Shown here: positions 1-64,000 of the stretch, piece by piece | Numbering within the stretch: position 1 is the first letter of the stretch | Layout: the number at the start of each line of letters is the position of its first letter | Assembly: GCA_016721435.1 (NCBI GenBank) | Contig: JADKIC010000002.1 | Coordinates: 193,212-257,211 of the forward strand | Origin: Bacteroidota bacterium | Lineage (GTDB): Bacteria > Bacteroidota > Bacteroidia > AKYH767-A > OLB10 | Length of the DNA stretch: 64,000 bases | Direction: 5' to 3' | Program-made: the position numbers and the translations under genes | The notes under the pieces: model-generated | The model's database searches: none | Seen by the model: only the letters and a program-made list of their open reading frames with translations | What the model was told of the DNA's origin: nothing

Positions 1-81
1 AAATTTTATGCATCATTGGATCTCCGAACCTGCAAGAGTTGTGGATCTGTGATGGAACCACCGGCCGCGGTGTCGTGATCG

Positions 82-190
82 TCGTTGTAGTGACAGGTCG
101 CGACCTGTCACACCTGTCACACCTGTTACCCCACCAATGTCCATATGTAGTGACAGGTCGCGACCTGTCACTACGACTACGACAAACGGA
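82..190. repeat. Two copies, 60 bp apart, of the perfect 20-bp palindrome TGACAGGTCGCGACCTGTCA with related flanks (ATGTAGTGACAGG...). Same element family as the tandem array at 8672-9105.
   Basis: Read directly: palindromes at 101-120 and 161-180. Flanks GTCGTTGTAGTGACAGG / CCTGTCACTACGACTACGAC form a longer imperfect inverted repeat. Confidence 0.6.
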
Positions 191-192
191 CA

Positions 193-1257
193 TTACAATT
201 TCAATTTTTCCATTTTTATATGTCTCCTGATCCATCTCGGTAAAATAATGGCGCCGATGAACAGATAGGGATAATAGCTGAGCATTCTCCAGAGGATACT
301 CAACGTCGGAGCAAGTCCTTTGGAAATAAATTCCCCCAGAAAATCGGTAAACATGTATTCAGCGAGACCACTGCCACCCGGTGTTGGACTCAATAAAATG
401 ATGATACCCATGATGACCTGTTTGCCGTACACCACAAAATCATGAACAGGCATATTGCCATGGAAGGCATGAATGATGCAGTTGACAATAGAATACCTGG
501 CCGTCCAGGATACAAAGGTGGATCCCAGTGACCACATCCAATAATTGAGATTTTTATCTTTTAGTCCATTGGAAGCGATTACCAGTTGATCTCCGGTTTC
601 TATTGCTCCTTCTTTCCATCGTCGTAACAAGGGCGCAGAAAACATGCTGATGAGTAATCGTTTTACAAAATGTGGATTTACAAACAAGGCGTATGCTACA
701 AAGAGTTTATAAGCGAGGATTAAAAAATATACCGTCCAGAAAGTATAAAAAATACTGTTCCCAAAACTTGTATTCATGTGAATGCCGGAGAATAAGGCTT
801 GCTTACTGGCAATAAAGTAAACCAATGGAGCCATAACGGCGAGGAATATACCATCAAGGAAGGAGGAGTAAAGTATGGCAGTTATGCTTCTCCCCATATG
901 AATGCCTTCGCGGTTCAAAATGAAGATAGCAAAGATGAATCCTCCACCCAACATGCCCGGTGCTAATGCAGAACTGAATTCCCACAACATGATAACGATA
1001 AATGCCCTGCTCCAATTGAGTTTATTATCGGTCAATACCCGTATCCGAACCATATACGCCCAGTCCCGAATTACAACAGAGACGATAGCCAGGAAGAACC
1101 AAAAAGTGGAATTCCTTGTCCAATTTACGGCTCGAAAGGCTGCGATATCAAAATCTTTCAGGAAGAGCCAAACCGTTACGCCTAAACCTATCAATACCGG
1201 CCATATAATTCGCTTCGGTGAAAAGTGCTTAAGTAGTTCCCTTGGATCAGTTTGCAT
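193..1257 (-). CDS. Polytopic membrane protein of the lysylphosphatidylglycerol-synthase TM-region / flippase-like (UPF0104) family
   Basis: 354-aa ORF with many hydrophobic segments. It carries the conserved PGGxGxxE-type motif (LSPTPGGSGLAEYMF) typical of LPG_synthase_TM family proteins. Confidence 0.5.
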   Translation of the reverse strand: MQTDPRELLKHFSPKRIIWPVLIGLGVTVWLFLKDFDIAAFRAVNWTRNSTFWFFLAIVSVVIRDWAYMVRIRVLTDNKLNWSRAFIVIMLWEFSSALAPGMLGGGFIFAIFILNREGIHMGRSITAILYSSFLDGIFLAVMAPLVYFIASKQALFSGIHMNTSFGNSIFYTFWTVYFLILAYKLFVAYALFVNPHFVKRLLISMFSAPLLRRWKEGAIETGDQLVIASNGLKDKNLNYWMWSLGSTFVSWTARYSIVNCIIHAFHGNMPVHDFVVYGKQVIMGIIILLSPTPGGSGLAEYMFTDFLGEFISKGLAPTLSILWRMLSYYPYLFIGAIILPRWIRRHIKMEKLKL

Positions 1258-2035
1258 CCTCTTCCGGTGGGGCTTGAGTTTCAGGTGCTGCTTCCGGAGT
1301 ACAGATCACGAAATTATTGAATCCATCTCCCATAAATATAAGTAACACACGATTTTGTAACAATTCCAGCAAGGCAAGAAAAGTAAAAACAGCATGAAGC
1401 TTCGTGCCACATTCTTCAAAGATATCGGTGAAATTAGACTGCGGTTTTTTTACCAGCATACCGCGTATATATTCTTTTTGTGAATCTATTGAAAACGGCA
1501 ACTGAACAATAGTATGCATTACTTTATTCTGATTCACTTCAAAGCGCGACATCACCTTTTCAAAAGTGGCTATGAGGCGATAAAGTGTCAGTTGGTTCAA
1601 TTCCCCTGCATATCCGGCATCACTCGTATTTATCATTTTAGAGAGTTCCTGTTGCAAATTTCCTCTCTGGAAACGCATCAGTCGTTCATCTTCCATAGCC
1701 CGGAGATCTTCCGCAGCAGCTTTGAATTGTTTGTAATCGAGTAATTGGCGGACCAGATCCTGACGGGGATCTATCTCATTTCCTTCTTCGTCCTTCTCAT
1801 AACGTGGTAGCAATAATCTCGCTTTGATGCGCATGAGTGTTGCAGCTACCAAAATAAATTCACTGGCCAGTTCAATATTCATGGACTGCATCTGATGCAT
1901 GTAATCGAAAAACTCATTGGTGATAATTGCAATCGGAATATCATGGATATCCAACTCATCCCTTTCAATAAAGAAGAGCAGCAGGTCAAAAGGACCTTCA
2001 AATTGGGGCAAACGTATCTCGAAACTTTCGCTCAC
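1247..2035 (-). CDS. scpA: Segregation and condensation protein A (ScpA kleisin)
   Basis: 262-aa ORF. The N-terminal LPQFEGPFDLLLFFIERDELDIHDIPIAIITNEF motif is characteristic of ScpA. Confidence 0.85.
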   Translation of the reverse strand: MSESFEIRLPQFEGPFDLLLFFIERDELDIHDIPIAIITNEFFDYMHQMQSMNIELASEFILVAATLMRIKARLLLPRYEKDEEGNEIDPRQDLVRQLLDYKQFKAAAEDLRAMEDERLMRFQRGNLQQELSKMINTSDAGYAGELNQLTLYRLIATFEKVMSRFEVNQNKVMHTIVQLPFSIDSQKEYIRGMLVKKPQSNFTDIFEECGTKLHAVFTFLALLELLQNRVLLIFMGDGFNNFVICTPEAAPETQAPPEEDAN

Positions 2036-2186
2036 AGGGTAGGGATGTCTTACGGAATCAAATTTCCATCTTTTTCATCAGCAAAACAAAAGAAGATGAT
2101 CAAATTCCTGAAGTTGTATTAAAATAGAGTAGAAGGTGGTTGAAAAAAAGAAAATATAGCCGGGCCGGACCGGAATAAAAAAAGGC

Positions 2187-2223
2187 TGTCCCGTATAGAG
2201 ACAGCCTTTTTTTAATTAATTAA
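2187..2223. terminator. Bidirectional intrinsic terminator (A7 - GGCTGTC...GACAGCC hairpin - T7) downstream of the OMP gene
   Basis: aaaaaaaGGCTGTCccgtatagaGACAGCCttttttt read directly at 2187-2223. Confidence 0.6.
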
Positions 2224-2227
2224 ATTC

Positions 2228-2965
2228 TTAGAAGTAGAAGTTCAGGATAATAGAACCGCCTGCATTGTCAGTGTCGATGCTGAAGTTGCTTGATTTACCT
2301 GTTTTAGCAGAATCACTTCCACCTGTTCCGTCAGCGATTGTTTGTTCGCCTTCGCCTTGTGAACCAAGACCAATTCCCCAGCCAAATTCACCGGCAACTG
2401 ACATCTTTGGAGCGAAGAAATATTCAGCACCGATGAAACCACGGATACCGAATTCGAAAGTACCGCCTTTTTTGTCTTCGAGTGTAGATCCTTGAGGAGC
2501 ATCACCTTCGTAAGTCATAGTAGTTTTATCACTTCCGATGCCGAATCCAACTTCACCTCCATAAAAACCACGTAAGCGGCCTTTACCACGATACTTCTGG
2601 ATACCACCCATCAGGTTGATGTCCATTGCAGAGGTTTTAGTTTCAGAAAGTTCACCTTCCTGTGGATCTGCTTCTGTAGTTTTTCCAGAGTTAAATCCGA
2701 TACGAAGACCAATACGGTAAGCCGTATTTTCGTCCTTCATCATTTTACCATGGATTACATTCTGTGAACCGGGCCAGTCAAATGAAGGAGCACTGTTGCT
2801 GCCGTTCATCAGGTTTCCGAAATACTCTAAAGTAGAGTTTGCGCCAATACCGATGCTCCAGTCTCCAGCTTCCGGAAGGATTGGAGTTCCTTTTTTTGAA
2901 GTCATGTCTTGTGCTGAAGCTGCAGCACCGATAAACATTGCTAAGATGAGTAAGCTCTTTTTCAT
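2228..2965 (-). CDS. Outer-membrane beta-barrel protein (small porin-like) with signal peptide
   Basis: Signal peptide MKKSLLILAMFIGAAASAQD. Gly/aromatic-rich alternating beta-strand pattern. C-terminal ...ILNFYF (terminal Phe) is typical of OM beta-barrels. Start placed at the in-frame Met (2965) that begins the signal peptide rather than the ORF-track start at 3013. Confidence 0.6.
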   Translation of the reverse strand: MKKSLLILAMFIGAAASAQDMTSKKGTPILPEAGDWSIGIGANSTLEYFGNLMNGSNSAPSFDWPGSQNVIHGKMMKDENTAYRIGLRIGFNSGKTTEADPQEGELSETKTSAMDINLMGGIQKYRGKGRLRGFYGGEVGFGIGSDKTTMTYEGDAPQGSTLEDKKGGTFEFGIRGFIGAEYFFAPKMSVAGEFGWGIGLGSQGEGEQTIADGTGGSDSAKTGKSSNFSIDTDNAGGSIILNFYF

Positions 2966-3352
2966 TGCTTTTTTTATTAAGGTTGGGTGCAAATTTATTG
3001 TCAATTCCGGCACTATTCCAAAAAATCTGAATTTTAATAAACAATTGCTTGTTTATAAGCAGGTTGCAATTGATTTTTTATTGCGTTTTAACATATTTTC
3101 GCCCTGATTTTGATCATTTTTCACCCAATAAAAGAGCAATAATCGCGTTTTCGGGGTCACATGCCGCTATTTATGATGAATTTTAAATGCATGGAAAATG
3201 CTTGTAGACGAAATAACAGATTTCAGTTTTTTTTCATTTTTCAGCGATTTCAATTCAAAAAGTACAAATTTTGGATGAAAAGTAATCCAAAAGCAGAATA
3301 AAGATTTAATTATAAGTATTACCAAAAGGAAGCGAATAAGATTTTATACCTG

Positions 3353-4129
3353 CTATTCCTCCGTCGCTACCAGATTATTCAATTTTTCTATTTCTTGACG
3401 GAGCACTCGACCAATCTCAGGAAATAATCGTTCTCCAATTTCACGATCACTGCTTGAGTTTGATGGAAAACTAATTGCGATATAGTTTCCTTTGAGTTGT
3501 TTTCCGCTTGTGTTGAATATGGAATAATGTATAATAAGATCCCGCTCATATATTTTGTTTGAAATGTCTATGCAGGTTTTATAATTAGTACGAATTTCAA
3601 ATTGATTGATACTTACGATGAGATGGCTTTGTGAATTAGAGCAAATAGAGTTGAGAAGAGCAGTATCCTTAATTTCAGCCTGCATAAACTTTTGTTCACC
3701 ATCACCGATGATTACTTTTTCTGACGTATGCTGGTCGGGAGTCTCTTCTAAAGATTTACTGATTTTGGAAAATATGTTTTCTTTTTTAGATTTCGTGCCC
3801 ACCGGTTCACTGTAAGAATAACCTGCTTTTTCATAAAATCTTTCAAGCAGCAGTTTACCATGATGAGTGGTATCCTGTAACATGCTATGGCAAACACCCA
3901 ATTCTTCCAGTTCAGCCTGGATTTTTAAGTCCAGTGTTTTTCGAAAGTAGTACCGATATTCATCGGGAGAACGATGGGTTTGTGCCATGATATCTCTTTC
4001 AGCATCGCTGAGATAAAATTCAGGAAGGAAGGGGATAAGTACAATGGAGCTATTCTTTTCCGTTCCTTGTGCAGGAAGAGTAGTTGATAACAATAAAAGC
4101 AGAAAGCTAAATAGGGCGATGCGCATCAT
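3353..4129 (-). CDS. Hypothetical secreted protein (signal peptide)
   Basis: 258-aa ORF with N-terminal signal sequence MMRIALFSFLLLLLSTTLPAQG. No recognisable domain. Confidence 0.4.
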   Translation of the reverse strand: MMRIALFSFLLLLLSTTLPAQGTEKNSSIVLIPFLPEFYLSDAERDIMAQTHRSPDEYRYYFRKTLDLKIQAELEELGVCHSMLQDTTHHGKLLLERFYEKAGYSYSEPVGTKSKKENIFSKISKSLEETPDQHTSEKVIIGDGEQKFMQAEIKDTALLNSICSNSQSHLIVSINQFEIRTNYKTCIDISNKIYERDLIIHYSIFNTSGKQLKGNYIAISFPSNSSSDREIGERLFPEIGRVLRQEIEKLNNLVATEE

Positions 4130-4231
4130 CCTTCAAAAGTAGAAGGTTATACCCCAAATGAAATGTTTGAAAGAAGGAGATATAAACAATTCGGTTTTAA
4201 AAACCTTTGCTTGTAATTCGTCTATACATCT

Positions 4232-5569
4232 TTAATTTAAAATATGCTTCCACACATCATTACCTACAGCGAAAATAAGTAAAGAGAGAAGAATGACCAT
4301 TCCAACTACTTGTGCTCTTTCCATTACTTTGTCGCTGAGCTTTACACGGAATACGCTTTCTATGATGAGGAATACCACGTGTCCGCCATCCAGTGCAGGT
4401 ATCGGGAGCATATTCATAAATGCAAGTACCATTGACAATAGTCCGGTGATGGCCCAGAATCTTGCCCAATCCCAAACTCCGCCATAAATAGTAGCAATGC
4501 CGATCGGTCCCTGAACAGAGTCGGTAGCCTTTTCCTCTCCGGTAAATATTTTTCCTAATCCTTTCGCATTCGATACTAAGGCTTCTATTGCATCACTTGT
4601 ACCAAAAGCCAATGCACTTCCAAAAGTATAAGGCTGCATCGTATAGCCTGAATTTTTTACAGGAGATGCATCGTAGGCAATTCCAATAGTACCTTTATCG
4701 GTAACAGTACTGGTGACCGTGATATTTTGATTGTTTCTAAAAAGCGTCAGAATTACCTCTTTGTTTTTTAATTTACTGACCTTGCTGACCAGATCATCAC
4801 TACCCGCTATTTTTTCTCCGTTTATAGCAACAATTTTATCTCCCGCCAGTATTCCTGCTTTTTCTGCAGGCTCTCCGGGCATTACTTTACCGATCTCAAA
4901 CTGTAAAGGTCCATAACCAATAAAATTCCATCGGCCTGCAGCACTTACTTTTCTGTAAAAATTATCGGGCACTTCCACTTCAAGAGTTTGATTGTTTCTG
5001 GAGACAGAAAGAGAAGCACCAAAGAGCACGCGTGAGGAAAGCACATCTTCAAAGCGCTCAATTGGTTTTCCATCAATCGCCAGAATTTTATCTCCATCCT
5101 GTAAGCCGATTTCCTTACCTAAGGTGTACGCATAAATACCATTTCCCTGAATGAGTTGATCATTGGGAAGATATTCTTTTTTGTAATGGAGTAATGTAAA
5201 ACTGAAAATGATAATTCCCAATATAGCATTCATGGTCACACCGGCTACCATAACAATTAATCGTTGCCATGCCGGCTTCGATCTGAATTCCCAGGGCTGT
5301 GGTGGTGATGCTAACTGATCGGTATCCATACTTTCATCCACCATTCCGGCAATCTTCACATAACCTCCAAATGGAAGCCATCCGATACCATATTCGGTGT
5401 CGCCCTTCTTATAGCTAAAGAGTTTAAATCCCCATGCATCGAAGAAGAGATAAAACTTTTCAACTTTAATACCAAAAGCGCGGGCAGCCAGAAAGTGTCC
5501 GAGTTCGTGGAGCGTAACGAGTATTGAGAGTCCCAGGATGAGCTGGGCAGCCATAATTAAACCTTGCAT
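4232..5569 (-). CDS. rseP: RIP zinc metalloprotease RseP (site-2 protease, M50 family, PDZ domains)
   Basis: HELGHFLAARAFGIKVEKF (HExxH in TM1). Internal PDZ-like segments. C-terminal LDGG motif region. Confidence 0.9.
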   Translation of the reverse strand: MQGLIMAAQLILGLSILVTLHELGHFLAARAFGIKVEKFYLFFDAWGFKLFSYKKGDTEYGIGWLPFGGYVKIAGMVDESMDTDQLASPPQPWEFRSKPAWQRLIVMVAGVTMNAILGIIIFSFTLLHYKKEYLPNDQLIQGNGIYAYTLGKEIGLQDGDKILAIDGKPIERFEDVLSSRVLFGASLSVSRNNQTLEVEVPDNFYRKVSAAGRWNFIGYGPLQFEIGKVMPGEPAEKAGILAGDKIVAINGEKIAGSDDLVSKVSKLKNKEVILTLFRNNQNITVTSTVTDKGTIGIAYDASPVKNSGYTMQPYTFGSALAFGTSDAIEALVSNAKGLGKIFTGEEKATDSVQGPIGIATIYGGVWDWARFWAITGLLSMVLAFMNMLPIPALDGGHVVFLIIESVFRVKLSDKVMERAQVVGMVILLSLLIFAVGNDVWKHILN

Positions 5570-5606
5570 TTAGAGATTTTTGTGAGGGATGCTATAGATA
5601 AGGAGG

Positions 5607-5655
5607 ATACGAATTACGAATGGGCACGAAAATACGAATTACGAAAATACGAAAT
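5607..5655. repeat. Short tandem array of ATACGAA(TT/AA)ACGAA units. This is the reverse-complement of the TTCGTA repeats at 53038-53230.
   Basis: atacgaattacgaatgggcacgaaaatacgaattacgaaaatacgaaata read directly. Confidence 0.55.
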
Positions 5656-5814
5656 ATGACTTAACCGGCTTACCAGCGCTTTGTGATGAATGTGCGAACG
5701 TTTTGTTTGATAAGATGATTTTATGAGTCAGTTGGAGAATTTAATGTTGATGGTATGATCAGTGAATGAGTTTACTGGTTATTGCTTGAACGAAAATAAA
5801 TTTATGTTGTTGCA

Positions 5815-6980
5815 TTAGATTTTTATGGCGGCTTTGCGGATGAGTTCGGCGGAAATGCTACGGGCTTCTGCATCTCCTGATCGGTAATCGTCGAGAGAAG
5901 GTGATTTAATGAAGGAGACACGCTGCATCGTTTCTTCAATTATTTCCGCCATTTGCAAAAATCCGACTTCATCCCTTAGAAATGCAGCAACCGCTACTTC
6001 ATTGGCAGCGTTCATGATGCAGGGGAGATTACCTCCTTTCTCCATGGCCATTCTCGCTAATCCCAAACATCGGAAGGTCTCTTCGTCGGCAGCTTCAAAG
6101 CTGAGTTGCGGAAAATTCATGAAATCAAACCGGGGAAAATCGGAGGGAAGTCGATGTGGATAACCCATTGCATACTGAATGGGGAGTTTCATGTCGGGTA
6201 AACCCATCTGTGCCTTCATGCTACCATCGCGAAATTGTACAATACTATGAATGATGGATTGTGGGTGAACGATCACTTCTATCTCGGACGGTTGCAAATC
6301 AAATAGCCATTTCGCTTCGATCATTTCCAGACCCTTGTTCATGAGCGTGGAGGAGTCGATGGTTATTTTAGCGCCCATGGTCCAGTTGGGATGCTTCAAC
6401 GCTTCTGATTTGGTGATTTTTTCCAATTCCCCTCTTTTTTTCCGCGGAAGGGCCCTCCGGAGGCCGTCAGGATTATCTTTTCAATGGGATTATGCATCTC
6501 CCCTGCCAAACATTGAAAAATCGCAGAGTGCTCAGAATCAACAGGATAAATGCTAACTTTGTTTTCCATTGCCAACTTTGTCACCAGGTCACCCGCTACA
6601 ACGAGGGTTTCTTTATTGGCGAGGGCGATGTTCTTTTTGTTGCGGATGGCTTCAAGGGTGGGCTCAAGTCCGGCGAAACCGACCATTGCTGTTAAGACCA
6701 GGTCGATACTATCCATGCTCATGAGTTGAACAATCGACTCTTGTCCCCCATATACTTTCACATCTTCACCGGCTAATGCATCTTTTAACATTTCCAGCTT
6801 CGCTGTATCGCAAATCGCAATAGCATTTGGTTTAAAAATCCTGGCTTGTTGTATAAGTAAATCCGCATTGCTATACGCCGTTAAAACTTCAACGTGAAAA
6901 TGCTCCGGATTCGCCTGAATAACTTCAAGAGCTTGTGTTCCGATGGATCCTGTGGAGCCGAGAATTGCGATGCGTTTCAT
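5815..6980 (-). CDS. dxr: 1-deoxy-D-xylulose 5-phosphate reductoisomerase, split into two ORFs by an apparent single-base deletion in an A7 run near 6444-6450
   Basis: N-terminal ORF 6396-6980 (MKRIAILGSTGSIGTQALEV...GGPFRGK). C-terminal ORF 5815-6426 ([31 protein letters not shown]). Restoring one A (A7 to A8) gives continuous [26 protein letters not shown]. Confidence 0.85.
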
Positions 6981-7098
6981 TGAGATAAATTACCGGACGA
7001 AGGTAAGAAAGGTTTTGCTGATCAACATGTTGTTTTAATGTGCCGGCATTTATGGTGTTAAGATATAATACTCTTTAATTTTGTTACGTTATTCATCC

Positions 7099-8142
7099 AT
7101 GGCTGTCCGAAACTATTATACCGTGCTTGGAATTTCCTCTCAGGCGAATGCAGCGGAAATTAAGAAAGCCTATCATCGTTTGGCTTTAAAATTTCATCCC
7201 GATAAAAATCCCGGTGACGCCGAAGCTCCTGAGCGTTTTAAAGAGGTACTCGAAGCCTATCAGGTTTTGATTGATCCCGGAAAGAGGTCGGCGTATGATT
7301 TACGTAGTTCCGGATTTTCCTTTTCCGAATCACTCATTCATTATGAATATTTAAAGGCTGAGGTTGATACAAGTAAGGTGAAGTTGAATGAAGAAGTAGA
7401 GTTAACGTTTTCGTTTCCCGGAGAAGGGCGTTTTTTCAGGAAGCCGGTCTTGCAGGGTTGGATAATCACTGCCGGACCTACCGTCGATCACCGTGTTGTG
7501 CATAGAGATGGAAATGCCGTTAAAGAAACGGTTTTGCACTATACCGTTTGTCCGCTGCAAAAAGGCTGGCTTACCATTCCACCGGCAAGTATCAATTTCT
7601 ATCATCATCCGATTGCTTCCAATGCCTTGCAAATTGAAGTGGAATCGAATCAATGTTTTTTTAAAGAAAACGAAGAAGCAGGCCCTGAACCTTGTCAGAT
7701 AATGATGCACCGCACACAGGTAACTAGCACAAGTGTGTACCGCAAGACCATCATACATCAGCGCGTTGTTCTTTTACCGCGCAGCGAGCTTGCGGCTTGG
7801 TATCATAAAGTAGGAAGGACAATGAAAATTGCATTTGCTGTAATAGGCGCTTTCTGGGCGATATTCAATGATTATAATTTCATCACTGGTATTGTTGCAG
7901 GTTCATTGGTTGCCGGAGTGAATGTGCAATTGATGTACCGGATGATGGGTATTAAATCTATTTTCTATTACGCGCATCATCATCCAGTAGTTCTGGAGTA
8001 TGAAGGAATCGGTTATAAACTGGGAGCAGAACCTTATAACGGCATTTTTAGCGCAAAGACCTGGGTATATATAAAATCAATTTTAAGTAAGAACGTAGTA
8101 GCACAGATGAATAAGTGTGAATCGAAAATCGTAAGAAATTAA
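7099..8142 (+). CDS. J-domain (DnaJ-like) protein with C-terminal membrane segments
   Basis: [36 protein letters not shown]-domain with HPD motif. Hydrophobic segments near the C-terminus. TAATTTTG -7 box at 7077-7084 supports the 7099 start. Confidence 0.8.
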
Positions 8143-8201
8143 TATGCAAAAAAAATCATATGTATATTTAGAATCTTAGTGTAGACCAACGCCCATCACC
8201 A

Positions 8202-8627
8202 TCAGTTTATATTGGAGATGTTTCCTGTTTTCGATGCCCCACCGTCGGGAACGATTGATGTCGTGTTTCCAAAATTCTTATAAGCTTCAGCGACCTCAAA
8301 AACTGTGAAAGAGAAATAAAAAAAGAAAAAGCTTAATGCAAACGGTATCACCATCGGTTTATTAATAAATGCAAAAACGATAATGATGGTGAGATAAATA
8401 AATAATTTTAATCCCGTGGATCCCATATAATAGCGAATAAATTTTTTACTATCACCTAATCTCTTTACCAATCCCCAATGCAATATTGCCGTCACGATGG
8501 CAATGAAACAAGGCAACCAAACAAACCCGGGATAATACCATTTGGCAGGAATATAATTTCCCATGAAATAGTATATGCCAGACGTTAGAGCAGTCAGAAG
8601 TATTAATTTAAGCAAGAAGTTCTTCAT
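8202..8627 (-). CDS. Small polytopic membrane protein (141 aa), function unknown
   Basis: Start MKNFLLKLILL at 8627 (cat at 8625-8627). Four hydrophobic segments. The ORF-track extension beyond 8627 is translation of the repeat array. Confidence 0.5.
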   Translation of the reverse strand: MKNFLLKLILLTALTSGIYYFMGNYIPAKWYYPGFVWLPCFIAIVTAILHWGLVKRLGDSKKFIRYYMGSTGLKLFIYLTIIIVFAFINKPMVIPFALSFFFFYFSFTVFEVAEAYKNFGNTTSIVPDGGASKTGNISNIN

Positions 8628-8671
8628 AAGAATACGAAACCTGCCTGCCGGCAGGCAGGTGCGAAAGTACA

Positions 8672-9105
8672 AAAGTAGGGACAGGTCGCGACCTGTCCTG
8701 GGAAAACAATCCACGTATGTAGGGACAAGTCGCGACCTGTCCCGGGAAAACAATCCACGTATGTAGGGACAGGTCGCGACCTGTCCCGGGAAAACAATCC
8801 ACGCATGTAATGACAGGTCGCGACCTGTCCTGGGAAAACAATCCACGTATGTAGGGACAGGTCGCGACCTGTCCCGGGAAAACAATCCACGTATATAGGG
8901 ACAGGTCGCGACCTGTCCTGGGAAAACAATCCACGTATGTAGGGACAGGTCGCGACCTGTCCCGGGAAAACAATCCACGCATGTAATGACAGGTCGCGAC
9001 CTGTCCCGGGAAAACAATCCACGTATGTAGGGACAGGTCCGACCCCGGAACCGTGAACGCATGTAATGACAGGTCGCGACCTGTCATTACATGCGTTCAC
9101 GGGGA
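8672..9105. repeat. Tandem array of about 9 copies of a 44-bp unit. Each unit has the perfect 22-bp palindrome GGGACAGGTCGCGACCTGTCCC (or the ATGACAGG...CCTGTCAT variant) and a constant 22-bp linker GGAAAACAATCCACGTATGTA. The array ends in a perfect 52-bp palindrome at 9051-9102.
   Basis: Unit starts read at 8678, 8722, 8766, 8810, 8854, 8898, 8942, 8986 and 9030, an exact 44-bp period. The last internal unit is degenerate. The terminal hairpin is CCGTGAACGCATGTAATGACAGGTCGCGACCTGTCATTACATGCGTTCACGG. Confidence 0.9.
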
Positions 9106-9107
9106 CA

Positions 9108-9338
9108 TTACATTTTTTTAGAAATCTGTTTTATGAAATAATACATCACACCCGCCACAGAAAAGAGTGCGAGGAAAAGGGTAAAGGCCGGAAATTTTAA
9201 TTGAAGGTATTCGTCGAGTTTTACGCCCGCCCAGGTCATCAGAAAGATGGTGGCACCCATTTGGAGGCCCATCGATGAGTAGCGGATATAATTGTCAAGC
9301 CGTTTTTTCGGCGAGTTTTGGGGCTGATCGCTCGCCAT
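9108..9338 (-). CDS. Small two-TM membrane protein, AtpZ/AtpI-like (ATPase_gene1-type)
   Basis: 76 aa: polar N-terminus, then NYIRYSSMGLQMGATIFLMTWAGVKLDEYL and a second TM. This architecture is typical of the small AtpZ-like proteins of Bacteroidetes. Confidence 0.4.
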   Translation of the reverse strand: MASDQPQNSPKKRLDNYIRYSSMGLQMGATIFLMTWAGVKLDEYLQLKFPAFTLFLALFSVAGVMYYFIKQISKKM

Positions 9339-9729
9339 GTTTGATGTCTTTGATTAACGGACCCATGCTGCAGTTGCCGGTAAAGCTCGCGCCTACTTCT
9401 ACAACGAGTTTCCCGGTAAGAATATCGCCATTGATACGAGCCTGTGATTTTAAAAATAGCATCTCAGCCACCGTGGTATTGCCTTTTACAGCACCTGAAA
9501 TATCAGCATTTTGGCAGATGACATCTCCTTCCACTTGTCCTGTACTACCTATCACCACCTTCGACTTAGAACTAACTGATCCTCTTATGGTTCCGTCAAT
9601 TCTGACATCGCCATTGGACTTAATTTCGCCTTCGATGACGGTACCTGCACCAATGATGTTAATAGCGCCATTTCCGTTCGTATCTGCCGGACGGGTGATT
9701 ACCCCTTTGTTTTTCAGTTGTTGGAACAT
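9295..9729 (-). CDS. Bactofilin (CcmA-like polymer-forming cytoskeletal protein)
   Basis: Repetitive beta-helix pattern IIGAGTVIEGEIKSNGDVRIDGTIRGSV...VVIGSTGQVEGDV typical of the bactofilin domain. Confidence 0.85.
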   Translation of the reverse strand: MFQQLKNKGVITRPADTNGNGAINIIGAGTVIEGEIKSNGDVRIDGTIRGSVSSKSKVVIGSTGQVEGDVICQNADISGAVKGNTTVAEMLFLKSQARINGDILTGKLVVEVGASFTGNCSMGPLIKDIKHGERSAPKLAEKTA

Positions 9730-9945
9730 GGTAATGAGTGGGTTATACTGTTACAATTGAAGAACGGCAAATATAGGAAATAATTGAAAATTATTAACAA
9801 TGGGATGTTGATTTGTGGGTAACGCTCATTTCAGGGGATCGTTCGCTTCGCTCACTGGGGAATCGTTCGCTGCGTCTTATCAAGTTCGCTCAAGAACCTT
9901 TGATCAAAAAAGTTCTGAACCGTAGGGTGACTTTTCCAATTATAG

Positions 9946-9962
9946 TTCGTATATTTGCGAAT
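9946..9962 (+). promoter_or_regulatory. 17-bp element TTCGTATATTTGCGAAT (a TTCG-N8-CGAA dyad containing a TATATTTG -7 box), 19 nt upstream of the arsR-like start. Repeated at 10318-10334.
   Basis: Identical 17-mer read at both sites. TAnnTTTG matches the Bacteroidetes -7 promoter consensus. Confidence 0.6.
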
Positions 9963-9980
9963 AGATAAACGAATAAGGTA

Positions 9981-10280
9981 TGCCGGGAACAAAGGAAAAA
10001 TTCACACAAAATCAGGAATTGATTGCCAGGTTTGCTAATGCATTGGGAAACCCTGTTCGGGTAACTATTTTACAATTATTATAAAAGCAAAGTTGTTGTT
10101 ATCACGGGGACATGGCAGAAGAACTTCCCATCGCGAAAAGCACTTTATCTCAACATTTAAAAGTTTTGTTAGATGCAGGATTAATCCAAGGGGAAATTAT
10201 TCCGCCTAAAACAAAATATTGTATTAATCGGGAGAATTGGAACTTAGCCAAGGGTTTAATGATGGGATTTTTTGACTAAA
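9981..10280 (+). pseudogene. ArsR/SmtB-family HTH regulator interrupted by an in-frame TAA at 10083-10085
   Basis: Translation MPGTKEKFTQNQELIARFANALGNPVRVTILQLL*KQSCCYHGDMAEELPIAKSTLSQHLKVLLDAGLIQGEIIPPKTKYCIN. The LGNPVRVTILQLL...STLSQHLKVL pattern matches the ArsR HTH. The stop falls in the loop preceding the recognition helices. It could be a sequencing error or a true nonsense mutation. Confidence 0.55.
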
Positions 10281-10317
10281 CAAAATGATATACATTGTTC
10301 GTACTATACCGAATTGT

Positions 10318-10334
10318 TCGTATATTTGCGAATG
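10318..10334 (+). promoter_or_regulatory. Second copy of the TTCGTATATTTGCGAAT operator/-7 element, 21 nt upstream of the thioredoxin-like gene
   Basis: Exact repeat of 9946-9962. A partial third copy TTCGTACTATAC lies at 10297-10308. Confidence 0.6.
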
Positions 10335-10354
10335 GAATTATATAAGAAGACCAG

Positions 10355-10590
10355 ATGAAACAAATAAAAGTATTAGGTCCCGGGTGTCCAAAGTGTAAAA
10401 CCACTTACAATAATGTTCTGAAGCCCTCAAACAATCCGGTATTGAGGCGCAGGTCACAAAAGTGGAAGACATAGAGGAAATGATGAAGTACAATGTACTA
10501 TCCACACCGGTATTGATGATTGATGAGGTCATTAAGGTAAAAGGCAGAGTGGCGGATATTAATGAAATCAAACAATTATTAATTGCCTGA
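10355..10590 (+). CDS. Small thioredoxin-fold protein (redox-active disulfide protein 2 / Thioredoxin_3 type, CPKC motif). Apparent 1-nt deletion near 10421-10426.
   Basis: MKQIKVLGPGCPKCKTTYNNVLK then, after a -1 shift, ALKQSGIEAQVTKVEDIEEMMKYNVLSTPVLMIDEVIKVKGRVADINEIKQLLIA. Restoring one G (aagGccctc) gives a contiguous 78-aa protein. Confidence 0.65.
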
Positions 10591-10592
10591 AA

Positions 10593-10973
10593 ATGGAAAA
10601 TCAGACTTTGGTAAAAGAGATTTGTCCAACCACAACCTTGGGTAGACTAAAGGAAGGAGCATTATTAGTGGATGTTCGTGAAAGGGACGAAGTGGCGGCC
10701 TTGGCTTACGATGTGCCAAACATTATTAATATCCCCTTAAGTGAATTTGAAGAACGTTATAATGAAGTTCCAAAAGACAAAGATGTAATAATGGTCTGCA
10801 AAGGAGGGGGTAGAAGTTTGAGAGCCGCAGGTTTTTTAATTAATCATGGTTACACGAACGTAATTAATATGCAGCACGGAATTACACGTTGGGTAGAAAA
10901 GGGATTTCCGACGAAAGGAGACGCCTCTTCTATTAAAGGAGGTAGTTCATGTTGTGATACTTCGGGTTGTTAA
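10593..10973 (+). CDS. Single-domain rhodanese-like sulfurtransferase with C-terminal Cys-rich tail
   Basis: Active-site loop VCKGGGRS in a rhodanese fold (LLVDVRERDE...INIPL). C-terminal SSCCDTSGC. Confidence 0.8.
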   Translation: MENQTLVKEICPTTTLGRLKEGALLVDVRERDEVAALAYDVPNIINIPLSEFEERYNEVPKDKDVIMVCKGGGRSLRAAGFLINHGYTNVINMQHGITRWVEKGFPTKGDASSIKGGSSCCDTSGC

Positions 10974-10982
10974 TAATGGTAT

Positions 10983-11960
10983 ATGTTTAACTGGTTACAA
11001 CACTTCACAGACTGGCTGGTTTATTCAATGCTTGGACTAAAAGTTGGTTCAAAAGTGGGAGATGCAGTTAACTTTTTTGTTTTTGATACTATAAAAATTT
11101 TCATTTTATTGGGAGTGGTTACCGTCATCATGGGTATCATAAACTCCTATTTCCCAATTGAGAAAGTCCGGAGTTTTTTAACTAAACGCAAGTGGTATGG
11201 ACTTGATTATTTTCTGGCATCGTTCTTTGGAACCATAACACCGTTCTGTTCCTGCTCCTCAGTGCCCTTATTTATTGGATTCGTAAAGGGTGGTATTCCT
11301 TTAGGCGTAACGTTGGCTTTTTTGATTTCTTCTCCTCTCGTTGATGCGATTTCGGTAGCCATGTTTCTCGGGATGTTTGGATGGAAGACAACTATCATTT
11401 ATGTAGTGAGTGGTATTGTATTGTCCATGATTGCAGGATTTATCCTCGGCAAAATGAAGTTAGAGCATTTGTTGACGGATTGGGTTCAGCAATTGTTGAA
11501 GAATAAACAACTTTCGGACGATACACAGGAAGACGAGCAGTTGAGTTTATTGCAACGTATACCAATAATTTTTAAAGAAGCACTTGGAATTGTTAAAGGG
11601 GTGTCGCTCTATATATTAATTGGTATTGCTATCGGCGGATTAATGCATGGCTTTATTCCGACCGGATTTTTCGAAGCATACATAAGCAAAGAAAACCCTT
11701 TTGCGGTACCTATAGCGGTATTAGTGGGGATTCCGATGTACAGCAATGCAGCAGGTGTTTTACCCATTATGCAGGTGTTGGTTCAAAAGGGGATTCCCAT
11801 CGGAACTGCCATAGCCTTTATGATGGCAGTCGTAGGGTTGTCAGTTCCTGAAGGTTTATTGCTTAAAAAAGTAATGTCGGTGAAAATGCTGATTATTTTT
11901 TTTGCCGTTGTGGCCATTTGTATAATTATTTCCGGCTACTTGTTTAACCTCATATTATAA
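10983..11960 (+). CDS. ArsP-like permease (PF03773 'predicted permease' family, TPFCSCS motif)
   Basis: Eight or so TM segments. The TPFCSCSSVP motif is characteristic of ArsP-type organoarsenical efflux permeases. Co-oriented with the ArsR, thioredoxin and rhodanese genes. Confidence 0.7.
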   Translation: MFNWLQHFTDWLVYSMLGLKVGSKVGDAVNFFVFDTIKIFILLGVVTVIMGIINSYFPIEKVRSFLTKRKWYGLDYFLASFFGTITPFCSCSSVPLFIGFVKGGIPLGVTLAFLISSPLVDAISVAMFLGMFGWKTTIIYVVSGIVLSMIAGFILGKMKLEHLLTDWVQQLLKNKQLSDDTQEDEQLSLLQRIPIIFKEALGIVKGVSLYILIGIAIGGLMHGFIPTGFFEAYISKENPFAVPIAVLVGIPMYSNAAGVLPIMQVLVQKGIPIGTAIAFMMAVVGLSVPEGLLLKKVMSVKMLIIFFAVVAICIIISGYLFNLIL

Positions 11961-11977
11961 AATAAATCATAGATAAA

Positions 11978-12904
11978 ATGAAATTACTCATCTTCACACT
12001 CACCGCTATTGCAGGCATCTTTATCGTGTCTTGTAATTCAACTTCTTCACAAGCTCATTTTAAAAGCGAGAAGGAAAGTGTTACCGTTTCCGAAGCGTCC
12101 GCTATGCTGACAGAAAACACCTTGCTAATAGATGTTCGCGAACCGGAGGAAATAGCGGAACAGTCTTTTGATGTAAAAAATTGTATCCATATACCACTAG
12201 GTACACTTGAAAGTAAAATCAAGAGTATTCCACAGGACAAACAGGTAATTGTAGCTTGTAGGAGTGGAAAAAGAAGTCAGGAGGCCTTTGACCTGTTGAA
12301 AACAAATGGTTTTACAAATATTGCAAATCTGGAAGGAGGAATGAATGCCTGGAGCGAAGCCGGATTACCCACCGCAACAGGTGAAAGAGTTTCAAAAGCC
12401 TGTTGCGCTGATCCTAATTCAAAAGATTGCAATCCGGATGGTACCTGCAAAACTAAATCAGAAGAAAAACCCTGTTGCAGCGAAGAAGATAAATCTGATT
12501 GCGCTCCTGTTAATAGCACTAAAGCTGCAATAGACAAGAGTAATAATCACCTGGAAATATATGCCTTTCATGGAACAAGACAATGTGAAACCTGTAAACA
12601 CATGAAGGCATTCACAAGGCAAACATTAAACACTTACTTTTCTGCACAATTGAAAAGTGGGAGCATTGTGTTTTCCATAATTGATGTGGATGATGAAGCC
12701 AATGAAAAGCTGGCAGAGAAATTTCAGGCTACCGGAACAGCGTTGATGATTAATAATGTGGTCAACGGGAAAGATAATATCATGGACTGGAGTGATTTTG
12801 CCTTCGAAAAAGCAAATGATGAAAGTAAATACATTCCTGAATTGAAAGCAATGATAAATGAAGCCTTGAAAAAGCAAAATGGAAACCTTACATCAGTTAA
12901 TTGA
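11978..12904 (+). CDS. Lipoprotein with N-terminal rhodanese domain (CRSGKRS), Cys-rich linker and C-terminal thioredoxin-like (CETC) domain
   Basis: Lipobox IVSCNS. Rhodanese loop VACRSGKRSQ. Linker CCADPNSKDCNPDGTCKTKSEEKPCCSEEDKSDC. C-terminal domain with a CxxC motif. Confidence 0.6.
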   Translation: MKLLIFTLTAIAGIFIVSCNSTSSQAHFKSEKESVTVSEASAMLTENTLLIDVREPEEIAEQSFDVKNCIHIPLGTLESKIKSIPQDKQVIVACRSGKRSQEAFDLLKTNGFTNIANLEGGMNAWSEAGLPTATGERVSKACCADPNSKDCNPDGTCKTKSEEKPCCSEEDKSDCAPVNSTKAAIDKSNNHLEIYAFHGTRQCETCKHMKAFTRQTLNTYFSAQLKSGSIVFSIIDVDDEANEKLAEKFQATGTALMINNVVNGKDNIMDWSDFAFEKANDESKYIPELKAMINEALKKQNGNLTSVN

Positions 12905-13580
12905 TAGTACAAACATTCCAATTCTTTCCGCGTTATTATTAGGCATTTTAACGGCGATCAGTCCCTGCCCGTTAGCGACGAACATCACAGCCACTGCTTA
13001 TATAGCCAAAACACTTTCCGGGAGAAAGAAAGTGCTTTTAAGCGGATTGCTTTATACGACAGGGTTGGCGTTGTCTTATACCACCATCGCATTAATTATA
13101 ATTTTAGGAGCAAGTAAATTTCATGTAGCTAAGTTCTTTCAGTCCAATGGTGAAAAATTTGTAGGACCAGTTATGGTGATAATAGGTTTGATAATGCTCA
13201 ATATTATCAAATTGAATTTCATGGGCAAAGCAAATTATACGGAGAGGCTGCAGGATAAATTTAAAGATAAAGGACTGCTTGGCTCATTCTTGCTGGGCGC
13301 TCTTTTTGCCATGGCTTTTTGTCCCTATAGTGGAGCCATGTATTTCGGGATCTTAATTCCCATGAGTATTAAAAGCAGTATCGGTTTTTCTTTACCCTTT
13401 TTTATGCTTTGGGAGCAGGTTCACTGGTTTTATTTTTCACAGTCCTGATTGCATTCAGTATGCAAAAAAGTAGGTAAATACTTTAATGCGGTTCAAAGGA
13501 TCGAGAAAGTGATGCGGGTTGTAGCAGGACTTTTATTTGTACTTACCGGTTTATATTACATTTTAATTTATTTAAAACTT
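12879..13580 (+). CDS. DsbD_2-type (cytochrome c biogenesis-like) thiol-disulfide membrane transporter. C-terminus restored across two compensating homopolymer indels (T6 near 13403, A6 near 13461).
   Basis: Conserved ISPCP and MAFCPYSG cysteine motifs in TM helices. After correcting T6 to T7 and A6 to A5 the reading continues ...SLPFFYALGAGSLVLFFTVLIAFSMQKVGKYFNAVQRIEKVMRVVAGLLFVLTGLYYILIYLKL. Confidence 0.55.
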
Positions 13581-13588
13581 ATGGAATA

Positions 13589-14036
13589 ATGACAACTACA
13601 GAAGCCTACTTGCAAACCTGGACAGAAGCCAGAACTCGATTTACAAATCTTCTTAAAGATTTAATAGAGGAAGATTTGATAAAGAAATTAGAAAACACAA
13701 AGAATAGTGCAGGATTTCTCATTCGACACATTGGAGATGTGGAGTTGCTTTTTGCAAAAAATGTTTTTGGCGGCGCAGCTATTAAAGTGCAGGCAAAAAC
13801 AGTAATTGCTCAACACGACACCGGCGAATGGACAAACCTGCAAGAATTATGGAATATCAGCAATATGCTTTGATCATCTCAAAGCAATAATTGAAAAACA
13901 AAATGTAGATGATTGGCAGCAGTCAATAACAACGAAGGAATTTGGTACAAAGACGAAAGCAGAAGCCATCGGAAGAATTATTTCCCATACTGCTTATCAT
14001 GCCGGGCAATTGTCGCTGACCATTAAATACGGTTAA
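13589..14036 (+). CDS. DinB_2/YfiT-like metal-dependent hydrolase-fold protein, split by an apparent frameshift around 13806-13873
   Basis: ORFs 13589-13873 and 13806-14036 overlap in different frames. The C-terminal HTAYHAGQL motif is typical of the DinB_2 family. Confidence 0.55.
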
Positions 14037-14087
14037 ATAAATAACTCCAAATATTTTTTCTTGCAGAGCTAAATATAACGCCGAAAA

Positions 14088-15080
14088 TTACACTTCCGCG
14101 GAAGCGTACCGTTCCCTTATAAATTCTAATGTTTGAAGAATTTCATCGTAACTATTGCTGGTCACCAGTTTCATGCGATGCTCTTTAAAATGATCAAGGC
14201 CTTTGAAATAGTTGGTATAGTGACGGCGCATTTCTACAATGCCCACATAATCGCCTTTCCAGCGAATGGAAAAATCCAAATGGGAGCGACAGGTATCTAC
14301 TCTTTGTGATATGGTAGGCGGGGAAAGATGAGTTCCCTCATCCATAAAATGTTTGATCTCATTAAAGATCCAGGGATAGCCGATACTTGCTCTGCCGATC
14401 ATGACACCATCCACCCCATATCGGTTTTTCATCTCCATAGCTTTCTCCGGCGTATCTACGTCACCGTTACCAAATATGGGAATAGTAATGCGGGGGTTCT
14501 CCTTGATTTTTCCGATGAGTGTCCAATCGGCAGGTCCTTTATAGAGTTGCGCCCGTGTACGGCCATGAATGGTCAGTGCCGCAATGCCAATGTCCTGCAA
14601 TCGTTCCGCAACATCTTCAATGTTCTTCGTACTCTCATCCCAACCCAATCGCGTTTTTACCGTCACAGGGCGGGTGGCAATTTTGACGATTTCTGAAGTC
14701 ATCTCCACCATCTTCGGAATATCCTGCAGCAATGCCGCTCCTGCTCCTCTGCAAGCCACTGCTTTCACCGGACAACCATAATTGATATCAATTAAATCGG
14801 GTTCTGCCTCATCCGCAATTCTCCCCGCCTCACGCATCGAGTCCACATCGGAACCAAACAGTTGTATGCCAATCGGACGTTCGTACTCAAAAATGTCGAG
14901 CTTCATCTTACTCTTCCTCGCCATCCGAATCAATCCCTCACTCGAAATAAACTCCGTATACATCAAATCAGCACCGTGCTGCTTGCACACATACCGAAAC
15001 GGCGGATCACTTACATCTTCCATAGGAGCCAGAAGTAAGGGAAAGTCAGGGAGCGATATGTTACCGATTTTGAGAGTCAA
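14088..15080 (-). CDS. dus: tRNA-dihydrouridine synthase (Dus family). Annotated start is a TTG at 15078-15080.
   Basis: LKIGNISLPDFPLLLAPMEDVSDPPFR and the FMN-binding TIM-barrel motifs of Dus enzymes. The start codon reads TTG. The heptamer repeat array begins immediately upstream. Confidence 0.85.
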   Translation of the reverse strand: MTLKIGNISLPDFPLLLAPMEDVSDPPFRYVCKQHGADLMYTEFISSEGLIRMARKSKMKLDIFEYERPIGIQLFGSDVDSMREAGRIADEAEPDLIDINYGCPVKAVACRGAGAALLQDIPKMVEMTSEIVKIATRPVTVKTRLGWDESTKNIEDVAERLQDIGIAALTIHGRTRAQLYKGPADWTLIGKIKENPRITIPIFGNGDVDTPEKAMEMKNRYGVDGVMIGRASIGYPWIFNEIKHFMDEGTHLSPPTISQRVDTCRSHLDFSIRWKGDYVGIVEMRRHYTNYFKGLDHFKEHRMKLVTSNSYDEILQTLEFIRERYASAEV

Positions 15081-15287
15081 GGTTTGAGGTTTAAGGTTTA
15101 AAGTTCAGGTTCAAGGTTTAAGGTTTAAAGTTCAAGGTTTAAGGTTTAAGGTTTAAAGTTCAAGGTTTAAAGTTCAAGGTTTAAGGTTTAAAGTTCAAGG
15201 TTTAAAGTTCAAGGTTTAAAGTTTAAGGTTTAAGGTTTAAGGTTTAGTAAGGTTTAAGTTTAAGCAGGTTTAAAGTTCAAGGTTTAT
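15081..15287. repeat. About 30 tandem copies of the heptamer AGGTTTA alternating with AAGTTCA (higher-order 14/21-mer), directly abutting the dus start codon
   Basis: ggtttgaggtttaaggtttaaagttcaggttcaaggtttaaggtttaaagttcaaggttta... read directly through about 15287. Confidence 0.9.
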
Positions 15288-15364
15288 TATTCATTTCAGC
15301 TTCAATGTACGAGGAAATGAGCTAAAAGTGATCAGTGTGCAATTAGCAATCATTTTAGCAAGAA

Positions 15365-15415
15365 GCCAGCAGCGAGCAGCGAGCAGCCAAAAGCCGGTAG
15401 CCGGTAGCCGGTAGC
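15365..15415. repeat. Two adjacent micro-arrays: (AGCGAGC)x3 and (GCCGGTA)x3
   Basis: ccagcagcgagcagcgagcagccaaaagccggtagccggtagccggtagc read directly. Confidence 0.7.
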
Positions 15416-15470
15416 AAGGACAAAGTTAAGTCTTATCCAACAAGGTTCTATCATTCGACAAGCGATCACT

Positions 15471-15478
15471 TATATTTG
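15471..15478 (+). promoter_or_regulatory. TATATTTG -7 box (Bacteroidetes sigma-A type), 17 nt upstream of the CPBP protease start
   Basis: cacTTATATTTGcacg read directly. Matches TAnnTTTG. Confidence 0.45.
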
Positions 15479-15494
15479 CACGAAATAAAAACCG

Positions 15495-16436
15495 ATGCAA
15501 ATCCGTGCTTGTCTGGCAGATCGCCCTCCTTACAATAAATTTTTAATCATTGTTGGATTAACATTGGTGGGTGCTGTTCTTTTTACAGCCATTGGTGCTA
15601 CCCTGAGTCAATTGGTATTTGGGGTAGATATGACCGGCGATCCTTCTTTAATTGATCAATATGCTGATCCTCAGGTAGCTAATGCTTTTCGGATGTTTCA
15701 AGGTCTGGCGGCAATAGGAACATTTATTCTGCCGGCCTGGGTAGCTGCCTATCTTTTCAGTAGAGATGAAAAGTCGTATTTGGGATTAAATTCAATACCG
15801 GAGAATTCCTCTTTTGTGATGGTTTTTCTCCTTTTAATTGCTGCCGTTCCCTTTATTAACTGGATGATGCAGGTGAATAGTGAATTGCATCTCCCTGCCT
15901 CCTTGAAGAGTTTGGAAGACTGGATGATTGCTTCAGAGGAACAAGCCGGCAAGATTACAAAACTCCTATTGGGCAGTACTGCTGTCAGTGATCTGTTAAT
16001 CAATCTATTGGTAATTGCTATTATCCCTGCCATAGGGGAGGAGCTCCTGTTTCGCGGAGTAATTCAAAAGCAATTTATTGCGCTGACCGAAAGTAAAGGT
16101 GCCGCCGTTGTTCTCACTTCTCTGTTGTTCTCCGCGCTGCATATGCAATTTTTTGGATTCCTTCCCCGATTTGCATTAGGTGTCTTATTGGGTTTCCTCT
16201 ACGTGTGGAGTGGATCGCTTTGGTTGCCCATAATGGCTCATTTTTTTAATAATGCTACTGCTGTCATCCTGGTATGGCTTGCTGCCCGACAGGGAATTCC
16301 TTTTAATCCTGATACTTTAGGAACAGAGCCCGGACAGGATTTGCTACTTGGGGGCAGTGTGCTCCTCACCTGGATCGGGGTGTGGATGCTTCAACGAAAG
16401 TTGGCGAAAACAAAGCCGGAAGGATTTAACTATTGA
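15495..16436 (+). CDS. CPBP-family intramembrane glutamic endopeptidase (CAAX protease/Abi-like)
   Basis: EELLFRG (motif 1), FSALHMQFF (motif 2) and HFFNN (motif 3) in a polytopic membrane protein. Confidence 0.8.
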   Translation: MQIRACLADRPPYNKFLIIVGLTLVGAVLFTAIGATLSQLVFGVDMTGDPSLIDQYADPQVANAFRMFQGLAAIGTFILPAWVAAYLFSRDEKSYLGLNSIPENSSFVMVFLLLIAAVPFINWMMQVNSELHLPASLKSLEDWMIASEEQAGKITKLLLGSTAVSDLLINLLVIAIIPAIGEELLFRGVIQKQFIALTESKGAAVVLTSLLFSALHMQFFGFLPRFALGVLLGFLYVWSGSLWLPIMAHFFNNATAVILVWLAARQGIPFNPDTLGTEPGQDLLLGGSVLLTWIGVWMLQRKLAKTKPEGFNY

Positions 16437-16660
16437 AATATAGCGTCTGAATGAATAAACCAGTCAGTGAATTAATGTTCATTCCTAACGAATATAACTG
16501 ACCAACATATTCTGACTTTGCTACTGCTATTATTCGTTGTTAAATAGTATAATTTAAATAGCTATACGAAAATCTTTTTTAATATCAAATAGCAATCAGA
16601 AAAAATGTATATTAAAAAATCCTTCTATATTCCGTATCTTTGCAGGAAATTCTCTAAATC

Positions 16661-17500
16661 GTGAAGAAAGCTATGAGAAAAGCCCGTATTTTATTTATAT
16701 CAAGTGAAATTCATCCTTATCTTGAATTAACAGAACAAAGTAAAATTGCCAGATACCTCCCACAGGGGATACAGGAAAGAGGAAAAGAGATTAGAACGTT
16801 CATGCCTCGTTTTGGAAATATCAATGAGCGACGCAATCAGTTACATGAGGTGATCAGACTTTCCGGAATGAACCTGATCATTGATGATAGTGATCATCCA
16901 TTGATAATAAAAGTTGCCTCTATCCAGGCGGCGCGCATGCAGGTGTATTTTATCGATAACGAAGAATATTTCCAACGTAAAACTACCATTCGTGATACAG
17001 ATGGCAGTTTCTATCCGGATAACGACGACCGTTCTATTTTCTTTGGTCGTGGAGTATTGGAAACCGTGAAAAAGCTGGGATGGTCTCCTGACATCATTCA
17101 TTGCCATGGCTGGATGACGGCTTTAGTTCCGTTATTGATTAAAACCAGCTATAAAGAGGATCCGATGTTCCACAATAGTAAAGTTGTTTATTCTTTGTAC
17201 AATGATTCTTTCGAAGAGCCGTTTAATGCCAACTTCGGGAAGAAAATCCTGATGGATGGATTGACCGCAGCAGATGTAAAGGAACTAAATGATCCCAATT
17301 ATGTCAGCTTAACCAGGTTGGCTATGAATTGGTCGGATGCCGTCGTAAAAAGCGCTCCTACCATTCATGAAAAAGTTGAGGTCGACTTCAGGAACTTAAG
17401 CAAACCCACTCTTGATTATAAATCACCGGAAGAATACGTTGAAGCTTACGATAACTTCTATGATGAAGCCGTATTGGAAGCGTCAATTCTTGCAGAATAA
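16661..17500 (+). CDS. Short glycogen/starch-synthase-like protein (GT5 N-terminal catalytic domain only)
   Basis: ILFISSEIHPYLEL...MPRFGNINER...HCHGWMTALVPLL resembles the N-terminal half of GlgA. A TATCTTTG -7 box lies at about 16638-16645. Confidence 0.65.
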   Translation: MKKAMRKARILFISSEIHPYLELTEQSKIARYLPQGIQERGKEIRTFMPRFGNINERRNQLHEVIRLSGMNLIIDDSDHPLIIKVASIQAARMQVYFIDNEEYFQRKTTIRDTDGSFYPDNDDRSIFFGRGVLETVKKLGWSPDIIHCHGWMTALVPLLIKTSYKEDPMFHNSKVVYSLYNDSFEEPFNANFGKKILMDGLTAADVKELNDPNYVSLTRLAMNWSDAVVKSAPTIHEKVEVDFRNLSKPTLDYKSPEEYVEAYDNFYDEAVLEASILAE

Positions 17501-17563
17501 AGGCGTTAAAAGTTCTTTTTCATGCTATATGCAGGGTAATATTTTTCCTTTACCTTCGTCCCC

Positions 17564-18860
17564 ATGTTGAAACACTTCCGACAAGAAGTACTGTTTGTAC
17601 TGATGTCGTTTCTATTCCTGCTATCTTCCTGTACCGAACCTGATCTGATCGGGCTTGACCTTCAGCCATTGTCGCAACAACCGGGTTTGAAAGTGGATAC
17701 CCTTACCCTCGAAACATTTACAGTGCCCGAAGATTCACTGATCGTCTGGAGTCCGCTGAAAAACCTGATCGAGTTGCCCACCTTGTTCATCGGAAGTTAT
17801 GATGATCCTTATCTCGGAAAAACTCAAGCCGGCTTCGTCTCTCAAATTCGTCTGGGCAATACCATTACCAGCTCCACTTTTGCCGGAGTCACCACGCCCG
17901 ACTCTGTGGTATTGAGTTTTTTATACAAAGGAATAGAAGGCGATTCTACAGTGAATCATCATATCAGTGTATATGAACTGGATGAAGTATTACTTGCGGA
18001 TAGTACGTATTACAGCAGCAGAACGTATAGCCGAACCGGTTTCCTGGGTCATGTTGATTTGATTCCGGAGATCAGGGATAGTGTGTTGGTGGGAGGAACT
18101 AATGCCGCTCCGCAGTTGAGAATTCCGCTGGATACGGCCTTGGGTGGAAGATTCATGCGTGAGTATATTTCCAATCCCGGTATATTTGCAAGTAATACCG
18201 CGTTTATTGATTTCTTTAATGGGGTCTTACTCGTAGATAGTGCAGATGGAGTGGGGAGTATTGTTTCATTACCCTCTACATCAGGTGTGCATCGCCTCAC
18301 ACTCTATTTTTCCGGTACTAAGAGTTATGAATTTCTGATCGATGTGAATGCGGTGCGGTTGAGTTATTTTACCCACCAATATTTGCCTTCTGTTTATGAT
18401 AATATTCCCGATAATCAATTAGTGGTTGCTTCGATGGCCGGTTTGAAAGATAGTCTGGTCATTAAAAAATCTGACTTCTCTTTACGATGATGGACCTGTA
18501 TCCGTCAGCTCAGCCCGATTAATAATCAAATTGCAGGACGGAACTACGACTTCAAATTTTCTTCCGCACAATAACTTACTGATTTTCGGAAGTGATTCAA
18601 CAGGAAAAAATATTACAACAGCCGATGCCACGGAAACTTCCGCCTATTACGGAGGGACATTTGATGATACAAAAGACGAGTATATTTTTAATGTCGCCCG
18701 TTATGTGCAACAAACCCTGAAGAAAGTCGTAGAAAACGGCGGCAAAGATTATGGCCTTTTTCTCGTAGCGGGAGGAAGTACTTCTAATGCTAAAAGAACC
18801 GTCCTGCAAGGTCAGGATGCAATAAAATTAATAGTTACAACTACTAAAATCAACCCCTGA
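17564..18860 (+). CDS. DUF4270-type lipoprotein (conserved upstream of glmS in Bacteroidetes), split by an apparent frameshift near 18490-18531
   Basis: Lipoprotein signal LFLLSSCTEPD. Two consecutive same-strand ORFs (17564-18490, 18531-18860) sit immediately before glmS. Confidence 0.5.
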
Positions 18861-18863
18861 TCC

Positions 18864-20699
18864 ATGTGTGGAATCGTTGCATATATCGGAAAGCAGGAGG
18901 CTTATCCGATCATCATTAAAGGTCTTCAGCGCCTCGAATACAGAGGTTATGATAGTGCCGGAGTTGCGCTGTTGAACGGAACGCTGAATGTATATAAAAA
19001 GGCAGGCAAGGTAAGCGAACTGGCAGAATTTGTTAAAGGAAAAAATACTGCAGGTCATGTAGGAATGGGGCATACCCGTTGGGCAACGCATGGAGAACCG
19101 AATGATCGGAACGCACATCCTCATTTTTCTCAATCGAAGGACTTTGCCATTATCCATAATGGTATCATTGAGAATTACGCATCAATCAAAGCCGAGTTGA
19201 TGAAAGAGGGTCACGTTTTTCAAAGTGATACGGATACTGAAGTGTTGATTCATCTGATAGAAGAGATTTATTCAAAAGCCAATGTACCGCTGGAAGAAGC
19301 CGTGCGACTCGCATTGGGTGAAGTGGTGGGTGCCTATGCTATCGTTGTTTTATCGAAGAATGATCCGCAGAAATTAATTGCAGCAAGAAAAGGATCTCCC
19401 ATTGTTGTTGGAATCGGTAAAGATGAATTTTTTGTCGCCTCCGATGCCACACCGATCGTGGAATATACAAAGAATGTGGCTTACCTGAACGATGGAGAAG
19501 TCGCAGTAATTAATAACGGGGAACTAACGGTAAAGACTATAGGCAATGAAGTGAAAGTGCCCTATGTACAGGAACTCGAGTTAAAGTTAGAGGCATTAGA
19601 GAAGGGCGGCTATGAACACTTCATGCTGAAAGAGATTTATGAGCAACCCCGTTCGATCGCCGATAGTATGCGCGGTCGTTTTGACAGCAGGGCAGGACGA
19701 ATCAAATTAGGTGGATTAAGAGAGTTTGAAGCGAGAATTATTAATGCGAAACGCATCATGATTGTCGCATGTGGAACGTCTTGGCATGCCGGTCTGGTGG
19801 CGGAATACCTCATTGAAGACCTCGCCCGGATTCCGGTGGAAGTGGAGTACGCCTCTGAATTCAGATACCGCAACCCGGTTATTTACGAAGATGATGTGGT
19901 GATTGCAATTTCTCAAAGCGGAGAGACCGCCGACACCCTCGCCGCAGTGGAGCTGGCAAAATCAAAAGGCGCTACCATTTTTGGTGTCTGTAATGTGGTA
20001 GGATCAAGTATTCCACGAGCAACTCACGCCGGATCTTATACGCATGCCGGTCCTGAAATTGGAGTAGCGTCTACAAAAGCTTTTACTGCTCAGGTGACTG
20101 TACTCACCCTGCTCGCCTTACAAATTGCACATAAGAAAGGTACAATATCGGAATCCCGATTTCGTGAAATATTGAATGAGCTGGAAAGTATTCCGCAAAA
20201 AGTGGAGAAAGCACTCAAGTCAAATGATGAAGTGAAACTGATTGCAGAACGCTATAAGAACGCAAGGAATTTTCTCTATCTGGGAAGGGGTTACGGCTTC
20301 CCGGTAGCGTTAGAAGGTGCGTTGAAATTGAAGGAGATCTCCTATATTCATGCGGAAGGTTATCCGGCGGCTGAAATGAAACATGGACCCATAGCCTTGA
20401 TTGATGATGAGATGCCGGTAGTGGTAATTGCTACCAAGCATGGCAGCTATGAGAAAGTGGTAAGTAATATTCAGGAAGTAAAGGCAAGGAAAGGTAAAAT
20501 CATCGCAATTGTGACGGAGGGAGATACGGCTGTGAAGGAAATGGCGGATTATGTAATTGAAATTCCCGAAACGGATGAGATTTTGGTACCATTGGTTAGT
20601 GTAATTCCTCTACAATTGTTGGCCTATCATATTGCAGTAATGCGTGGTTGTAATGTAGATCAGCCTAGGAATTTAGCCAAAAGCGTAACAGTAGAATAA
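18864..20699 (+). CDS. glmS: Glutamine--fructose-6-phosphate aminotransferase (isomerising)
   Basis: N-terminal MCGIVAYIG (Ntn amidotransferase Cys2). Two SIS domains. C-terminal ...NLAKSVTVE. 611 aa. Confidence 0.95.
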   Translation: MCGIVAYIGKQEAYPIIIKGLQRLEYRGYDSAGVALLNGTLNVYKKAGKVSELAEFVKGKNTAGHVGMGHTRWATHGEPNDRNAHPHFSQSKDFAIIHNGIIENYASIKAELMKEGHVFQSDTDTEVLIHLIEEIYSKANVPLEEAVRLALGEVVGAYAIVVLSKNDPQKLIAARKGSPIVVGIGKDEFFVASDATPIVEYTKNVAYLNDGEVAVINNGELTVKTIGNEVKVPYVQELELKLEALEKGGYEHFMLKEIYEQPRSIADSMRGRFDSRAGRIKLGGLREFEARIINAKRIMIVACGTSWHAGLVAEYLIEDLARIPVEVEYASEFRYRNPVIYEDDVVIAISQSGETADTLAAVELAKSKGATIFGVCNVVGSSIPRATHAGSYTHAGPEIGVASTKAFTAQVTVLTLLALQIAHKKGTISESRFREILNELESIPQKVEKALKSNDEVKLIAERYKNARNFLYLGRGYGFPVALEGALKLKEISYIHAEGYPAAEMKHGPIALIDDEMPVVVIATKHGSYEKVVSNIQEVKARKGKIIAIVTEGDTAVKEMADYVIEIPETDEILVPLVSVIPLQLLAYHIAVMRGCNVDQPRNLAKSVTVE

Positions 20700-20733
20700 A
20701 AAGATACCTCATTGGTATTTTACTTCAATAAGT

Positions 20734-21394
20734 ATGAAAAAAAGAATTATTGCCTATTCCTCTGATCACGATTCACTGGGGAATTCTTTTCGAATGAAGC
20801 GGTTTAAGTTTTTGGCGGACAAGCTCGCGAAATTTCCTAAACCTGTAAATATTCTGGATGTAGGAGGAACCCTAAAGTATTGGGAAGCCAGAGGATTTCA
20901 GAATAATAATGATTTTATTATTACCATTATTAATCTTGAATCATCCGATTCGCCTTATACTAATATTAAAATATTAAAAGGAGATGCCACCAACCTCTCC
21001 AATTATAAAGACAAGTCCTTCGATCTGGCTTTCAGTAATTCAGTGATTGAGCATTTGACTGTTTTTGATAAGCAAGTATTGATGGCTAAAGGAAATGATA
21101 CGTACAGGTAAATATTATTTTGTACAAACGCCCAATCGCTACTTCCCGATAGAACCACATTTTCTTTTTCCGTTTTTTCAATTTCTTCCGTACTCTTTAA
21201 AATATTTTATCCTTACTAAAACAAAATTAAGTCGAGGCCGAAAACGCACTCCTCAACGCGCTGAGACTTACATTAAAGAGATTCGTCTCCTTACCACTAA
21301 AGAAATGTTGAAACTGTTTCCTGGATGTAAAGTGTACAATGAAAAAGTGGCCGGATTGATAAAATCAATAACTGTGCATAATTTGCCGGACTAA
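20734..21394 (+). CDS. Class I SAM-dependent methyltransferase (split by an apparent frameshift near 21095-21111)
   Basis: NILDVGGTLKYW (motif I) ... DLAFSNSVIEHL. The second ORF 21095-21394 continues in another frame. Confidence 0.5.
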
Positions 21395-21415
21395 TAACCT
21401 GTGCAAGAGTATAAG

Positions 21416-22587
21416 TTATTTTAGTATTTTAGAAAAGCGTTCTCCAATAATATCCGGGTTAAATCGCTTTTCTACACTCTTCAATGCAGAATGGCTAATG
21501 GTTTCGCAAAGTGCGGGATCATTAAGGAGTACATTGATTTTTTCGGAGAGCTGCTGAATATTACCTGCCTGAAAAAGCATTCCGTTTTCATTGGTAACAA
21601 CCACTTCGGAATTGGGGGAGAGGTCAGAAGCAATGACCGCTTTGGGAAAACTCATCGCCATCAATAATACGCCACTTTGATAAATGCGTGTGTAAGGAAG
21701 TACAATGACCGTACTTATTGAAAAAAGAAAGTCCCGTTCTTCATCAGTAATAAAACGTATCACCGGAATGACTTTATTTTGGATATTTAATTCACTGATG
21801 GTTTTTTCATATTGTGCCCAACTCCCTTCTCTCACTCTTCCGGCTACAATTAGTTTGTAGTTTCCTTCAGTAATGGCAATCGCACGAAGTAAGGTATCTA
21901 AGCCTTTCGCATTTTTTATCTGACCAAAAAACAAGACTATTTTAACGCCTCTTTTTAGATCATCATAAAGTTGTTCATGAATGGCTTGGGCAGAAACCTT
22001 ATTATTTTTAATAGCAGCTAAGGTGGAAGGATTCTCCTGATAATTTTTAAATAAGTGGATAAAATTTACATGTGGAATAACAACTGTATTCGCTGTGGAG
22101 GAAGGTCGAATGCTTTTTGAAAGTTGTTGCAGACTAAATTCATTGTGAACTACACGGATGTTGGGTAAGTTGTCAATGACCATTTTCCTCACAAAGGGAA
22201 CGGATATTGTATCCAGGCTTTCAATATCATGAACAATTGCACATATTTTGAATCCGAGTAATTTTGCCAATGAAAATGTAACTAAATCAAATACCCCTGC
22301 CGGAAAACATGGAGTATCAGCCACTCTGTTTTTTCCTTTCTGCAAGAAACTAAACTGCGTATGAATCCTGAAATAGTTCCCGCAACAGATTGCAACTTCG
22401 AAGTATTATGATTGTGAAATGCTTGGATAACTTTAATGGGTACACCGTTATCTTTGAAATTGGAATACAAACGAACATTTAATCCGTTTTTGGCAATTCC
22501 TTCCAGCAATAATAAATCATAATGATCCATGCCTGCTTTCTTACCAACAGGATCGATGAGGGCAACACGGTTCACTCTTTGTTCCAA
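21416..22587 (-). CDS. GT-B glycosyltransferase, family 4-like (split by an apparent frameshift near 22282-22345)
   Basis: The C-terminal half carries the GT4-type sugar-nucleotide-binding region (IVLFFGQIKNAKGLDTLL...LPYTRIYQSGVLLMAMSFPKAVIASD). The N-terminal ORF 22282-22587 is in another frame. Confidence 0.65.
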
Positions 22588-22672
22588 AATTTACTTTACA
22601 CTAATTTGAATTTCCGAAATCTATTAATTGAGGATTCAGTTTATTTGCTATTAAGCTTAAAATAATTGACCA

Positions 22673-23823
22673 TCATTTTCCATCCTTCAGTTTCCTTTCC
22701 AACGTATTCAATTTTCCAATTTTTGATTCGCCTTTTCTATCCTTTACATCAAAGTAAGGATCCCAAAAATCAGTATCACATTGGTAGCCATACATCGCCC
22801 AGGGCCATTTGTTTTCCTCAAAAGGTCGATAACATCCTTTAGCCAGATATTTGCGCCATCCGCCCATCTCACGCTTTGAAACTCACCTACGAAAATAAGG
22901 TTTCCTGTGGTGGCTTCGAATTTCTTAAGATCCTCAAATTTCTTTCTCATCAGTTCTTTATTCCAAAACACTTTATCTACAAAACCGGGATACTTAAAAC
23001 CTCTGGGTCGCTTTTTAATTCCCTGATGAGAGAAAGGATCCGGCAGATACATATGCGCTCCATAAATTAGTTTATCATCCTTAATGTCATACCCTTCAAA
23101 ATTCTTGTAATTGGTAGGCTTGCCCCATGGGCCGGGTGTGAGAAGAAAATAGCGACGGTTATCATATTTTCTGATCGTAGTTAATGCTCTCTTAAAAAAA
23201 TCTTCAATCTTTTCAGGGCTCTTCATTTTACCACCCGATTCGATGGCCGGCTCCCCAATTACTTCATACGCTGCAAGCTCATCTCCTCTGTTTTGATACC
23301 TTCTGGCAATGATATCCACCATATTGATTGCACTGTCTAAATTCCCTTTGTTATTCCAGAAATCAGGATGTTTATCATCCACAGATGATTTAGGATCCAG
23401 AATCAGGTTGTTAAAGGCAATCATACACGTAATTCCATTGGCTTTAGCAACATCAAGCATACTATCTGCCCAGATGAGTTCCCTGAAAAATGCTTGCGTG
23501 GGATCCATCTTTTCACGCATGGCTCTTTTGTTACCTTTAATGAAAATGCGTACCAGATTTACATTTATAGATTTCAAATACACCAAATCGGCAGGTACTG
23601 TTTTCTTGGATTCAACCGAAACACCTCTCCAGGGCCAGTTGACGGGTAAATTTTTATTTTGAGGATTCGACTCTTTGTCTCTCCCGGGTTGGTTTTGGGC
23701 AAGTACTTCCTCACCGCTTCCGGTGGCTTTCGTATCTTCCCGATTCGTCTTTTTTGCTTCCTGACTGCAGGAATTTTGGAGGTTCAGCAAACAAAGGCTG
23801 AGGATAAGAATTAATTTAATCAT
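22673..23823 (-). CDS. Secreted GH5-like glycoside hydrolase (signal peptide). The C-terminus continues in another frame near 22744-22870.
   Basis: Signal peptide MIKLILILSLCLLNLQNSCSQ. VIGEPA (acid/base NEP-like) and FVGEFQ (GEF nucleophile) motifs of clan GH-A. The downstream ORF 22673-22867 continues the domain. Confidence 0.5.
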
Positions 23824-23966
23824 GGCTGAATGGTTTAAAATAGATTGCCGTACATTCAATAGCAGGCTCCGTAAAGTTAGTAATTTATTTCTTTGAAAAC
23901 GATGAGCCAATAGTAAACGGGGACCAATGACCGGAAATCGCCTTCTAGTATGCTGAAAAATGTACT

Positions 23967-25250
23967 TTATTCGCCAGTTTGTACCAACGTATCATTTCGA
24001 TAGGGGTACACGTAAAATCGGTAATAATACAACACACCCATAAAGAAAGCAGGTGTACCGATAAATTTAATATTGTTAGCGGCACTTTGCATATCAAGGA
24101 AAATGAATAGTAAAGTGTAGATACAGGTCAATACGAACACGTCATTTATTTTTTTCATTTGCAACATCCATAGAAAACAGGCAATGTATGGAATATAGTA
24201 AAATATGGTTCCAATAATTCCAAATACATATAAGTTACCCAGTAGACCAATGTCGGCAGGATAGAAATAGCGATGAAATTGCAAATATCCACCATTCCAC
24301 TGTGAACTTAAGAATCCATTTCCTAGCCATGGATTTTCACTAATACCTTTCAAGGCTACTTCAGCTTCGTAGTAGCGGATATTGGTAGAGTATTCAGTAG
24401 TTTGTTCTCCTGTAAATATGGTAAAAGCGTTACCAAACAATTCCGCATAGTGATCAACAAAGTCAGGAGTGAACAATTGGAGTAAAACAACCACTAATCC
24501 GATAAGAAATACTCCAATAATAGAGTACAATAATATTTTCGTCGCTTTGAGATGAACAAAGTAGAAGAGCATAAGCACGATAAGAACAATGGCAATTTGT
24601 GATCGGTCTTGCCCGTAAACCAGAAAGAAGCCCAGTGAAAGCACTAAGGTGATGAGATGACGGGTCTTGTTATCTTTCAAAAAGGATATGGCACCATAAA
24701 TCAAAAGTCCCGCTGTTGCTCCATTAGGAAACTCATATATCCATCCTTTGTACCCCGTGAGTTTCACGAATTCCGTACCCGAAAATAGGGCAGGGTTTAC
24801 GAAAATGTAAAAAAAGTACATGATGAAGAGAGTTATAAACATGGAGTAAAGGAAATAGTTTTCCATTTTTTCCATACTTAACCATTGCCTCTTAAGAGAA
24901 ACAACAACAAGTACAGCACCTAAAATATAATAATGATAGCGTTGCGAAAGCAAACCATATAGATAAGGTTGATTAAATACAGAATGTGCCTGCGCTGCAT
25001 TTATCAGCGGATAAACCAGTAGTGGTAATAGGATAAGGAATAGGCGGCTTAGCCGTCCGTTTATGAGCTGTTTTGTGGTTTCGTGCAGGAAGACCGCAAC
25101 AAGAAAAAGTAAAAAGAAAAGAGAGAGAATTTCGTTCACTTCTCCCACAGGAATTCTGGAAATAATCCTGAAGCAAACCATAAAATACAGGAAAGAAAAA
25201 AATACAAGTAGTATTTTTTTTGTCAGATGTATTAATTTCCCGGTAACCAT
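23967..25250 (-). CDS. Wzy-like O-antigen/polysaccharide polymerase or O-antigen-ligase-family membrane protein
   Basis: 427 aa with 10 or more TM segments and a large periplasmic loop. Sits in a polysaccharide locus beside Wzx and GT genes. Confidence 0.5.
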   Translation of the reverse strand: MVTGKLIHLTKKILLVFFSFLYFMVCFRIISRIPVGEVNEILSLFFLLFLVAVFLHETTKQLINGRLSRLFLILLPLLVYPLINAAQAHSVFNQPYLYGLLSQRYHYYILGAVLVVVSLKRQWLSMEKMENYFLYSMFITLFIMYFFYIFVNPALFSGTEFVKLTGYKGWIYEFPNGATAGLLIYGAISFLKDNKTRHLITLVLSLGFFLVYGQDRSQIAIVLIVLMLFYFVHLKATKILLYSIIGVFLIGLVVVLLQLFTPDFVDHYAELFGNAFTIFTGEQTTEYSTNIRYYEAEVALKGISENPWLGNGFLSSQWNGGYLQFHRYFYPADIGLLGNLYVFGIIGTIFYYIPYIACFLWMLQMKKINDVFVLTCIYTLLFIFLDMQSAANNIKFIGTPAFFMGVLYYYRFYVYPYRNDTLVQTGE

Positions 25251-25260
25251 TTGCTCGAAA

Positions 25261-26139
25261 TTATTTGCACCAATGTTGTAGGGATTTACCGGTGATCTTT
25301 TCCAGTTCCGGTATTTCAGGCTTGTACAATGCTTTAAGTACTTCTTTTGCTTGCAGCGATAATACCGGCAGGTGCTTTTTGGAAAACAACTTTGATTTTA
25401 TATTTCCTCTCGTTTTTTCATCCAGGAAATAGGCCAGAAATTTTCTGAATTGCTCCTGCTTATACAGCCATCTCACTAATGGTGATTTCGCAGCAGTGGT
25501 CACATTTCTTTGCTCAAGCCCATGACCTGAAACCTCATGTTCTATTTCAAGAAATGCAGAAAGTCTTTTCAACTCTTCCTCCGGACGCGAGACAAGATCA
25601 TCATGGATGAAAATTAAAACCTGATCTTTCGGAAAGACATTTAAGTATCTTTTTATTTGCTCCGTATATTGACTAAGCAGAATATATTGCTGGTAGTACA
25701 GTTTTAAGGAATCGTTTTTTTCTCCTTCTAAAACAATTTTATCAAAAGATTCTTTAACGAGATGCAGACTATAATCCATCAGGTAATGTGAGAATGCCCG
25801 ATGGACCGGGTCGCGAAGTGAAATTATAATTTTTGCTTTCGGATTAAATTGATATATTTTTTCAGCTACTCCCGGATAGAACAAATAGGAAACACTACAC
25901 TCTCCGGATATTTTATTACCTTTTTTTGGTTGGAAAAGCTGAAGATACTCTTCGAGTGTTTTCGGATTTTTCTTTTTATAATATAAGCCTTGAGCTGCAA
26001 TTTGATCACCTGAAAAATAATTGGGCTCTTTATCGCTACTCATACATACCTGGGGATGGCCGGCCAGATAGGCATACAATGCCGTGGTGCCCGCTTTAGG
26101 CGAACCGATAATAAAGAAATCAGGGCTCATTCGCATCAT
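25261..26139 (-). CDS. PAPS-dependent sulfotransferase (paralogue 1 of 4)
   Basis: 5'-PSB motif IIGSPKAGTT. 3'-PB motif ISLRDPVHRAFSHY. Confidence 0.8.
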   Translation of the reverse strand: MMRMSPDFFIIGSPKAGTTALYAYLAGHPQVCMSSDKEPNYFSGDQIAAQGLYYKKKNPKTLEEYLQLFQPKKGNKISGECSVSYLFYPGVAEKIYQFNPKAKIIISLRDPVHRAFSHYLMDYSLHLVKESFDKIVLEGEKNDSLKLYYQQYILLSQYTEQIKRYLNVFPKDQVLIFIHDDLVSRPEEELKRLSAFLEIEHEVSGHGLEQRNVTTAAKSPLVRWLYKQEQFRKFLAYFLDEKTRGNIKSKLFSKKHLPVLSLQAKEVLKALYKPEIPELEKITGKSLQHWCK

Positions 26140-26151
26140 CAGGCAATAAAT

Positions 26152-27120
26152 CTACGCTTTTAACCAATGGGATAGGTCGCGGTTCAATTCCTTACCCAAG
26201 GCTTCGACTTCTGTTTTGAAAAGATCATTAAGCCATTTACGGTCTTCCACACTCATTTTTTCAGGTCCTTCGCTCTTGAAGAAGAGGGACTTTACGGAGT
26301 TCTGCATGGATTTAGGAAGGGCTCTGAAAACTTTTCTTTTTAAACCGGTTTGTGTTAACAGGTGTAAAAATTTAACATTTTTCGGAACCTTTGCTTCATT
26401 GTGTTTTTCTCCAAAGTTGATGTTTATCTCAGGATCCAGGTCAAGAAAATCGAAAACATCTCTGACGACCTTAGGAGTATTTGCTTTAAGGTCATCAAAA
26501 ACCAGAATTTTCAATTGCTCCGGTGAAAAGAGTTCTTTGTATCTTTTAATCTGATTGGAGTACATGCCTAATTCTATGTACAGATGAGATTTACCCCAGC
26601 CCTTTTGCGGTTTTGCCATATCCGCTTCCAGTTCTTTCCGGAAAGGAAGGATCGCTCTTCCGTCACGTATATTGGCTAAATAATGAGAGTAGGCTCTGTC
26701 GGCAGGATTCCGGAGGATGGCGATGAGTTTTACCCCCGGTAATGTTGATTTAATATTTTTTGCAGCGACTTCACTGTAAAGATAAGAGTTGCTGATTTCG
26801 CCAATACGTTTTTTTCCTGCTGCAAATTTGAACAACAGCTTGTAATCTTCCTCTGACTGAACATATGCTCCCCATTGATCCTCCTTCATGTCACCACGGA
26901 CATATTTATAAACATCAAGATTTTTTGCTTTTTCGTGAATTTTATATTCAGGACTGAATTCTTCCGGATGAATATCTTTGGAGAAGTGATTTGGTTCCTT
27001 AATAGGACTCATGTACACATCTCTATGTTGTTTCAGATAATGGTAGATAGAAGTAGTACCACATTTAGCAGCGCCAATCACCAAAAAGTTAGGTAGTATA
27101 TTTGTTTTTATTTCAGCCAT
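26152..27120 (-). CDS. PAPS-dependent sulfotransferase (paralogue 2 of 4)
   Basis: VIGAAKCGTTSIYHY. ILRNPADRAYSHY. Confidence 0.8.
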   Translation of the reverse strand: MAEIKTNILPNFLVIGAAKCGTTSIYHYLKQHRDVYMSPIKEPNHFSKDIHPEEFSPEYKIHEKAKNLDVYKYVRGDMKEDQWGAYVQSEEDYKLLFKFAAGKKRIGEISNSYLYSEVAAKNIKSTLPGVKLIAILRNPADRAYSHYLANIRDGRAILPFRKELEADMAKPQKGWGKSHLYIELGMYSNQIKRYKELFSPEQLKILVFDDLKANTPKVVRDVFDFLDLDPEININFGEKHNEAKVPKNVKFLHLLTQTGLKRKVFRALPKSMQNSVKSLFFKSEGPEKMSVEDRKWLNDLFKTEVEALGKELNRDLSHWLKA

Positions 27121-28061
27121 TCGTCAAGATTTCTGTTTATTAATTTGGACAATCGTAATACATCATCCTTCAATAGATTTTTTATTTCTTTCTTTGTTTC
27201 CTCATCTGATTTATTGCTTTCCGGTTTTTTATAGAGGAGGTGTAATATTAATTTTTTCAGTGGAGAATGTTCAAGAAAATTTCTAGCCTTCACCCGGATG
27301 AAATCCGATTTTAAGAGGTGAGAAATCATTTTGTTTTTCGGAACTGTAGATTCATTTTTAAAATCAGCTTCGTGGGGAATGAAATCATTGCTAACGCCGA
27401 GAAAATCGAATAGTTTTATCAATGTCGCGGATTTATCCTGATACAAATCCTTTTGAAGAAGTACAAGTATATTGTTTGGAGGAAATGTATCGAAGTATCT
27501 TTTGACCTGATTGTAATATTGACCCAGTTCCAAATAGAGAGAACTGGCTCCCCAACCCTTTGGAGTTGTAGTACGATCCTTTTCCAGTGCGACTTTAAAA
27601 CTATCTTGTGTAAAACCTAATTTAAGATCCATCAGGTAATGAGAATAGGCTCTTCCGGAAGGTTCACGAAGTATGATGATTATTTTCGAATTTTCGTTAA
27701 ATTTAAATATTTCCTGAGCAGCAGTTTCAGAATAAAGATAGGAAGGACTGGCTTCACCTTTGACCTGACCGGAACCTGCCTGCGAAAATAGCTGCAGGTA
27801 TTGTTCTTTATTCCTGATATAGGCACGATGAATCACCCTCTTCATTCCATCTTTAAAAAACTGATCGATGTTTTCAGCTTTGATCCTGTTCTTCACACTT
27901 TGACGAAGATTTTCTAAAATGATATCAGTGGAAAAAAAATTCGGCTCCTTGATCGGAGACATATAAATATCCGGATGCTGCCGCAGGTAATGGTAAAGCG
28001 CCGTCGTTCCGGACTTCGCAGCGCCAACAATAAAAAAATCCGGTTTATTTGAAGAGGTCAT
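27108..28061 (-). CDS. PAPS-dependent sulfotransferase (paralogue 3 of 4)
   Basis: IVGAAKSGTTALYHY. ILREPSGRAYSHY. Confidence 0.8.
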   Translation of the reverse strand: MTSSNKPDFFIVGAAKSGTTALYHYLRQHPDIYMSPIKEPNFFSTDIILENLRQSVKNRIKAENIDQFFKDGMKRVIHRAYIRNKEQYLQLFSQAGSGQVKGEASPSYLYSETAAQEIFKFNENSKIIIILREPSGRAYSHYLMDLKLGFTQDSFKVALEKDRTTTPKGWGASSLYLELGQYYNQVKRYFDTFPPNNILVLLQKDLYQDKSATLIKLFDFLGVSNDFIPHEADFKNESTVPKNKMISHLLKSDFIRVKARNFLEHSPLKKLILHLLYKKPESNKSDEETKKEIKNLLKDDVLRLSKLINRNLDEWLK

Positions 28062-28064
28062 GTG

Positions 28065-28970
28065 TTATTTTAACCAAAGCGATAAATCCCGCTGAATAAG
28101 TTGTTGCGTTTTGATAATATCTTCTCTGTAAAAATCCTTAAGTTTTTCTTTCAGTTCCGGATCTATGATTAGTTTGTTTTCACCCTGTACAGAGGGCTTC
28201 CTGAATTTGTGCATTATTTTTCTTCTGGTTTTCTCCTCTGTAAAAATGTTAGCGATTGGCTTCAGTAAAGCTTTCACATTTTTATTTTGGAAAATGTATT
28301 TGAACCATAAGTTGTTTTTCTGAGGATCGGAAATATTGTATTTTACAGAAGTATCAGGCGTAAAGGTGTCATTCACCCCGATAAATCGAAACAACTCCTG
28401 CATCGTAGCAACGGGTTGATCGGTTAGGTCTTCCTGTAGTATGACTTTTACCCTGGTAAAATTATTTTGAAATGCAGCAATTCCATCTGCATATAGCCCG
28501 AGTCCTTTGTATTGCCACATAAAATCCCAGTTCAATTCAGCACGATGCGGTTCTTCTTTCAGAGCGGCTTCAAGAGAAAGGTCTTCCTTTTCCAGCCTTA
28601 TAAAATGTTTATACCCGCTAATAAGCCGGGCTACCGGTTGACGTATCACAATGATGATGGGTACATCTCCCAGTGTTTCTTTTATCTGTGGAATAGCTGT
28701 TTTATAGTAATGAAGGTAGCAGGTAGATACTTCGCCTATTGCTCCTCCATCACATTTATGGTAAAGTTGATCATATTGGTCTTTCGTAAAAATAATACGT
28801 GACGGCTCACGTCTTCCGCGGTTATCGTCAGAAGGCTTCTTGTAAAAATCAGCAATAAAGAAGAAAGTTTCCTTCTTAGGGATGCATACTTCCGGATGTT
28901 GTTCCAGATAATAGAACAAGGAAGTTGTTCCGCATTTTGCTACACCTGCTACAAGGAAATTAGGTTTCAT
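28065..28970 (-). CDS. PAPS-dependent sulfotransferase (paralogue 4 of 4, most divergent)
   Basis: VAGVAKCGTTSLFYY. VIRQPVARLISGY. Confidence 0.75.
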   Translation of the reverse strand: MKPNFLVAGVAKCGTTSLFYYLEQHPEVCIPKKETFFFIADFYKKPSDDNRGRREPSRIIFTKDQYDQLYHKCDGGAIGEVSTCYLHYYKTAIPQIKETLGDVPIIIVIRQPVARLISGYKHFIRLEKEDLSLEAALKEEPHRAELNWDFMWQYKGLGLYADGIAAFQNNFTRVKVILQEDLTDQPVATMQELFRFIGVNDTFTPDTSVKYNISDPQKNNLWFKYIFQNKNVKALLKPIANIFTEEKTRRKIMHKFRKPSVQGENKLIIDPELKEKLKDFYREDIIKTQQLIQRDLSLWLK

Positions 28971-30308
28971 TATTGATTATTTGTGGGTATATCCTTAGGC
29001 CGGGGAATTCCGGGCAGATAGATGGAGAGAATCCGAACTTTTTGTATACGTAATAAGCACCTCCAAAGTTCTGAATTATTTTGGCTGTTGCAGAGGAGAT
29101 GGCCGCTCCGTAATTCCAAATTCAGGTACCAGCAAAATGTTCATAGTAATACTGGTGATGGCAGTGATCAGAATGATGATGTTGTATTGCCGCTGATGTC
29201 CGGTCATTTGGAGTAAAATGCCTACGGAACCGGTGATTGTACTAAAGAAATTACCAATGGTGAGGATGATTAATGCTGTACCGGCAGAGATGAATTCATC
29301 CCCAAAGAGTGATAAAATCAGTTCGGGAAAGACGATAATAAGTAGTGTAAAAGGTAAAGTGGCATAAAAGAGTAATCGGGTAGAAGTGTAGATGGATCGC
29401 CGAAGTTTGGAGAGATCATTTTTACTATGGAATTCGGCAAATGTTGGTCCTTGAATGGCATTCATGGCCATCAGTACGACAGCTGAAATGGCGGCTATTT
29501 TAAAAGCCGTATCATAAATTCCAACTTCAGCCTCGGTTCGGTAGATTCCTATAACCAAATTGTCTATCCAATTCAGAATAAAAAAAATAGAACCGGTAAT
29601 CATCATCGGCAATGATTCGTTTACCATTTCTTTCCATGAACCGCTACTTTCCGGTAAGAGCGTTTCTGTGGGGTCGGCGCTGAATCTTCTCCAAGCTATC
29701 ACATAAAAAAACAAGACAATTAAAGAGGAAAATAAGTAACCCATCGCAGGACTTATCGACAAGGAAGCATACCAACTAATAAGGATAAAGAGAACATTTA
29801 GAAGAGGGATAATTGCCCGAAACAAGGTAAATCCTATCATGTTTTTCATTCCCCGGAATGCAGAAGCATGAATATTGATGATCACAAAAGGGGCCAGGGC
29901 AAAGCACATCATCCTTAAATGTTGAGCCAGCTGTGGTTTTCCAAAGAGTTGAACCGCGATAAGGTCCGATGTAAAGTACAGGAGTGCAGATAAGAGGAGG
30001 GAACTGAAAGTTGTAATTTTTAAAGCGGTCTGGAATGCTTTTTTTATCTCGTCGGGTCGATTTCCGGCTTTAGCGGCTGCTACCTTCCGTGTAAGTAGAT
30101 TGTCAAGACCAAGTAATCCAAGTATAGAAAGTAATTGTAAAACAGTGAAAGACAAGGTAAAACTTCCCAATACTCCCGGGCCAAGTAAGCGTGCAACAGT
30201 AAAAACAAATAGGTATTGCGTGATGATCCCTCCCACCTTTACCGTAAGAGCGATACCGCTTTTTTTAAGGAGAAAGTTCGTGTCTTTTCGCGTATTCGGT
30301 ATTTTCAT
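28958..30308 (-). CDS. wzx: Wzx-type polysaccharide flippase (MOP superfamily). C-terminus restored across an apparent frameshift near 29080-29100. The main ORF is 29076-30308.
   Basis: 12-TM topology with the GGIITQYLFVFTVARLLGPGVLG N-terminal motif. An alternate frame continues ...AAISSATAKIIQNFGGAYYVYKKF to a stop overlapping the sulfotransferase start. Confidence 0.65.
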
Positions 30309-31036
30309 TTTTCAGAGATGCAAATATCATTTTTTTCAGCCTTGCTTTCTCTGTTACTTATTCATTTCGGCAGGAGATATCAACCAGCACAAATGAAAAA
30401 AGGAGCCGGATAATCAGGCCCCTTTTGGAACAAACGAAAAAATACAACTATCTGATATTTATTATGATAGAAAATTAAGGGCTGGTTTAATCTGCTTTAA
30501 TCGAGGTAGTATTAAAGGATTTTATTCTCTTTTGTTTTTATTAAGCGTTGTTGTAAGAGATGAAATTCAGTTGGCAATAGCGCTTTTTACATTCTTGGAT
30601 TAAGAAACTTTTCCGCAGCTTTACAGAGATGTTTAGTAGTTTTTTAAAGTGATTATAAATTGCAACCTCTGCAAAAATCATATAGTATGATGTCCTAATA
30701 ATTACCTTGATATTAAATTGTGGTAAATAGTTCGAATGATTTTACTTATAAAATTTTCGAAAGTATGTGTTGAATCAACGTCCATAAAGTAGATAGAAAC
30801 AATCATAAAGTAGTACAGCGAACTGTTTACAATAGGCTATTATTTTTTTAACCATCTCTTAATATTCAAGACACAATCCGGTTTTAGTCACATTAAGTTA
30901 ATAGAATGATAATGTTTTAAACTGTACTTTCTACTTGTTGCCCCGTAGTTTTGCCGTTGGATTTTTATGATGGCTCATATTTAATTGTCGTCATACAGCA
31001 ATCTGAAATCTAAACCAACAATTAAAAATAATACAC

Positions 31037-33130
31037 ATGAAAAAACTATTACTGTTCCTGGCCTTTGTCATCATGGCGAAGTCAGGTTTTACGCAAAATG
31101 GACTGGAAGGAATAATTGTAGAGAAATACTACATTTCCAATGCGGCTGACGCAGCAGGAAGTGTTGGTGTGTTGCCAAGTGGTTCTACCACTTATCGTAT
31201 TTATGTAGATATGTTACCGGGATATACGTTTCAGGCTGCTTATGGCGTAGCAGGTCATGAATTGCGTTTTCAAACTACTACTTCATTTTTTAACAATGAA
31301 GATTTCGGATCAACCGTTCCAACATACAGTAAGAACAATTCGCTTTTTAACACCGTAATGCTCGATTCATGGTTACCAGGTGGAGCAGCTCACGCATTAA
31401 ATCATGGTATTCTAAAATCAGAAGACAATGTTGCGGCAGGCGGTGCTACTGTTATCAATGCGAATGGAATTCTTGCCAATGCGGATCCCAACGCAGGTAT
31501 TCCTCTTACCACACAGGATGGTCTTTATACCGGAACTCCTGCAAGTGTTACCGTACTCGGTTTCACACCGGCACAGTTAAGCGTGTTTGATAATGTAAGT
31601 AATGCCGGTAACTTAATTTCTACCACTAATGCCTCTTGGGCAGTTTTAGGTGGTGCTTCAGGTCCTACTGCTGCGAATAAAGTACTGATCGCTCAATTCA
31701 CAACTAATGGTACTTTCTCCTTTAAGCTGAATGTGCAATTGGGTACTCCAACCCCGGGCGTTTCTCAGAATTTCGTTGCTGAAAATCCGGTGGGAAGTGA
31801 GATTCTTTTCCCGGGACTTATCTATCCTGCTCCTTCCAATCCAACTGCACTTGTTTCAATAGCAAGTAACACTGCTTTCCCTACATGTGCCGGAACAAGT
31901 GTAACGTTTACCGCTACACCAACTAATGGCGGAGCAACACCAACCTATCAATGGAAAAAGAATAATGCTAATGTTGGAACGAATAGTCCTACTTACACTT
32001 TAACCGGACTGAAAAATAACGATCAGATTAAATGTATCATGACATCAAGTATTGCCGGTGCTCTTAATAATCCTGCTACTTCCAATACTATTACATCGTT
32101 GATAAATCCGGTTCCGGATGTATCAATTACAGCTGCTGGTCCAACTACTTTTTGTAACCAAGCAAATCTATGTACATTAACTGCACAGAATGCAAGCGGA
32201 TTGACTTTGCAATGGACTAAAAACAACAATAATATCTCCGGTGCCACCGGTGCCACATATGTGCCTACAACTAGTGGTACTTATAAGGTGAAAGCGACTA
32301 CAATCAACGGTTGTACTGATTTATCTTCAGGTCAAGCTATTGTTGTAAATGCATTGCCTATAGCTACGAAAACAGTAACCGGTCCTACAACTTTCTGTTC
32401 CGGAACCAATGCCTGTACGATCACGGCTAATGCCGGTGCAGGTTTAACCTACCAATGGACAAAAGGCGCTGCCTTAACACCCATTTCCGGCGCCACAGGA
32501 ATTAGTTTTCAACCTACCACTTCAAATAACTACTATAAAGTTATTGTAACCAACGGCAATGGATGTACTAAAGCATCTCCTGCAACAGCCATTACCGTTA
32601 ATACAACGCCTCCTGCAACGATTACTGCTCAGGGTCCACTCACTTTTTGTGCCGGTGACAGTGTGACATTAGTCGCTAACAGTGGTGCAGGTTTGACGTA
32701 TCAATGGTTACGTGGTGTAAACAATATTGCCGGTGCTACAACCGGTTCTTACAAAGCAAAAATTGCCGGAACATATAAAGTGCAGGTAACAAGTTCTGCT
32801 GGTTGTTCGAAATTGTCTACAGGTAAAAAAGTAGTCATCAATTGTCGCGAAGGTGTTGAATCAGAGGAAAATTATACCCTGAGTGTTTATCCAAATCCTT
32901 CAACCGGTGCATTTACTTTGAATTATCTATCAGAGGACATCATTGATGCCAATGCCACTATTGCCATTGTAGATATGATGGGACGTGTAGTGTATTCAGA
33001 AGCAGTCGAAGTAATAGAAGGACAAATCTTCAAGCAAGTGAATATGGAAAGCCAATTTGCCGGTGGAGTTTACTTTGTAAGACTTCAGGTAGGTGAGAAT
33101 AGCCTGGTATCTAAGTTGATTATTGAATAA
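31037..33130 (+). CDS. T9SS-secreted surface protein, paralogue 1: shared N-terminal domain, five Ig-like (Cys-pair, YQW-motif) repeats and a Por_Secre_tail C-terminal domain
   Basis: Signal peptide. GLEGIIVEKYYIS...GSTTYRIYVDMLPGY...HELRFQTTTSFFN...MLDSWL...NKVLIAQFTTNGTFSFKLNVQL. Repeats C.GTSVTFTA...TYQW.KN..N..GAT. C-terminal domain VYPNPSTGAFTLNY...GVYFVRLQ...KLIIE. Confidence 0.8.
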   Translation: MKKLLLFLAFVIMAKSGFTQNGLEGIIVEKYYISNAADAAGSVGVLPSGSTTYRIYVDMLPGYTFQAAYGVAGHELRFQTTTSFFNNEDFGSTVPTYSKNNSLFNTVMLDSWLPGGAAHALNHGILKSEDNVAAGGATVINANGILANADPNAGIPLTTQDGLYTGTPASVTVLGFTPAQLSVFDNVSNAGNLISTTNASWAVLGGASGPTAANKVLIAQFTTNGTFSFKLNVQLGTPTPGVSQNFVAENPVGSEILFPGLIYPAPSNPTALVSIASNTAFPTCAGTSVTFTATPTNGGATPTYQWKKNNANVGTNSPTYTLTGLKNNDQIKCIMTSSIAGALNNPATSNTITSLINPVPDVSITAAGPTTFCNQANLCTLTAQNASGLTLQWTKNNNNISGATGATYVPTTSGTYKVKATTINGCTDLSSGQAIVVNALPIATKTVTGPTTFCSGTNACTITANAGAGLTYQWTKGAALTPISGATGISFQPTTSNNYYKVIVTNGNGCTKASPATAITVNTTPPATITAQGPLTFCAGDSVTLVANSGAGLTYQWLRGVNNIAGATTGSYKAKIAGTYKVQVTSSAGCSKLSTGKKVVINCREGVESEENYTLSVYPNPSTGAFTLNYLSEDIIDANATIAIVDMMGRVVYSEAVEVIEGQIFKQVNMESQFAGGVYFVRLQVGENSLVSKLIIE

Positions 33131-33167
33131 TTGTAAGTGTAGAATGGTATAGGTAAAGCAACTTGCA

Positions 33168-34286
33168 TTGCCTAAAAAATTTAAATTGATGTTAAAGCAA
33201 TATATATTAATAGCCGGTCTGATCATGACCGGCTATTTTTCTCTCAACGCACAAAGTGGCCTGGAGAAAATTATTGTAGAAAAGTATTATATCTCTACAG
33301 CTAAAGATACAGTAGGAGCAGATTCAACAGGTTATTTACCAATAGGCTCTGTTACCTATCGGATTTTTACAGATTTACAACATGTATACAGGCTTCAGGC
33401 GGTATATGGAGTTCCGGAACATGAATTGAGAATTGAAACGACTACACGCTTTTTTAATTCTGCTATTGGTGATGGAAGGTCGGCCAATGATATTCAACCA
33501 TTGCTGTTAGTTAATGGCGCCCTTCTATTGGATAGTTGGGTTTCGGTTGGCGCAGCAACCGTTGATTATCTTGGAGTATTAAAAGCCGATGATGATTCGG
33601 TAAAAAGTTATGCAGCGAAAAATATTCAGGGTATTTTAAAAAACAGCGATCCTGAAGCAGGCATACCTTTATCAGAGAAGGATGGTATGAAATATTTACG
33701 TTATCAGCCGGCTACACAATATTATAATCTGGAGCATGATCTCAGGATTTTTGAATACCAGTACAAAGATTCAATGAAGGGTTTGTTTTCAACACGTGAT
33801 GGAGCCTGGGCAAGTTATGGTGGTTCTGTTGGTCCGCAACCGGAGAATCGTATACTTATTGCTCAACTTACTACTGATGGTGTATTGAGTTTTGAATTAA
33901 ATATGCAGTTGGCCGTTCCGAATGGTGGAGTTGAAAAGTTCGTTGCCAGGAATCCCGGAGAGGGAGAAGTTGAAATTTCTGAATTGAGGTATTCCAGCTC
34001 ACCTGACAATAAGGCTCCTGTCGTAACTTTGATAGGGCCGGATACGAAGAAGTTGACAAGCTCACAAACTATAGCCTTTACGGCCAATGCCAATGATCCT
34101 GATGGTAAAATTGTGGGGGTTGATTTTTACATCAATGATAAATTAGTGGCCACTGATACGGAATCGCCTTTTGTTTTTGACCATAAGTATGACGGAAAAG
34201 GTGCTAAAGTTTCAGCCACTGCAATAGATGCTTTGGGTGCAAAAACCAGATCAGAAGACATCTTTCTACCGGCGATGAAAATGTAA
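33168..34286 (+). CDS. Secreted protein, paralogue 2: shared N-terminal domain plus one C-terminal Ig-like domain. No T9SS C-terminal domain.
   Basis: GLEKIIVEKYYIS...GSVTYRIF...PEHELRIETTTRFFN...LLDSWVSVGAA...NRILIAQLTTDGVLSFELNMQL. C-terminal APVVTLIGPD...IVGVDFYINDKLV. Confidence 0.7.
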   Translation: MPKKFKLMLKQYILIAGLIMTGYFSLNAQSGLEKIIVEKYYISTAKDTVGADSTGYLPIGSVTYRIFTDLQHVYRLQAVYGVPEHELRIETTTRFFNSAIGDGRSANDIQPLLLVNGALLLDSWVSVGAATVDYLGVLKADDDSVKSYAAKNIQGILKNSDPEAGIPLSEKDGMKYLRYQPATQYYNLEHDLRIFEYQYKDSMKGLFSTRDGAWASYGGSVGPQPENRILIAQLTTDGVLSFELNMQLAVPNGGVEKFVARNPGEGEVEISELRYSSSPDNKAPVVTLIGPDTKKLTSSQTIAFTANANDPDGKIVGVDFYINDKLVATDTESPFVFDHKYDGKGAKVSATAIDALGAKTRSEDIFLPAMKM

Positions 34287-34497
34287 TAGGATTGAAAATT
34301 AGCTTTTCTGCAATGTTAGGAAAATGTTAATTCAGCCTTCAGGTCTTTTCAATAACGAATTGTTAATCCAAACATAACGTATATACAACCTCATTCCCAT
34401 CTCATTTATTCAATTTTGCCCTTCATGATTTTATATCATCAGAAGGAGTCTGTGATGAATATTATCTAATGTATCGTCTTAACTTAAAAATAGAAGT

Positions 34498-35586
34498 AAT
34501 GAGAAATTTAGTTTTAGTATTCGGCTTGCTTATTTGCAGTTGGAATCTGAATGCCCCAAAATGGTCTTGAAAATATTATTGTTGAAAATATTATATTTCA
34601 GACGGCAATGATACAATTGCAAATCTGGACGGTGGAGTTTTGCCGGTGGGTTCCGTTACCTATCGCGAGTATGTAGATATGTTGCCCGGTTATAAATTTC
34701 AGGTATGTTATGGTGTACCTACACATGAATTAAGAATTGAAACCACTACATTATTCTTTAATAATGAAGATCGCGGATCTACTTCTCCTAACTTCTCTTT
34801 TACAAACGCAGCCAAAAACACAGTGATGCTGGATTCCTGGTTGTCAGTAGGTGCTGCTTGTAACGGTTATATGGGAATTCTGAAAACGGATGATGATGGT
34901 GTTGGCAATATTGTTAATAATTATACGCCTCAGGTATTACAAAACGCAGATCCTGCTGCCGGTATTCCATTAACACAGCAGGATGGCTTAATCGCCGGTA
35001 CGCCGGAGGCATTTACTGAATTAGGAATTACAAATGAATTAGCCGTTTTTGATAATCAGAATGATGGAACAAATGGTCCTGTGTTTTCAACATTCAATGG
35101 ATCCTGGGTGGCGTTAAATGGTACTTATGGTCCTGATACAATCGAAAACAAAGTGCTGATTGCTCAAATTACTACAGATGGTACATTTTGTTTTCAAATG
35201 AATATTCAGTTGCGAACGCCTACTCCGGGCATTGTTGAGAATTATGTAGCGCTTAATCCAACAGGTACGGAGATTCTTTTTCCGGGATTGAACTATTGTT
35301 CTACTACCGGTAGTCCTGAATTTAAGTGGAAGAGCCTGCATTTAGCGTCTATCCCAATCCTTCATTTGATTTATTCAGCATGTGGATTTTTGCTTCCAGA
35401 CAAGTCGGTCATTATAGTTACAGAATTTGTTCTTTAGATGGAAAGCAGATGTTCAGTAAAGATTTGGGAATACAACAATTGGACTTAATGGAGAAAATTG
35501 ATTTATCCTCTTTTGCTCCCGGGGTTTATTTGATAGAACTTTCATTGAATGGTCAAAAGACTACTCGTCGGGTAGTAAAAAATTAA
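34498..35586 (+). CDS. T9SS-secreted protein, paralogue 3: shared N-terminal domain plus T9SS C-terminal domain. Three apparent homopolymer frameshifts (about 34552, 34590, 35330).
   Basis: MRNLVLVFGLLICSWNLNA then, after correction, QNGLENIIVEKYYIS...GSVTYREYVDMLPGYKFQ...HELRIETTTLFFNNEDRGST...MLDSWLSVGAA...NKVLIAQITTDGTFCFQMNIQL. C-terminal domain VYPNPSFDLF...GVYLIELSLNGQKTTRRVVKN. Confidence 0.65.
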
Positions 35587-35690
35587 TTGAAAGAAATATA
35601 AAATAGATCATATCGATTGTTAATTTATAAAGGACGACAGCTTATCCAAATAGTCCTTTCATCGAACGCTCCTCTCTATTCACTTAGATT

Positions 35691-38600
35691 ATGCAGAAAT
35701 TTATAGTGCTTGTGGTATTGCTATTATCCCTTGGTGAATCCTTTGGTCAGGGTATTGTTCGTGGAAAAGTGACAGATAAGAATGGTGAATCGCTTATTGG
35801 AGTGACGCTGGTTGTAAAGGGCAATACAGCTATAGGTGCAGCTACTGATCTGGATGGTAATTATAGTATTTCAGTGAAGGACAATGCGCCCTTCGTTTTA
35901 GTGGTATCCTATATTGGATTTAATACGCTTGAAGAATCCATTACACTTACCAACAATGCAGTAGTCATCAAGAATTTCACGATGCAATCATCATCTGTTG
36001 AGGTGAAGGAAGTGGAGATATCTGCTAAAGCAGTAAAAGCGGCCGATTATTATATGGAGAATATGAAGAAGCAATCCTCGACGACCATCGACTATGTTTC
36101 TTCTGAAACGATTCGGAAAACCGGTGATAATAGTGTGACTTCTGCCATTTCACGAGTGACCGGTGTTTCAAATACTTCAGCGGGTTTTATAACGGTAAGG
36201 GGTATAGGTGACCGTTATTTGAAGACATCAGTGAATGGTTCGGTGATTCCAACTTTGGATCCTTTTACAAATAATATTAAACTGGATTTTATTCCGGCGA
36301 ACCTGGTAGATAATATCATCATTACAAAAACAGCTTCCCCTGATTTACCCGGAAGTTGGGCAGGGGCCTATGTTTCTATCGAAACAAAGGACTATCCTGA
36401 ACAACTAACCGTCGCTGCAGAAACACAACTTGGCTACAATACGCAAAGTACCTTTCAAAATGTGTTGAGTGGGGAGAGAAGTAATACAGACTGGCTGGGT
36501 TTTGATGATGGTTTTCGGGATCGGACACATGGTGGATTTATTGATTATGTGGCAAGACCTACACAGTTTCAGGAAATGGTTGCACTTGGGTTGGGTAATT
36601 TTTATTTGGGTTTAGGAATTACTCAAAGTTGGGATCCTACCTCACAAGCCGGTATAGATCTGTTTAAATTGGGTCTGTAGAATTGGGCCTCTTAGCACCC
36701 GCATTGATTAATGATCAGGCAGCATTTAATCAGGCTTTGAGTACTTATCAAACAGGGATTAGCGCTGGATGCATTCAGTACAATTAATACACCTGCTTCA
36801 GAGCAGAATAAGAAATTCTCAAACACCTGGCTTATCGGTAAACGAAAGCACCGTTGAATTTTAGTCAGTCTTTTGGAATTGCGAATCAAATTAAGACCGG
36901 AAAGGAAAGTGCACTAGGATTTTTATTTGGATTGAGATATGGAAGCAATGTTCAATATGACAGTGATGCAAAATTGAACCGCTTTAGGTTAGAAGGAAAT
37001 ACTTTTTATTCTACACAGGAATTTACAAAGGAAACCAATAACTGGAGTGCCTTGATGAAACTTTCTTATAAGATTAATCCGAACCACAGTGTAGGTGTTT
37101 TATTTATGCCAAATGTGGGGGGCTCAAATAATCTAAGAACGATAGTCGGTACAGGTATTTTTGAAGATCAACCGGATGCTATTTATTATTCAAATGATCA
37201 GTTCTATGAAGAACGGCAACAATTGATTTATCAGGTAATGTCTGATCATTATCTGCCCTTTGCCAAGGCAAGAATTCATATGGATGCCTCTTATACCGAT
37301 GGTAGCAGTGATATTCCGGATTTTAGAAGTTTGAGTACCTTCTTGTTGAATGGTCAGTTGCTGAGTGGTCTTGGAAATTTGCCGAATACACGTGATTATC
37401 GTTATCTGGGTGAGAATTTGTTTGATTCCCGTTTGTCAATTGAAATTCCTCTGGCGGAAAAACCGGGTAAAAGCCGAAAGATAAAAGTGGGTGGTGCCTA
37501 CACTTATCTCGATCGTGAATTTAATCAGTTCGAATATATTTTAGGGGGAACGGATAGTAGTGGAAATATACTCACAGGTTCCTATCTGATACCGGATAAT
37601 AATATAGAAGCGTTTTTGAATCCTTCTAATTTCGGGGTGCAGTCATATGATTTTCAAGGATTGCCTAAGCGAAGATCCAATACAATTTATATTGAAAATG
37701 ATATTCCCGGGAACAGGACCATTGGCTATAGTGAAGTGATCGCTTATTATGCAATGATTGATTATAGTCTTTCTTATAAATGGCGCGCTTCCGGAGGCCT
37801 ACGTGTAGAACATGCCGACATCTTTGCGGATATTTATGAATACGATAGATTGGGATATGCGCCGGCGATATTCAGGAAAAGCGGAGGGAGATAATTTTCT
37901 GGCGAATCCCGGTATCATTAAAGTCACAAAATTACTTCCCAGTCTGAACATCGTTTATAAGTATCGTGATGATGAATCAAAGTCTATAAATGTTCGGGCA
38001 AACTATAGCCGTACAACAGCCTACCCAAGTATTCGTGAGATTACCGAGAATAATATTCTTGATTTTGAATTACGATCTACTGTCTTTGGTAATTCAACAT
38101 TGAAACCTGCTGATGTAGATAATTTCGACTTGCGTTGGGAAGGATACTTTAAAAATGCCAGTAGCATATCCGTAAGTGCTTTTTATAAGAAGTTTAAAAA
38201 CCATATTGAATTGTTGAATTTTAATGATGCGAACACCTGGACGAACGTAGATGACTCTTACGTGGTAGGATTGGAAGTAGAAGGGGTAAAGAAGCTTACA
38301 AAAAATTTGGAAATCCGGGCCAATGTTGCAGTTATAGAGTCAGAAACAAATGTGATTCTGAAAAGCCGAAAGGATGTAGATGGAGTCATCGTGCTCACTC
38401 CTTATGATACACTAGTCCGTTCTATGTATGGTCAAGCTCCCTTCATTGTAAATGCTATTATCAATTATAATTTTGAAAAAAGCAGAGTGAATGTCGCCGT
38501 TTCTTATAATATTCAAGGGAAGCGACTGGTGATTGCTGCCACTGAGAATGTGCCCGATGTTTATGAAATGCCAAGAAATGTTATTGATTTTAAAATATCA

Positions 38601-38759
38601 AAGCAGTTGGGAAAACACTTTACTACTTCACTTACTGTTAGAGATATATTAAATCAGCCCGTACAACGCAGGTTTGAAACGGAAACAGATGAGAAATTGG
38701 ATTACGATAGCTATCGCTGGGGAACAAGCATCAATTTAGGTTTAACGTATAAACTGTAA
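35691..38759 (+). CDS. TonB-dependent-receptor-like outer-membrane protein (N-terminal carboxypeptidase-regulatory-like domain, plug, 22-strand-barrel-like C-terminus). Two apparent frameshifts (about 36680-36854 and 37812-37894).
   Basis: IVRGKVTDKNGESLIGVTLVVKGNTAIGAATDLDGNYSI (CarbopepD_reg-like). ITVRGIGDRYLKTSVNGSVIP plug motifs. Three consecutive same-strand ORFs. C-terminus GLTYKL. Confidence 0.6.
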
Positions 38760-38772
38760 AATAAAAACGAAA

Positions 38773-40140
38773 ATGAATAGAAAGAAGCAGAGTGTTGACT
38801 CACTAGTGATAACACTGGTTTTTCTGTTTGTGAGCACCTTTTCGGCAATTGCGCAGATAAAGGGACTTTCAGTGGAAACATATTATATCTCAGATGTAAA
38901 TGATATCACAGATAATACAGGTGGCAGGAGCTTATCATTGGGATCGAAAACATATAGAATTTATGTAGAGTTAGAGGCCGGAAGTAAAGTTCGTAAGATT
39001 TATGGTGATTCATTGCATCCATTATCAATTATGAGTGACTCCGTTTTTTACAATAACAATGATCGTCCATCCAATGAATTTGGATATGAAATACAAGCAT
39101 CCTGGTACGAAGATAATCCTACACTCGCATTGGATAGCTGGTTGACTTTGGGACTTGCTTCTAAAACGCATAAAGGAATTTTGAAGTCTAAGGATAATGA
39201 TGGTGATATTGTTGCAGGTAGCAATAATTTGGGTGGTACAGCTGCTATCCCCGGTGGACTTTTGGTGAATAATGATCCTCTGATGGGATTGCCACTCACC
39301 ACTGCCGATGGACTCGTGCCGAACACCATCGTAAAGGGTACCTGGATAGATGTTGGCTTTAAGGATGGATTTGGAAATGATACCACCATCTTTGGTGCCG
39401 ACAGTATTGGAAATGAATTCAAGTGTTATGGTTGTGCATTGCAGCAAACGTTGGGTGTGGAAGGCCCGAATCAGGATAGCTCAAGAGTTTTAGTAGCTCA
39501 ATTGACAACCACCGGCGAATTGAAATTTGAGTTGAATTTAACTCTTGAACAAACCGATATCAATGGAAATACGGTGCTGGTAGATTATGTAGCCACTGAC
39601 GATACCCTTCGTCCCGGTGAAGTTGTGAGTCCTTTTCTTTCGTATCCTCTGGCATGTGGATGTAATGATCCCATGTATTTGGAGTATAGTGGTTCTTACA
39701 CTTGTCTGGAAGAAGATTCTTGTAAAACGCTGATCGTTTTTGGATGTATGGATACAATGGCCTGTAACTATAATCCGAACGCTAATTTTAATATTAGTAG
39801 CCTTTGTTGCTACCCGGGTTACTGCAATGATCTTGATATTTCGTTAGTATGTCCAACATTAAATCTGGGCCGATTCGCTTCGTCTAACGTTTTGGTCTAT
39901 CCGAATCCAAGCATTGGACCACTTACCGTTGAATTGTATGCGGATAAAAAGCAGCAAGCAACCCTTGAAGTGTATAATGCCATGGGTGAATTAGTTTATG
40001 CAGATCGTATTGCTTTAAGTGATAAAGTGACCCTCTCCGATCATGACATTACCTTTTTGCAAGAAGGTGTGTATCTGGTAAGAGTAACCGGAGATCAATT
40101 GAATGAAAGTATTCGTATTGTAAAGAGAAATAATAATTAA
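38773..40140 (+). CDS. T9SS-secreted protein, paralogue 4: divergent copy of the shared N-terminal domain, Cys-rich middle region and T9SS C-terminal domain
   Basis: GLSVETYYIS...GSKTYRIYVELEAG...LALDSWLTLGLA...GILKSKDNDGD...VNNDPLMGLPLTTADGL...RVLVAQLTTTGELKFELNLTL. C-terminal domain VYPNPSIGPLTVEL...GVYLVRVTG. Confidence 0.7.
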   Translation: MNRKKQSVDSLVITLVFLFVSTFSAIAQIKGLSVETYYISDVNDITDNTGGRSLSLGSKTYRIYVELEAGSKVRKIYGDSLHPLSIMSDSVFYNNNDRPSNEFGYEIQASWYEDNPTLALDSWLTLGLASKTHKGILKSKDNDGDIVAGSNNLGGTAAIPGGLLVNNDPLMGLPLTTADGLVPNTIVKGTWIDVGFKDGFGNDTTIFGADSIGNEFKCYGCALQQTLGVEGPNQDSSRVLVAQLTTTGELKFELNLTLEQTDINGNTVLVDYVATDDTLRPGEVVSPFLSYPLACGCNDPMYLEYSGSYTCLEEDSCKTLIVFGCMDTMACNYNPNANFNISSLCCYPGYCNDLDISLVCPTLNLGRFASSNVLVYPNPSIGPLTVELYADKKQQATLEVYNAMGELVYADRIALSDKVTLSDHDITFLQEGVYLVRVTGDQLNESIRIVKRNNN

Positions 40141-40151
40141 TAGCAGCTATC

Positions 40152-40910
40152 ATGAATAATTCAATTCAATTCTTTCGAAACAATTCATCATTGCGATTTC
40201 TGTTGTTTTTCCTGCTCTACTTTGTTTTAGGATTAAGTGCTTGTAAGGACGATGACGAAACGACGCCAATGCTGGAGACAGGAACCATGATTGATGTAGA
40301 TGGGAATATTTACAAAACAGTGTTGATTGGTGGTAAGTGGTGGATGGCCGAGAATTTGAGAGTAAAACATTATCGTGACGGTCAGGCTGTGAATGAATTA
40401 GTAGAAGATACCACCTGGAGTCAGGGTGCTGCGGCTTATTCTGTTCATCCGGATGCGACCACAGCGATGGGATATCTTTACAATTGGGAAGCCGTTTCCA
40501 ATACAGCCGGTCTGGCTCCTGACGGATGGCATATTGCTACCGATGAGGAATGGAAGCAATTGGAAAGTGCAGTGGGTATGGAATCATCAGAAATTGTAAA
40601 GACAGGATGGAGAGGTTCCATTGAAGGCGATGCTTTAAAAGCAGAAGGAACGGATAACTGGAACAGATTTGATCCCGTATGGGCAACGAACAGCAGTGGC
40701 TTTACTGCATTATCTGGATCGTGTCGTCTATACAATGGGAAATTTGGATATCCCGGCCGCTTATATACCGGATTTTGGTGGACCGCCTCAGAAAATATAG
40801 CTGATAATTCAAAAGCCTGGTACCGCTATCTGGATTATAAGACATCAGAAGTATTCAGACAGTATCTTCAGAAAGAATATGGAATGAGTGTGCGTTGCGT
40901 CAAAGATTAG
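40152..40910 (+). CDS. FISUMP-domain lipoprotein (Fibrobacter succinogenes major paralogous domain, TIGR02145-like)
   Basis: Lipobox LGLSACKDD. GGKWWMAENLR, GYLYNW, GWHIATDEEW, GFWWTASE, SVRCVKD are the hallmark FISUMP motifs. Confidence 0.75.
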   Translation: MNNSIQFFRNNSSLRFLLFFLLYFVLGLSACKDDDETTPMLETGTMIDVDGNIYKTVLIGGKWWMAENLRVKHYRDGQAVNELVEDTTWSQGAAAYSVHPDATTAMGYLYNWEAVSNTAGLAPDGWHIATDEEWKQLESAVGMESSEIVKTGWRGSIEGDALKAEGTDNWNRFDPVWATNSSGFTALSGSCRLYNGKFGYPGRLYTGFWWTASENIADNSKAWYRYLDYKTSEVFRQYLQKEYGMSVRCVKD

Positions 40911-41340
40911 TTCATTTGTTTTTGCAAACTTTACCTATGGAGAGGGTAATGCTGGTTAATGCAGTGGATGAAAGGAGTAAGAGATGTTTTAGTGTGATGT
41001 TTTATTGCTGCCCATTTCAATAACAGATACGTTAAAGAAATTTCTTGGTGAACATTAGTACTAATTTTCCTAAGTAAAACATGATTACAGAGTATATTTC
41101 GAAGATTTGCGTTTGAAATTGCCAATAAATCGCTATATTTTTTCAATGATTTCCGGACTTTTTTAGTTAATTCAATATGTCTTTAATGTTACCTGATTTT
41201 TGGTTTAACATACAGGTGAAATACAAATAATGATTTAGTAAGTTACCGGATATTTCCAGGTTCAATTACCACTCTACATTTGACCCGAGTTAAAGAGTGC
41301 ATGCATCATTTAAAATCAAATAATAAACCAAATTAAAAAA

Positions 41341-42951
41341 ATGAAAAAACTAATTGCAAAATTTGCTGTTGCTGCCGGGATGGTAGTTGCAGCCGGTACT
41401 ACGGGTTCTGCTCAAAACAACTTAGGTGCTGATTGCGGATGTCCACAAGTTTCCAGCCGTCCAACTAAGAACTTCAGTGCTTATGTTGATGTAAACGGAA
41501 ACCTGCTTGCGAATCTCTATCTGTATTGCGACACCACCTACATCCTTAACGACAAAGTTTGGGTAGGTGCCGGTAAGACGATCACTATCGCTCCCGGAAC
41601 TGTTATTAAAGGAACACCAACCGGTATCGGTGTTCAACAAAATTCTCTTGTTATCATGCGCGGTGGTAAAATCAATGCTGCAGGTACTACTACCTGTCCG
41701 ATTGTATTTACTTCAACAAATGATCCTGTAAATGGTACTTATCCAATCGGCAATCGTGCAGAGTGGGGTGGAATTCAGGTATTGGGTAACGCGCAATTGG
41801 CTCGTTTAGGTGGTGTAGCTATTGCCGGTGGTGGAACAACTGCTAACGGTGAGTGGTTAATGGAAGGTTTGAATGCTGATGCCCGTTCAATATTTGGCGG
41901 AGGATCAAATCCAAACAACAATGACGACTCTGGTGTACTTCGTTATGTATCTATTCGTCATGCAGGTGGTGCAACCGCAGCAAACGTAGAGTTGAACGGT
42001 TTATCACTTGGTGCTGTAGGTAGCGGAACTATTATTGAAAACATCGAAGTCCTTTCAAACGACGATGATGCTGTTGAGTGGTGGGGTGGTACTGTAAACT
42101 GTAAGTATCTTAACTTCATGTTCCTGAATGATGACGGTTATGATATTGACATGGATTATGATGGAAAATTACAATTCCTGTTTGGTGTGAAAGCTCCTGC
42201 TGCTGTTGCTCCGGGTGGTGAAAGTGGTTTCGAGTGGGATGGTGATGAAGGTGCTTCTACCTGGTTTGGTGGTTACACTTCTGCTGTTTCTACTATGAAG
42301 TCTCATCCAGTTGTTTACAATGCAACTATCCTTGGTAATGGTTCTAATACCGGTGCGGGTGGTACTGGTACTACTCCTGGAAATCCATTCGGCATTAGCT
42401 TCAAATCAGATGCTGAAGGTGAAATCTACAATTCTATCTTCACCGGTTTCCGTGGTGGTATGAATTTACAAAGTACTTCAGATTCTTCTTACACAAACTG
42501 GGTGAACAACTTAGTAAAAGTTCAATGTAACCATTGGGTAGGATGTACTTTCCCTGCTTCTAACCAAAACGTTCCTTTCGTTGCAGGTGGTGCTGACTCC
42601 ACTAAATTCTTTGGTGATAACAACGTAAACACGAACAGCATTGCAGGTTTTGATTATTTGTTCAACATCAACGGATCAACTAACGTTGTTTCTGACAACA
42701 TCGATGTAGTTCCAAACAGCAATCTTTCAACAACTTGTTCAGCTCCTAATGATGGTTTCTTCACACCTGCTAACTATCGCGGTGCATTTGAAGCAGGTAA
42801 AAAGCCTTGGTTAAACAAGTGGGCTTACACTTCTGTAATCAATGTTATTCCGGGCTTATCTCCATGTCCTACTGACCTGAATTCAGATGGTCAAACCAAC
42901 ACTTCTGACTTCTTGTTGTTCGTTGCTCAATTCAACCTTTCTTGTAACTAA
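41341..42951 (+). CDS. Secreted Gly/Asn-rich protein (beta-helix-like repeats) ending in a single dockerin-like Ca-binding segment
   Basis: Signal peptide. C-terminal DLNSDGQTNTSDFLLFVAQF matches the dockerin loop pattern D.N.DG...N..D...L. A TACATTTG -7 box lies at about 41272-41279. Confidence 0.55.
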   Translation: MKKLIAKFAVAAGMVVAAGTTGSAQNNLGADCGCPQVSSRPTKNFSAYVDVNGNLLANLYLYCDTTYILNDKVWVGAGKTITIAPGTVIKGTPTGIGVQQNSLVIMRGGKINAAGTTTCPIVFTSTNDPVNGTYPIGNRAEWGGIQVLGNAQLARLGGVAIAGGGTTANGEWLMEGLNADARSIFGGGSNPNNNDDSGVLRYVSIRHAGGATAANVELNGLSLGAVGSGTIIENIEVLSNDDDAVEWWGGTVNCKYLNFMFLNDDGYDIDMDYDGKLQFLFGVKAPAAVAPGGESGFEWDGDEGASTWFGGYTSAVSTMKSHPVVYNATILGNGSNTGAGGTGTTPGNPFGISFKSDAEGEIYNSIFTGFRGGMNLQSTSDSSYTNWVNNLVKVQCNHWVGCTFPASNQNVPFVAGGADSTKFFGDNNVNTNSIAGFDYLFNINGSTNVVSDNIDVVPNSNLSTTCSAPNDGFFTPANYRGAFEAGKKPWLNKWAYTSVINVIPGLSPCPTDLNSDGQTNTSDFLLFVAQFNLSCN

Positions 42952-42987
42952 AATTAAAGAAAAAAAACAGCTCACAGCTACAAAATT

Positions 42988-45900
42988 ATGAAACTAAATA
43001 AACTATTAACAGGAGCACTCCTCTTGTTAACGGGAACCTTTGCGCATGCCCAGAACGGTCTGGAGAACATAATCATAGAGAAGTACTACGTATCAAAGGC
43101 TGCTGATGCTGCTAACGCCAACACTGCATTGTCAGGAGCCGGTTATACAACAGGTACATTACCTTCGGGTTCTGTTACCTGGCGTGTGTACGCTGATCTG
43201 CTCCCGGGTTGGGGAGTTCAGTCAGTGTATGGTGTACCAAGTCATCCATTGGTGCTGACTTCTTCAACATCATTCTTTAATCATCCGAATGCGAATACTA
43301 CAGGTGGAAACTTCTCCAGCAACAGTAACAGTATCCTCGGCGACGGAACTACACTTCTAGACTCTTATCTGTCTTGCGGTGCTGTAGCTCCTGCACGTTT
43401 CGGTGTATTGAAAGCCGAAGATAATTCTGCTGCAGTTCCTGCAGGTGGTGGTATTAACCAGGTGATTACTCCCGGTACAGTATTGGCCAACAACGATCCA
43501 AGTGCAGCTCCTGCGCTTACCGTTGCTGATGGTCACTATAACGTTGGTGGATCTCCGGCATTACTTGCTCTTACTCTATTAGGTGATGCAGCTGCTGCTC
43601 CGGTAAATATTTTTACCGATGGTTCAACAGTTGGTAATAACTACAATAGTACAAATACTTCATGGGGAGTATTGGGTGAGCAGGTAGGAGCTTTCCCTAC
43701 AGGTACTAACCGTGTATTGATTGGACAATTTACTTCTGATGGTGTATTCCATTATGAGTTGAATATCCAAATCCGTAACAACACTACCTTTGCTGTGCAA
43801 AACTATGTGAATGCTAACCCAACCGGTGCCGAGATTTTATTAACCGCTCTTGCCGGTACATTGAATCAGCCAAATGCTGCTCCAAGTGTTAACATTACAG
43901 CTCCTGCAAATGGTGCCAGTTTCTTTGTGGGTGATAACGTGAACATCACTGCTACTGCTTCTGACGTTGCTCCAGGTACTGTTACGCAGGTGGAATTCTT
44001 CGTAAACGGAGTTTCTGTAGGTGTGGACAATACAGATCCTTATGCAGCTACCTATGTGGCTACTTCAGGAACGAAGAACATCACTGCTGTAGCTACTGAT
44101 AACGGAGGTGCTACTACTACTTCTTCTATCGTTACCATTACTGTGGGTACAAACACTGCACCTTTAGTAAATATCACGGCTCCTGCTAATGGAACATTGT
44201 TCATTGGTGGAGCTGCTGTTCAGATTGATGCGAATGCATCTGATCCGGGTGGTGCTGTGGCTCAGGTGGAATTCTTTGTAAACGGAGTTTCTGTAGGTGT
44301 AGATAATACATCGCCTTACTCTGTTTCCTGGACAAGTGGTGCTCCTTTCGGAACACGTTTATTGACTGCTGTGGCTACAGATAACTTCGGTTCATCAACT
44401 ACTTCTGCTACAGTTTCTATCACTGTTCAAAATCCTTCAGCTCTTCCTTACACTATCGGAAATCTTACAGAAAAATGTGTAAACAGCAATTTCTGTCTTC
44501 CTATCACTGCTGTTGATACCGTTGCGGATATCATCGGTTATGATATCGTTCTCGACTATGATGTAACTAAAGTTGCTCCAACAGGAGCAATTGTACGTAG
44601 CAATGATTTACTGCTTCCTTCTTTCAACTACAACATGGTGAGCACTGCTTACTCTAATGATGCTACAAATGGTAAATTGCGTATCGCAGTTTATTTCAAC
44701 GGTAGCGCTCCTTCATCTGCTCGTTTTGCCGGATCAGGAGATATCATTTGTGTTGAATTTGCTAAGACAGGTCTTGGTAACACAGATACAGCTTTATTCG
44801 TAGCAGATACTTTAATGGAAAGCCGCATTACCGGAGTTCAATTGAAGGCTACTGATGCTGGAAGCTATGCAACGTATAAAGACAGTCTCTTCAGCAGCAA
44901 TTTGAAATTCTGGGAAGATTTCAGTCCTATCCGTTACAATGCAGCTGCACCTGCTGATTATTTGATCACTAATATTTATGGAAACAATACCAGCTGTAAC
45001 AACCGTTCAGTTGCTGCTGTTCAACCAGATCTAAATGGTGAGTTTACATACAATGTGAACAATGGTGCTAAGATTGAAATCATCAAGGATATCGCTCCGG
45101 CAACGGATATGCAACCTGTAGTGAATGGATTTGACGCCTTCCTTACACGTCGTGTGTTGATCAATGATGCAAGTTTCGTTCCTTCTGTTTATCAGATGAT
45201 CGCTATGGATGTGAATACAGATGGTGTTGTTTCTGCAGGTGACTTGTCACAGATTAACCAACGTGCTGTATTATTCATTCCTGAATTCCAACAGGATTGG
45301 AACTACAATGCTCAGGGTGTATCTAATGGTCAGCCTTCAAGAGACTGGTTGTTCATTGATGTAAATACTGTAAGTGCTAGCCCTTCTTATTACATATCTA
45401 CTAACTATCCTTCTAATGATGGAATTGGTTATAGCAAGAATAAAGTTCCACAAGTTGATTTCTGTAGCCCAATCCCTGTTAGTTTTATTAATGGTGATTG
45501 TCCTGTAATCGGAACTGAATCTTATATCGGTGTATTGTTAGGTGATGCTAACGGAAATTACTCTTCTAACAATGGTGCTCCAAGTCCATTTAAAGTGGGA
45601 AGCTCTGAGAAAGTAATTTTTGATGCTACAAAAGCAGTAGTTGCTGATGGTTTCGTTACGATTCCTGTTGCTGTTAAATCATTCAATACTGTAAATGCAA
45701 TCGATTTCGCTTTCCAGTTCAATGCAGGCAACCTTACTTTCGATAACGTGACAGACCTTACCGGTAAAATGATGGTTCTTTCTCATTTCAATACTGCGGA
45801 TCAAACTGTTCGTTTCACTTCGAATAGCTTGGAAAGCATTGAAAAGAATGTAACTGTTTTAAATGTGCGTTTCGCTATCAATAGCACTAATTTCAACCCT

Positions 45901-46218
45901 GCTGACTTGAATTCACTTTCAGGTTATATCAACGGTGAAAGCGCTGAAGTTGAAGTAAGAACGGAGCGTATCGCTGCAACGGATGTGAACGTAAGTGTTT
46001 ATCCAAATCCGGTAAACAATATGTTGAATGTGTTTGTATCTGAGAATGCTCAAATCGAACTTTCTGATTTAAGTGGCCGTGTGATCATGACTGTAAACAA
46101 TGTACTTGCTGATCAAAAGCAGGAACTTAATGTTGCGGGTATTGCAGACGGTGTTTATATGCTGAAAGTTTGGAACGGTGAGTTTGTTTCAACAAGCAAA
46201 GTGGTAGTAAAGCATTAA
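42988..46218 (+). CDS. Large (1076 aa) T9SS-secreted scaffold-like protein, paralogue 5: shared N-terminal domain, two Big-like Ig domains, two cohesin-like domains, a dockerin-like segment and a T9SS C-terminal domain
   Basis: GLENIIIEKYYVS...GSVTWRVYADLLPGW...VLIGQFTSDGVFHYELNIQI. Ig repeats APSVNITAPANG...VEFFVNGVSVGVDNT (x2). Cohesin-like CLPITAVDTVADIIGYDIVLDYDVTKV...NGKLRIAVYFNGS...GDIICVEFAKTG, and a second copy at KVIFDATKAVVADGFVTIPVAVKSFNTVNAIDFAFQFNAGNLTFDNV. DVNTDGVVSAGDLSQINQ dockerin-like loop. C-terminal domain VYPNPVNNMLNVFV...GVYMLKVWNGEFVSTSKVVVKH. Confidence 0.75.
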   Translation: MKLNKLLTGALLLLTGTFAHAQNGLENIIIEKYYVSKAADAANANTALSGAGYTTGTLPSGSVTWRVYADLLPGWGVQSVYGVPSHPLVLTSSTSFFNHPNANTTGGNFSSNSNSILGDGTTLLDSYLSCGAVAPARFGVLKAEDNSAAVPAGGGINQVITPGTVLANNDPSAAPALTVADGHYNVGGSPALLALTLLGDAAAAPVNIFTDGSTVGNNYNSTNTSWGVLGEQVGAFPTGTNRVLIGQFTSDGVFHYELNIQIRNNTTFAVQNYVNANPTGAEILLTALAGTLNQPNAAPSVNITAPANGASFFVGDNVNITATASDVAPGTVTQVEFFVNGVSVGVDNTDPYAATYVATSGTKNITAVATDNGGATTTSSIVTITVGTNTAPLVNITAPANGTLFIGGAAVQIDANASDPGGAVAQVEFFVNGVSVGVDNTSPYSVSWTSGAPFGTRLLTAVATDNFGSSTTSATVSITVQNPSALPYTIGNLTEKCVNSNFCLPITAVDTVADIIGYDIVLDYDVTKVAPTGAIVRSNDLLLPSFNYNMVSTAYSNDATNGKLRIAVYFNGSAPSSARFAGSGDIICVEFAKTGLGNTDTALFVADTLMESRITGVQLKATDAGSYATYKDSLFSSNLKFWEDFSPIRYNAAAPADYLITNIYGNNTSCNNRSVAAVQPDLNGEFTYNVNNGAKIEIIKDIAPATDMQPVVNGFDAFLTRRVLINDASFVPSVYQMIAMDVNTDGVVSAGDLSQINQRAVLFIPEFQQDWNYNAQGVSNGQPSRDWLFIDVNTVSASPSYYISTNYPSNDGIGYSKNKVPQVDFCSPIPVSFINGDCPVIGTESYIGVLLGDANGNYSSNNGAPSPFKVGSSEKVIFDATKAVVADGFVTIPVAVKSFNTVNAIDFAFQFNAGNLTFDNVTDLTGKMMVLSHFNTADQTVRFTSNSLESIEKNVTVLNVRFAINSTNFNPADLNSLSGYINGESAEVEVRTERIAATDVNVSVYPNPVNNMLNVFVSENAQIELSDLSGRVIMTVNNVLADQKQELNVAGIADGVYMLKVWNGEFVSTSKVVVKH

Positions 46219-46242
46219 TATTTGATTAGTATTATTTTGAAA

Positions 46243-46275
46243 GGGCTCCGGGGTTATTCGGAGCCCTTTTTTATT
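46243..46275 (+). terminator. Rho-independent terminator after the 1076-aa gene
   Basis: GGGCTCCGgggttattCGGAGCCC followed by TTTTTTATTTT, read directly. Confidence 0.7.
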
Positions 46276-46400
46276 TTCTAGAACTTTCTGGATTTATATT
46301 TTAACCATTTTTCGTATTGTTAATATTAGTTTAACATGACTATTTGATCAGAGCCTTACATTTGTTTCACACAATTGCCGCAATTGAAGATTTTACAAAA

Positions 46401-47009
46401 ATGATGAAGTGCCTGTTTACTTTTTTCGCAATTTGCTTACTGTCGGCCGGAGATGGATGGGCTAATGAAAAACTTACTTTTTCCAACCAAAGGGAAACAG
46501 TTTACGATGAGCTTTTCATGGAGGAAACGACGCGTGTAGGTTTGAATGTTGGTGGAGATTCAACGGATATAATATTATCGGGTGGTTTCGCAAATTTTGC
46601 CTATATAATTACGGAAGGTTCACTTTTTATTTGCCCCGGAGATACCATTACCCTCAGCGCCGGAGGAGGAACGGCCGGATCTACTTATCTATGGACAACA
46701 GGCGCAACAACATCTTCTATTCAGGTTTCAGCTACCGGAGTCTATGGCTTGAAAATTACGACCTGTAAAGGAAAAGGGAAGGGTGGAAAATGTACATCTG
46801 TTGCTGTGCCGGTTGCAATAACCGTCAGTAGCCTCATTTCCGATTTGAATAATGATGGTAATGTGGATGTTTTGGATTACATCATCTTCCTCGGAGTGTT
46901 TAATAGCCCTTGCCCTGCATGTGCGGAAGACTTTATTGCAGATGGATTAATAGATACCAGGGATTATTTGCGATGGGTATCGGATATTTTTAAGACTTGT
47001 AATAATTGA
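46401..47009 (+). CDS. Small secreted protein with Ig-like middle region and a C-terminal double dockerin-like module
   Basis: Signal peptide MMKCLFTFFAICLLSAG. C-terminus DLNNDGNVDVLDYIIFLGVF - 9-aa linker - DFIADGLIDTRDYLRWVSDIF gives two Ca-binding loop plus helix segments in the dockerin arrangement. Confidence 0.6.
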   Translation: MMKCLFTFFAICLLSAGDGWANEKLTFSNQRETVYDELFMEETTRVGLNVGGDSTDIILSGGFANFAYIITEGSLFICPGDTITLSAGGGTAGSTYLWTTGATTSSIQVSATGVYGLKITTCKGKGKGGKCTSVAVPVAITVSSLISDLNNDGNVDVLDYIIFLGVFNSPCPACAEDFIADGLIDTRDYLRWVSDIFKTCNN

Positions 47010-47140
47010 TTTTTGCAGAAAATTTAATTTTCAGAGGTTAATGACTTATCCTTAACAATTTTCTCATTTAGAAGTAATTTCAGCATAATATTATTGCCAG
47101 ACTGAAGCTATATATTTGCTAACTAATCCCCTCCCCAATC

Positions 47141-47890
47141 ATGTCTAAAATTATACTATCAAATCTATTCTTGTTTTTTGCTGCAATGATTCATTGTCAA
47201 GCGAAACAAAGCAACATATTCCCCACTCCTGATGTAGTTACCATCGATGCCGGTGATTCAGTCATTTTTGATATGTTTAACGCCACATATTCCGGATCAC
47301 AGGTTACTATTCCGGTATATATCAATTCAGATGACCCTATCTATGCGGTTGACTTTTCCTTTAAGTTTAATAACCTGGATATGGTGTATGATACGATTAC
47401 TTTATCCCCGGCTGGATCTACATTGCTCGCCGTTTCCTATTTGAATCCTAATGATTCCGTGGTACGTTTTACCTCCAGTTCGCTGGTGAGTATTGCTAAT
47501 CAAACGGTATTGGTATATATTCATTTTAATTTGGCATCCGGCCAAACATTAGATGCAGCAGATATGTTTACTTTGAAAGGATATTTAAATGGCGATCCTT
47601 GTAGTGAGGCCATAATTCCTCCGTCTACGGTTGGATTAAGTGATTTTGCATCAAATTGGAATTTGTCCATCTTCCCAAATCCCGCTACCGATTTCCTTTT
47701 TGTGGAAATGAATCAGAATGCCGTTCTTGAAGTGATGGATGTACAGGGTAAGGATGTGTTGCTAAAACAATCTTTAAATGCAGGAATCAAAAATCAGGTG
47801 AACATTGAGTTTCTTCCTATCGGTTTCTATCTGTTACGCATTTATAACGAAGAAGGTGTCAGCGTAAAGAAGGTGTTTGTTGCGAAGTAA
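47141..47890 (+). CDS. Cohesin-like domain protein with T9SS C-terminal sorting domain
   Basis: VVTIDAGDSVIFDMFNATYSGSQVTIPVYINSDDPIYAVDFSFKFNNLDMVYDTITL resembles the second cohesin-like domain of the 1076-aa protein. C-terminal domain IFPNPATDFLFVEM...GFYLLRIYNEEGVSVKKVFVAK. Confidence 0.65.
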   Translation: MSKIILSNLFLFFAAMIHCQAKQSNIFPTPDVVTIDAGDSVIFDMFNATYSGSQVTIPVYINSDDPIYAVDFSFKFNNLDMVYDTITLSPAGSTLLAVSYLNPNDSVVRFTSSSLVSIANQTVLVYIHFNLASGQTLDAADMFTLKGYLNGDPCSEAIIPPSTVGLSDFASNWNLSIFPNPATDFLFVEMNQNAVLEVMDVQGKDVLLKQSLNAGIKNQVNIEFLPIGFYLLRIYNEEGVSVKKVFVAK

Positions 47891-48143
47891 ATTTCGTTAT
47901 GAATATAGTTTTGGGAAAGAAGATAGTTTATCATAATTGTTTTCATAACATGGACAATGACCGCCGATGGGTTGTGCATGAGATTTTATTTTCTATAAGA
48001 ATCCGGAGGTCTTGTGCTTCAAGTGCTTTCATGAATCATTTACTTAAAGGGATATTTAAGGAAAGCGGGAAGTCAAAAAATGTCATGATTCTTATCATTG
48101 CTAAGCCATGTGGTGTGCTTAACTTTGCATAACTCTTGTCTAA

Positions 48144-49262
48144 TTGTCAAGGAAAGTCATGTTGAAAATTTTGTTCGTCTTTTTACTGGTTGTTCATGGT
48201 TTGATTCATGGAATGGGCTTTGTAAAAGCCTTCGATTGGTTTCCTATTACCACCCTTCACCGTAATATTGGAAAATTTGAGGGAGTTGTTTGGATGTTAA
48301 CTGCGCTTTTGTTTATAGCAGCCGGTATAGTGTACTTCATCGACATCAAATACTGGCTGATTATCGGAGTGATTGCTCTTATTTTATCACAACTATTGAT
48401 TGTTATAAATTGGAATGAGGCTAAATTCGGAACGATCCTGAATGTATTGGTGTTGGTCATGTTGGTGCTTCAGTATAGTGCCGCGAGTTTCAAGTCCGGG
48501 TTTATTGAAGATGTAAAGAGAGAACTTGCTGCCGGCGCGAATGAAGTTGTAAAGAAAAATTCTATCCATGATCTTCAGCATTTACCATATCCCGTTCAAC
48601 AATATATGATCCAATCCGGTTTTTTAGAACAGGAGGAGATTCGTAATTTTAGAGTGGAGTTTAAAGGGAGAATCAGGGCTTCAGCAACGTCGGAGTGGAT
48701 GGAATTTACAACCGTTCAGTATAGTTTTACAGAGCATCCTGCCCGCTACTTTTTTATGGAGGCGAAGATGTACGGACTCCCGGTAGCAGGGTACCATGCT
48801 TATCATAACGGTAAAGCCATGATGGATATTCGATTGCTTTCGTTGCTGAAGGTACAATATCAGGATGGTGAATTGATGGATGTTTCAGAAACAGTGACTT
48901 TTTTTAATGATGTATGTTTGATGGCCCCGGCTGCTTTAGTCGACGGTCGCATAAAATGGAAAAGTACCTCAAACAATGAAGTGGATGCAGAGTTTACGAA
49001 TGGAAAAAGTAGTATTTCAGCCAGACTTATATTTGCAGAGGATTTTAAATTGATAAATTTTATTACCAACGACAGGTATTTTCTTTCAGACAAAGAACTG
49101 AAGAAGGTACAATGGGAAACACCTGTTAGAACTTACAATAAAGCGAAACGATTTTTACAAATGGAAAGGGGTGATGCTGTATGGAAATTGCAAGAGGGAG
49201 ATTTTTGTTATGGTGAATTTACAGTAATGGATATCAAATATAATGTGAGTAGTATGGAATAA
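48144..49262 (+). CDS. Hypothetical protein: N-terminal 4-TM region plus soluble C-terminal domain of unknown function
   Basis: 372-aa ORF. Hydrophobic helices in the first roughly 110 aa. No recognisable motif. Confidence 0.4.
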   Translation: MSRKVMLKILFVFLLVVHGLIHGMGFVKAFDWFPITTLHRNIGKFEGVVWMLTALLFIAAGIVYFIDIKYWLIIGVIALILSQLLIVINWNEAKFGTILNVLVLVMLVLQYSAASFKSGFIEDVKRELAAGANEVVKKNSIHDLQHLPYPVQQYMIQSGFLEQEEIRNFRVEFKGRIRASATSEWMEFTTVQYSFTEHPARYFFMEAKMYGLPVAGYHAYHNGKAMMDIRLLSLLKVQYQDGELMDVSETVTFFNDVCLMAPAALVDGRIKWKSTSNNEVDAEFTNGKSSISARLIFAEDFKLINFITNDRYFLSDKELKKVQWETPVRTYNKAKRFLQMERGDAVWKLQEGDFCYGEFTVMDIKYNVSSME

Positions 49263-49266
49263 ATGA

Positions 49267-50619
49267 TTAATACTTTTCTTCAATAACTTTTGCCGATGGA
49301 TTCATCTGCTGTATCATTTGACTGAACCATTTACCTGAGTTCTTTACAATGCGTTGCTGCTTTTCATAGTCGATATAGACCAGGCCAAATCTGGGAAAAT
49401 ATCCTTCCGCCCACTCAAAATTATCGGTAAAGGACCATAGGAAATACCCTTTCACTTTCACCCCTTCATTTTTAGCTTTAAGTACTTGTTCAATGTAAGA
49501 TTTCAAGTACGTGATGCGAGGTAAGTCATCTACTTCTCCATTGATCACCTTGTCGGGAAAGGCTGCACCATTCTCTGTTACAATGATAGCATTTACTTCC
49601 TTATATTGATTGAACTGTTTCAAAATATGGTAAATGCCTTCCGGATAAATTTCCCAGTTCATCATAGTGTGGTTCACACGTCTCGATCGCGGATCAATGG
49701 GTTTCGCTTTCAGATAAGGTGTCATCCATGAATGTTTGATAACCTCTCTGGTGTAGTTCTGAATTCCAATGAAGTCGGGAGAGGCAACGAGTAATGCCTC
49801 ATCATCTTTTTTCAAATACTTTTCAATCCTGTTTAGAAAGGGAAGTTCTTTTACAGGATAACCATATCCCAACAAAGGTTCAATGAACAGACGATTGAGC
49901 AAGGCATCTGCTCTTTCAGCAGCAGCTTTATCTTTTAAACGATCTGAATACGGACTCGTCGGGGAACAGGAAAAGGTGGTACCGGCTTGCAGTTGTGGAT
50001 TGAATTGTTTAATTATTTTGATTCCTGCTGCTTGTGCTAAAGCTGCATGATGTGTTGCCGCTAAGAAATTATCCATACCTCTTCGACCCGGTGCATGAAC
50101 TCCTAGAAAATATCCTGCTCCTGTAAATACGAGTGGTTCATTTAATACCATCCAATGTTGAATTCGATCTCCGAGTTTCGAAAGCATCAAGTGAATATAA
50201 TCACTGAACCATTGCACAATATCTCTGTTCGTCCAGCCACCTTTATCTTCCAGCGCTTGTGGAAGATCCCAGTGATATAATGTAGCCCATGGGGTGATGT
50301 TGTTTTCTAAACATTGGTCGGTAAGACGATCATAGAAATCCAGGCCTTTAGGATTTACAGTCCCCTTTCCCTCCGGAAGAACTCTCGGCCAGGCAATGGA
50401 GAATCGGAAATTCGGAATGTGTAAACTTTTCATCAACCTGAGGTCTTCTGCATACCGGTGATAAAAATCGTTGCTGACTTGTGGTGTATGCCGTCCTGCT
50501 ATTTTATTTCTTCCGGCACTAAACGTATCCCAAATGGAAGCTCCTTTTCCATCTAAAAATGCGGCTCCTTCACTTTGTGGAGCGGAAGTGGCAACACCCC
50601 AGTAGAAGTCTTCTTTCAA
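49267..50619 (-). CDS. GH1 beta-glucosidase
   Basis: FYWGVATSAPQSEG N-terminus. LNEP acid/base motif. ITENG nucleophile motif (VTENGAAF). 450 aa. Confidence 0.9.
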   Translation of the reverse strand: MKEDFYWGVATSAPQSEGAAFLDGKGASIWDTFSAGRNKIAGRHTPQVSNDFYHRYAEDLRLMKSLHIPNFRFSIAWPRVLPEGKGTVNPKGLDFYDRLTDQCLENNITPWATLYHWDLPQALEDKGGWTNRDIVQWFSDYIHLMLSKLGDRIQHWMVLNEPLVFTGAGYFLGVHAPGRRGMDNFLAATHHAALAQAAGIKIIKQFNPQLQAGTTFSCSPTSPYSDRLKDKAAAERADALLNRLFIEPLLGYGYPVKELPFLNRIEKYLKKDDEALLVASPDFIGIQNYTREVIKHSWMTPYLKAKPIDPRSRRVNHTMMNWEIYPEGIYHILKQFNQYKEVNAIIVTENGAAFPDKVINGEVDDLPRITYLKSYIEQVLKAKNEGVKVKGYFLWSFTDNFEWAEGYFPRFGLVYIDYEKQQRIVKNSGKWFSQMIQQMNPSAKVIEEKY

Positions 50620-50638
50620 AACGATGGATAGATGATTT

Positions 50639-51706
50639 TTAGGCTGCGATTTCGTTGGTACGAATCAACTTTCTTAAAAATTTTAGTTGTGATTCGAAGT
50701 CTTCATTGGAAGGTTGTTGTCCGGCATGACGATGAATGATTTTATCAAGAAGTTCTCCTGTCTCATCCGGATAATCAACAGGTACAATGGTTTTTTTATT
50801 GAACCAATCTTCCAGTTTATCCATATGTTTTTCCTTTAAACTTTTCATGACAGTTACACCCATCGATTCCAATGTTGACGCATTACAATGTTGCTCAAAC
50901 TGTGTTTTCATAGGGATCACCAAAAGACGTTTGCCAAGATATAAGGCTTCGGAAGTTGTCCCAAATCCGGCATTGGTGATGACTCCCTCTGATTCAGCCA
51001 TACTTTTTATGAAGCTGTCATTGTGAAGGGGTAGTACCCATGTGTTTTTTACGCGATACGCACTTTTGGCTTTCTTACTAAAAAGTTGAAAGGAAAGCCC
51101 TTTATAATTCATCAGGTTTTTTAATACCCGCTGATCTTCATAAGATGGTAAATAGACCGTAAAGTGTTCTTTGTTTTTTATATCCGCCCGGCGTACTGCA
51201 TTACGTATGATGGGAGTATAGATATCCTGATCATATCGCTTAAAGTGGAATCCATAACTGGCCGTACTGGGTGCATAATGTTCAAGGACCATTTTTCCCA
51301 GCCTGTCTTTTGTTTCCGGCATCGGAGCCAGCGGATGTAATGTTGCCACTTGATTGCTCAACCCGATGCACGTTTTTCTTTTTAACTGACAAGCCCAGGA
51401 AGAGACCGGCTCAAAATCACTAATCACGAGGTCATAGTCTTCAACAGGTAATCTTTTTATTTCGTTGAAGAGTTTCAATGTATCCAGTTTCAGGTAAGTC
51501 CTCAATATATCTACTCCTCCTTTTTTACCAAATACAAATCCCAATCCATGGTAACGGTACTTTACTTCGAATGGTAGAGTCAGTTCCCATTGTGAGGCAC
51601 TGACCAGCACATCCACTTCAGCGCGCTTCTTTAATAAGGGAAGTATCTCCAGCGCCCTGCTGATATGGCCATTGCCTGTTCCCTGAATGGCGTAAAGTAC
51701 TTTCAT
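50639..51706 (-). CDS. GT-B fold glycosyltransferase (MurG/GT28-like, MJ1255-type)
   Basis: N-terminal GTGNGHISRA glycine-rich motif and C-terminal ITNAGFGTTSEALYLGKRLLVIP donor-binding region. Confidence 0.55.
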   Translation of the reverse strand: MKVLYAIQGTGNGHISRALEILPLLKKRAEVDVLVSASQWELTLPFEVKYRYHGLGFVFGKKGGVDILRTYLKLDTLKLFNEIKRLPVEDYDLVISDFEPVSSWACQLKRKTCIGLSNQVATLHPLAPMPETKDRLGKMVLEHYAPSTASYGFHFKRYDQDIYTPIIRNAVRRADIKNKEHFTVYLPSYEDQRVLKNLMNYKGLSFQLFSKKAKSAYRVKNTWVLPLHNDSFIKSMAESEGVITNAGFGTTSEALYLGKRLLVIPMKTQFEQHCNASTLESMGVTVMKSLKEKHMDKLEDWFNKKTIVPVDYPDETGELLDKIIHRHAGQQPSNEDFESQLKFLRKLIRTNEIAA

Positions 51707-52659
51707 CGTTTTGTGGTAATGGTTATGGCTTTCTCTGAGTAAATTTCTTCTAAGAGGATATTGAAAAGTTGCTTGTTGTTAAGGAGTACAAAATCGGTGG
51801 TGGATGATTCTTCGACTGTCGATTCGTGATTTTTATTTAACGGATGATGGTATAAATTCCATGTTCCTTCGTTGTATTCTAAGGAAGTTAAATTTTCTAT
51901 CCAATCTCCGGAATTCAGGTACTGCACGGTTCCTTCTGCATTGCTGATTTCCTTTATTTCCGGTTGATGGATATGTCCACAGATAACATAATCGTACTTG
52001 TTCCGGATGGCAATTTCAGCACATACTTTTTCAAAGTTGTTGATGTATTTCACTGCACTCTTTACACCGTTCTTGATTTTTTTGGAAAGTGAGATTTTTC
52101 CTTTTCCCATTTTTTCCATGAAGTAATTTACTGTGGCATTAATTAAAATAAGCAGATCATATCCTATCGCTCCAAGTTTGGTCAGCCATTTTGCATTCTG
52201 CATGGTGATATCAAAAACATCTCCATGAAATATCCAGGCTTGTTTACCATCCAGTTCCAATAGCATCTTATTGCTTATTCTCAGGTTGCCTAAATGAAAT
52301 CCCGAAAATTTGCGCAGTAATTCATCATGGTTTCCCGTGATATAATGTACAGGAACGCCTTTGGAAGCAAGACTGATGATTTCCTTCACGACCTGCATAT
52401 GTGATTTCGGAAAATAGTTTTTACTGAACTGCCACATGTCTACGATGTCTCCGTTCAAAATGAGCATACCGGGATTTATGGATCGCAAATAGGAGGAAAG
52501 TTCTGCGGCATGGCAACCATAGGTGCCTAAATGAATATCCGATATAACTACAACTTCTACGGGTCTGCGCGATTCAGCTATCTGGCCGTTGATCTTCAAA
52601 AATAGGAGGGGTTTTGAAGGTGGCTGTTGGCCATGTACAGATGATTCATTCTTAACCAA
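51703..52659 (-). CDS. Calcineurin-like metallophosphoesterase (LpxH-like)
   Basis: VVISDIHLG ... LNGDIVD ... ITGNHDE ... GHIHQP metallophosphatase motifs. Confidence 0.7.
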   Translation of the reverse strand: MVKNESSVHGQQPPSKPLLFLKINGQIAESRRPVEVVVISDIHLGTYGCHAAELSSYLRSINPGMLILNGDIVDMWQFSKNYFPKSHMQVVKEIISLASKGVPVHYITGNHDELLRKFSGFHLGNLRISNKMLLELDGKQAWIFHGDVFDITMQNAKWLTKLGAIGYDLLILINATVNYFMEKMGKGKISLSKKIKNGVKSAVKYINNFEKVCAEIAIRNKYDYVICGHIHQPEIKEISNAEGTVQYLNSGDWIENLTSLEYNEGTWNLYHHPLNKNHESTVEESSTTDFVLLNNKQLFNILLEEIYSEKAITITTKR

Positions 52660-52846
52660 AGCAATCGAAACCGATAAATGGCGAGTTGTTCGATCAACGC
52701 TTGAATCAAAGGTTTTACTCGTACAGGGTGGACCTTGTTTTTCACGTTACAATTTTACATCCGTAACGTTAGTTTAATATTGCGGGAATATTACCATTTC
52801 TTTAAGAAGCTCATCACATAGTCATTTCCGACTAAACTACCCTGTA

Positions 52847-52905
52847 TAACGGTAATGGGATACCTAATTAACGGTAATGGCATACCTAATTAACGGTAAT
52901 GAATA
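52847..52905. repeat. 2.7 copies of the 22-bp tandem unit TAACGGTAATGG(G/C)ATACCTAAT
   Basis: Read directly. Confidence 0.8.
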
Positions 52906-53037
52906 TCCGTGGAAGCCTATTCAAATACAAATTGAAAGAGGATCCGGATCTGCACAAGATGATAGTGATGGCCATTAAAATTCGTTTAAGAAATAAAACT
53001 ATGCCCGTTTAATGAAAACAACCTGGTGAAAATATGA

Positions 53038-53230
53038 GTACCCTTCACCCATTCGTACCCTTCGTACCCTTCACCCATTCGTACCCCTCGTACCCTTCAC
53101 ACATTCGTACCCTTCGTAAATTCGTACCCTTCGTACATTCGTACATTCGCCTATTTCGCGAATTCGTCCATATGTAATTCGTATATTCGTATTCTCGCCC
53201 GGCGGGCGAGATCTATTCGTAAATTCGTAA
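53038..53230. repeat. Degenerate tandem array of TTCGTAC / CCCTTCGTA units (about 20 copies). Includes the 19-bp perfect palindrome TCTCGCCCGGCGGGCGAGA at 53194-53212.
   Basis: gtacccttcacccattcgtacccttcgtacccttcacccattcgtacccctcgtaccc...attcgtaaattcgtaacc read directly. Reverse-complement relation to 5607-5655. Confidence 0.8.
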
Positions 53231-53241
53231 CCGCTGCTCTT

Positions 53242-54060
53242 TTACTGAACGATAAACCAGGGATTCAACAATTCACTTTTATTATATACCACGGCAGATT
53301 GATCGTTAGCATTGATGACTGAATAACCTGCACTGAGTGCGATCGCCTGTCCTGCCGCCGTATCCCATTCCATAGTAGGTGCAAAGCGGGGATAGACATC
53401 TGCAGCCCCTTCTGCTACAAGGCAAAGTTTAAGGGAACTTCCTTTTGATATCATTTCAAGGTTGGTGTGCTTTTTCCGGAGTTCGTTTATAAAAGCCGCT
53501 GTTTCATCGCTCATATGTGAACGACTGGCTACTACTGTAAAGGGGCGGTCTGTATTTTTTATCGGCAAACGATGACCCGCTGAAATCAGACGATCAGCAA
53601 TATGCTCCGACTGTATAATATGACTCAGGTATTCATAATCGGCTTCCGCTTTGTAGCTGCCACTTCCCTCGCAACCAAAATAGATGGTATCAATCACAGG
53701 AGCATAAATTACTCCCAAAAGTGGTACTCCATTCACAATAAGCGCAATGTTTACGGTGAACTCGCCATTTCTTTTGATAAATTCCTTAGTACCATCCAAC
53801 GGATCGATCAGCCAGAAAATTTTCCATTTATGGCGTTCCTCAAAGGGAATACTTTTTCCCTCCTCACTCAATAAGGGCAATCCGGACTCCGTCAATAATT
53901 CTACAATCTTATTATGCGATCGCTTATCCGCTTCAGTTAACGGACTTTTATCATCCTTTAATTCTACTTCAAATTCGCGTTTATAAACGTCCTTGATTTC
54001 CTTTCCGGCAAGTACAGCTGCTTTTAATGCAAGCGATAAAAGTTGATTATAATTTTCCAT
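53242..54060 (-). CDS. cysQ: 3'(2'),5'-bisphosphate nucleotidase (PAP phosphatase, inositol-monophosphatase fold)
   Basis: WLIDPLDGTKEF and the VVYNKSEL C-terminal region typical of CysQ. Adjacent to cysN/cysD/cysC. Confidence 0.8.
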   Translation of the reverse strand: MENYNQLLSLALKAAVLAGKEIKDVYKREFEVELKDDKSPLTEADKRSHNKIVELLTESGLPLLSEEGKSIPFEERHKWKIFWLIDPLDGTKEFIKRNGEFTVNIALIVNGVPLLGVIYAPVIDTIYFGCEGSGSYKAEADYEYLSHIIQSEHIADRLISAGHRLPIKNTDRPFTVVASRSHMSDETAAFINELRKKHTNLEMISKGSSLKLCLVAEGAADVYPRFAPTMEWDTAAGQAIALSAGYSVINANDQSAVVYNKSELLNPWFIVQ

Positions 54061-54102
54061 AACAATAGTTGTTTTGAAGCAAAAGCCTCGAATAGTCAGG
54101 TA

Positions 54103-55377
54103 TTATACGATCATACCCGCGCCAACGGTTTCATTTGTGGCTTCATCAATGAAAATAATACTGCCTGTATGTCTGTTTTTCCGATAGGAATCAAAGAATA
54201 TCGGAGCCGTCGTTTTTATCTGAATTCTTGCAATGTCATTCATTACAATTTCCTTGTCTTCTTCATCACGATGCAAGGTGTTGATATCAATTTTATAACG
54301 AATGTCTTTAATGATACAACGGGTGTCTTTAGAAGTATGGCGAATGCCGTATTTACCGCCCACCTGTATTTTATCAGGATGTAACCAGCAGACCATCACA
54401 TCAAACTCTTGAGCAATATTTGGAACGTTGTTTTCACGGACAATCATATCACCTCTGCTGATATCTACTTCTTTGTCCAGTGTCATGGTTACGGACATAG
54501 GTGCATAAGCTTCTTCATATTTATCCCCAAAAAGTTCAATGGTTTTGATAACAGCCGACTCCCCTTTAGGTAGAATTTTTACTTTATCACCGGGCTTAAA
54601 GATGCCACTCATGATCCTTCCGGCATAACCTCTGAAGTCATGGTGTTCGGTTTGCTGTGGTCTTACAACATATTGTACCGGAAAACGGCAATCAATATGG
54701 TTCTCATCGCTGCTGATGTGTAAATTTTCGAGCAGATACATCAATGTCGGACCCTGGTACCAGGACATGTTCGATGATTTATCCACCACGTTATCGCCTT
54801 TCAATGCACTAATGGGAAGGAAGTGGACATCTTTAATATCAAGTTTAGAGGAGAGATGTCGAAACTGATCGACGACTTTATCAAAACTCTTTTCGTTAAA
54901 TTCTACCAGATCCATTTTATTTACACAAATAATCAAGTGAGGAATCTGCAGTAAAGAAGCGATAAAGGAATGCCGTATAGTTTGCTCTAAGACACCTTTT
55001 CGGGCATCTACAAGAATGAGTGCAGCGTTGGCGGTAGAAGCACCGGTAACCATATTACGTGTATATTGAATATGTCCGGGTGTATCTGCAATAATAAATT
55101 TTCGCTTGGGAGTTGCAAAGTAGCGGTAGGCCACATCGATAGTAATGCCCTGCTCGCGTTCCGCTTTCAGACCATCCACCAGCAAACTTAGATCTACGTG
55201 CTCAAACCCTCGCTGCTGACTGCGTTGTTCAATGGCTTCCAGCTGATCTTCAAAAATTTGCTTGGAGTCAAAAAGTAACCGGCCAATTAATGTACTTTTT
55301 CCATCATCTACACTTCCTGCTGTCGTAAACCGAAGCAGTTCCATGTTCATATATCCTTCTGTGCTAAAATCACTCAT
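54103..55377 (-). CDS. cysN: Sulfate adenylyltransferase subunit 1 (GTPase)
   Basis: GSVDDGKSTLIGRLL G1 motif. DTPGH. NKMD. Domain order of CysN. Confidence 0.9.
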   Translation of the reverse strand: MSDFSTEGYMNMELLRFTTAGSVDDGKSTLIGRLLFDSKQIFEDQLEAIEQRSQQRGFEHVDLSLLVDGLKAEREQGITIDVAYRYFATPKRKFIIADTPGHIQYTRNMVTGASTANAALILVDARKGVLEQTIRHSFIASLLQIPHLIICVNKMDLVEFNEKSFDKVVDQFRHLSSKLDIKDVHFLPISALKGDNVVDKSSNMSWYQGPTLMYLLENLHISSDENHIDCRFPVQYVVRPQQTEHHDFRGYAGRIMSGIFKPGDKVKILPKGESAVIKTIELFGDKYEEAYAPMSVTMTLDKEVDISRGDMIVRENNVPNIAQEFDVMVCWLHPDKIQVGGKYGIRHTSKDTRCIIKDIRYKIDINTLHRDEEDKEIVMNDIARIQIKTTAPIFFDSYRKNRHTGSIIFIDEATNETVGAGMIV

Positions 55378-55434
55378 GTTCTGTTTTTCTGTCTAAATTC
55401 GTGTATACTATTATTTTCTTTAATTGGCTAACTG

Positions 55435-56335
55435 TTAAAAATAACCGGCTTTTTTACGATCTTCCATTGCCGTTTCACTCCGTTTATCGTCAGCTCTTGT
55501 TCCTCTTTCAGTGGTTTTGCTGGCGGCGACCTCGTCAATGATTTCGGAGAGACTTGATGCAGGTGATAATACGGCTCCTGTGCAGGTCATGTCTCCTATG
55601 GTTCTGAAGCGAACGGTCATTTCTTCAATCGTTTCGTTATCGCGTACCGTTATAAAGTCAGACATAGCGAGTAGCATACCTCCTCTGTCAACAACATTTC
55701 TTCTATGCGAAAAATAGAGATTAGGAATGGCAATATCTTCCAGAGCGATGTACATCCATACGTCCATTTCGGTCCAGTTACTCAGCGGGAAAATGCGAAA
55801 GTGTTCGCCCATTTGTTTTTTACCATTGAGCAGCATCCAAAGTTCAGGACGTTGATTTTTCGGATCCCACTGACCAAATTCATCCCGATGAGAAAAGAAA
55901 CGTTCCTTCGCTCTTGCTTTTTCCTCATCTCTTCGTGCTCCGCCCATGGCTGCATCCACTTTTAATTCTTCCAGTGCATCCAGTAAGGTGACAGTCTGTA
56001 GCATATTCCGGCTGGCATTGGGTCCTTTTCTTTAGCACGTCCTCGTTGATCGAGTCCTGTACATTTCGAACGATGAGTGTTGCGCCAATTTTCGCAACAA
56101 GTTCATCCCGGAAACTAATGGTTTCAGGAAAATTATGTCCGGTATCAATGTGAAGCAATGGAAACGGAATACGGGCAGGGTAAAAGGCTTTGCGGGCCAG
56201 ATGAGTCATGACAATAGAGTCCTTCCCTCCGGAAAATAACATCGCCGGGCGCTCAAATTGTGATGCGGCTTCCCGTATGATATAGATGGCTTCTGCTTCC
56301 AGTTCACGCAGATGGTTTAAATGATAGAGAATCAT
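55435..56335 (-). CDS. cysD: Sulfate adenylyltransferase subunit 2 (PAPS-reductase-fold). Apparent frameshift near 55925-56004.
   Basis: [21 protein letters not shown]-loop in ORF 55925-56335. The C-terminal half lies in ORF 55435-56004. Confidence 0.85.
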
Positions 56336-56338
56336 TTT

Positions 56339-56937
56339 TTATATTGATTTAATTCTGTTTAACGTAAAGTTGAGTATTTGGTTCGTGCAGGTTTCCAGGT
56401 CATCCTTATCGGTATGTACTGTTATTTCTGCATGTTCCGGGGCTTCGAAGGGAGAGGAGATGCCGGTGAAGTCCGGAATTTCTCCGCGGCGTGCTTTGCA
56501 TAGAGACCTTTCACATCTCTTTGTTCACATACTTCCAAAGGACAATCCACAAAAATTTCCGTAAACTCTCCTTCAGGAAGCAGTTGTCGTACCCTGTCGC
56601 GATCCTCCTTAAAAGGGGAAATAAAGGCCGTCAAAACAATGATACCGGCGTCAATGAATAATCGGGCTACTTCGCCGATGCGACGGATGTTTTCTTTCCG
56701 TCCTTCTTCACTGAAATCGATATTGCTGTTCAATCCATGACGAATATTATCTCCGTCCAATAAATAAGTTTTGTAACCTTTTACGTGCAATTCCTGTTCA
56801 ACACGGTCGGCCAATGTAGATTTTCCGGAACCACTAAGTCCGGTGAACCACAATAGCAAGGGCTTTTGTTGTAACAACGTTTGCCTGTCATCACGTGTGA
56901 TTTTATACTGCTGACGAACGATATGACTGCTTTTCAT
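56339..56937 (-). CDS. cysC: Adenylyl-sulfate (APS) kinase. C-terminus restored across an A3-to-A4 homopolymer deletion near 56470.
   Basis: LLWFTGLSGSGKSTLA P-loop. Corrected tail ...[56 protein letters not shown]. Confidence 0.85.
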
Positions 56938-56947
56938 GATATTTTAT

Positions 56948-58727
56948 TCATATAAGGTTATACCATGAAGCGATCCCGAAGATGGTACAGGCCATGTAAA
57001 TGAAGGTAGGTATTATTCCAAATTTAATATAGTCAATAAATTTATAACCGCCGGGTCCAAATACCATCAAATTGGTTTGATAACCGAATGGAGTAATAAA
57101 ATCGGCTGAACTGGCAAACGCAATCGTCAGAAGAAAGGGATTGAAATCCTGAATCCCTAATTGCTGACCGGTGGCAAGTGCAATCGGAAAGGTGATCGCA
57201 ACTGCTGCAGCGTTGGTAACAAACATGGTCAGAATATTTGTAATCAGATAGAGTCCAAGTAAGATGCCCATTGTCGGATGCAATGTTGCCGTTAAGTTGA
57301 TTACTTTATTGGCAAAAAGCTGATCAGCGCCCGAGTTAGAAATGGCTTTGCCAACTCCAATGGCCAGGGCAAGCATGACCATCAATTCAAGGTCAAGTGA
57401 TTTTTTTACATCCTCAACAGTAAGCGAGCCGATGATAGCTAAACCGCCGGTGATAAGGAAGAGTGACATAAACAAACTCACCATGTTGGTTGCTTCAAGA
57501 ATAAAAGCACCTAGAATAGCCAGCAACAACCATTTGATGATACTCTTGTGAGCATGATTGATTTCCTTCTTTTGAGACCAGGATAAGATCCCGATTTTGC
57601 TCTGATCGTCTTCTGAATTGCTTACCCGCTACTACCAATAAGAGGTCGCCGTTCCTTAATTCAATTTCACCAACTTTTCCACTGATCTTTTCTCCATCAC
57701 GGTTTACAGCAATAATACCGGCGTCAAAAGTTTCACGAAAATTGGTTTTGTTGATGGGTTTATTAATCAAGGATGAATTGGGTGCTACGATGACTTCAAT
57801 AATCTCCACTTTGCCATCCATCGGATATTCTGAATAATCGGCATGGATTAATTCCGTTTGATTATTCAACAAATCAATGACAGTATCCGTTTCACCTGCA
57901 AAAATTAAAACATCATCGGTTTGAATGATCTCCTTGGGGGAGACCGGTGCTATGGTTTTCTGACCCCTGATGATTTCTACAACATAGAGTCCACGCAGTT
58001 GACGAAGTTTATTGTCATCGAGCGATTTTCCCACATAGGTAGAGGTAGAGGGAACTTTGGTTTCAATCAAATATTCTCTAACGTGTTCTTTGAATTCTGT
58101 GAGGGCATCAGTGCGGTTGGTTAGAAATTTATTACTGAAAAATGTAATGTACAACACCAGAATGATCATTATGGGCAATCCAATTGGTGTGAATGAAAAC
58201 ATATTTAATGGTTGTAGCCCTGCATCCGTAGCGAGTCCACTTACAACTAAATTAGTGGAGGTGCCAATCAAAGTCACCGTCCCTCCAATGATCGCCGCCA
58301 TGGAAAGGGGCATGAGCACTTTAGAAGGACTGATTTTTTTTCGCTTTGCCCATTCATACACATAAGGGATCATCAATGCGACAAGCGGTATGTTGTTAAC
58401 AAAGGCGGATAGACTGGCTACTGAAGTGCTCATTCTGAAAAGAAAGGCCCGATAGGATAAACCGGGTTTGAATAAGCGGTAGATAGAATAATCCAATGCG
58501 GCAGATCGTTTAATGACATCGCTGATAATCAATAAAAGAAAAATGACAGCAATCTGTTCATTCGCGAAACCACTCAATGCCTCCTTTGGGTTTATGATAT
58601 GAGTGGCCATTAAAACCGTAATTGCAAGAACAAATACCATCACCGGTTTCACAACTTCCTTATAAAGTGCTACTACCATGCCCAGAATGACCAGGCTGAC
58701 AATTAGTATTTGCGCATTTTCAAACAT
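56948..58727 (-). CDS. SLC13/DASS-family anion (sulfate) symporter with central TrkA_C (RCK_C) domains. Apparent frameshift near 57495-57530.
   Basis: Two ORFs (57495-58727 and 56948-57529). Membrane repeats flank two cytoplasmic domains (...VEIIRGQKTIAPVSP..., ...VEIIEVIVAPNSSLINKPI...). First gene of the cys operon. Confidence 0.7.
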
Positions 58728-59261
58728 GAGTAGAACAGTTGGAAAAATAAGTGAACAATTTGAAACGAAGCAATCGGCTTGTCGTATTTTGCTTTAACAG
58801 AGAGGCTTTCAAAACGGTCATTAGACCGGTTAGGTGTGGATAGTTTCTGAAAAGTTGAATTTTATACGGACGCAGTGGCCATGCAAAACATACGGCTCTT
58901 GAACGATCTGTTTTTACATCACCCTCATTTCTAGTATAAAAGGAAGTGCTAAAATAAAAACGGTTGCATTCACGCCTGGAAGTGAAATTATCATCACGTG
59001 AAAGAGAACCGGCTGAATTTAATCCACCGACAACCAGGTATAGTAAACAGGAATTCATATTGAATAAATATGCCTTTAATACGCACCCTGCTTTGTTTTG
59101 GTTTGGAAAAGAAGAGCGTGTATGGCGATGCGAAGTTAATGATGTATTACCTGTTTAAAGTAAAATAACATAGTCTTTCCTTTCGTTTAAAGTGTAATTT
59201 GACCTGTTCAGAGGTAAAAATGAACAGTATTAATGCTGTTTTTACCGGAAGGATCTAATAT

Positions 59262-59921
59262 TTGAATAATTTAGACAAGATAATGGACGAGGAGTGTATT
59301 TCAGTTTCAGAAATGATTAAATCAAAAATCCTTAATTCGCTGGATGGCTGTAAACGCCTGGTTTTGTTTTATAATATATTTGTAATCAGTATTTTAATGT
59401 CGTTTCAGGCCTATTCACAACCGGTTACTCAGTATTTTATCCAGAATTCTACCATTCGCTTCGTGTCGAATGCCAGTTTGGAACGAATTGAAGCGGTATC
59501 TACTGACCTGAGAGGGATTATTGATATTTCTTCTAATTCATTCGCTTTCAGTGTCAATAATACTTCATTTAGAGGCTTTAACAGTCAGCTGCAGGAAGAG
59601 CATTTTAATGAAAATTACCTGGAGTCCGGAAAATATCCGAAATGTACATTTAGCGGGAAAATCATAGATAATATAGATTTTAGCAAGGATGGGACCTATA
59701 TAATCAGGGCTAAGGGAATTTTGAATATCAAAGGGATCGGCCAGGAACGGATAATCAAAAGTTCCATTGCCATAAAAGGAAAAGAAGTCTTTATATCCTG
59801 TGAATTTTTAATTCTATTGGCTGATCATGAAATCCGTATACCACGTATAGTGCAGCAAAAAATTGCTCCTGAAATCGAAGTCAGCATTCAGGCGAAATTG
59901 TTTGGAGGGGAAAAGCAATGA
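59262..59921 (+). CDS. Secreted YceI-like domain protein (tentative)
   Basis: Signal-like segment. Beta-rich domain with FVSNASLERIEAVSTDLRGIIDISSNSFAFSV resembling YceI-family proteins. Weak. Confidence 0.35.
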   Translation: MNNLDKIMDEECISVSEMIKSKILNSLDGCKRLVLFYNIFVISILMSFQAYSQPVTQYFIQNSTIRFVSNASLERIEAVSTDLRGIIDISSNSFAFSVNNTSFRGFNSQLQEEHFNENYLESGKYPKCTFSGKIIDNIDFSKDGTYIIRAKGILNIKGIGQERIIKSSIAIKGKEVFISCEFLILLADHEIRIPRIVQQKIAPEIEVSIQAKLFGGEKQ

Positions 59922-62816
59922 AATATATAGCATTCATTTGCTTTTTTCTTTTGATGAGGTTATCATCCTATAGTCAGCATCCTTTTTTTAGAGAAATTAC
60001 TATTGAACAGGGTAATGATGATTTAAAGGCGACGACGCTTTTTCAGAGTGATGAAGGATTGATTTATATTGGAACAAATCAGGGATTGTATAGATATGAT
60101 GGATTTGAATTTGAAAAAATCGTATTGCCGGATTCATTGCAAAATAGTAAAGTCAGTATTATTACAAGTTCTCTAAACAAGGATTTAATTATTGGACTTG
60201 AAAATGGAGTGATTTTTAAACTCAAGAACGATGTAGTAGAGAAGTTAAAATCTCCAATAAACAGTCCGGTCAAGTCTATATTGGAATTGGAGAACGGTAC
60301 TCTTTGGATCGCTTCATATGGAGAAGGTGTTTTTTATAGAACCGGATCCGATTGGCATCGGTTGGCCGGACTCTCTGACCCTTTCGTTTATCAACTTCTT
60401 CTTCATAACACCGGTAAAATTCTTGCCGCAACCGATGGTGGTCTTGTGATTATTGACCCGCAAACTAAACCGGTTAGTTTCCGGGTTTTTGATAGAAAAA
60501 CGGGTTGCCCGACAATATTGTGAAGGTGATGGGAGTGCTGCCTGACAATACTATTCTACTGGGTTTTCATCAAATGGGCATTGCTGTTTTTGACATGAAT
60601 TCTTATCAGTTCAAATCCATTGATAAAGCGAAAGATTGGACATTTGGTGTTGTCAATTGTATTACCAAATTGCAGAATGAATTTTGGCTGGGTACAGATG
60701 GTAATGGAATTGTGGATTATGAATTTAGCGGAGATAAACGTATTCGCAATTTTTTTGATAAAGCCGGCTTCCCGTTTAAAAAAAGTAAATGCTTTGTTGA
60801 AGGATATGGAAGGGAATGTTTGGGTTGCTGCTGATCATAAATTGATTATTTCAATTGGTGAGCAAGTCGAACTTGTAGATGAAGTGGGGAGCTGAATTTT
60901 GATAGCCTGCAAGCCATTATTGCAGGGAGAGATGGATATTTATCGTTTAGTACTCCGAAAGGATTGTTTCGATACAACTATATGGCTTCCGGAAATGAGA
61001 AAATGAAGAGATTTAATTTCTCAAAGAACGTAGATTTACATATCGTATCCCTTTACGAAGATGAAGCCGGGTATATTTGGATCGGAACCTTCGACAACGG
61101 ATTGTTTCGATTTAATCCTGAAAATGGAAAAGTAGTGCGTTTTGGCGAGAAGGAAGGGTTGACAAATGCAAATGTTATTTCAATTGATGGAAAAGATAGT
61201 GTGGTTTGGATTGCTACATCGGGAGGGATAGTCCAGTGCAGAATGAAAGACCCTCTTCAGTTTGGAAAAGATGCCGGCTATTCATTTGAGAAACTAATGT
61301 TTGATGATAAACGATTTGATGGTTTCGTTTATGCTGTTTTTATTGATAGAAATGGGAGAGCCTGGTTTGGTACAGATGGAAATGGAATTATGATGTATGA
61401 TGGCAGTAAACTCCACTCCTTTCCGGAATTAAACTCTTTTAAAGTGGTGTACTCCATTACTGAAGATGCTTATAGCAATATTTGGTTTAGTACTCAGTTT
61501 CAGGGTTTGTATAGATATGATGGCAAACATTTTCGCAATTTTAATCTTTCCAATGGCTTATCCTCACTGGAAATTATCGGGATTAGTATAGACAATATCG
61601 GAAATGTTATTGTTGTCAATAAACGCGGTATTGATGTTATTAATCCGAAAAATTTCGATGTTAAAAAAATTGGGGAAGAATCTGGTATTGGAAAGTTAGA
61701 TGCTGATTTGAATGCAGTAACCCGTGACAGTAAAGGGGGCATCTGGATTGGTTCACGGAATGGTTTGGTGCGTTTCTATAATTATAATAAAGGGGTGACG
61801 GATCGTCCTAAACTTATCCTCAAAAAAGTGTATACTTTTATGAAGCAGATGGTAGATCTCCGTGATACAGTTTTTGACTATAATCAAAATAATATTTCTA
61901 TTGAGTATACCGGAATTTGGTATACTCAACCGGATATTATTTCTTATCGTTATCGTTTAAAGGGATATAGCAATGACTGGATTCCCACTCGAGATAGAAT
62001 CGTTACATTTCCTAACTTACCTCCCGGTCGTTACACTTTTGAAGTGGTGGCAAGCCTGGGTGTTCAATCTGTAAGTAGTAATGTTGTAGCATATAGCTTT
62101 ATAATCAAGAAGCCGCTGTGGAAAGAGAATTGGATTATATTGTCAGGAATTTTGTTGTTAAGTTCAGGGGTGTTTTTATTTATTCGCGACCGGGATATTA
62201 AAGTCCGGCGATTGGAAAGTTTAAAGAAAGAGAAGGTGGAGTATCAATTTGCTACCTTGAAAAGCCAGGTGAATCCACATTTTTATTCAATAGTTTTAAT
62301 ACATTGATTGCGATTGTATAAGAGGATAAAGAGAAAGCAATCAGTTATGTAGAAAAGTTATCGGATTATTTCCGGAACATGGTTCAACATCGGGATAAGG
62401 ATCTGATTTCACTCGAAGAAGAACTGGTTATGGTGGAAACTTATTATTTTTTGCAGCAAAAGCGTTTTGGAGAGTATTTATTACTGGAAATAGATATTCC
62501 TGTTTCCTGGAAAAAGTCATTTGGGCTTCCTCCATTGTCACTGCAACTGTTGATTGAGAATGCCGTGAAGCACAATGCCGTTTCGCATGAAACGCCCTTG
62601 CGCATTCTGGTGAAAGCTTCAGGCTCCTCTTCCCTCCTCATTGAAAATAACCTGAACCCAAAAATGTCTGCTGAGCCATCTACCGGTATCGGATTGGAGA
62701 ATATTATAAACAGGTTTAATATATTGGCTGGTCATAAGGTGAAAGTACTTCAAACCGCCGAAAAATTCACCGTTGAAGTGCCGCTGATAGAACTCGTTTC
62801 ATCGCAACGCATTTGA
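59918..62816 (+). CDS. Hybrid-type sensor histidine kinase of the LytS/YehU class: periplasmic two-component-regulator-propeller/Y_Y_Y repeats, TM, His_kinase (PF06580) and HATPase. Fragmented into 5 ORFs by apparent frameshifts.
   Basis: Repeated GLxRYDG / IWIGT / WFGT propeller motifs (59918-62307). TM region ILSGILLLSSGVFLF. C-terminal LLIENAVKHNA ... ATP-binding region (62379-62816). Partner LytTR regulator is immediately downstream. Confidence 0.6.
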
Positions 62817-62866
62817 TGCATATATCAGGAAATGTAATTAAGTGTATTCTAAAAAAATAAAGCAAA

Positions 62867-63625
62867 ATGAAAATATTAATCATTGAAGATGAAAAGCCCG
62901 CAGCTGATCGTTTAATCAAAATGATACACGATTTGGTTCCGGAAGCCGTAATCCTTGCAACACTCGTAAGTATTAAGTCTTCGGTGGAGTGGTTGATGAA
63001 AAATGATGCACCGGATGTGGTAATGATGGATATCCATTTAGCTGACGGGCAAAGTTTTGAGATATTTACATTGGTGAAAGTGACCGCCCCGGTTATTTTT
63101 ACCACGGCATATGATGAACATGCTCTGGATGCATTTAAGGTAAATAGTATCGATTATCTCCTTAAGCCGATTAAGCTGGAAGATTTAAAGCGTGCCATCG
63201 ATAAGCTGAAAAATCTTAAAAATTATAACGCACAGCAGGTGGAAAAGATGATCAGTCAGTTTGGCGCTCGTCAAAAGGAATTTCAGAAAAGAATGGTCAT
63301 TCGTTTTGGAGATACCATTAAGATGGTGGACATCCCGGATGTGGCCTACTTCTATACGGAAGATAAAATCAATTATCTCTGCACCTCCGGTAACCTTCGT
63401 TATCCTATTGACCATAATCTGGATGAATTGGAACTTCTGCTAGATCCGGCTGTGTTTTTCAGAATTAATCGACAATTTATTATAAATATTCATGCCATTG
63501 ATAAAATGCTGGCCTGGTCTAAATCGCGTGTAAAAGTGCTCCTTAAACCCCCTACAACAGAAGACACTATTGTAAGTACAGAGCGATCTCCTTATTTTAA
63601 GGATTGGCTTATCGGGTTGAAATGA
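62867..63625 (+). CDS. LytTR-family response regulator (REC + LytTR DNA-binding domain)
   Basis: MKILIIEDEKPAADRL...DVVMMDIHLADG receiver. C-terminal LytTR domain (IRFGDTIKMVDIPDVAYFYTEDKINYLCTSG). Confidence 0.9.
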   Translation: MKILIIEDEKPAADRLIKMIHDLVPEAVILATLVSIKSSVEWLMKNDAPDVVMMDIHLADGQSFEIFTLVKVTAPVIFTTAYDEHALDAFKVNSIDYLLKPIKLEDLKRAIDKLKNLKNYNAQQVEKMISQFGARQKEFQKRMVIRFGDTIKMVDIPDVAYFYTEDKINYLCTSGNLRYPIDHNLDELELLLDPAVFFRINRQFIINIHAIDKMLAWSKSRVKVLLKPPTTEDTIVSTERSPYFKDWLIGLK

Positions 63626-63626
63626 G

Positions 63627-64000
63627 ATGAATTATAATGGGTTTTCTCATAGTTATTTAAATCGAATCTGCCAATCACGGATTTTAATGGCAAGGAGTGT
63701 TCCATTTACCCAATTCAAAGTAAATCCTCACCTTAGTGTTGATATTAAGAGGAAGTGTTTCAACGGCTTAGGGGTACTAGAAGGTATTGAAGGACTATTA
63801 CGATTCGGATTTAATGGCAAGGAGAACGATAATGAAGTAAAAGGAACAGGCAATCAACAGGATTATGGTTTTAGAGTTTATGATCCACGCCTTGGTAAAT
63901 TTTTAAGTGTTGACCCGTTAACAAAGGCTTATCCCATGTTGACACCTTATCAATTTGCATCAAATAGACCAATAGATGGAATTGATATAGATGGTTTAGA
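63627..64000 (+). CDS. Partial ORF (runs off the window) encoding the tail of an RHS/YD-repeat-associated core domain. Likely an orphan polymorphic-toxin C-terminal cassette.
   Basis: RFGFNGKENDNEVKGTGNQQDYGFRVYDPRLGKFLSVDPLTKAYPMLTPYQFASNRPIDGIDIDGL is the canonical RHS-core terminal motif (FNGKE...YDP.LGRF...DP...YPY...NP.DP.GL). A second degenerate GFNGKE-encoding stretch lies at 63679-63697. Confidence 0.6.
   Translation, partial: MNYNGFSHSYLNRICQSRILMARSVPFTQFKVNPHLSVDIKRKCFNGLGVLEGIEGLLRFGFNGKENDNEVKGTGNQQDYGFRVYDPRLGKFLSVDPLTKAYPMLTPYQFASNRPIDGIDIDGL

Follow-up and report, generated by a model that had tools for sequence, protein, structure and literature searches.

Our analysis indicates that the 44-bp-period tandem array found between an atpZ-family gene and a gene for a small membrane protein is very probably a head-to-tail cluster of GTAG-tagged REPs, whose sequence makes them putative substrates of the RAYT transposases of subclass 2.4 (RAYT group 4). 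This strain-variable REP cluster is a real and fairly ordinary repeat, and not a new regulatory device.

RESULTS

In the window, that is, the whole 64-kb stretch of DNA that was analysed, TRF placed the 44-bp-period array at 8675–9044 (8.4 copies, 93% matches, score 656), and the core GACAGGTCGCGACCTGTC was present in 11 copies at no more than three mismatches, against none in 100 shuffles. TRF, the core positions and the unit table give eight full 44-bp units, arranged head-to-tail on the plus strand at 8675–9026 (8675+44n, n = 0 to 7), each consisting of a 4-nt GTAG foot, the 20-bp hairpin GGACAGGTCGCGACCTGTCC and the 20-nt linker CGGGAAAACAATCCACGTAT. The original prediction had described nine units with exactly this spacing; the 44-bp array is real, but its ninth unit is degenerate. 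The foot lies on the plus strand in all eight full units, and this GTAG-bearing strand is the G-rich one, with a positive GC skew; it reads GTAG in units 1–3, 5 and 7 as well as in the degenerate ninth, GTAA in units 4 and 8, and ATAG in unit 6. The linkers are identical save for 1-nt variants, and a higher-order repeat of 176 bp, corresponding to four units, is also present. Altogether, nine footed hairpins were observed in the window versus about one in shuffles, and no second family of footed hairpins was found there besides the REP family of the array.

Folded as single-stranded DNA, a single unit forms a 9-bp stem with a 4-nt CGCG loop (−10.4 kcal/mol). It had been proposed that every unit contains a perfect 22-bp palindrome, which turned out to be incorrect, as GGGACAGGTCGCGACCTGTCCC is perfect in units 3, 5 and 7 only; the perfect span is 20 bp in units 1 and 6 and 18 bp in units 4 and 8, and in unit 2 the palindrome is broken by an internal G>A change. 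The variant described for units 4 and 8 does carry ATGACAGG on its left side, but its right side is CCTGTCC and not CCTGTCAT.

The degenerate ninth unit (9027–9050, plus strand) begins with GTAGGGACAGGTC and, beyond its first 13 nt, continues as the scrambled CGACCCCGGAA; in related strains with the 52-bp palindrome an intact unit occupies this position. The palindrome in which the array had been said to end is exact over its 52 bp at 9051–9102, but it stands outside the 44-bp register, its core lying 80 bp past unit 8. This palindrome consists of a double-foot REP, GTAATGACAGGTCGCGACCTGTCATTAC, whose arms are lengthened by the left flank CCGTGAACGCAT in inverted form, and it is the only place within the array region where feet occur on both strands. 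As single-stranded DNA it folds into a hairpin of −29.6 kcal/mol (z −11.3). It is missing from one related strain (L129/L122) and from a more divergent relative (L132).

A separate palindrome, previously noted as 18 bp long at 8641–8658, was found to extend to 22 bp (ACCTGCCTGCCGGCAGGCAGGT, perfect, 8639–8660) and lies 11 nt upstream of the ATG of the downstream gene. In L130, L131 and L132, TAYTTTCG octamer repeats are found in its place. We considered this palindrome as a further REP and rejected it: a GTAG foot is lacking, the window contains only one copy, and some strains do not have it at all.

As had been stated, the repeats occupy the whole spacer (8628–9107) between the two genes. The upstream gene (9108–9338, minus strand, 76 aa) belongs to the AtpZ/ATPase_gene1 family (Pfam PF09527, E 3.1e-12), in agreement with its earlier description, and the REP cluster begins 5 nt past its stop codon. 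The downstream gene (8202–8627, minus strand) codes for a hydrophobic protein of 141 aa with no match in Pfam or NCBIfam. The neighbourhood includes genes for bactofilin, AtpZ and a DnaJ-domain protein, and dxr; a CHU_C domain was seen in a neighbouring gene of related strains. In Bacteroidota the −7 promoter consensus is TAnnTTTG. On sequence reading, TACTTTTG (8670–8677, minus strand) matches this consensus directly after the last unit, the CTAC foot of which supplies the TA, and in L134 the homologous membrane-protein gene is preceded by a similar TATTTTGTACCTTCGC. TACTTTTG is thus a possible promoter of the membrane-protein gene, and we conjecture that transcription of this gene probably starts from its own putative −7 box just past the last unit.

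Comparison of the same locus across strains showed that the array length varies, with 4, 7 or 12 units in close relatives and 8+1 in the window, although unit counts taken from short-read assemblies are unreliable: there is a run of N inside the array in the L125/L133 scaffold, and the L126 contig terminates in it. The spacer is free of REPs in more distant relatives and in other genera in which the gene pair is the same. The unit-specific linker CCTACATACGTGGATTGTTTTCCC gave no matches in a metagenome scan; in L132 the linker is present as one diverged copy, which suggests that the 20-nt linker is local flanking DNA.

The search for further copies of the element revealed a second REP site in the window, between two convergent genes (87–174, plus strand), as well as copies in many other genomes. 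This second site comprises a single-foot copy at 87–110, half-stem micro-repeats of 9 bp (ACCTGTCAC, 103–126) and a double-foot copy (GTAGTGACAGGTCGCGACCTGTCACTAC, 147–174); in the window the copies at 87 and 147 have the GTAG foot. The 28-bp double-foot form folds as single-stranded DNA with −12.2 kcal/mol (z −6.8). Two copies are found at this site in the window, L128, L130 and L133, and one in L129 and L132. A third REP site is present in related strains about 8.8 kb outside the left edge of the window. The three REP sites in about 85 kb are all intergenic and at gene 3′ ends, and half-REP repeats of 9 bp and 22 bp are found at the two sites other than the array. The element, then, neither occurs only here nor has an invariant copy number, and both results favour its reading as a repeat element.

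In other genomes, the hairpin core was detected at at least 119 loci from many phyla (including Bacteroidota, Patescibacteria, Nitrospinota, Omnitrophota, Gammaproteobacteria, Chloroflexota, Spirochaetia and Acidobacteria), mostly with GTAG/CTAC feet; GT[AG]G and/or C[CT]AC feet accompany 108 of 132 copies. Arrays of the REP, or of half of it, have elsewhere periods of 15, 18, 20, 21, 25, 29, 38, 54 and 279 bp, so a period of 44 bp is not special. An exact 24-mer was present in 6 of 2.9 million viral contigs, and phages are therefore no obvious carrier. The exact 18-mer was not found in the literature, where a near-identical REP appears only in one supplementary table.

Seven of the at least 119 palindrome loci contain an HUH-Y1 gene, the REP either flanking this gene or lying in frame inside it. 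The encoded proteins have the motifs NHIH, WQRSFHD and YIxxNP, and the aligned transposases (MPNH[IV]H, WQRSFHD, Y[IV]xxNP) agree with the features expected of subclass 2.4 TnpA_REP proteins: NH[IFV]H, WQ, a YIxNNP motif with the catalytic Tyr, and, between HUH and Tyr, an insert that varies. Their match to NCBIfam REP_Tyr_transpos (E 3.6e-17, 62.6 bits) is under the 80-bit cut-off, as is their Pfam match (about 19 versus a cut-off of 23); a REP-coded insert that splits the domain may contribute to these scores. The best PDB match of the transposase is 4ER8, a TnpA_REP. We retrieved 2637 RAYT homologues, named RayT or transposase by their sources, and the REP-coded peptide was present in 109 of the best 120 of them, about 16 aa past the HUH motif, a proportion possibly raised by the search's word prefilter, which may favour homologues with this peptide. 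One RAYT ORF holds an in-frame 60-nt array.

The association was also analysed from the protein side, at 80 RAYT loci chosen by protein similarity with the REP-coded insert removed from the query. GT[AG]G-footed hairpins were found at 70 of these 80 loci, and the GGACAGG..CCTGTCC core (three mismatches or fewer) at 11. Nine of these 11 are among the eleven closest RAYTs (42–56% identity), and the two others, L150 (39%) and L200 (35%), have diverged variants of the core; RAYTs at 29–41% identity otherwise have other stems. The REP sequence thus co-varies with the RAYT clade across the 80 loci, and compensatory stem variants at related loci indicate that the hairpin structure is conserved. No RAYT gene was found in the 64-kb window, where tblastn with seven RAYT queries returned the translated repeat itself only, nor in about 25 kb from related strains, nor at six viral loci, and none of the best 120 of the 2637 homologues could be attributed to the related assemblies.

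DISCUSSION

The closest known relative of the hairpin studied here is found among the REPs of subclass 2.4, for which the supplement of Quentin et al. (2018, PMC6006769) lists GTAGGGACAGGTCGTGACCTGTCC (entry PaprA01, ADQ78812.1). This REP and that of the array have in common the GTAG foot, the stem GGACAGGT/ACCTGTCC and the position of the 4-nt loop, which is CGCG in the window and CGTG in PaprA01. Subclass 2.4 is known for ‘long’ and ‘double foot’ REPs and for in-frame REP insertions in tnpA_REP, and it ranges over Cyanobacteria, Bacteroidetes and scattered phyla (PMC6006769). In our data, the hairpin exists in single-foot and ‘double foot’ (GTAG...CTAC) forms, its cognate RAYTs in other genomes combine NH[IV]H, WQ and YIxxNP with a REP in frame between HUH and Tyr, and it is distributed over Bacteroidota and scattered phyla. 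Two differences from PaprA01 are that the REPs of the window follow one another head to tail in a long array, always separated by a 20-nt linker, and that no RAYT gene was found in the window. The binding and cleavage of single-stranded REPs by RAYTs have been shown for group 2 and group 3 enzymes only (PMC8266576). Of the expanded REP/MITE-like element that the original prediction offered as an alternative, the REP part is upheld by the foot, the dispersal, the tie to RAYTs and the literature, but the MITE part is not, as neither terminal inverted repeats nor target-site duplications were seen around a unit.

BIMEs of E. coli are likewise intergenic and made of regularly spaced REPs with conserved linkers, and the number of their units varies between strains. 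Binding of IHF, gyrase and Pol I has been reported for them. The stem of E. coli REPs is imperfect, with a bulge, and is recognised by a group 2 RAYT, whereas the stems of the array are perfect in most units. BIMEs are described by an alternating REP orientation (PMC2817692), whereas the units of the array all point the same way; the array is in this sense not a classical BIME, and it also differs from REPIN doublets. This single orientation counts against our reading of the array as a REP cluster, as do the lack of a RAYT gene in the window and the covered flanks of related strains and the finding of no more than three REP sites in about 85 kb. A closer parallel in organization is provided by the REPs of Pseudomonas and of other GTAG families, singletons of which are tandemly reiterated together with a flanking DNA segment (Di Nocera et al. 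2013, PMC3733652). As in those clusters, amplification and clustering go together here, and the repeats lie between unidirectional or convergent genes and downstream of coding regions, although the phylum and the REP sequence family are different; for Bacteroidetes, that survey describes CGTC repeats only, and not GTAG (PMC3733652). The combination of a hairpin with a 5′ tetranucleotide also resembles the ends of IS200/IS605 elements, in which subterminal hairpins with a 5′ guide tetranucleotide are recognised strand-specifically, as single-stranded DNA, by a related HUH-Y1 enzyme (PMC8266576). The array differs from them in that its hairpins are isolated, with no pair of left and right ends enclosing a transposase gene.

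We propose that a single REP settled downstream of atpZ in an ancestor, and that a block formed by this REP and its flank was then amplified and contracted in tandem, in which case the 20-nt linker would be the original 3′ flank of the single founder REP. Likely routes would be replication slippage or unequal recombination between hairpin-forming direct repeats. A further possible route would be that a RAYT cuts and rejoins the lagging-strand template at C|T or C|A; in E. coli, the C|T sites cleaved by TnpA_REP lie 5′ or 3′ of the REP hairpin (PMC8266576). The 52-bp palindrome may have arisen by a template switch at the founder hairpin that copied the left flank in inverted form. Functionally, we regard selfish or near-neutral repeat DNA as the most likely nature of the array.

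Could the hairpins nevertheless act at the RNA level? E. coli REPs have been reported to protect mRNA or to attenuate read-through. If transcription of atpZ reads into the array, a string of stable hairpins at the 3′ end of the mRNA could, we conjecture, have either of these effects. That the hairpins have been selected in the atpZ transcript as a 3′-end stabiliser, attenuator or partial terminator, with an effect tuned by copy number and with the membrane-protein gene uncoupled from the bactofilin-atpZ genes, is compatible with a REP origin, and we regard it as possible though unlikely. The array lies between co-directional genes, immediately after the atpZ stop, and the minus-strand RNA has a folding energy of −279.7 kcal/mol (z −20.8). 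The array is also kept at the locus in six of six related assemblies, but unit number differs by a factor of three and the presence of both the 52-bp and the 22-bp palindrome changes from strain to strain, a turnover that argues against tight selection, and in some relatives the spacer is REP-free and 77–176 bp long, or the gene is inverted. Weak terminator-like sites on the strand of the genes are limited to the last unit (tail CTACTTTTGT) and the 22-bp palindrome (tail TTCGTATTCT); the number of such minus-strand sites, two, compares with 2.0 in shuffles, and a U-tract immediately following the stem is missing from the units, the internal ones of which are followed by CUACAUACGUGG instead. 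No Rfam family reached its threshold, the search of 7800–10000 giving only sub-threshold noise of the miRNA-precursor hairpin type. More generally, REPs are found mostly downstream of coding regions and are plausibly transcribed (PMC3733652).

A bolder proposal, which we consider rather improbable, is that all these arrays of whole or half REPs (the 44-bp array, the 9- and 22-bp repeats, those of 15–279 bp in other phyla and the in-frame 60-nt array) are direct footprints of ongoing RAYT catalysis. The lagging-strand template would be cut and rejoined again and again at foot-guided C|T or C|A sites, with exactly one unit gained or lost per event. With its own REP inside the coding sequence, the RAYT clade would spread between phyla as a self-contained unit. 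If this were true, the arrays would be fast-evolving, strain-specific loci that set transcription from atpZ into the next gene.

The original prediction had favoured an array of duplex binding sites for a dimeric protein, phased on one DNA face and regulating or insulating atpZ and the membrane-protein gene. Perfect or near-perfect palindromes at a regular 44-bp spacing directly upstream of a gene do speak for such an operator, but 44 bp, taken as about four helical turns, corresponds to 4.19 turns at 10.5 bp per turn, so that successive units drift by about 70 degrees and do not share one face. The phasing is thus approximate, and the periods of arrays elsewhere (15 to 279 bp) vary. Moreover, the palindrome occurs in unrelated contexts at at least 119 loci from many phyla and co-varies with the transposase clade, not with the neighbouring genes; the number of units ranges from 4 to 12 among close relatives, other genera that share the gene pair have none, and no regulator gene is adjacent to the array. 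We consider an operator function highly unlikely.

We give hardly any credence to the idea that the array is collapsed or mis-assembled, its odd ninth unit and variant units being unreal. It is true that assemblers struggle at this site, as the interrupted scaffold and contig mentioned above illustrate, and that the 8+1 units of the window are equal to those of no other assembly. However, at least six independent assemblies, some with contigs of 0.5 to 1.4 Mb, show the array at this locus, each with coherent unit variants and intact flanks, so its existence is not in doubt, whereas the exact short-read unit count is. Finally, a CRISPR array or plasmid-type iterons (a replication origin), which regularly spaced palindromic repeats resemble, a MITE, or a coding repeat, as the ORF crossing the array on the minus strand might suggest, have practically no likelihood and are rejected on structure: the ‘spacers’ do not differ from unit to unit, cas and rep genes are absent from the vicinity, no MITE-type ends were seen around a unit, and any ORF shifts frame with each unit, since a period of 44 is not divisible by 3. 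The ORFs of 197 aa and 338 aa that two public annotations place across the array have no reliable family match.

What does the REP cluster mean for these genomes? Annotators should record it as a REP cluster, and neither as a gene nor as a regulatory operator array. Within an uncultured Bacteroidota lineage, it is an example of a clean and long REP array whose units all point the same way, and since founder, intermediate and expanded states are kept among its relatives, it could offer a usable natural series for the growth of REP clusters and for copy-number effects on neighbouring genes. A near-invariant REP hairpin tied to one RAYT clade across many phyla agrees with the previous work on subclass 2.4 and extends it, within a kind of element that is already known.

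RESULTS

Two minus-strand genes, one of the AtpZ/ATPase_gene1 family (9108-9338; PF09527, E 3e-12) and one hydrophobic ORF of 141 aa without family match (8202-8627), are separated by a spacer (8628-9107) that, as the original prediction stated, is occupied over its entire length by repeats. Tandem Repeats Finder (TRF) delimits a 44-bp-period array at 8675-9044 (8.4 copies, 93% matches), with a G+C content of 55% versus 40% for the window, and the 18-nt core GACAGGTCGCGACCTGTC is found 11 times in the window with at most 3 mismatches, versus 0 in 100 shuffles. Inspected unit by unit, the array has eight full units starting at 8675+44n, with the consensus GTAG-GGACAGGTCGCGACCTGTCC-CGGGAAAACAATCCACGTAT (foot, hairpin and linker), and not nine at exactly 44 bp as first described, since the degenerate ninth (9027-9050) is scrambled beyond 13 nt. 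Perfect 22-bp palindromes had been assigned to all units, but the perfect 22-mer is confined to units 3, 5 and 7; units 4 and 8 carry GTAATGACAGG on the left side only and define a 176-bp higher-order repeat. The 52-bp palindrome capping the array (9051-9102) is exact but out of register, its core lying 80 bp, not 88 bp, past unit 8, and the separate palindrome adjoining the start codon is real, with a length of 22 bp (8639-8660) rather than 18. The earlier observation holds, with its count, perfection and register too strongly put.

Some public ORF calls cross the region equivalent to 8628-9107, in GCA_963852085.1 (L121/L128) and in JGI 3300056624 and 3300056623 (L123/L124/L130), giving a 197-aa ORF and a 338-aa one, the latter fused to the membrane protein. 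With a period, 44, that is not divisible by 3 and with a 'faint' SPATA6 on the 197-aa ORF as their sole family match, both are almost certainly spurious. Elsewhere in the window, TRF scored a heptamer array unrelated to the palindromes (AAGGTTT, about 29 copies, 15077-15286, also scored at a 28-bp period) and a tandem array with periods of 17, 26 and 52 bp (53038-53149, consensus GTACCCTTCAC(A/C)CATTC). About 4 repeats of the octamer ACGAAAAT, which reads ATTTTCGT on the minus strand, lie upstream of an M50 peptidase gene (5626-5656); in the three relatives without the 22-bp palindrome (L130, L131 and L132), about 5 repeats of a related octamer, TAYTTTCG, immediately precede the ATG of the membrane-protein gene. 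These octamers may serve as a promoter or leader element.

Using exact window proteins, the same locus was traced to six other assemblies. With the caution that short-read assemblies do not yield reliable unit counts, the array has 4 units in GCA_016713925.1, the most divergent relative (founder REP, i.e. repetitive extragenic palindrome, plus three full units), 7 in GCA_016719205.1, 8 plus the degenerate one in the window, at least 9 in GCA_020054605.1, where an N-gap lies within the array, and 12 in GCA_963852085.1 and in two JGI contigs; one additional contig stops inside the array. Whole units are therefore gained and lost between close relatives, and the copy-number variation proposed as a check was found. 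In the most divergent relative a double-foot REP opens the array and is succeeded by a diverged linker copy (ATATGTGGGATTGTTTCCATA), which argues that the linker is the original 3' flank of the founder REP, the amplified block being REP plus flank; joint reiteration of REP and flanking DNA has been described for GTAG REP clusters (Di Nocera et al., PMC3733652). The 52-bp palindrome is absent from this relative and from the seven-unit strain, and because the left flank recurs in inverted orientation as its right arm, we infer that it derives from the founder hairpin by extension. No REP was found in the 176-bp and 77-bp spacers of more distant relatives that share the bactofilin-atpZ-membrane gene order, in one of which the membrane gene is inverted.

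A second site in the window (87-174), between convergent genes, bears the same core as GTAGTGACAGGTCGCGACCTGTCA(CTAC); two strains have a single REP there and four have a pair, and a 9-bp half-stem micro-repeat varies there between strains. At a third site, about 8.8 kb past the left edge of the window, one REP is followed by three 22-bp half-REP repeats. Repeats of the right arm only (arm, foot and a few bases; periods of 9, 22, 18 and 15 bp) lie at 103-126, at the third site in the related strains L128-L133, and in L020 (716-833), L103 (5562-5592) and L104 (4951-4981); their recurrence in unrelated genomes is a hint that REPs are duplicated by a process specific to them.

A scan of one genome per prokaryotic species placed the core in at least 119 loci, versus about 10 matches estimated by chance for a random 18-mer in a collection of that size. 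Hosts include Pontibacter, Flavobacterium, Chitinophagaceae and Paludibacter, together with many Patescibacteria, Nitrospinota, Omnitrophota, Gammaproteobacteria, Chloroflexota, Spirochaetia, Acidobacteria and others. The flanks are non-random, with the extended consensus GTAGGGACAGGTCGCGACCTGTCCCTAC, and feet stand on both sides in 33, on one side in 75 and on neither in 24 of the 132 copies in the loci listed. It is the only footed-hairpin family in the window (9 matches versus about 1 in shuffles), and no Rfam family scored above threshold. In a Chitinophagaceae metagenome-assembled genome (CAVRFP010000010.1, L073 4065-4927), two copies of the same core, 77 bp apart, lie in each unit of a 279-bp-period, 3.1-copy higher-order array. 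In IMG/VR the exact 24-nt footed REP was present in 6 of 2.9 million viral contigs (L217-L222), and no RAYT gene (REP-associated tyrosine transposase, TnpA_REP) was found in those six loci.

When the ORFs lying up to 1.2 kb from the palindrome were clustered, one recurrent protein emerged, in 7 of the 119 loci listed (Chitinophagaceae, Bacteroidales, Flavobacteriales, a Magasanikbacteria and an Aminicenantes genome). It carries the HUH motif MPNH[IV]H, then WQRSFHD, then the Tyr in Y[IV]xxNP; it matches the NCBIfam 'REP-associated tyrosine transposase' (E 3.6e-17; 62.6 bits, under the 80-bit cut-off) and, weakly, Pfam Y1_Tnp, and its closest solved structure is E. coli TnpA_REP (4ER8). REP copies lie just upstream of, within and just downstream of the RAYT gene in one locus (L031), and in most of the six others a REP is in frame inside the ORF, coding VGTGRDLS. 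Subclass 2.4 (RAYT group 4) has the motifs NH[IFV]H, WQ and YIxNNP, 'long' and 'double foot' REPs, an in-frame REP insertion between HUH and Tyr, and a range covering Cyanobacteria, Bacteroidetes and scattered phyla (Quentin et al. 2018). The palindrome-linked protein and its REPs match this subclass, and the array unit differs by one loop base from the REP listed for entry PaprA01 (ADQ78812.1, GTAGGGACAGGTCGTGACCTGTCC) in the supplementary table of that work. No cognate RAYT was found in the window or in the fetched flanks of related strains.

The pairing was also approached from the protein side, using an alignment of five RAYTs from which the REP-coded insert had been cut to avoid circularity. 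Among 80 RAYT loci drawn from metagenomes by protein similarity, 70 have a GT[AG]G-footed perfect hairpin inside the gene or within 300 bp, and 11 have the GGACAGG..CCTGTCC core (up to 3 mismatches). Nine of these 11 are among the eleven RAYTs nearest the query (42-56% identity), while L150 (39%) and L200 (35%), which make up the rest, carry diverged variants of the core; RAYTs at 29-41% identity otherwise bear different stems (e.g. GTAGGGGCGGG..., GTAGAGACG...), and in the variants GGAACGGTCGCGACCGTTCC, GGACAAGTCGTGACTTGTCC and GGGCAGGTCGCGACCTGCCC both arms have changed with pairing kept. The hairpin thus varies in sequence together with the clade of the enzyme, as a substrate would be expected to do. 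One core-linked RAYT, used as query in a protein search, returned 2637 homologues, named RayT or transposase at source; the REP-coded peptide lies about 16 residues after the HUH motif in 109 of the best 120, a proportion to be read knowing that the query itself held this peptide and that the prefilter works on shared words. One homologue, P0015, has three GRDLS peptides between its HUH and WQRS motifs, spaced at exactly 20 residues, which implies an in-frame REP array of 60-nt period within a RAYT coding sequence.

DISCUSSION

Our results show that RAYT-type REPs make up the array. The element has the foot, the hairpin, an extragenic position, dispersal over two sites in the window and a third in related strains and, in other genomes, the association with a RAYT clade that characterize REPs, and REPs recognised by RAYT/TnpA_REP are marked by a GTAG tetranucleotide at the 5' foot of their short hairpin (PMC3733652, PMC8266576). 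The array had also been read as a set of operator sites for a dimeric regulator, with all palindromes on the same DNA face. The regular 44-bp period invites this reading, but 44 bp is 4.19 turns at 10.5 bp/turn, so the units do not share one helix face; moreover, arrays of this REP or of its right half in other genomes have periods of 15, 18, 20, 21, 25, 29, 38, 54 and 279 bp, a 60-nt array is implied inside a RAYT homologue's own ORF, unit number is polymorphic among close relatives, and related genera have the same spacer without REP, all of which speaks against operator sites. Of the alternative first proposed, an expanded REP/MITE-like element, the REP part stands on foot, hairpin, dispersal and RAYT link, while the features of a MITE are missing, as are those of a CRISPR array and the alternating orientation of a BIME.

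We propose that the REP cluster would grow when direct repeats that form hairpins slip or recombine unequally. RAYT may add to this by cutting and rejoining DNA at C|T or C|A sites close to the hairpin, as an analogy with enzymes of groups 2 and 3 suggests (PMC8266576). Because GC skew across the window is positive on the foot-bearing + strand, this strand probably serves as the lagging-strand template, which allows hairpins to form in single-stranded DNA, as judged from two independent sites only.

For the gene-strand RNA of the array, a row of highly stable hairpins is predicted (-279.7 kcal/mol, z -20.8); no U-tract adjoins the units, and terminator-like scores in the region were no better than in shuffles. 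The Bacteroidota -7 box is TAnnTTTG. On the minus strand, directly past the last unit, TACTTTTG matches it, the TA being supplied by the unit's CTAC foot, and since a similar motif precedes the homologous membrane-protein gene in another locus (L134), the downstream gene may have its own, predicted promoter. At most, the array may act as a putative 3'-end stabiliser or attenuator for atpZ transcripts.

The locus is a real, well-defined, strain-variable tandem cluster of an already catalogued REP type, and calls for no new mechanism. Its natural series of 0, 4, 7, 8 and 12 units is usable for the study of REP cluster growth, and the constancy of this REP and its RAYT clade across phyla is worth a note.

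Follow-up and report, generated by a model that had tools for sequence, protein, structure and literature searches.

A hallmark of sulfated polysaccharide synthesis is the occurrence of PAPS genes together with sulfotransferases in a polysaccharide cluster (PMC11641403). The synechan (xss) cluster, carried by plasmid pSYSM of Synechocystis sp. PCC 6803, is of the Wzx/Wzy type with sulfotransferases among the assembly genes, and its model has the lipid-linked repeat unit sulfated (PMC8205485). In Vibrio sp. KMM 8419 and Cobetia marina KMM 1449, the capsule cluster includes cysD, cysN, and cysC alongside sulfotransferases, and NMR has shown that the products are sulfated (PMC11641403, PMC11766843). 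The locus described here, from the metagenome-assembled genome (MAG) of an uncultured Bacteroidota bacterium, is of this already known kind. As judged from its genes, it probably forms the central part of a PAPS-dependent pathway for a heavily sulfated polysaccharide at the cell surface or outside the cell. The 64-kb stretch of DNA analyzed is referred to as the window.

Comparison with described clusters and operon layout

Like xss, the operon in the window places sulfotransferases among Wzx/Wzy-type assembly genes, and sulfation of a lipid-linked repeat unit is proposed for both. XssA is truly homologous to the enzymes of the window, with its best match to ST4 among the copies (25% identity, E 2e-25) and a common KEPNFF block, whereas XssE is barely related to them (E about 1e-5). 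The two clusters come from different phyla and differ in gene content. There are two sulfotransferases per eight glycosyltransferases in xss and four per one in the operon, and xss has its own priming transferase, PCP, and XssQ/R/S regulators (PMC8205485). The operon also contains a GH5 gene, and a PAPS cassette is linked to it in the window, while no PAPS genes occur in the approximately 10–15 kb annotated on either side of xss on pSYSM. The Cobetia cluster adds cysQ and a sulfate permease, like the window cassette. However, both gammaproteobacterial clusters comprise 70–80 genes with ABC-transporter (Kps) export and scattered single sulfotransferases, in contrast to the compact Wzx/Wzy operon with tandem sulfotransferases in the window.

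The operon order is Wzx-ST1-ST2-ST3-ST4-Wzy-GH5 lipoprotein-GT4 (Table 1). The four consecutive, same-strand sulfotransferase genes with overlapping or abutting ends, as given in the preliminary description, are borne out by Pfam matches above gathering scores and by the gene junctions from wzx to wzy (-1, +3, -13, +12, and +10 nt), which indicate a single operon since they overlap or abut. Pfam matches agree with the flippase, GH5, GT4, and SAM methyltransferase named there as well, but indel mapping moves the end of wzx from 28958 to 28970. A Pfam scan of ORFs of at least 150 aa in the window returned no priming phosphoglycosyltransferase, Wzc, or Wza, leaving the window incomplete as a Wzx/Wzy pathway, and a core with one glycosyltransferase is unusual for a Wzx/Wzy heteropolysaccharide and counts against the polysaccharide reading.

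Table 1. Features of the polysaccharide locus and of the sulfate-activation region, in window positions.
Feature	Position	Strand	Evidence
wzx, MOP/PST-family oligosaccharide flippase, operon gene 1	28970..30308	-	Pfam Polysacc_synt, Polysacc_synt_3, MatE
ST1–ST4, abutting, between flippase and polymerase genes	28970-25261	-	
ST1, predicted PAPS-type sulfotransferase, 301 aa	28065..28970	-	Pfam, motifs
ST2, predicted PAPS-type sulfotransferase, 317 aa	27108..28061	-	Pfam, PDB matches, AF2 model, Foldseek
ST3, predicted PAPS-type sulfotransferase, 322 aa	26152..27120	-	Pfam, orthologues
ST4, predicted PAPS-type sulfotransferase, 292 aa	25261..26139	-	Pfam, XssA match, orthologues
Wzy_C-domain membrane protein, 427 aa	23967..25250	-	Pfam Wzy_C
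GH5 glycoside hydrolase lipoprotein, exported, 394 aa intact	22641..23823	-	Pfam Cellulase, PDB endoglucanases
GT4 glycosyltransferase, 386 aa intact	21416..22575	-	Pfam Glycos_transf_1
Class I SAM methyltransferase, 219 aa intact	20734..21394	+, convergent to operon	Pfam Methyltransf_11
Full sulfate-activation cassette	53242-58727		
DASS/SLC13-type anion (sulfate) symporter with TrkA_C, cassette gene 1, frameshifted	56948..58727	-	Pfam CitMHS, Na_sulph_symp, TrkA_C
cysC, adenylyl-sulfate (APS) kinase forming PAPS, 3' end frameshifted	56342..56937	-	NCBIfam NF003013, Pfam APS_kinase
cysD, sulfate adenylyltransferase small subunit, frameshifted	55435..56335	-	Pfam PAPS_reduct
cysN, sulfate adenylyltransferase GTPase subunit	54103..55377	-	NCBIfam TIGR02034, NF003478
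cysQ, 3'(2'),5'-bisphosphate nucleotidase, clears PAP by-product	53242..54060	-	NCBIfam TIGR01331
Accessory trio travelling with cassette	49267..52659	-	Pfam, NCBIfam
LpxH-like metallophosphoesterase (trio)	51703-52659	-	
MJ1255/VC2487-like glycosyltransferase (trio)	50639-51706	-	
GH1 beta-glucosidase (trio)	49267-50619	-	

Family, fold, and age of the four sulfotransferases

ST1–ST4 are predicted to be PAPS-type carbohydrate sulfotransferases with the PAPS-binding and catalytic residues kept. All four match Pfam Sulfotransfer_1 and Sulfotransfer_3 above gathering scores with E between 1e-19 (ST4, Sulfotransfer_3) and 6e-9 (ST1, Sulfotransfer_1; 3e-13 for Sulfotransfer_3). The 5'-PSB and 3'-PB motifs quoted in the preliminary description are present in the alignment of the four paralogues (A1), reading PKAGTT, AKCGTT, AKSGTT, and AKCGTT for the former and RDPVHRAFS, RNPADRAYS, REPSGRAYS, and RQPVARLIS for the latter; AKCGTT, KE, and RQPVARLIS are those of ST1. 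K-x-G-T-T, K-E, and R-x-P-x-x-R-x-x-S are invariant in A1, KEPN(Y/H/F)FS occurs in three of the four copies with KETFFFI in the remaining one, and the variable region that follows the catalytic Glu is shorter by approximately 25 residues in ST4. Across a 53-sequence alignment (A2), G13, K16, G18, T19, T20, K38, E39, R132, and R137 are invariant and P134 and S140 nearly so, and the Glu of K-E aligns with the EPHFFD Glu of heparan sulfate (HS) 3-OST-3. The four enzymes have neither a signal peptide nor a hydrophobic segment, and the PSB loop falls inside the first 20 residues.

The AF2 model of ST2 is confident (pLDDT 93.3), and its closest structures among the Foldseek matches listed are 3RNL, the NDST1 sulfotransferase domain, and 3-OST-1/3/5, with tyrosylprotein and cytosolic sulfotransferases ranking below them. 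3RNL, a structural-genomics sulfotransferase of Alicyclobacillus acidocaldarius from the same bacterial family, is the best match both in sequence (E 1.5e-36 with ST2) and, among those listed, in structure (TM 0.87 on target); its PDB entry name gives neither function nor acceptor. The closest characterized structures among the matches listed are those of the animal HS enzymes NDST and 3-OST-1/3/5, which have the 5'-PSB motif, the 3'-PB motif, and the position of the catalytic Glu in common with the window enzymes; in the match of ST2 to 3-OST-3 (E 1.6e-14), KEPNFFS lies opposite AEPHFFD. However, identity to the window enzyme is only 15–22%, and the animal enzymes are Golgi-lumenal and take a finished polymer as substrate, whereas those of the window are cytoplasmic. 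The scanned ORFs of the locus and window contained no match to a heparosan-type synthase, UDP-glucose dehydrogenase, epimerase, or N-deacetylase.

Three of the copies had been called clearly duplicated. All four are indeed paralogues, but ancient ones rather than recent tandem duplicates, being old (pairwise identity of 29–40%) and, for three of the four, positionally conserved across several related loci. ST3 is the most widely conserved type (orthologues in L088, L007, L086, L008, L018, and L023), and an identical ST3 protein is encoded in five independent assemblies. ST2 has orthologues in L088, L086, L007, and L018, and ST4 in L088, L007, and L008, with the ST4 type also near GT4 in Flavobacteriales loci. 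ST1, the most diverged copy and already singled out as such, is a lineage-restricted addition: L088 alone has a clear orthologue, and that of L070 is weaker. Purifying selection acts on all four genes (pN 0.15–0.19 versus pS 0.77–0.88 relative to L088).

The rarity first ascribed to the arrangement was overstated. Relatives of these sulfotransferases are encoded in at least 572 stretches (one genome per species), and the order Wzx-ST(n)-Wzy-GT4 is maintained in many Bacteroidota species. Since loci with three to six sulfotransferases beside Wzx/Wzy are a repeated finding in MAGs of Flavobacteriales, Chitinophagales, and other Bacteroidia, four in tandem is unexceptional in genomes, a recurrent, uncharacterized pattern not peculiar to this one. 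The arrangement is shared by related uncultured bacteria, for none of which the product has ever been characterized.

Sulfate-activation cassette

A full sulfate-activation cassette, consisting of an anion symporter, CysC, CysD, CysN, and CysQ, is encoded in the window; the preliminary description did not mention it. The scores exceed the model cut-offs for cysC (NF003013, 235 bits, cut-off 163; Pfam APS_kinase 1e-54), cysN (TIGR02034, 570 bits, cut-off 336; NF003478, 596 bits, cut-off 590), and cysQ (TIGR01331, 274 bits, cut-off 229). The cysD orthologue in L088 reaches 455 bits for the CysD model (cut-off 195), and the symporter, which scores below the NCBIfam DASS cut-off, shows 81–88% identity in tblastn with the L088 orthologue. 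In two related genomes, L088 and L018, wzx directly follows the cassette, and in L010, L013, L014, L015, and L017 it is closely preceded by CysQ. In L086, the accessory trio sits between cysQ and wzx as three intervening genes; it is not present in L088. The candidate sulfated surface glycan proposed earlier, with multi-site or multi-substrate sulfation, is supported, and now more strongly, by the PAPS-binding and catalytic residues, by the fold, and by a complete cassette predicted for sulfate uptake, PAPS synthesis, and PAP recycling, which is present in the window and fused to the operon in relatives.

Proposed pathway and alternative explanations

In the proposed pathway, the DASS-type symporter would bring sulfate in, CysDN would form APS, and CysC would form PAPS. 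A short sugar repeat unit would be assembled on undecaprenyl phosphate at the inner membrane face, started by a priming transferase encoded elsewhere and extended by GT4, possibly with help from the MJ1255-like glycosyltransferase. The acceptor specificity of ST1–ST4 cannot be read from sequence; from the genes, we infer that the locus sulfates a glycan and that each of these soluble cytoplasmic enzymes would use PAPS to sulfate its own position or sugar on the lipid-linked unit, CysQ destroying the inhibitory by-product PAP. Sulfation would precede flipping, since PAPS is cytoplasmic and the sulfotransferases carry no export signal. Wzx would then flip the sulfated unit, the Wzy_C protein would polymerize it, and, after outer-membrane export, the GH5 lipoprotein may trim or release the polymer. 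The locus offers candidate genes for the sulfated polymers found in wastewater sludge, which are so far unexplained.

The flippase matches Polysacc_synt at 8e-24 and has approximately 11 hydrophobic segments, and GT4, the sole glycosyltransferase of the operon, matches Glycos_transf_1 at 3e-22 with no NCBIfam equivalog above cut-off. The methyltransferase (Methyltransf_11, 9e-6) is an accessory gene restricted to this species apart from a weak match in L070, and it is not beside GT4 in L088, L086, or L007. GH5 matches Pfam Cellulase (3e-12) and, as its closest solved relatives, PDB endoglucanases (6e-30); its N-terminus, MIKLILILSLCLLNLQNSC, is lipoprotein-like, and GEP and GEF motifs are located where GH5 enzymes have the two catalytic Glu. 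A polymeric product fits, because this exported GH5 beside Wzy is conserved in related loci.

The protein first called a Wzy-like polymerase does match Wzy_C above cut-off (6e-10, 39 bits) and has at least nine hydrophobic segments, with no PDB sequence relative and no NCBIfam match. The family spans ligases and polymerases, however, and the hit alone does not separate a polymerase from a WaaL/PglL-type ligase. It is probably a repeat-unit polymerase. An unlikely alternative is that the product is an unpolymerized sulfated oligosaccharide, the single flipped unit being moved by such a ligase to lipid A-core, a lipid anchor, or proteins, in the last case as O-glycosylation or as an anchor glycan of T9SS cargo. 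The modest Wzy_C match, the single glycosyltransferase of the core, the lack of Wzc/Wza chain-length and export genes in the window, and the T9SS cargo genes adjoining the locus in this species are consistent with it. Yet L088, L086, and L007 have no T9SS genes next to the locus, the conserved exported GH5 with its endoglucanase relatives suggests a polymer substrate, and Wzx gives 30 bits against the NCBIfam O-glycosylation flippase model (cut-off 720). A Wzx and Wzy_C pair within a glycosyltransferase-containing operon is, moreover, the usual context of a polymerase.

It is quite improbable that the substrate of the sulfotransferases is not an undecaprenyl-linked glycan but, for example, a glycolipid, a signaling lipo-oligosaccharide, or some small metabolite, with the Wzx/Wzy neighbors incidental, despite the precedent of NodH, Stf0, and KpsS among characterized bacterial glycolipid and lipo-oligosaccharide sulfotransferases (PMC11625862) and the LpxH-like phosphoesterase/glycosyltransferase/GH1 trio that accompanies the PAPS cassette. 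The sulfotransferase genes are flanked by wzx and wzy, the junctions overlap, and the gene order is conserved in many Bacteroidota species. No NodH or NoeE equivalog match was obtained (NoeE 17 bits, cut-off 500), the nearest folds are HS enzymes acting on polysaccharides, and no glycolipid sulfotransferase is among the 50 Foldseek matches listed.

The cysDNC-cysQ cassette might serve assimilatory sulfate reduction only, its linkage to the sulfotransferase operon being coincidental, which we regard as very improbable. In many bacteria, cysteine synthesis likewise draws on CysDN and CysC, and in this window the cassette is 23 kb from wzx. Approximately 19 kb of opposite-strand genes separate it from the operon in this species, which makes co-regulation here no more than possible and counts against the sulfated polysaccharide reading. 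On the other hand, neither the surroundings of the cassette in the window nor the genes called in L086 and L088 yielded cysH, cysI, or cysJ, the cassette includes CysQ and a dedicated symporter, and one or more of its genes adjoin wzx in at least nine species-level genomes of different Bacteroidota groups.

A decaying locus that makes no glycan, with Wzx, GH5, GT4, and the methyltransferase as pseudogenes, is scarcely credible: frames are broken in four of the nine locus genes in the window, but every break is a single-base indel, the sulfotransferases are under purifying selection, and same-species assemblies at 99% identity carry the genes intact. The breaks are assembly errors. Over 21 kb, 14 single-base indels separate the window from L001, to which it is 99.3% identical, many at short homopolymer runs and none in ST1–ST4 or Wzy. 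Two single-base deletions, near 29107 and 29028, disrupt the C-terminal frame of wzx, two near the 3' end break GH5, and one near 22300 splits GT4. All four broken genes are intact in L001 and L003 (Wzx, 446 aa; the others as in Table 1) and, as far as the contigs extend, in L004 and L005, with Wzx and the methyltransferase intact throughout L001–L004. Housekeeping dxr, BamH, and a TonB receptor are split by breaks of this kind as well.

Operon layout and integrity of the reading frames

The wzx gene, the four sulfotransferase genes (ST1-ST4), wzy, and the GH5 and GT4 genes form one minus-strand operon, in which all domain assignments scored above the Pfam gathering scores. Successive junctions from wzx to wzy measure -1, +3, -13, +12, and +10 nt, and the genes are therefore translationally packed. 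The Wzx flippase named in the preliminary description is borne out by both of its domain matches and by an intact frame in sister assemblies.

Features of the operon, the PAPS cassette, and their surroundings in the window
Feature	Position	Strand	Remarks
wzx	30308-28970	minus	first in transcription order; 446 aa intact in sister assemblies; Polysacc_synt and Polysacc_synt_3 above cut-off
ST1	28970-28065	minus	sulfotransferase; second in transcription order
ST2	28061-27108	minus	sulfotransferase; third in transcription order
ST3	27120-26152	minus	sulfotransferase; fourth in transcription order
ST4	26139-25261	minus	sulfotransferase; fifth in transcription order
wzy (Wzy_C membrane protein)	25250-23967	minus	Pfam Wzy_C
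GH5 hydrolase gene	23823-22641	minus	394 aa intact in sister assemblies
GT4 glycosyltransferase gene	22575-21416	minus	386 aa intact in sister assemblies; last in operon
SAM methyltransferase gene	20734-21394	plus	convergent to operon; 219 aa intact in sister assemblies
glmS	18864-20699		beyond methyltransferase gene; housekeeping
Hairpin with U-run	30396-30426	minus	terminator-shaped; ~90 nt upstream of wzx start
Intervening genes	31037-49262	plus	~19 kb between operon and cassette
Phosphoesterase-GT-GH1 trio	49267-52659		beside cysQ
PAPS cassette	58727-53242	minus	symporter, cysC, cysD, cysN, cysQ
YceI, sensor kinase, response regulator	59262-63625		flanks cassette
ArsP-type permease cluster	10983-13448		permease, rhodanese, DsbD_2-like membrane protein

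In the window, wzx and the GH5, GT4, and methyltransferase genes all have interrupted frames. Searching for exact protein matches recovered the locus from five further assemblies; the four genes are unbroken in L001 and L003 and, up to the contig limits, in L004 and L005. Base-by-base comparison with L001, which is 99.3% identical to the window, revealed 14 single-base indels over 21 kb, many at short homopolymer runs, with two in wzx, two in the GH5 gene, one each in the GT4 and methyltransferase genes, and none in ST1-ST4 or wzy. Splits of the same type affect dxr, the BamH/DUF4270 gene, a TonB-dependent receptor (in three pieces), cysC, cysD, and the symporter gene, and split genes lie at 5815-6980, 17564-18860, 35691-38759, and other positions. 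Because housekeeping genes are split likewise and intact copies exist in sister assemblies, the window represents a MAG assembly that is unpolished and prone to errors, and the locus is not decaying; a pseudogene reading was rejected on the comparison with L001.

An Rfam scan of the whole window returned no riboswitch or leader, and a sigma-70 promoter and terminator scan of the locus, which does not cover Bacteroidota promoters, gave counts equal to the shuffled expectation. The hairpin that precedes wzx has an overall fold z-score of only -1.65, and the 700 nt upstream contain no gene in the same direction. A similar hairpin with a T-run occurs ahead of wzx in L007, a related locus in another genome (~1230-1270), and GGTTGATATCTCC, just downstream, is common to the window and L088, another related locus. 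The hairpin could act as a leader or attenuator, or it could be left over from a cysQ terminator. The ArsP-type permease cluster has no visible tie to the operon.

The four sulfotransferases

The PAPS-binding residues are present in all four copies on alignment, which confirms the four sulfotransferases reported in the preliminary description. The K, G, T, and T of the 5'-phosphosulfate-binding loop K-x-G-T-T, at the end of strand 1, are invariant in the four proteins and throughout a 53-sequence alignment with database homologues, as is a K-E pair about 20 residues after the loop, following strand 2. Invariant positions in the larger alignment are G13, K16, G18, T19, T20, K38, E39, R132, and R137, with P134 and S140 nearly so. 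The 3'-phosphate-binding motif R-x-P-x-x-R-x-x-S occurs in all four copies and aligned to VRDPVTRAISDY of the heparan-sulfate (HS) enzyme 3-OST-3. In the printed alignment, REPSGRAYSHY stands over RDPVTRAISDY and KEPNFFS over AEPHFFD, with Glu matching Glu; in 3-OST-3 this residue is Glu184, the catalytic base.

The closest solved protein is 3RNL, a bacterial sulfotransferase with no assigned function (E 1.5e-36), followed by 3-OST-3 (1.6e-14) and NDST1. ST2, the one copy modelled, gave an AlphaFold (AF2) model with a pLDDT of 93.3 and a pTM of 0.91, and all 50 PDB matches listed by Foldseek have the sulfotransferase fold at probability 1.00, with 3RNL ranked first and the NDST1 sulfotransferase domain and 3-OST-1/3/5 next. 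Tyrosylprotein and cytosolic small-molecule sulfotransferases are structurally farther from the model than the HS enzymes; their Foldseek E-values, like those of polyketide sulfotransferases, are several orders of magnitude weaker. Identity with NodH/NoeE or any other NCBIfam equivalog was rejected, with nothing near the cut-offs. Signal peptides and hydrophobic segments are lacking in all four copies, each of which has its PAPS loop beginning within the first 20 residues. ST1-ST4, entered in the NCBI record as 'MAG: sulfotransferase [Bacteroidetes bacterium]', are thus predicted to be soluble cytoplasmic enzymes of the PAPS-dependent sulfotransferase superfamily (Sulfotransfer_1/_3), in its HS NST/3-OST-like branch.

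The copies share 29-40% pairwise identity. A neighbour-joining tree and best-hit scoring agree that positional orthologues of ST2, of ST3, and of ST4 occur at several loci; the types with the widest distribution are ST3 and ST4, and ST1 is clearly common to L088 only. When the window is compared with L088, pN is 0.15-0.19 for every copy, against a saturated pS of 0.77-0.88. Three copies had been described earlier as clearly duplicated, a wording that does not suit copies so old; recent tandem duplication is ruled out by the low identity and by the positional orthologues of three of the four. Because of these orthologues and of pN far below pS, ST1-ST4 are best regarded as old, separately maintained enzymes, and separate maintenance would fit different specificities better than dosage.

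PAPS supply and the predicted polymer

The PAPS cassette is complete for sulfate activation, encoding CysC, CysD, CysN, and CysQ together with an anion symporter of DASS/SLC13 type that has TrkA_C domains; it lies outside the stretch treated in the preliminary description and was missed there. CysC, CysN, and CysQ scored above NCBIfam cut-offs, CysD did so via its intact L088 orthologue, and the DASS match of the symporter is below cut-off. In the window, the cassette and the operon share a strand and lie 23 kb apart. In L088, whose proteins share 73-78% identity with those of the window, the cassette ends 0.5 kb upstream of wzx, giving the unit symporter-cysC-cysD-cysN-cysQ-wzx-ST×4-wzy-GH5-GT4, then glmS. 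The related locus L086 (~51% identity) reads cassette, LpxH-like phosphoesterase, MJ1255-like GT, GH1, wzx, ST, ST, wzy, GH5, ST, GT4, glmS. PAPS-synthesis genes also adjoin the sulfotransferase operon in L018, and cysQ adjoins wzx in L010, L013-L015, and L017. The co-occurrence of PAPS-synthesis genes and sulfotransferases in a polysaccharide cluster, a hallmark of sulfated-polysaccharide synthesis (PMC11641403), is found at the gene level in this locus and its relatives. No cysH, cysI, or cysJ was found next to the cassette. This, together with CysQ and a dedicated symporter, points to the use of PAPS for sulfation rather than cysteine synthesis. CysQ clears PAP, which is inhibitory and is released in every PAPS-dependent sulfotransfer.

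The intervening plus-strand genes encode T9SS cargo (Por_Secre_tail with Ig_7, Big_7, cohesin, and Fib_succ_major domains), a TonB-dependent receptor, and a DUF6544 protein; they adjoin wzx in L001-L004 too, which are assemblies of this species, and not in L088 or L086. The trio beside cysQ (LpxH-like metallophosphoesterase, MJ1255/VC2487-like glycosyltransferase, GH1 beta-glucosidase) accompanies the cassette in two lineages, the window and L086 (5067-8423), and is absent from L088. On its other side, the window cassette is flanked by YceI, a frameshifted Reg_prop/Y_Y_Y sensor kinase, and a LytTR response regulator, and the L088 cassette by the same YceI and Y_Y_Y histidine kinase; this neighbourhood is a candidate regulator of the module.

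Sulfation would most likely take place on the undecaprenyl-diphosphate-linked repeat unit, ahead of Wzx flipping, because PAPS occurs only in the cytoplasm, the enzymes are predicted to be cytoplasmic, and their genes lie between flippase and polymerase. Sulfation of a lipid-linked repeat unit before flipping is also the model proposed for synechan (PMC8205485). The mechanism is conventional, and no new one is revealed.

Wzy_C, the sole domain matched in the putative polymerase, is also found in ligases (WaaL/PglL); the protein has no NCBIfam match, and a PDB sequence search meant to separate the two gave no hits. Neither a priming phosphoglycosyltransferase (WbaP/WecA type) nor the export pair Wzc/Wza (PCP/OPX) was found among window ORFs of at least 150 aa, and no priming transferase lies between cysQ and glmS in L088; it may be encoded elsewhere in the genome. 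The operon core has only one GT, and so has the core in L088, where the PAPS cassette and glmS delimit it. Either additional genes are encoded elsewhere, or a very short repeat unit would carry many sulfates. The GH5 protein has a lipoprotein-type signal (…LLNLQNSC), GEP and GEF motifs at the positions of the two catalytic Glu of GH5 enzymes, and PDB relatives 8B3Y, 8AG9, and 8ANX, and its gene is kept beside wzy in closer relatives. By analogy with the hydrolases of other exopolysaccharide operons, the GH5 lipoprotein would serve in trimming the polymer or in its release.

This MAG, judging by its accession and locus-tag series, presumably comes from activated sludge; a literature search by accession turned up no paper on the origin of the sample. 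Animals and algae are familiar sources of sulfated polysaccharides, but only a handful of bacterial genera have yielded characterised ones (PMC11625862; PMC8205485). Sulfated glycosaminoglycan-like material has repeatedly been measured chemically in the EPS of activated, granular, and anammox sludge; according to the authors, its producers and pathways are not known, and reference sulfotransferases used as queries mostly give no result (PMC10483923; PMC7356697). The locus is a plausible genetic basis for such polymers. A more specific reading, which we consider rather unlikely, is that the module of symporter, CysC/D/N/Q, Wzx, two to six HS-type sulfotransferases, Wzy, and a single GT4 makes a repeat of two to three sugars with several sulfates and heparin-like charge density, that the sulfotransferases are regiospecific, and that this polymer is the 'sulfated glycosaminoglycan-like' material of sludge EPS. 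If the short-repeat polymer were real, the window would hold four regiospecific polysaccharide sulfotransferases from a phylum with none characterised, and these, being predicted cytoplasmic and soluble, would therefore be usable for enzymatic sulfation. More generally, soluble carbohydrate sulfotransferases from bacteria that differ in specificity would help in producing sulfated glycans of defined structure. For uncultured Bacteroidota, the locus and its relatives offer a concrete, testable gene set that runs from sulfate import through PAPS synthesis and PAP removal to several sulfotransferases and Wzx/Wzy.

Known systems and distribution among genomes

Among characterised systems, the locus comes nearest in its logic to the synechan xss cluster, likewise of Wzx/Wzy type, which has two sulfotransferases and eight GTs and was shown genetically and chemically (PMC8205485). 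In a direct comparison with xss from pSYSM, XssA proved to be truly homologous to the window enzymes, sharing with ST4 25% identity (E 2e-25) and a common KEPNFF block; for XssE the relationship is no more than marginal. A plasmid tblastn search returned only distant sulfotransferases (at most 36% identity), and pSYSM is absent among the 40 records listed. The capsule clusters of Vibrio KMM 8419 and Cobetia KMM 1449 also combine cysDNC with sulfotransferases, with cysQ in Cobetia, but rely on ABC-transporter export, in contrast to Wzx/Wzy in the window (PMC11641403; PMC11766843). The locus is not a glycosaminoglycan pathway of the animal or heparosan kind: no domains of a synthase-type hexosamine/uronic-acid co-polymerase, UDP-glucose dehydrogenase, N-deacetylase, or C5-epimerase were found in it or in the scanned window ORFs. 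What is distinctive here is the sulfotransferase-dominated composition and the physical fusion with the PAPS module in relatives.

In a scan of one genome per species, at least 572 stretches encode sulfotransferase relatives, in Bacteroidota, Cyanobacteria, Alicyclobacillus, Chloroflexota, Actinomycetota, Acidobacteriota, and others. All ORFs of 80 kept loci were scored with a profile of ST1-ST4 and with the neighbouring proteins. Among these loci, a CysQ-Wzx-ST(n)-Wzy-...-GT4 module with two to six sulfotransferases recurs in many Flavobacteriales, Chitinophagales, and Bacteroidia MAGs (L007, 4, plus one by Pfam; L009, 4; L012, 5; L015, 4; L017, 5, with GT2, GT4, MBOAT, and epimerase; L026, 6). 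The sulfated-glycan interpretation of the preliminary description was right in its core and is strengthened by the PAPS cassette, but it overstated the duplication and, given this recurrence, the rarity of such loci. No paper describing the Bacteroidota module was found in the literature searched, whose coverage was incomplete; the module is widespread, uncharacterised, and directly testable.

L006 and L088 both derive from CAZHSC010000009.1, labelled 'uncultured Bifidobacterium sp.', which carries Bacteroidota-type genes (BamH/DUF4270) in the same order and proteins 73-97% identical to those of the window; the label of this bin looks wrong. Farther afield, three copies lie within ~8 kb in the cyanobacterium Gloeocapsopsis (L029), two of them adjacent, and family relatives occur in Alicyclobacillus (L022, L030, L034), where the copy of Alicyclobacillus fructus (L034) adjoins cysC. 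A Candidatus Brocadia sp. MAG, an anammox bacterium (L084), has two family relatives beside a Wzx; sulfated polymers have been reported from anammox granules in work cited in PMC7356697.

Follow-up and report, generated by a model that had tools for sequence, protein, structure and literature searches.

An unnamed beta-sandwich domain marks predicted T9SS cargo proteins clustered with a TonB-dependent receptor in environmental Bacteroidota

Five secreted proteins encoded in the window (the whole 64,000-nucleotide stretch of DNA analysed here) begin with the same N-terminal region, hereafter the head, which raises the question of what this region is and why its genes lie together. Bacteroidota have a major part in breaking down organic matter in lakes, soils and wastewater, and their outer-membrane nutrient uptake is understood almost wholly from the SusCD systems of gut species. 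An earlier note on this DNA had taken the five proteins for an expanding adhesin or surface-enzyme family unique to this lineage. It had left out that the head genes are interleaved with genes for a TonB-dependent receptor, a FISUMP lipoprotein and a beta-helix protein (Table 1).

Alignment with MAFFT placed the five N-terminal regions collinearly, with 34-59% identity to g1 and 38 invariant columns that include the motif series reported before. All five genes were matched by a head HMM with E-values between 1e-72 and 1e-113, which puts the shared head far beyond chance. It always starts directly after the signal-peptide cleavage site. Searches of Pfam and NCBIfam (both at E <= 1), of the PDB with phmmer and of the PDB with profiles returned nothing for the head, and no known CBM profile or fold matched it. 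Its structure was predicted with a pLDDT of 95.4 and a pTM of 0.93, and structural comparison of the predicted model found no solved fold matching its full length. Taken together, these data show that the head (~240 aa) is an autonomous and previously unnamed domain of beta-sandwich fold whose conserved insert is ~80 residues long (residues about 62-143), in agreement with the claim that it lies outside known families. An SGNH-like 'GDS' reading of its LDSW motif was rejected because the fold is wrong.

The residues conserved in the head were analysed in a 142-sequence alignment (A4) of head-family proteins taken from protein-database searches, with identity to g1 as low as 32%. Nine residues are invariant in this alignment, among them N67, D91, K108, D111, Q201, T203 and N213, and E10, H55, R35 and S92 are near-invariant. 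This suggests that the 9 invariant residues could form a common site; that the invariant Lys, Asn, Thr and Gln might make intramolecular isopeptide or ester cross-links is a further idea suggested by the alignment. The very high conservation of invariant and near-invariant residues at such divergence also speaks for the head being a new enzyme, for example a polymer-cleaving one, that acts at the surface and whose products the receptor imports, as does the lack of any other clear enzyme in the locus except a possible beta-helix. We nonetheless consider this improbable: no catalytic family resembles the head by sequence or fold, and the presence of 4-5 paralogues per locus and of tandem head repeats within one protein is typical of binding modules. 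Moreover, no catalytic domain was ever found beside the head in the long family members, where the only partner domains were Ig-like, so the surface-enzyme proposal gained no support. The mature N-terminus of the head lacks a histidine, which excludes an LPMO-type histidine brace, and its identification as an LPMO or another histidine-brace copper protein was thus rejected.

We next examined the window coordinates and reading frames against related loci. The genes g1, g2, g4 and g5 are intact ORFs on the + strand at the coordinates reported before, whereas the remaining gene, reported as 34498-35586, proved to be split over frames. Compared with its intact orthologue (378 aa) in locus L004, g3 carries 1-bp indels at about 34493, 34554, 34584 and 35324. 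In the receptor gene, too, 1-bp indels interrupt the frame in the window and leave three ORFs; L004 has an unbroken copy of 1,023 aa. Pseudogenisation specific to g3 and the receptor was rejected because cysD, cysC and a sulfate transporter gene are frameshifted too. The range covered by the earlier note also contains, at 46344-47890, two more genes, both lacking the head.

Table 1. Features of the head-gene cluster in the window.
Feature	Coordinates	Strand	Description
g1	31037..33130	+	Signal peptide, head (about 31094-31825), Ig_7/PKD-like repeats, T9SS type-A tail
g2	33168..34286	+	Signal peptide, head (about 33252-33992), Big_7, no T9SS tail
g3	34469..35586	+	Head (about 34586-35296), T9SS tail (35326-35586)
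TonB-dependent receptor	35691..38759	+	CarboxypepD_reg N-terminal extension, Plug, 22-strand barrel
g4	38773..40140	+	Divergent head (about 38851-39645), Cys-rich module (39658-39897), T9SS tail
FISUMP (Fib_succ_major) lipoprotein	40152..40910	+	Lipobox LSAC, then KDDDE
Beta-helix protein	41341..42951	+	Signal peptide, no T9SS tail, C-terminal dockerin-like Ca-loop + helix
g5	42988..46218	+	Head (about 43051-43857), two Big_7, unassigned middle region, dockerin-like loop, cohesin module, T9SS tail
Terminator-like hairpin	46239..46270	+	14-bp stem + T-tract, directly after g5
Small secreted protein	46344..47009	+	Ig-like module, two-repeat dockerin-like C-terminus; no T9SS tail, no head
Cohesin protein	47141..47890	+	Cohesin PF00963 above cutoff, T9SS tail, no head

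Export signals were found in all five classes of head protein. Each class has a type-I signal peptide, recognised by eye rather than with a predictor as a hydrophobic N-terminus with a conserved A-x-A / Q(N)GLE junction after it, and that of g2 is of type I and not of the lipoprotein type. Por_Secre_tail (PF18962 / TIGR04183; Pfam cutoff, 27 bits) was detected in g1 (42.7 bits), g4 (38.7 bits), g5 (48.1 bits) and the g3 fragment at 35326-35586 (36.4 bits), and g1, g4 and g5 also passed the NCBIfam tail model. The tail is absent from g2 in both Pfam and NCBIfam. These scores confirm the reported split of four proteins with a tail and one without, and by this criterion four of the five head genes, g2 excluded, are predicted to encode T9SS type-A cargo. 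The same pattern was observed across loci, with tails in 48/49 proteins of the g3 class, 49/51 of the g4 class, 11/13 of the g1 class and 4/38 of the g2 class.

The head is widespread: one search gave 1,099 hits, the family comprises 1,408 clusters at 50% identity, and 480 matches were found in GTDB species genomes, which contradicts the view that it is unique to this lineage. The head followed by a T9SS tail (g3 type) is both the commonest and the minimal architecture; in long members the head sits at the N-terminal tip of Ig-like stalks and 46 of the 55 carry the tail. NCBI annotates the key proteins merely as 'T9SS type A sorting domain-containing protein', and the g1 product is identical to MBL0095379.1. 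We thus show that the head is the mark of a large family of putative T9SS cargo proteins in environmental Bacteroidota. What holds of the earlier interpretation is an unnamed domain carried on variable, tail-bearing surface architectures, with downstream modules that differ between paralogues as described (Ig_7/PKD in g1, Big_7 in g2 and g5, Cys-rich in g4, cohesin-like in g5); its lineage-specific, expanding and surface-enzyme parts found no support.

The genomic context was then compared between loci. The conserved order is a head protein without tail, a head protein with T9SS tail, the TonB-dependent receptor, the head protein with Cys-rich module and tail, the FISUMP lipoprotein, the beta-helix protein with its dockerin-like end, the head protein with Big_7, cohesin and tail, and finally the cohesin protein with tail. 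Among loci of at least 15 kb, the receptor was present in 36/40, the g4 Cys-rich module in 36/40, FISUMP in 37/40 and the beta-helix protein in 32/40, all on the same strand. Gene order is kept across genera, including on an Arcticibacter chromosome. The gene downstream of the receptor is always that of the g4 head protein, at a distance of 14 bp in the window and 2-15 bp across loci, and FISUMP follows g4 after 12 bp (12-44 bp across loci). For the five positional classes, the nearest head in another locus belonged to the same class in 55/55, 46/52, 31/40, 31/34 and 10/13 cases. The g4 class is a tight orthologous group of 598 hits; g3 and g2 represent the classes 'pre1' and 'pre2', and g1 the class 'pre3', which is confined to 13 related loci. 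The copies are therefore positional orthologues, the g1 type alone being of restricted distribution, and the family is not a recent expansion. These results show that the five copies in the window are differentiated paralogues at fixed positions in a ~15-17 kb same-strand cluster around a TonB-dependent receptor, and that hundreds of uncultured environmental Bacteroidota species have this cluster. We found no description of it in the literature.

The best-conserved component of the cluster is the g3-type head, with a mean identity of 0.63 compared with 0.51 for the receptor and 0.49 for FISUMP. This bears on the proposal that the heads are adhesins, which at the tips of stalks anchored through the T9SS would let cells stick to particles, to prey or to other cells, next to a functionally unrelated receptor. 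A head conserved above the transporter weakens this explanation, which we regard as unlikely. When all other ORFs were clustered across about 75 loci, no further conserved component emerged, and the locus lacks any conserved gene for an inner-membrane transporter or a regulator and any recognisable hydrolase. Neither a riboswitch nor any other Rfam family was found there, hence no clue to a substrate, and the gene tables of loci L002, L004 and L007 contain no SusD Pfam family.

The receptor contains the domains PF13715 and PF13620, PF07715 and PF00593, and scores below every curated family cutoff. Against the SusC/RagA model (TIGR04056) it reaches 61.7 bits for a cutoff of 368, with a match at residues 23-162 only, and its similarity to solved relatives is confined to the N-terminal extension. 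FISUMP and the beta-helix protein have no relatives in the PDB; the precomputed Pfam family of the beta-helix orthologues is Beta_helix_4.

Within the cluster, cohesins go together with T9SS tails, and dockerin-like ends are seen in proteins that lack the tail, for example in 43 of 52 orthologues of the beta-helix protein. In g5, the cohesin module spans aa 855-1001 and a dockerin-like loop lies at aa 741, with a dockerin score of 22.6 for a cutoff of 22.9 bits (PF00404 / NF041540). The product of 46344-47009 scored 11.8 in Pfam and 20.9 for a cutoff of 29 in NCBIfam, and the beta-helix protein had no dockerin match in either database. Despite these sub-cutoff scores, a D-x-N-x-D-G loop-plus-helix pattern is present and conserved in the dockerin-like ends. 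We also considered that the heads might serve protein-protein assembly only, as divergent cohesin-like modules binding the receptor, FISUMP or each other. We judge this very unlikely, given that no head matched a Pfam cohesin profile (E <= 1) and that profile-profile comparison (hhalign) with the locus's own cohesin family gave a probability of 1%. Cohesin- and adhesin-type folds (2vo8, 2xdh and Als9 2y7m) align with the head over less than half of the residues at 7-10% identity, show no sequence or profile similarity to it and have no counterpart to its conserved insert.

The tail-less proteins raise a further possibility, that the receptor works outward. The TonB-dependent transporter Oar of Myxococcus xanthus is needed for secretion of PopC (PMC6434023), and the receptor has the Oar architecture of CarboxypepD_reg extension, Plug and barrel (PMC6434023). 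Acting like Oar, it would export three kinds of tail-less protein, namely the g2-class head and the beta-helix and Ig proteins with dockerin-like ends; once outside, these would assemble into a surface structure by docking on T9SS-anchored proteins with cohesins or heads. Consistent with this, Sec-exported proteins without a T9SS signal have dockerin-like ends that match surface cohesins, and no inner-membrane importer is encoded in the locus. However, ordinary Bacteroidota importers (SusC, RagA) commonly have a CarboxypepD_reg extension as well, and Oar-type export is documented in a single system; we see little chance that this is how the receptor works.

With slightly less than even confidence, we propose instead that the heads capture a putative ligand for a complex that the T9SS displays on the surface and that supplies the receptor, a role like that of SusE/F-type surface binding proteins or of a CBM on a scaffoldin. 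The T9SS would bring the tail-bearing heads to the cell surface and keep them there on different mounts: a short tether in g3, Ig-like stalks in g1 and g5, and a Cys-rich knot in g4. There they would catch one conserved ligand and pass it to the receptor. The FISUMP surface lipoprotein and the beta-helix protein may bind or process the substrate, the latter docking through dockerin-like/cohesin modules on g5 and on the product of the last gene. The tail-less g2-class head, Sec-exported without lipid anchor or T9SS signal, may take the ligand in the periplasm. IhtB/IhtA (PMC12094164) set a precedent for a surface-exposed binder beside a TonB-dependent receptor. Several points argue against ligand capture. 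A locus without inner-membrane transporter, regulator, hydrolase or riboswitch is unusual for nutrient uptake; the receptor falls below curated cutoffs and is no SusC; and an enzyme would account equally well for the abundance of invariant polar residues in the head. Furthermore, the dockerin-like modules remain below Pfam and NCBIfam cutoffs and the model offers no route to the surface for the tail-less proteins that carry them.

A definition of the head would supply the name, and in time the function, of over a thousand orphan protein clusters. The g3-type protein consists of just the head and a tail; its small size, high conservation and confident model make it a practical choice for solving the structure and screening ligands, and one such protein is encoded at 5687-6823 of L004. 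The locus couples a non-SusC TonB-dependent receptor to predicted T9SS cargo, and a definition of the head could also uncover a second organising principle of surface capture and import in the phylum. It is conceivable, if doubtful, that the cluster encodes an undescribed Bacteroidota outer-membrane machine alternative to SusCD utilisomes, made of a transporter, T9SS-anchored capture heads, a cohesin/dockerin-like assembly and a periplasmic tail-less paralogue, or a variant in which an Oar-like transporter exports the tail-less components.

The SusCD polysaccharide-utilisation loci of Bacteroidota and their outer-membrane utilisomes comprise a SusC transporter, a SusD lid, and surface binding lipoproteins of SusE/F type together with enzymes. 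Like them, the cluster sets a TonB-dependent transporter with a CarboxypepD_reg-type N-terminal extension beside several accessories exposed at the surface, among them a lipoprotein, in this case FISUMP, and beta-sandwich proteins of more than one domain. It differs from them in that it has no SusD gene, glycoside hydrolase, regulator or inner-membrane transporter, its receptor fails the SusC/RagA model, and its accessories are putative T9SS cargo with C-terminal sorting domains and an unnamed domain instead of lipoproteins. A second parallel is found in Porphyromonas gingivalis, whose IhtB is a T9SS cargo protein. IhtB is a surface-exposed haem binder next to the TonB-dependent receptor IhtA, with a proposed hand-over of ligand (PMC12094164), but its CbiK-like chelatase fold bears no similarity to the head and the iht operon includes an ABC importer. 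Oar shares its domain architecture with the receptor (PMC6434023), yet it belongs to a different phylum, and PopC-like cargo is absent here. Finally, g5 resembles cellulosome scaffoldins in its distal non-catalytic head, Ig-like spacers, cohesin module and cell-surface anchor, and the beta-helix protein and the small Ig protein end, as in cellulosomes, in dockerin-like Ca-loop/helix repeats. In contrast to cellulosomes, the cell is Gram-negative, the anchor is a T9SS one in place of SLH or sortase, no protein has more than one Pfam-level cohesin, the dockerin-like modules are sub-cutoff with a single repeat in the beta-helix protein, and the whole is linked to a TonB-dependent receptor.

The five head genes, g1 to g5, share an N-terminal domain of ~240 residues (the head). 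Their N-terminal regions aligned collinearly, with 34–59% identity to g1 and 38 invariant columns that include the motif series by which the earlier note had recognized five paralogues, and a head-domain HMM matched the 5 copies with E = 1e-72 to 1e-113. As that note also described, the T9SS sorting domain Por_Secre_tail scored above curated cutoffs in g1, g4, g5, and a g3 fragment (35326–35586), and was not found in g2. Four of the genes it listed are intact ORFs (Table), but g3 is not one ORF. Compared with the intact 378-aa orthologue in L004, the locus of a near relative (88–94% nucleotide identity), g3 has single-base indels near 34493, 34554, 34584, and 35324, and the adjoining TonB-dependent receptor has 7 more. 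Three housekeeping genes (cysD, cysC, and a transporter) have intact orthologues in another comparison locus, L001, but in the window each is split over 2 reading frames. The L004 beta-helix gene (L004 12581–14187) is itself frameshifted (301 + 235 aa) and its window copy intact (536 aa), which supports that the breaks in both assemblies are technical. Because the housekeeping genes are also frameshifted and L004 is broken in a different gene, the scattered 1-bp indels of the window, including those in g3 and the receptor, are most likely assembly errors. A perfect palindrome with an 11-bp stem (33209–33237), scored as terminator-like on both strands, lies within the signal-peptide-coding part of g2 and is probably a chance match.

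Table. Genes of the receptor-centred cluster and frameshifted housekeeping genes
Feature	Position	Strand	State or place	Accession
g1	31037–33130	+	intact ORF, 697 aa	MBL0095379.1
g2	33168–34286	+	intact ORF, 372 aa	
g3	34498–35586	+	not one ORF	
TonB-dependent receptor	35691–38759		among head genes	
g4	38773–40140	+	intact ORF, 455 aa	MBL0095386.1
Fib_succ_major (FISUMP) lipoprotein	40152–40910		among head genes	
Beta-helix protein	41341–42951		among head genes	
g5	42988–46218	+	intact ORF, 1,076 aa	MBL0095389.1
Small Ig + dockerin-like protein	46344–47009		after head genes	
Cohesin + T9SS-tail protein	47141–47890		after head genes	
cysD	55438–56335	-	frameshifted vs L001	
cysC	56348–56937	-	frameshifted vs L001	
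Sulfate/CitMHS-type transporter	56951–58712	-	frameshifted vs L001	

A word-indexed search with the head returned 1,099 matches, most of them proteins of ~360 aa that consist of a head and a T9SS tail. An exhaustive profile search returned 1,408 clusters at 50% identity (596 at E <= 1e-30), with proteins of 272–2,182 aa and up to 4 tandem heads, and 480 matches were confirmed in GTDB species-representative genomes, so the family is not unique to this lineage as had been proposed. Lakes, activated sludge, and comparable environments are the sources of the best 74 loci, all of them from uncultured Bacteroidota. The head, or the leading copy where heads are arrayed in tandem, came immediately after the signal peptide in every protein examined, giving a mature terminus of the form Q(N)GLE..IVE. 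Among 55 long family members, 46 bear a T9SS tail and the only other partner domains are varying Ig-like spacers (Big_7, Ig_7, PKD, Big_2), in line with the proposed conserved head on variable display architectures. The head fails the profile test for cohesin and the membership tests for the CBM and histidine-brace families, and we found no literature description of the domain or its locus. The observation made in the earlier note stands, and its interpretation holds in part, including the novelty of the domain.

The head genes are interleaved with other components (Table), which rules out a free-standing paralogue array. The earlier note had overlooked this conserved receptor-centred locus. 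When component models were run against six-frame ORFs of all fetched loci, almost every locus of sufficient length had the canonical order: tail-less head, head + tail, receptor, head + Cys-rich + tail, FISUMP, beta-helix, head + Big_7 + cohesin + tail, cohesin + tail. The window's gene order recurs in L004, on a 2.99-Mb Arcticibacter chromosome (L007), and in L002, which comes from an unrelated MAG. In the 40 loci that span 15 kb or more, the components all lie on one strand, with the receptor in 36, the g4 Cys-rich module in 36, FISUMP in 37, the beta-helix in 32, and at least 3 heads in 34. The Cys-rich module of ~80 residues (g4 residues about 296–375, window 39658–39897), with a repeated GC.D..ACNYNP.A-like motif, matched no Pfam family; among the 74 GTDB loci, 48 have it conserved behind the g4-class head. 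Gaps are 2–15 bp between receptor and g4 and 12–44 bp between g4 and FISUMP. A strong terminator-like hairpin (46239–46270; 14-bp stem, 7 G-C pairs, T-tract) 21 bp past the g5 stop codon suggests that the transcription unit ends there, ahead of the last 2 genes. No further gene family conserved around the cluster was found. Together, our data show that T9SS cargo proteins carry the head, a new domain, and that their genes occupy fixed positions around that of a TonB-dependent receptor.

The cluster lies between sulfotransferase-rich polysaccharide-synthesis genes (about 22000–30300, - strand) and PAPS-synthesis genes (53200–58700, - strand; cysQ, cysN, cysD, cysC, transporter). In L001 these flanks are ~2.3 kb apart with only a truncated g1 orthologue between them, indicating that close relatives differ by insertion or deletion of the ~17-kb receptor cluster. 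A DUF6544/DUF6920 membrane protein (48144–49262) and a convergent GH1 beta-glucosidase (49267–50619) flank the cluster. Both are kept in L004, the closest relative, and are probably outside the system because they are not conserved across the family.

For each head we identified the most similar head from a different locus. It belonged to the same positional class for 55/55 g4, 46/52 g3, 31/40 g2, 31/34 g5, and 10/13 g1 heads, which contradicts the proposed expanding family and indicates, on sequence similarity, that the copies are positional orthologues, anciently duplicated and differentiated. The g1 class, with 13 loci, is the sole addition of restricted distribution. The T9SS tail is present in 48/49 g3-, 49/51 g4-, and 11/13 g1-class proteins and in only 4/38 of the g2 class, whose members are usually a head alone (median 259 aa) with an ordinary type-I signal peptide.

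We infer that the heads may be ligand-capture modules serving the receptor, with the tail-less g2-class head possibly a periplasmic acceptor. This model draws on the lack of any catalytic domain beside the head among the 55 long members, its place at the far end of Ig-like stalks, and 9 residues invariant across 142 family sequences (identity to g1 down to 32%). It also draws on the g3-type head, the best-conserved component of the locus (mean identity 0.63, versus 0.56 for the beta-helix, 0.51 for the receptor, and 0.49 for FISUMP). This conservation would fit a head that recognizes a single invariant ligand or partner and speaks against an adhesin that diversifies. Finally, g5 is scaffoldin-like, and the beta-helix and small Ig proteins, both secreted without T9SS tails, end in dockerin-like repeats (D-x-N-x-D-G Ca-loop + helix; 42874–42951 and 46842–47009). 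This end is kept in 43/52 beta-helix orthologues, another such D-x-N-x-D-G repeat lies inside g5 (about 45208–45270), and cohesin modules are confined to proteins with a tail. In FISUMP, K/D/E-rich residues usually come after a lipobox, which, read against Bacteroidota lipoprotein export signals, would fit surface exposure. The capture model is weakened because no inner-membrane transporter, regulator, or riboswitch was found conserved in the locus, and because the receptor, which is not SusC, stayed below every curated family cutoff (best TIGR01782, 172 bits versus 310). Since capture leaves unexplained how the tail-less dockerin-like proteins would reach the surface, a receptor that exports outward, by analogy with Oar (PMC6434023), would be a legitimate rival.

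Functionally, the nearest analogues of the locus are SusCD utilisomes and IhtA/IhtB-type pairs of binder and receptor. The locus fails the defining tests of a SusCD PUL, with neither a SusC signature nor SusD. The architecture of g5 (targeting module, spacers, cohesin, anchor) recalls cellulosomal scaffoldins. We rate the locus as a putative TonB-receptor-centred acquisition system that uses T9SS cargo with an unnamed domain.

Follow-up and report, generated by a model that had tools for sequence, protein, structure and literature searches.

The window (the entire 64,000-nucleotide stretch of Bacteroidota DNA that was analyzed) contains four neighboring genes, which encode a 536-aa beta-helix protein, a large 1076-aa multidomain protein, a 202-aa protein and a 249-aa protein (Table 1). 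All four ORFs were confirmed by translation, and the peptides singled out in an earlier note on this DNA (CLPITAVDTVADIIGYDIVLDYDVTKV, NGKLRIAVYFNGS, GDIICVEFAKTG, KVIFDATKAVVADGFVTIPVAVKSFNTVNAIDFAFQFNAGNLTFDNV, DLNNDGNVDVLDYIIFLGVF plus NSPCPACAE plus DFIADGLIDTRDYLRWVSDIF, DLNSDGQTNTSDFLLFVAQF, and DVNTDGVVSAGDLSQINQ) are found in their translations. The four genes form the 3′ half of a conserved ~14-kb cluster in uncultured Bacteroidota. The cluster begins with type IX secretion system (T9SS) proteins, a TonB-dependent receptor, a further T9SS protein and a FISUMP lipoprotein, and it ends with the beta-helix protein, the large protein (cohesin, dockerin-like, cohesin and C-terminal sorting domain [CTD]) and, usually, a small cohesin-CTD protein. 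No relevant prior description of this cluster was found in the literature.

Table 1. Positions of the cluster genes and their modules in the window
Feature	Position	Strand	Description
Strong terminator	33209-33237		Just 5′ of the cluster; terminator scan
Two ~360-aa T9SS-cargo genes	33168..35588	+	Open the cluster; second fragmented by 1-bp indels
TonB-dependent receptor	35691..38759	+	CarboxypepD_reg, Plug and barrel; three ORFs through 1-bp indels
455-aa T9SS cargo	38773..40140	+	Por_Secre_tail, 38.7 bits
FISUMP (Fib_succ_major) lipoprotein	40152..40910	+	PF09603, E = 1.9e-44; lipobox LSAC, then KDDDE
536-aa beta-helix protein	41341..42951	+	Pfam Beta_helix_4; SPI signal peptide
Half-dockerin tail	42865..42945	+	CPTDLNSDGQTNTSDFLLFVAQFNLSC; aa 509-535; one Ca loop and helix, two bracketing Cys; extreme C terminus
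1076-aa T9SS cargo	42988..46218	+	Signal peptide, N-domain (aa 22-290), two Big_7 (aa 295-482; Pfam), cohesin 1, middle domain with internal dockerin, cohesin 2, CTD
Cohesin module 1	44440..44910	+	aa 485-641
Internal dockerin-like module	45100..45282	+	aa 705-765; three helices
Cohesin module 2	45589..45978	+	aa 868-997
T9SS type A CTD of 1076-aa protein	45997..46212	+	Por_Secre_tail, 48.1 bits; TIGR04183, 46.5 bits
Strong intrinsic terminator	46239..46270	+	14-bp stem and T-run; closes the cluster transcription unit
202-aa protein	46401..47009	+	SPI-type signal peptide, one Ig-like domain, tandem dockerin-like tail
Tandem dockerin (GC type)	46842..47000	+	DLNNDGNVDVLDYIIFLGVF - NSPCPACAE - DFIADGLIDTRDYLRWVSDIFKTC; two segments, 9-aa CxxC linker
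249-aa protein	47141..47890	+	Signal peptide; cohesin aa 36-161 (nt 47246-47623); T9SS CTD aa 177-247 (nt 47669-47881)

Conservation of the cluster

Homologues of the 1076-aa protein number >2000, and its relatives occur in 528 species-level genomes, the best 80 of which are all MAGs of uncultured freshwater, sludge, and soil Bacteroidota. The TonB-dependent receptor is found in every locus with sufficient upstream sequence, the FISUMP lipoprotein gene is syntenic in all loci, and synteny of the two ~360-aa genes (orthologues L001:196-1293, with Big_7, and L001:1507-2595, with Por_Secre_tail) extends to most of 89 loci. The earlier note had placed the FISUMP lipoprotein and a GH1 beta-glucosidase nearby; the former is a syntenic cluster member, and the latter lies on the opposite strand. 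The beta-helix gene lies directly 5′ of the large gene in all 66 of the 66 loci in which both are complete (median gap, 42 nt). Downstream of the large gene, a cohesin-2-type ORF is present in 58/65 loci and a homologue of the 202-aa protein, at <4 kb, in 13/65, and the 202-aa gene is conserved beside a cohesin-CTD gene. No contig matched the 202-aa protein exactly, and its context was read from homologues instead. Twice in the window, a dockerin-like gene immediately precedes a cohesin gene, an order that is conserved.

Comparison with a 97.8% identical genome (L001) showed that 1-bp indels in the window split the receptor gene (1023 aa in L001) and fall at positions 34485, 34554, 34584, and 35323 in the region of the ~360-aa genes; the stretch from 41341 to 47858 is free of them. 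A sigma-70 promoter scan was disregarded as not meaningful for Bacteroidota, and only terminators were used. The N-terminal domain of the 455-aa T9SS cargo is homologous to that of the 1076-aa protein (29% identity, E = 5e-19, residues 57-264 of the latter).

Cohesin and dockerin-like modules

Cohesin sequence logic had been noted in two segments of the 1076-aa protein, and both hold up: the first is predicted to adopt the cohesin fold, and the second belongs to a family whose consensus passes Pfam Cohesin (PF00963; 24.8 bits versus a cutoff of 24.1 bits). Pfam scores for both are marginal, and a whole-protein scan reported no Cohesin match. The window sequence of module 1 scores 23.1 bits, and a sequence-profile search against PDB sequences gave no cohesin, only chance potassium-channel matches (E of about 0.2), so a fold search was needed. 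Foldseek of the whole-chain AF2 model (mean pLDDT 84, pTM 0.50) against the PDB was uninformative, being swamped by multi-Ig proteins (complement and macroglobulins), a problem solved by a domain-only model of module 1 (pLDDT 94.5), whose top 48 PDB fold matches are cohesins only. In this model, module 1 is an elongated beta-sandwich (jelly-roll) that superposes on solved cohesins. Module 2 has the cohesins 2xdh and NagJ as its top PDB profile matches (E = 0.045-0.35) and is related to the 249-aa protein (31% identity, E = 1e-31). Modules 1 and 2 have no significant relation to each other (hhalign probability 2.7%) and are therefore not recent duplicates. The third proposed cohesin, on the 249-aa protein, is above the Pfam cutoff (26.6 versus 24.1 bits). 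The family of this protein comprises 369 representative clusters; among 63 members, 36 have a Cohesin match (E <= 0.01, best 3e-8) and 62 have the CTD.

Dockerins are defined by two repeats; in type I, two tandem ~22-residue segments each comprise a 12-residue Ca loop (D1, N/D3, D5, G6, D12) followed by a helix. Window ORFs, which total 26,275 aa, contain three matches to the loop pattern D.[NDST].[DN]G.....[DNE], more than chance would give (0.27 +/- 0.55 expected from shuffles), and all lie in the 536-aa, 1076-aa, and 202-aa proteins, the three neighbors for which D.N.DG-type segments had been claimed. Across 89 related loci, the pattern is almost exclusive to orthologues of these three (78/86 beta-helix, 90/99 large-protein, and 15/17 small-protein ORFs versus 4/1761 unassigned ORFs). 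All dockerin-like segments of the window score below the curated thresholds (22.9 bits for Dockerin_1 [PF00404] and 29 bits for the GC-type dockerin NF041540), some relatives pass, and the sole Pfam match of each tail is Dockerin_1. Profile and fold searches, with PF00963 and PF00404 among the profiles, placed the segments in the families named in the earlier note, and not among unrelated beta-sandwich proteins or generic EF hands.

The 202-aa protein has both of the tandem segments ascribed to it. Its tail scores 21.1 bits for the GC-type dockerin and 15.6 bits for Dockerin_1 (11.2 in a whole-protein scan). The GC-type profile is matched by 11/16 members of its family with E <= 0.01, though at scores under the cutoff, and two positional equivalents exceed cutoffs (L038, Dockerin_1, 23.2 bits; L027, GC-type dockerin, 33.1 bits over positions 4-67 of 67). 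The first loop is canonical; the second lacks the position 3 ligand in the window clade (DFIADG) and is canonical in divergent equivalents. GC-type dockerins are likewise C-terminal tandem Ca-loop/helix segments with repeats punctuated by Cys; no published description of this family or of a binding partner was found.

The internal module of the 1076-aa protein, also claimed as dockerin type, scores 20.2 bits for Dockerin_1 in the window (below the cutoff), and the consensus of its family scores 23.6 bits; several homologues have a precomputed PF00404 annotation. Its first loop is degenerate and its second canonical (D741, N743, D745, G746, S749, and D752), with helices at 714-724, 734-740, and 750-760 in the AF2 model. 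The residues of loop 2 and its helix are invariant in 103 sequences. The middle domain that surrounds the module is highly conserved, and the module may have a structural role or an intrachain partner.

The dockerin claimed for the 536-aa protein survives in part: one Ca loop and helix are present, but as a single repeat, i.e., half a dockerin in place of two segments. The tail scores 14.7 bits for Dockerin_1 and 15.2 bits for the GC-type dockerin, and a profile of the tail family matches only dockerins in the PDB. It is C-terminal in 120/120 homologues among the matches listed, 109 of which have the strict loop pattern and 11 of which deviate from it by a substitution at a single loop position. 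Complete beta-helix ORFs number 77 in the loci: the Cys-bracketed tail is present in 68, a tail lacking both Cys in 7, and a T9SS CTD instead in 2, the last being one paralogue, in L003 and L004. The two Cys are lost together across homologues; in the lineages without them, no discriminating column marks a matching fixed change in the large protein, and so there is no coevolution signal, although six lineages give little power. Only about 10-15 residues separate the tail from the conserved body, an obvious Pro/Thr linker is lacking, and the tail thus could be a structural Ca site. Nothing relevant on single-repeat dockerins was found in the literature.

Sorting and export of the encoded proteins

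The T9SS C-terminal domains originally proposed for the cohesin proteins were borne out: the 1076-aa, 249-aa, and upstream 455-aa proteins have signal peptides and CTDs above curated cutoffs (PF18962/TIGR04183, 48.1/46.5, 45.4/42.4, and 38.7/43.6 bits, respectively). Sec signal peptides are also present on the tailed proteins (536 aa and 202 aa), but neither a lipobox nor a CTD was found in either, and on current knowledge they are therefore expected to stay in the periplasm, away from the exported cohesins. The description of them as secreted partners encoded beside the cohesins thus holds for the conserved adjacency but is overstated for secretion, as they have no known outer-membrane route. 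Lipoprotein anchoring was considered and rejected: the conserved Cys residues (mature N terminus of the 536-aa protein, NLGxxCGCP) lie ~8-10 residues past the signal-peptide hydrophobic core, outside a lipobox.

A speculative solution, to which we give long odds, is that the T9SS uses cohesin-dockerin pairing itself for export and anchoring. CTD-less proteins would bind the cohesins of CTD cargo in the periplasm, be carried along across the outer membrane by the folded-protein translocon and be tethered beside the TonB-dependent receptor. Nothing relevant on such hitchhiking was found in the T9SS literature. If true, hitchhiking through the T9SS would be a first, as would a single-repeat dockerin that functions (a 27-residue, disulfide-stapled half-dockerin), and the receptor and its accessories would form a new architecture that differs from SusC/SusD.

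A proposed receptor-centered surface complex and its alternatives

Genuine cohesin-fold modules and dockerin-like tails in a TonB-importer cluster suggest a plug-and-socket surface complex and not a cellulosome. We put the probability of a receptor-centered cell surface complex assembled by cohesin-dockerin-type docking at about one half. T9SS-exported cohesin proteins would be held at the cell surface, where their cohesins would capture the dockerin-like modules in a Ca-dependent manner. The beta-helix protein, which probably binds or processes ligand as a partner of the receptor, would be tethered beside the receptor and the FISUMP surface lipoprotein, as would the 202-aa protein, a small adaptor. 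Through its internal dockerin, the large protein would connect either to the small cohesin-CTD protein or to a second copy of itself. There is no specific pointer to cellulose as the substrate.

The folds may instead be real without pairing with one another, the cohesin sandwiches serving as spacers or as glycan- or ligand-binding modules and the Ca loops as structural sites that stabilize their own proteins extracellularly. The single repeat and short connection of the beta-helix tail, the position of the internal module within a conserved domain and the subthreshold dockerin scores in the window are all consistent with this, and Peer et al. reportedly noted in 2009 that most noncellulosomal cohesins and dockerins lack a demonstrated partner. 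Such a reading is possible but on the unlikely side: the placement of dockerin-like genes directly upstream of cohesin genes, seen twice, is conserved across deep divergence, there is no variation at the helix positions through which canonical dockerins touch cohesin, and the exchange of the tail for a T9SS CTD in a paralogue fits a role in localization better than one in stabilization.

Self-assembly is less probable still. The internal dockerin would bind a cohesin of the same or a neighboring copy, or the small cohesin-CTD protein, and form a rigid clasp or polymeric lattice in which the beta-helix tail is not involved. All relatives examined have two cohesins and one dockerin per polypeptide (86 ORFs with both cohesin HMM matches), the internal-loop motif is present in 77/78 ORFs, and three near-universal cohesins face two near-universal dockerin-like modules. 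Self-assembly, however, leaves the near-universal, extremely conserved beta-helix tail and the tandem tail of the 202-aa protein unexplained, and the pTM of the full-length model (only 0.50) allows no confident assessment of interdomain packing.

It seems quite improbable that outer-membrane machinery reads the Cys-bracketed tail as a signal for sorting or export, in which case the tail would be a new kind of C-terminal secretion tag rather than a ligand of cohesins. Its near-universal conservation at the extreme C terminus, the CTD at the equivalent place in the paralogue and the lack of another export determinant in the tailed proteins fit such a tag, as does the NCBI name of the related domain, “GC-type dockerin domain-anchored.” Nevertheless, what the tail specifically resembles is dockerin repeats, the cohesins encoded alongside would have no ligand, and ~27 residues is far smaller than any T9SS CTD known to us.

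The cellulosome-like complex of the earlier note, read as a multienzyme assembly for plant cell wall breakdown, is rejected as extremely improbable despite the cohesin and dockerin modules and a nearby GH1 gene that is syntenic in the window clade, because no GH, PL, CE, or CBM domain was matched on any dockerin-bearing protein in Pfam and NCBIfam profiles, the GH1 protein (MKEDFYWG start) is encoded on the opposite strand without a signal peptide or dockerin, and the cluster centers on a TonB-dependent receptor. Cellulosomes have dockerins on carbohydrate-active enzymes and a multicohesin scaffoldin, usually with a CBM, whereas the dockerin bearers here are a beta-helix protein and a small Ig-like protein.

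The cluster also differs from known systems. Clostridial cellulosomes (Clostridium thermocellum CipA/OlpA and Clostridium acetobutylicum CaCohA2-CaDoc0917) use type I cohesin-dockerin pairs; here, the host is Gram negative, anchoring is by T9SS and not by SLH or sortase, no enzyme was found to bear a dockerin, and proteins have at most two cohesins. In addition, one partner has a single repeat, repeats are Cys bracketed, there is coupling to a TonB-dependent receptor, and sequence scores are at or below family thresholds. Noncellulosomal cohesins (Archaeoglobus fulgidus 2xdh and the Clostridium perfringens NagJ/NanJ toxin-complex cohesins 2o4e, 2jh2, 2w1n, and 2vo8) come from Firmicutes or Archaea, without a T9SS or TonB context and with two-repeat dockerins. 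SusC/SusD-type polysaccharide utilization loci share a TonB-dependent receptor with N-terminal CarboxypepD_reg and surface-exposed accessories, including a lipoprotein. Unlike those loci, the cluster has no SusD homologue and no recognizable CAZymes, and its accessories are T9SS cargo and cohesin- or dockerin-bearing proteins rather than Sus-type lipoproteins.

Cohesin-dockerin assembly is commonly seen as a Gram-positive, cellulosome-centered device. Its components are described as absent or rare in Bacteroidota (PMC5831590, PMC6487960). The cluster places cohesin-fold and dockerin-like modules within a tightly conserved T9SS and TonB-dependent receptor context. If the modules do not pair, it remains a large uncharacterized receptor system worth annotating. 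If they do, the surface arrival of CTD-less proteins in T9SS organisms becomes directly testable, the ~27-residue tail would be a minimal disulfide-stapled docking tag of potential use in protein engineering, and the cluster would represent a new way of building surface nutrient uptake complexes in Bacteroidota.

Gene order and integrity of the cluster

Homologues of the 1076-aa large protein and of the 536-aa beta-helix protein are numerous (>2000 each) and nearly all lack a protein name. With each species represented by one genome, relatives of the large protein occur in 528 genomes, the best 80 of which are all Bacteroidota metagenome-assembled genomes (MAGs). Gene order is near-constant over 89 loci: one or two T9SS proteins of ~360 aa are followed by a TonB-dependent receptor, a T9SS protein of ~450 aa, a FISUMP (Fib_succ_major) lipoprotein, the beta-helix protein and the large protein. 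Wherever both genes are complete (66 loci), the beta-helix gene is the immediate 5' neighbour of the large gene, at a median distance of 42 nt. A cohesin-2-type ORF, mostly of 240-280 aa, lies ≤4 kb downstream in 58/65 loci, and a homologue of the small Ig-like 202-aa protein is present in 13/65, always directly before a cohesin-2-type gene. In the window, two strong intrinsic terminators flank the core cluster, and the 202-aa/249-aa gene pair lies outside the unit that they bound. A literature search found no paper describing this cluster.

Features of the cluster and its flanks in the window
Feature	Position	Remark
Strong intrinsic terminator	33209-33237	one flank of core cluster
TonB-dependent receptor gene, fragments	35691-36680, 36854-37894, 37812-38759	1023-aa receptor broken by indels
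455-aa T9SS protein	38773-40140	
FISUMP lipoprotein	40152-40910	
536-aa protein ORF	41341-42951	
1076-aa protein ORF	42988-46218	
Strong intrinsic terminator	46239-46270	other flank of core cluster
202-aa protein ORF	46401-47009	221 aa if started at upstream TTG
249-aa protein ORF	47141-47890	
DUF6544/DUF6920 membrane protein	48144-49262	between cohesin-CTD and GH1 genes

The four ORFs to which the earlier note assigned cohesin-like or dockerin-like modules lie at the coordinates given, and their translations contain all peptides quoted from them. The comparison genome, L001 (GCA_963852085.1), is a MAG contig 97.8% identical to the window, with many scattered 1-bp indels between the two in regions 34485-38759 and 47859-48158. 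The indels that split the receptor gene and cut short the second of the ~360-aa T9SS genes in the window look like long-read assembly errors rather than real pseudogenes. There are no indels across 41341-47858. A single indel at 47859 leaves the T9SS C-terminal domain (CTD) complete in the window and truncated in L001, which is apparently wrong at this position, as the window version yields a complete CTD.

The 455-aa T9SS protein and the large protein have a common N-terminal domain (29% identity, E = 5e-19), for which a Pfam search matched no family; the 455-aa protein also carries a Cys-rich stretch (CGCNDP...CCYPGYC) ahead of its CTD. The FISUMP lipobox (LGLSAC) is followed by KDDDE, similar to the Bacteroidota surface-lipoprotein export signal, so this protein would be surface exposed beside the receptor. 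Between the cohesin-CTD and GH1 genes, the DUF6544/DUF6920 gene is found in the window and L001 and in none of the other loci inspected. On one metagenome contig (L005, 7989-15487), the block encoding the tandem-dockerin protein, the cohesin/CTD protein and GH1 is tandemly duplicated, with an extra 342-aa cohesin-CTD gene between the copies. Some cluster-bearing contigs have odd public titles, e.g., L011 (CALQEU020000018.1), a 'Bifidobacterium breve' MAG, as well as L037, L058 and L065, and the title 'Chitinophaga pinensis' is given to several MAGs; mislabelling or bin contamination is the probable cause.

Cohesin and dockerin-like modules

The 249-aa protein has both the cohesin-like domain and the T9SS tail ascribed to it, with a Pfam Cohesin match of 26.6 bits (cutoff 24.1) and a Pfam CTD. 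Its family (369 representative clusters at 50% identity) consists of a signal peptide, cohesin and CTD in about 245 aa, and sampled members match Cohesin in 36/63 cases (best E = 3e-8) and the CTD in 62/63. Residues 865-1074 of the large protein are homologous to it (31% identity, E = 1e-31), and the family consensus of this second module reaches 24.8 bits for Cohesin, also above 24.1. Against the PDB, the module 2 profile aligns best, albeit weakly, with cohesins from outside cellulosomes, A. fulgidus 2xdh and C. perfringens NagJ (E = 0.045-0.35). Profile and fold checks, which might have contradicted the earlier note, place the putative cohesin segments in the cohesin family and not in unrelated beta-sandwich families.

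Three matches to the Ca-loop pattern D.[NDST].[DN]G.....[DNE] were found among the 26,275 aa encoded by window ORFs (shuffle expectation 0.27 ± 0.55), all in the mutually adjacent 536-, 1076- and 202-aa proteins. Across the 89 loci it is nearly exclusive to these families: 78/86 beta-helix, 90/99 large-protein and 15/17 small-protein ORFs carry it, as do 4/1761 unassigned, 0/71 FISUMP and 0/64 T9SS-455 ORFs. Dockerin_1 was the sole Pfam family recovered with each of the three segments, which belong with dockerins and not generic EF-hand families; their fit is unequal. For the internal module of the large protein (aa 705-765), the window sequence scores 20.2 bits, below the cutoff of 22.9, and the family consensus 23.6; several homologues have a precomputed PF00404 match. 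Three helices are predicted in the structure model (714-724, 734-740 and 750-760). Among 103 sequences, loop 2 (D741, N743, D745, G746, S749 and D752) and the helix after it (S754, Q755, N757, Q758 and R759) are invariant or nearly so, and loop 1 is degenerate. At the C-terminus of the 202-aa protein, a CxxC linker connects two loop-helix segments; the window sequence scores only 15.6 bits with Dockerin_1 and, against a cutoff of 29, 21.1 with NCBIfam dockerin_GC, a profile that matches 11/16 family members. Positional equivalents in divergent genomes, in which both Ca loops are canonical, reach the curated cutoffs (Dockerin_1 23.2 in L038; dockerin_GC 33.1 over the full profile in L027).

Two conserved pairs, each a dockerin-like gene followed by a cohesin gene, make physical pairing of the products the most economical reading of the gene arrangement. 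That the folds are real but unpaired, with cohesins as spacers or binders and loops as structural Ca sites, appears rather unlikely. Self-assembly of the large protein through its own internal dockerin, which lies between its cohesins, is more doubtful still.

The half-dockerin tail of the beta-helix protein

The extreme C-terminus of the 536-aa protein is one segment, CPTD.N.DG.TN..DFL.LLG.FNQSC. It agrees with the dockerin-type Ca loop and helix proposed for this protein; with a single repeat where dockerins are defined by two, it is half a dockerin. The tail is found in 120/120 homologues among the matches listed, 109 with the strict loop pattern and 11 with one loop position substituted. 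The 538-position family profile retrieves only dockerins from the PDB (2y3n_B, E = 0.025; CaDoc0917, E = 0.35-0.66), each aligned to the tail as one repeat. Among 77 complete beta-helix ORFs in related loci, 68 have a Cys-bracketed tail and 7 a tail from which both cysteines are gone; the joint loss, with the N-terminal CGC motif kept in 5/7, fits a disulfide within the tail. A near-invariant NLGxxCGCPxVxSRPT directly follows the signal-peptide cleavage site in this family (window 41341-41460).

In the remaining 2/77 ORFs, one paralogue found in both L003 and L004, a T9SS CTD (26.4 bits) stands exactly in place of the tail, which suggests that the tail is a localisation device and that the two are alternatives. 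This 606-aa paralogue directly follows a second TonB-dependent receptor, of 930 aa (16695-21345), a minimal module suggesting that receptor and beta-helix protein are the functional core. A role as a new sorting tag is very unlikely for the tail.

Assembly and location

The modules match type I cohesin-dockerin pairs in fold and loop chemistry, the sequence profiles put them closest to the non-cellulosomal cohesins of A. fulgidus and C. perfringens, and the tandem tail belongs with the GC-type dockerin of NCBIfam, for which a literature search found no publication. Unlike known systems, the cluster has a Gram-negative host, T9SS anchoring, a TonB-dependent receptor without SusD, no dockerin-borne enzymes, Cys-bracketed repeats and one single-repeat tail. 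Published work (PMC5831590, PMC6487960) regards cohesins and dockerins as either missing from Bacteroidota or rare there. The observation in the earlier note is confirmed and its interpretation partly supported: the proposed cellulosome-like complex fails, and a true cellulosome is scarcely credible, because a recognisable carbohydrate-active enzyme domain occurs in none of the dockerin-bearing proteins, GH1 lacks a signal peptide and dockerin and is encoded on the opposite strand, and the hub is a TonB-dependent receptor.

The tailed 536-aa and 202-aa proteins have Sec (SPI) signal peptides and neither a lipobox nor a CTD; on present understanding, both would stay in the periplasm. Because the T9SS translocates proteins in the folded state (PMC9251779), a tailed protein could conceivably, if improbably, be exported in complex with a cohesin; a literature search for such co-export found no precedent.

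The module identities, synteny and conservation of the cluster are established, and its best explanation, with a probability of about 0.5, is a receptor-centred surface complex put together by cohesin-dockerin-type docking. The cohesin modules would bind the dockerin-like modules, the complex would be retained at the surface, and the beta-helix protein may be the ligand-handling partner of the TonB-dependent receptor.
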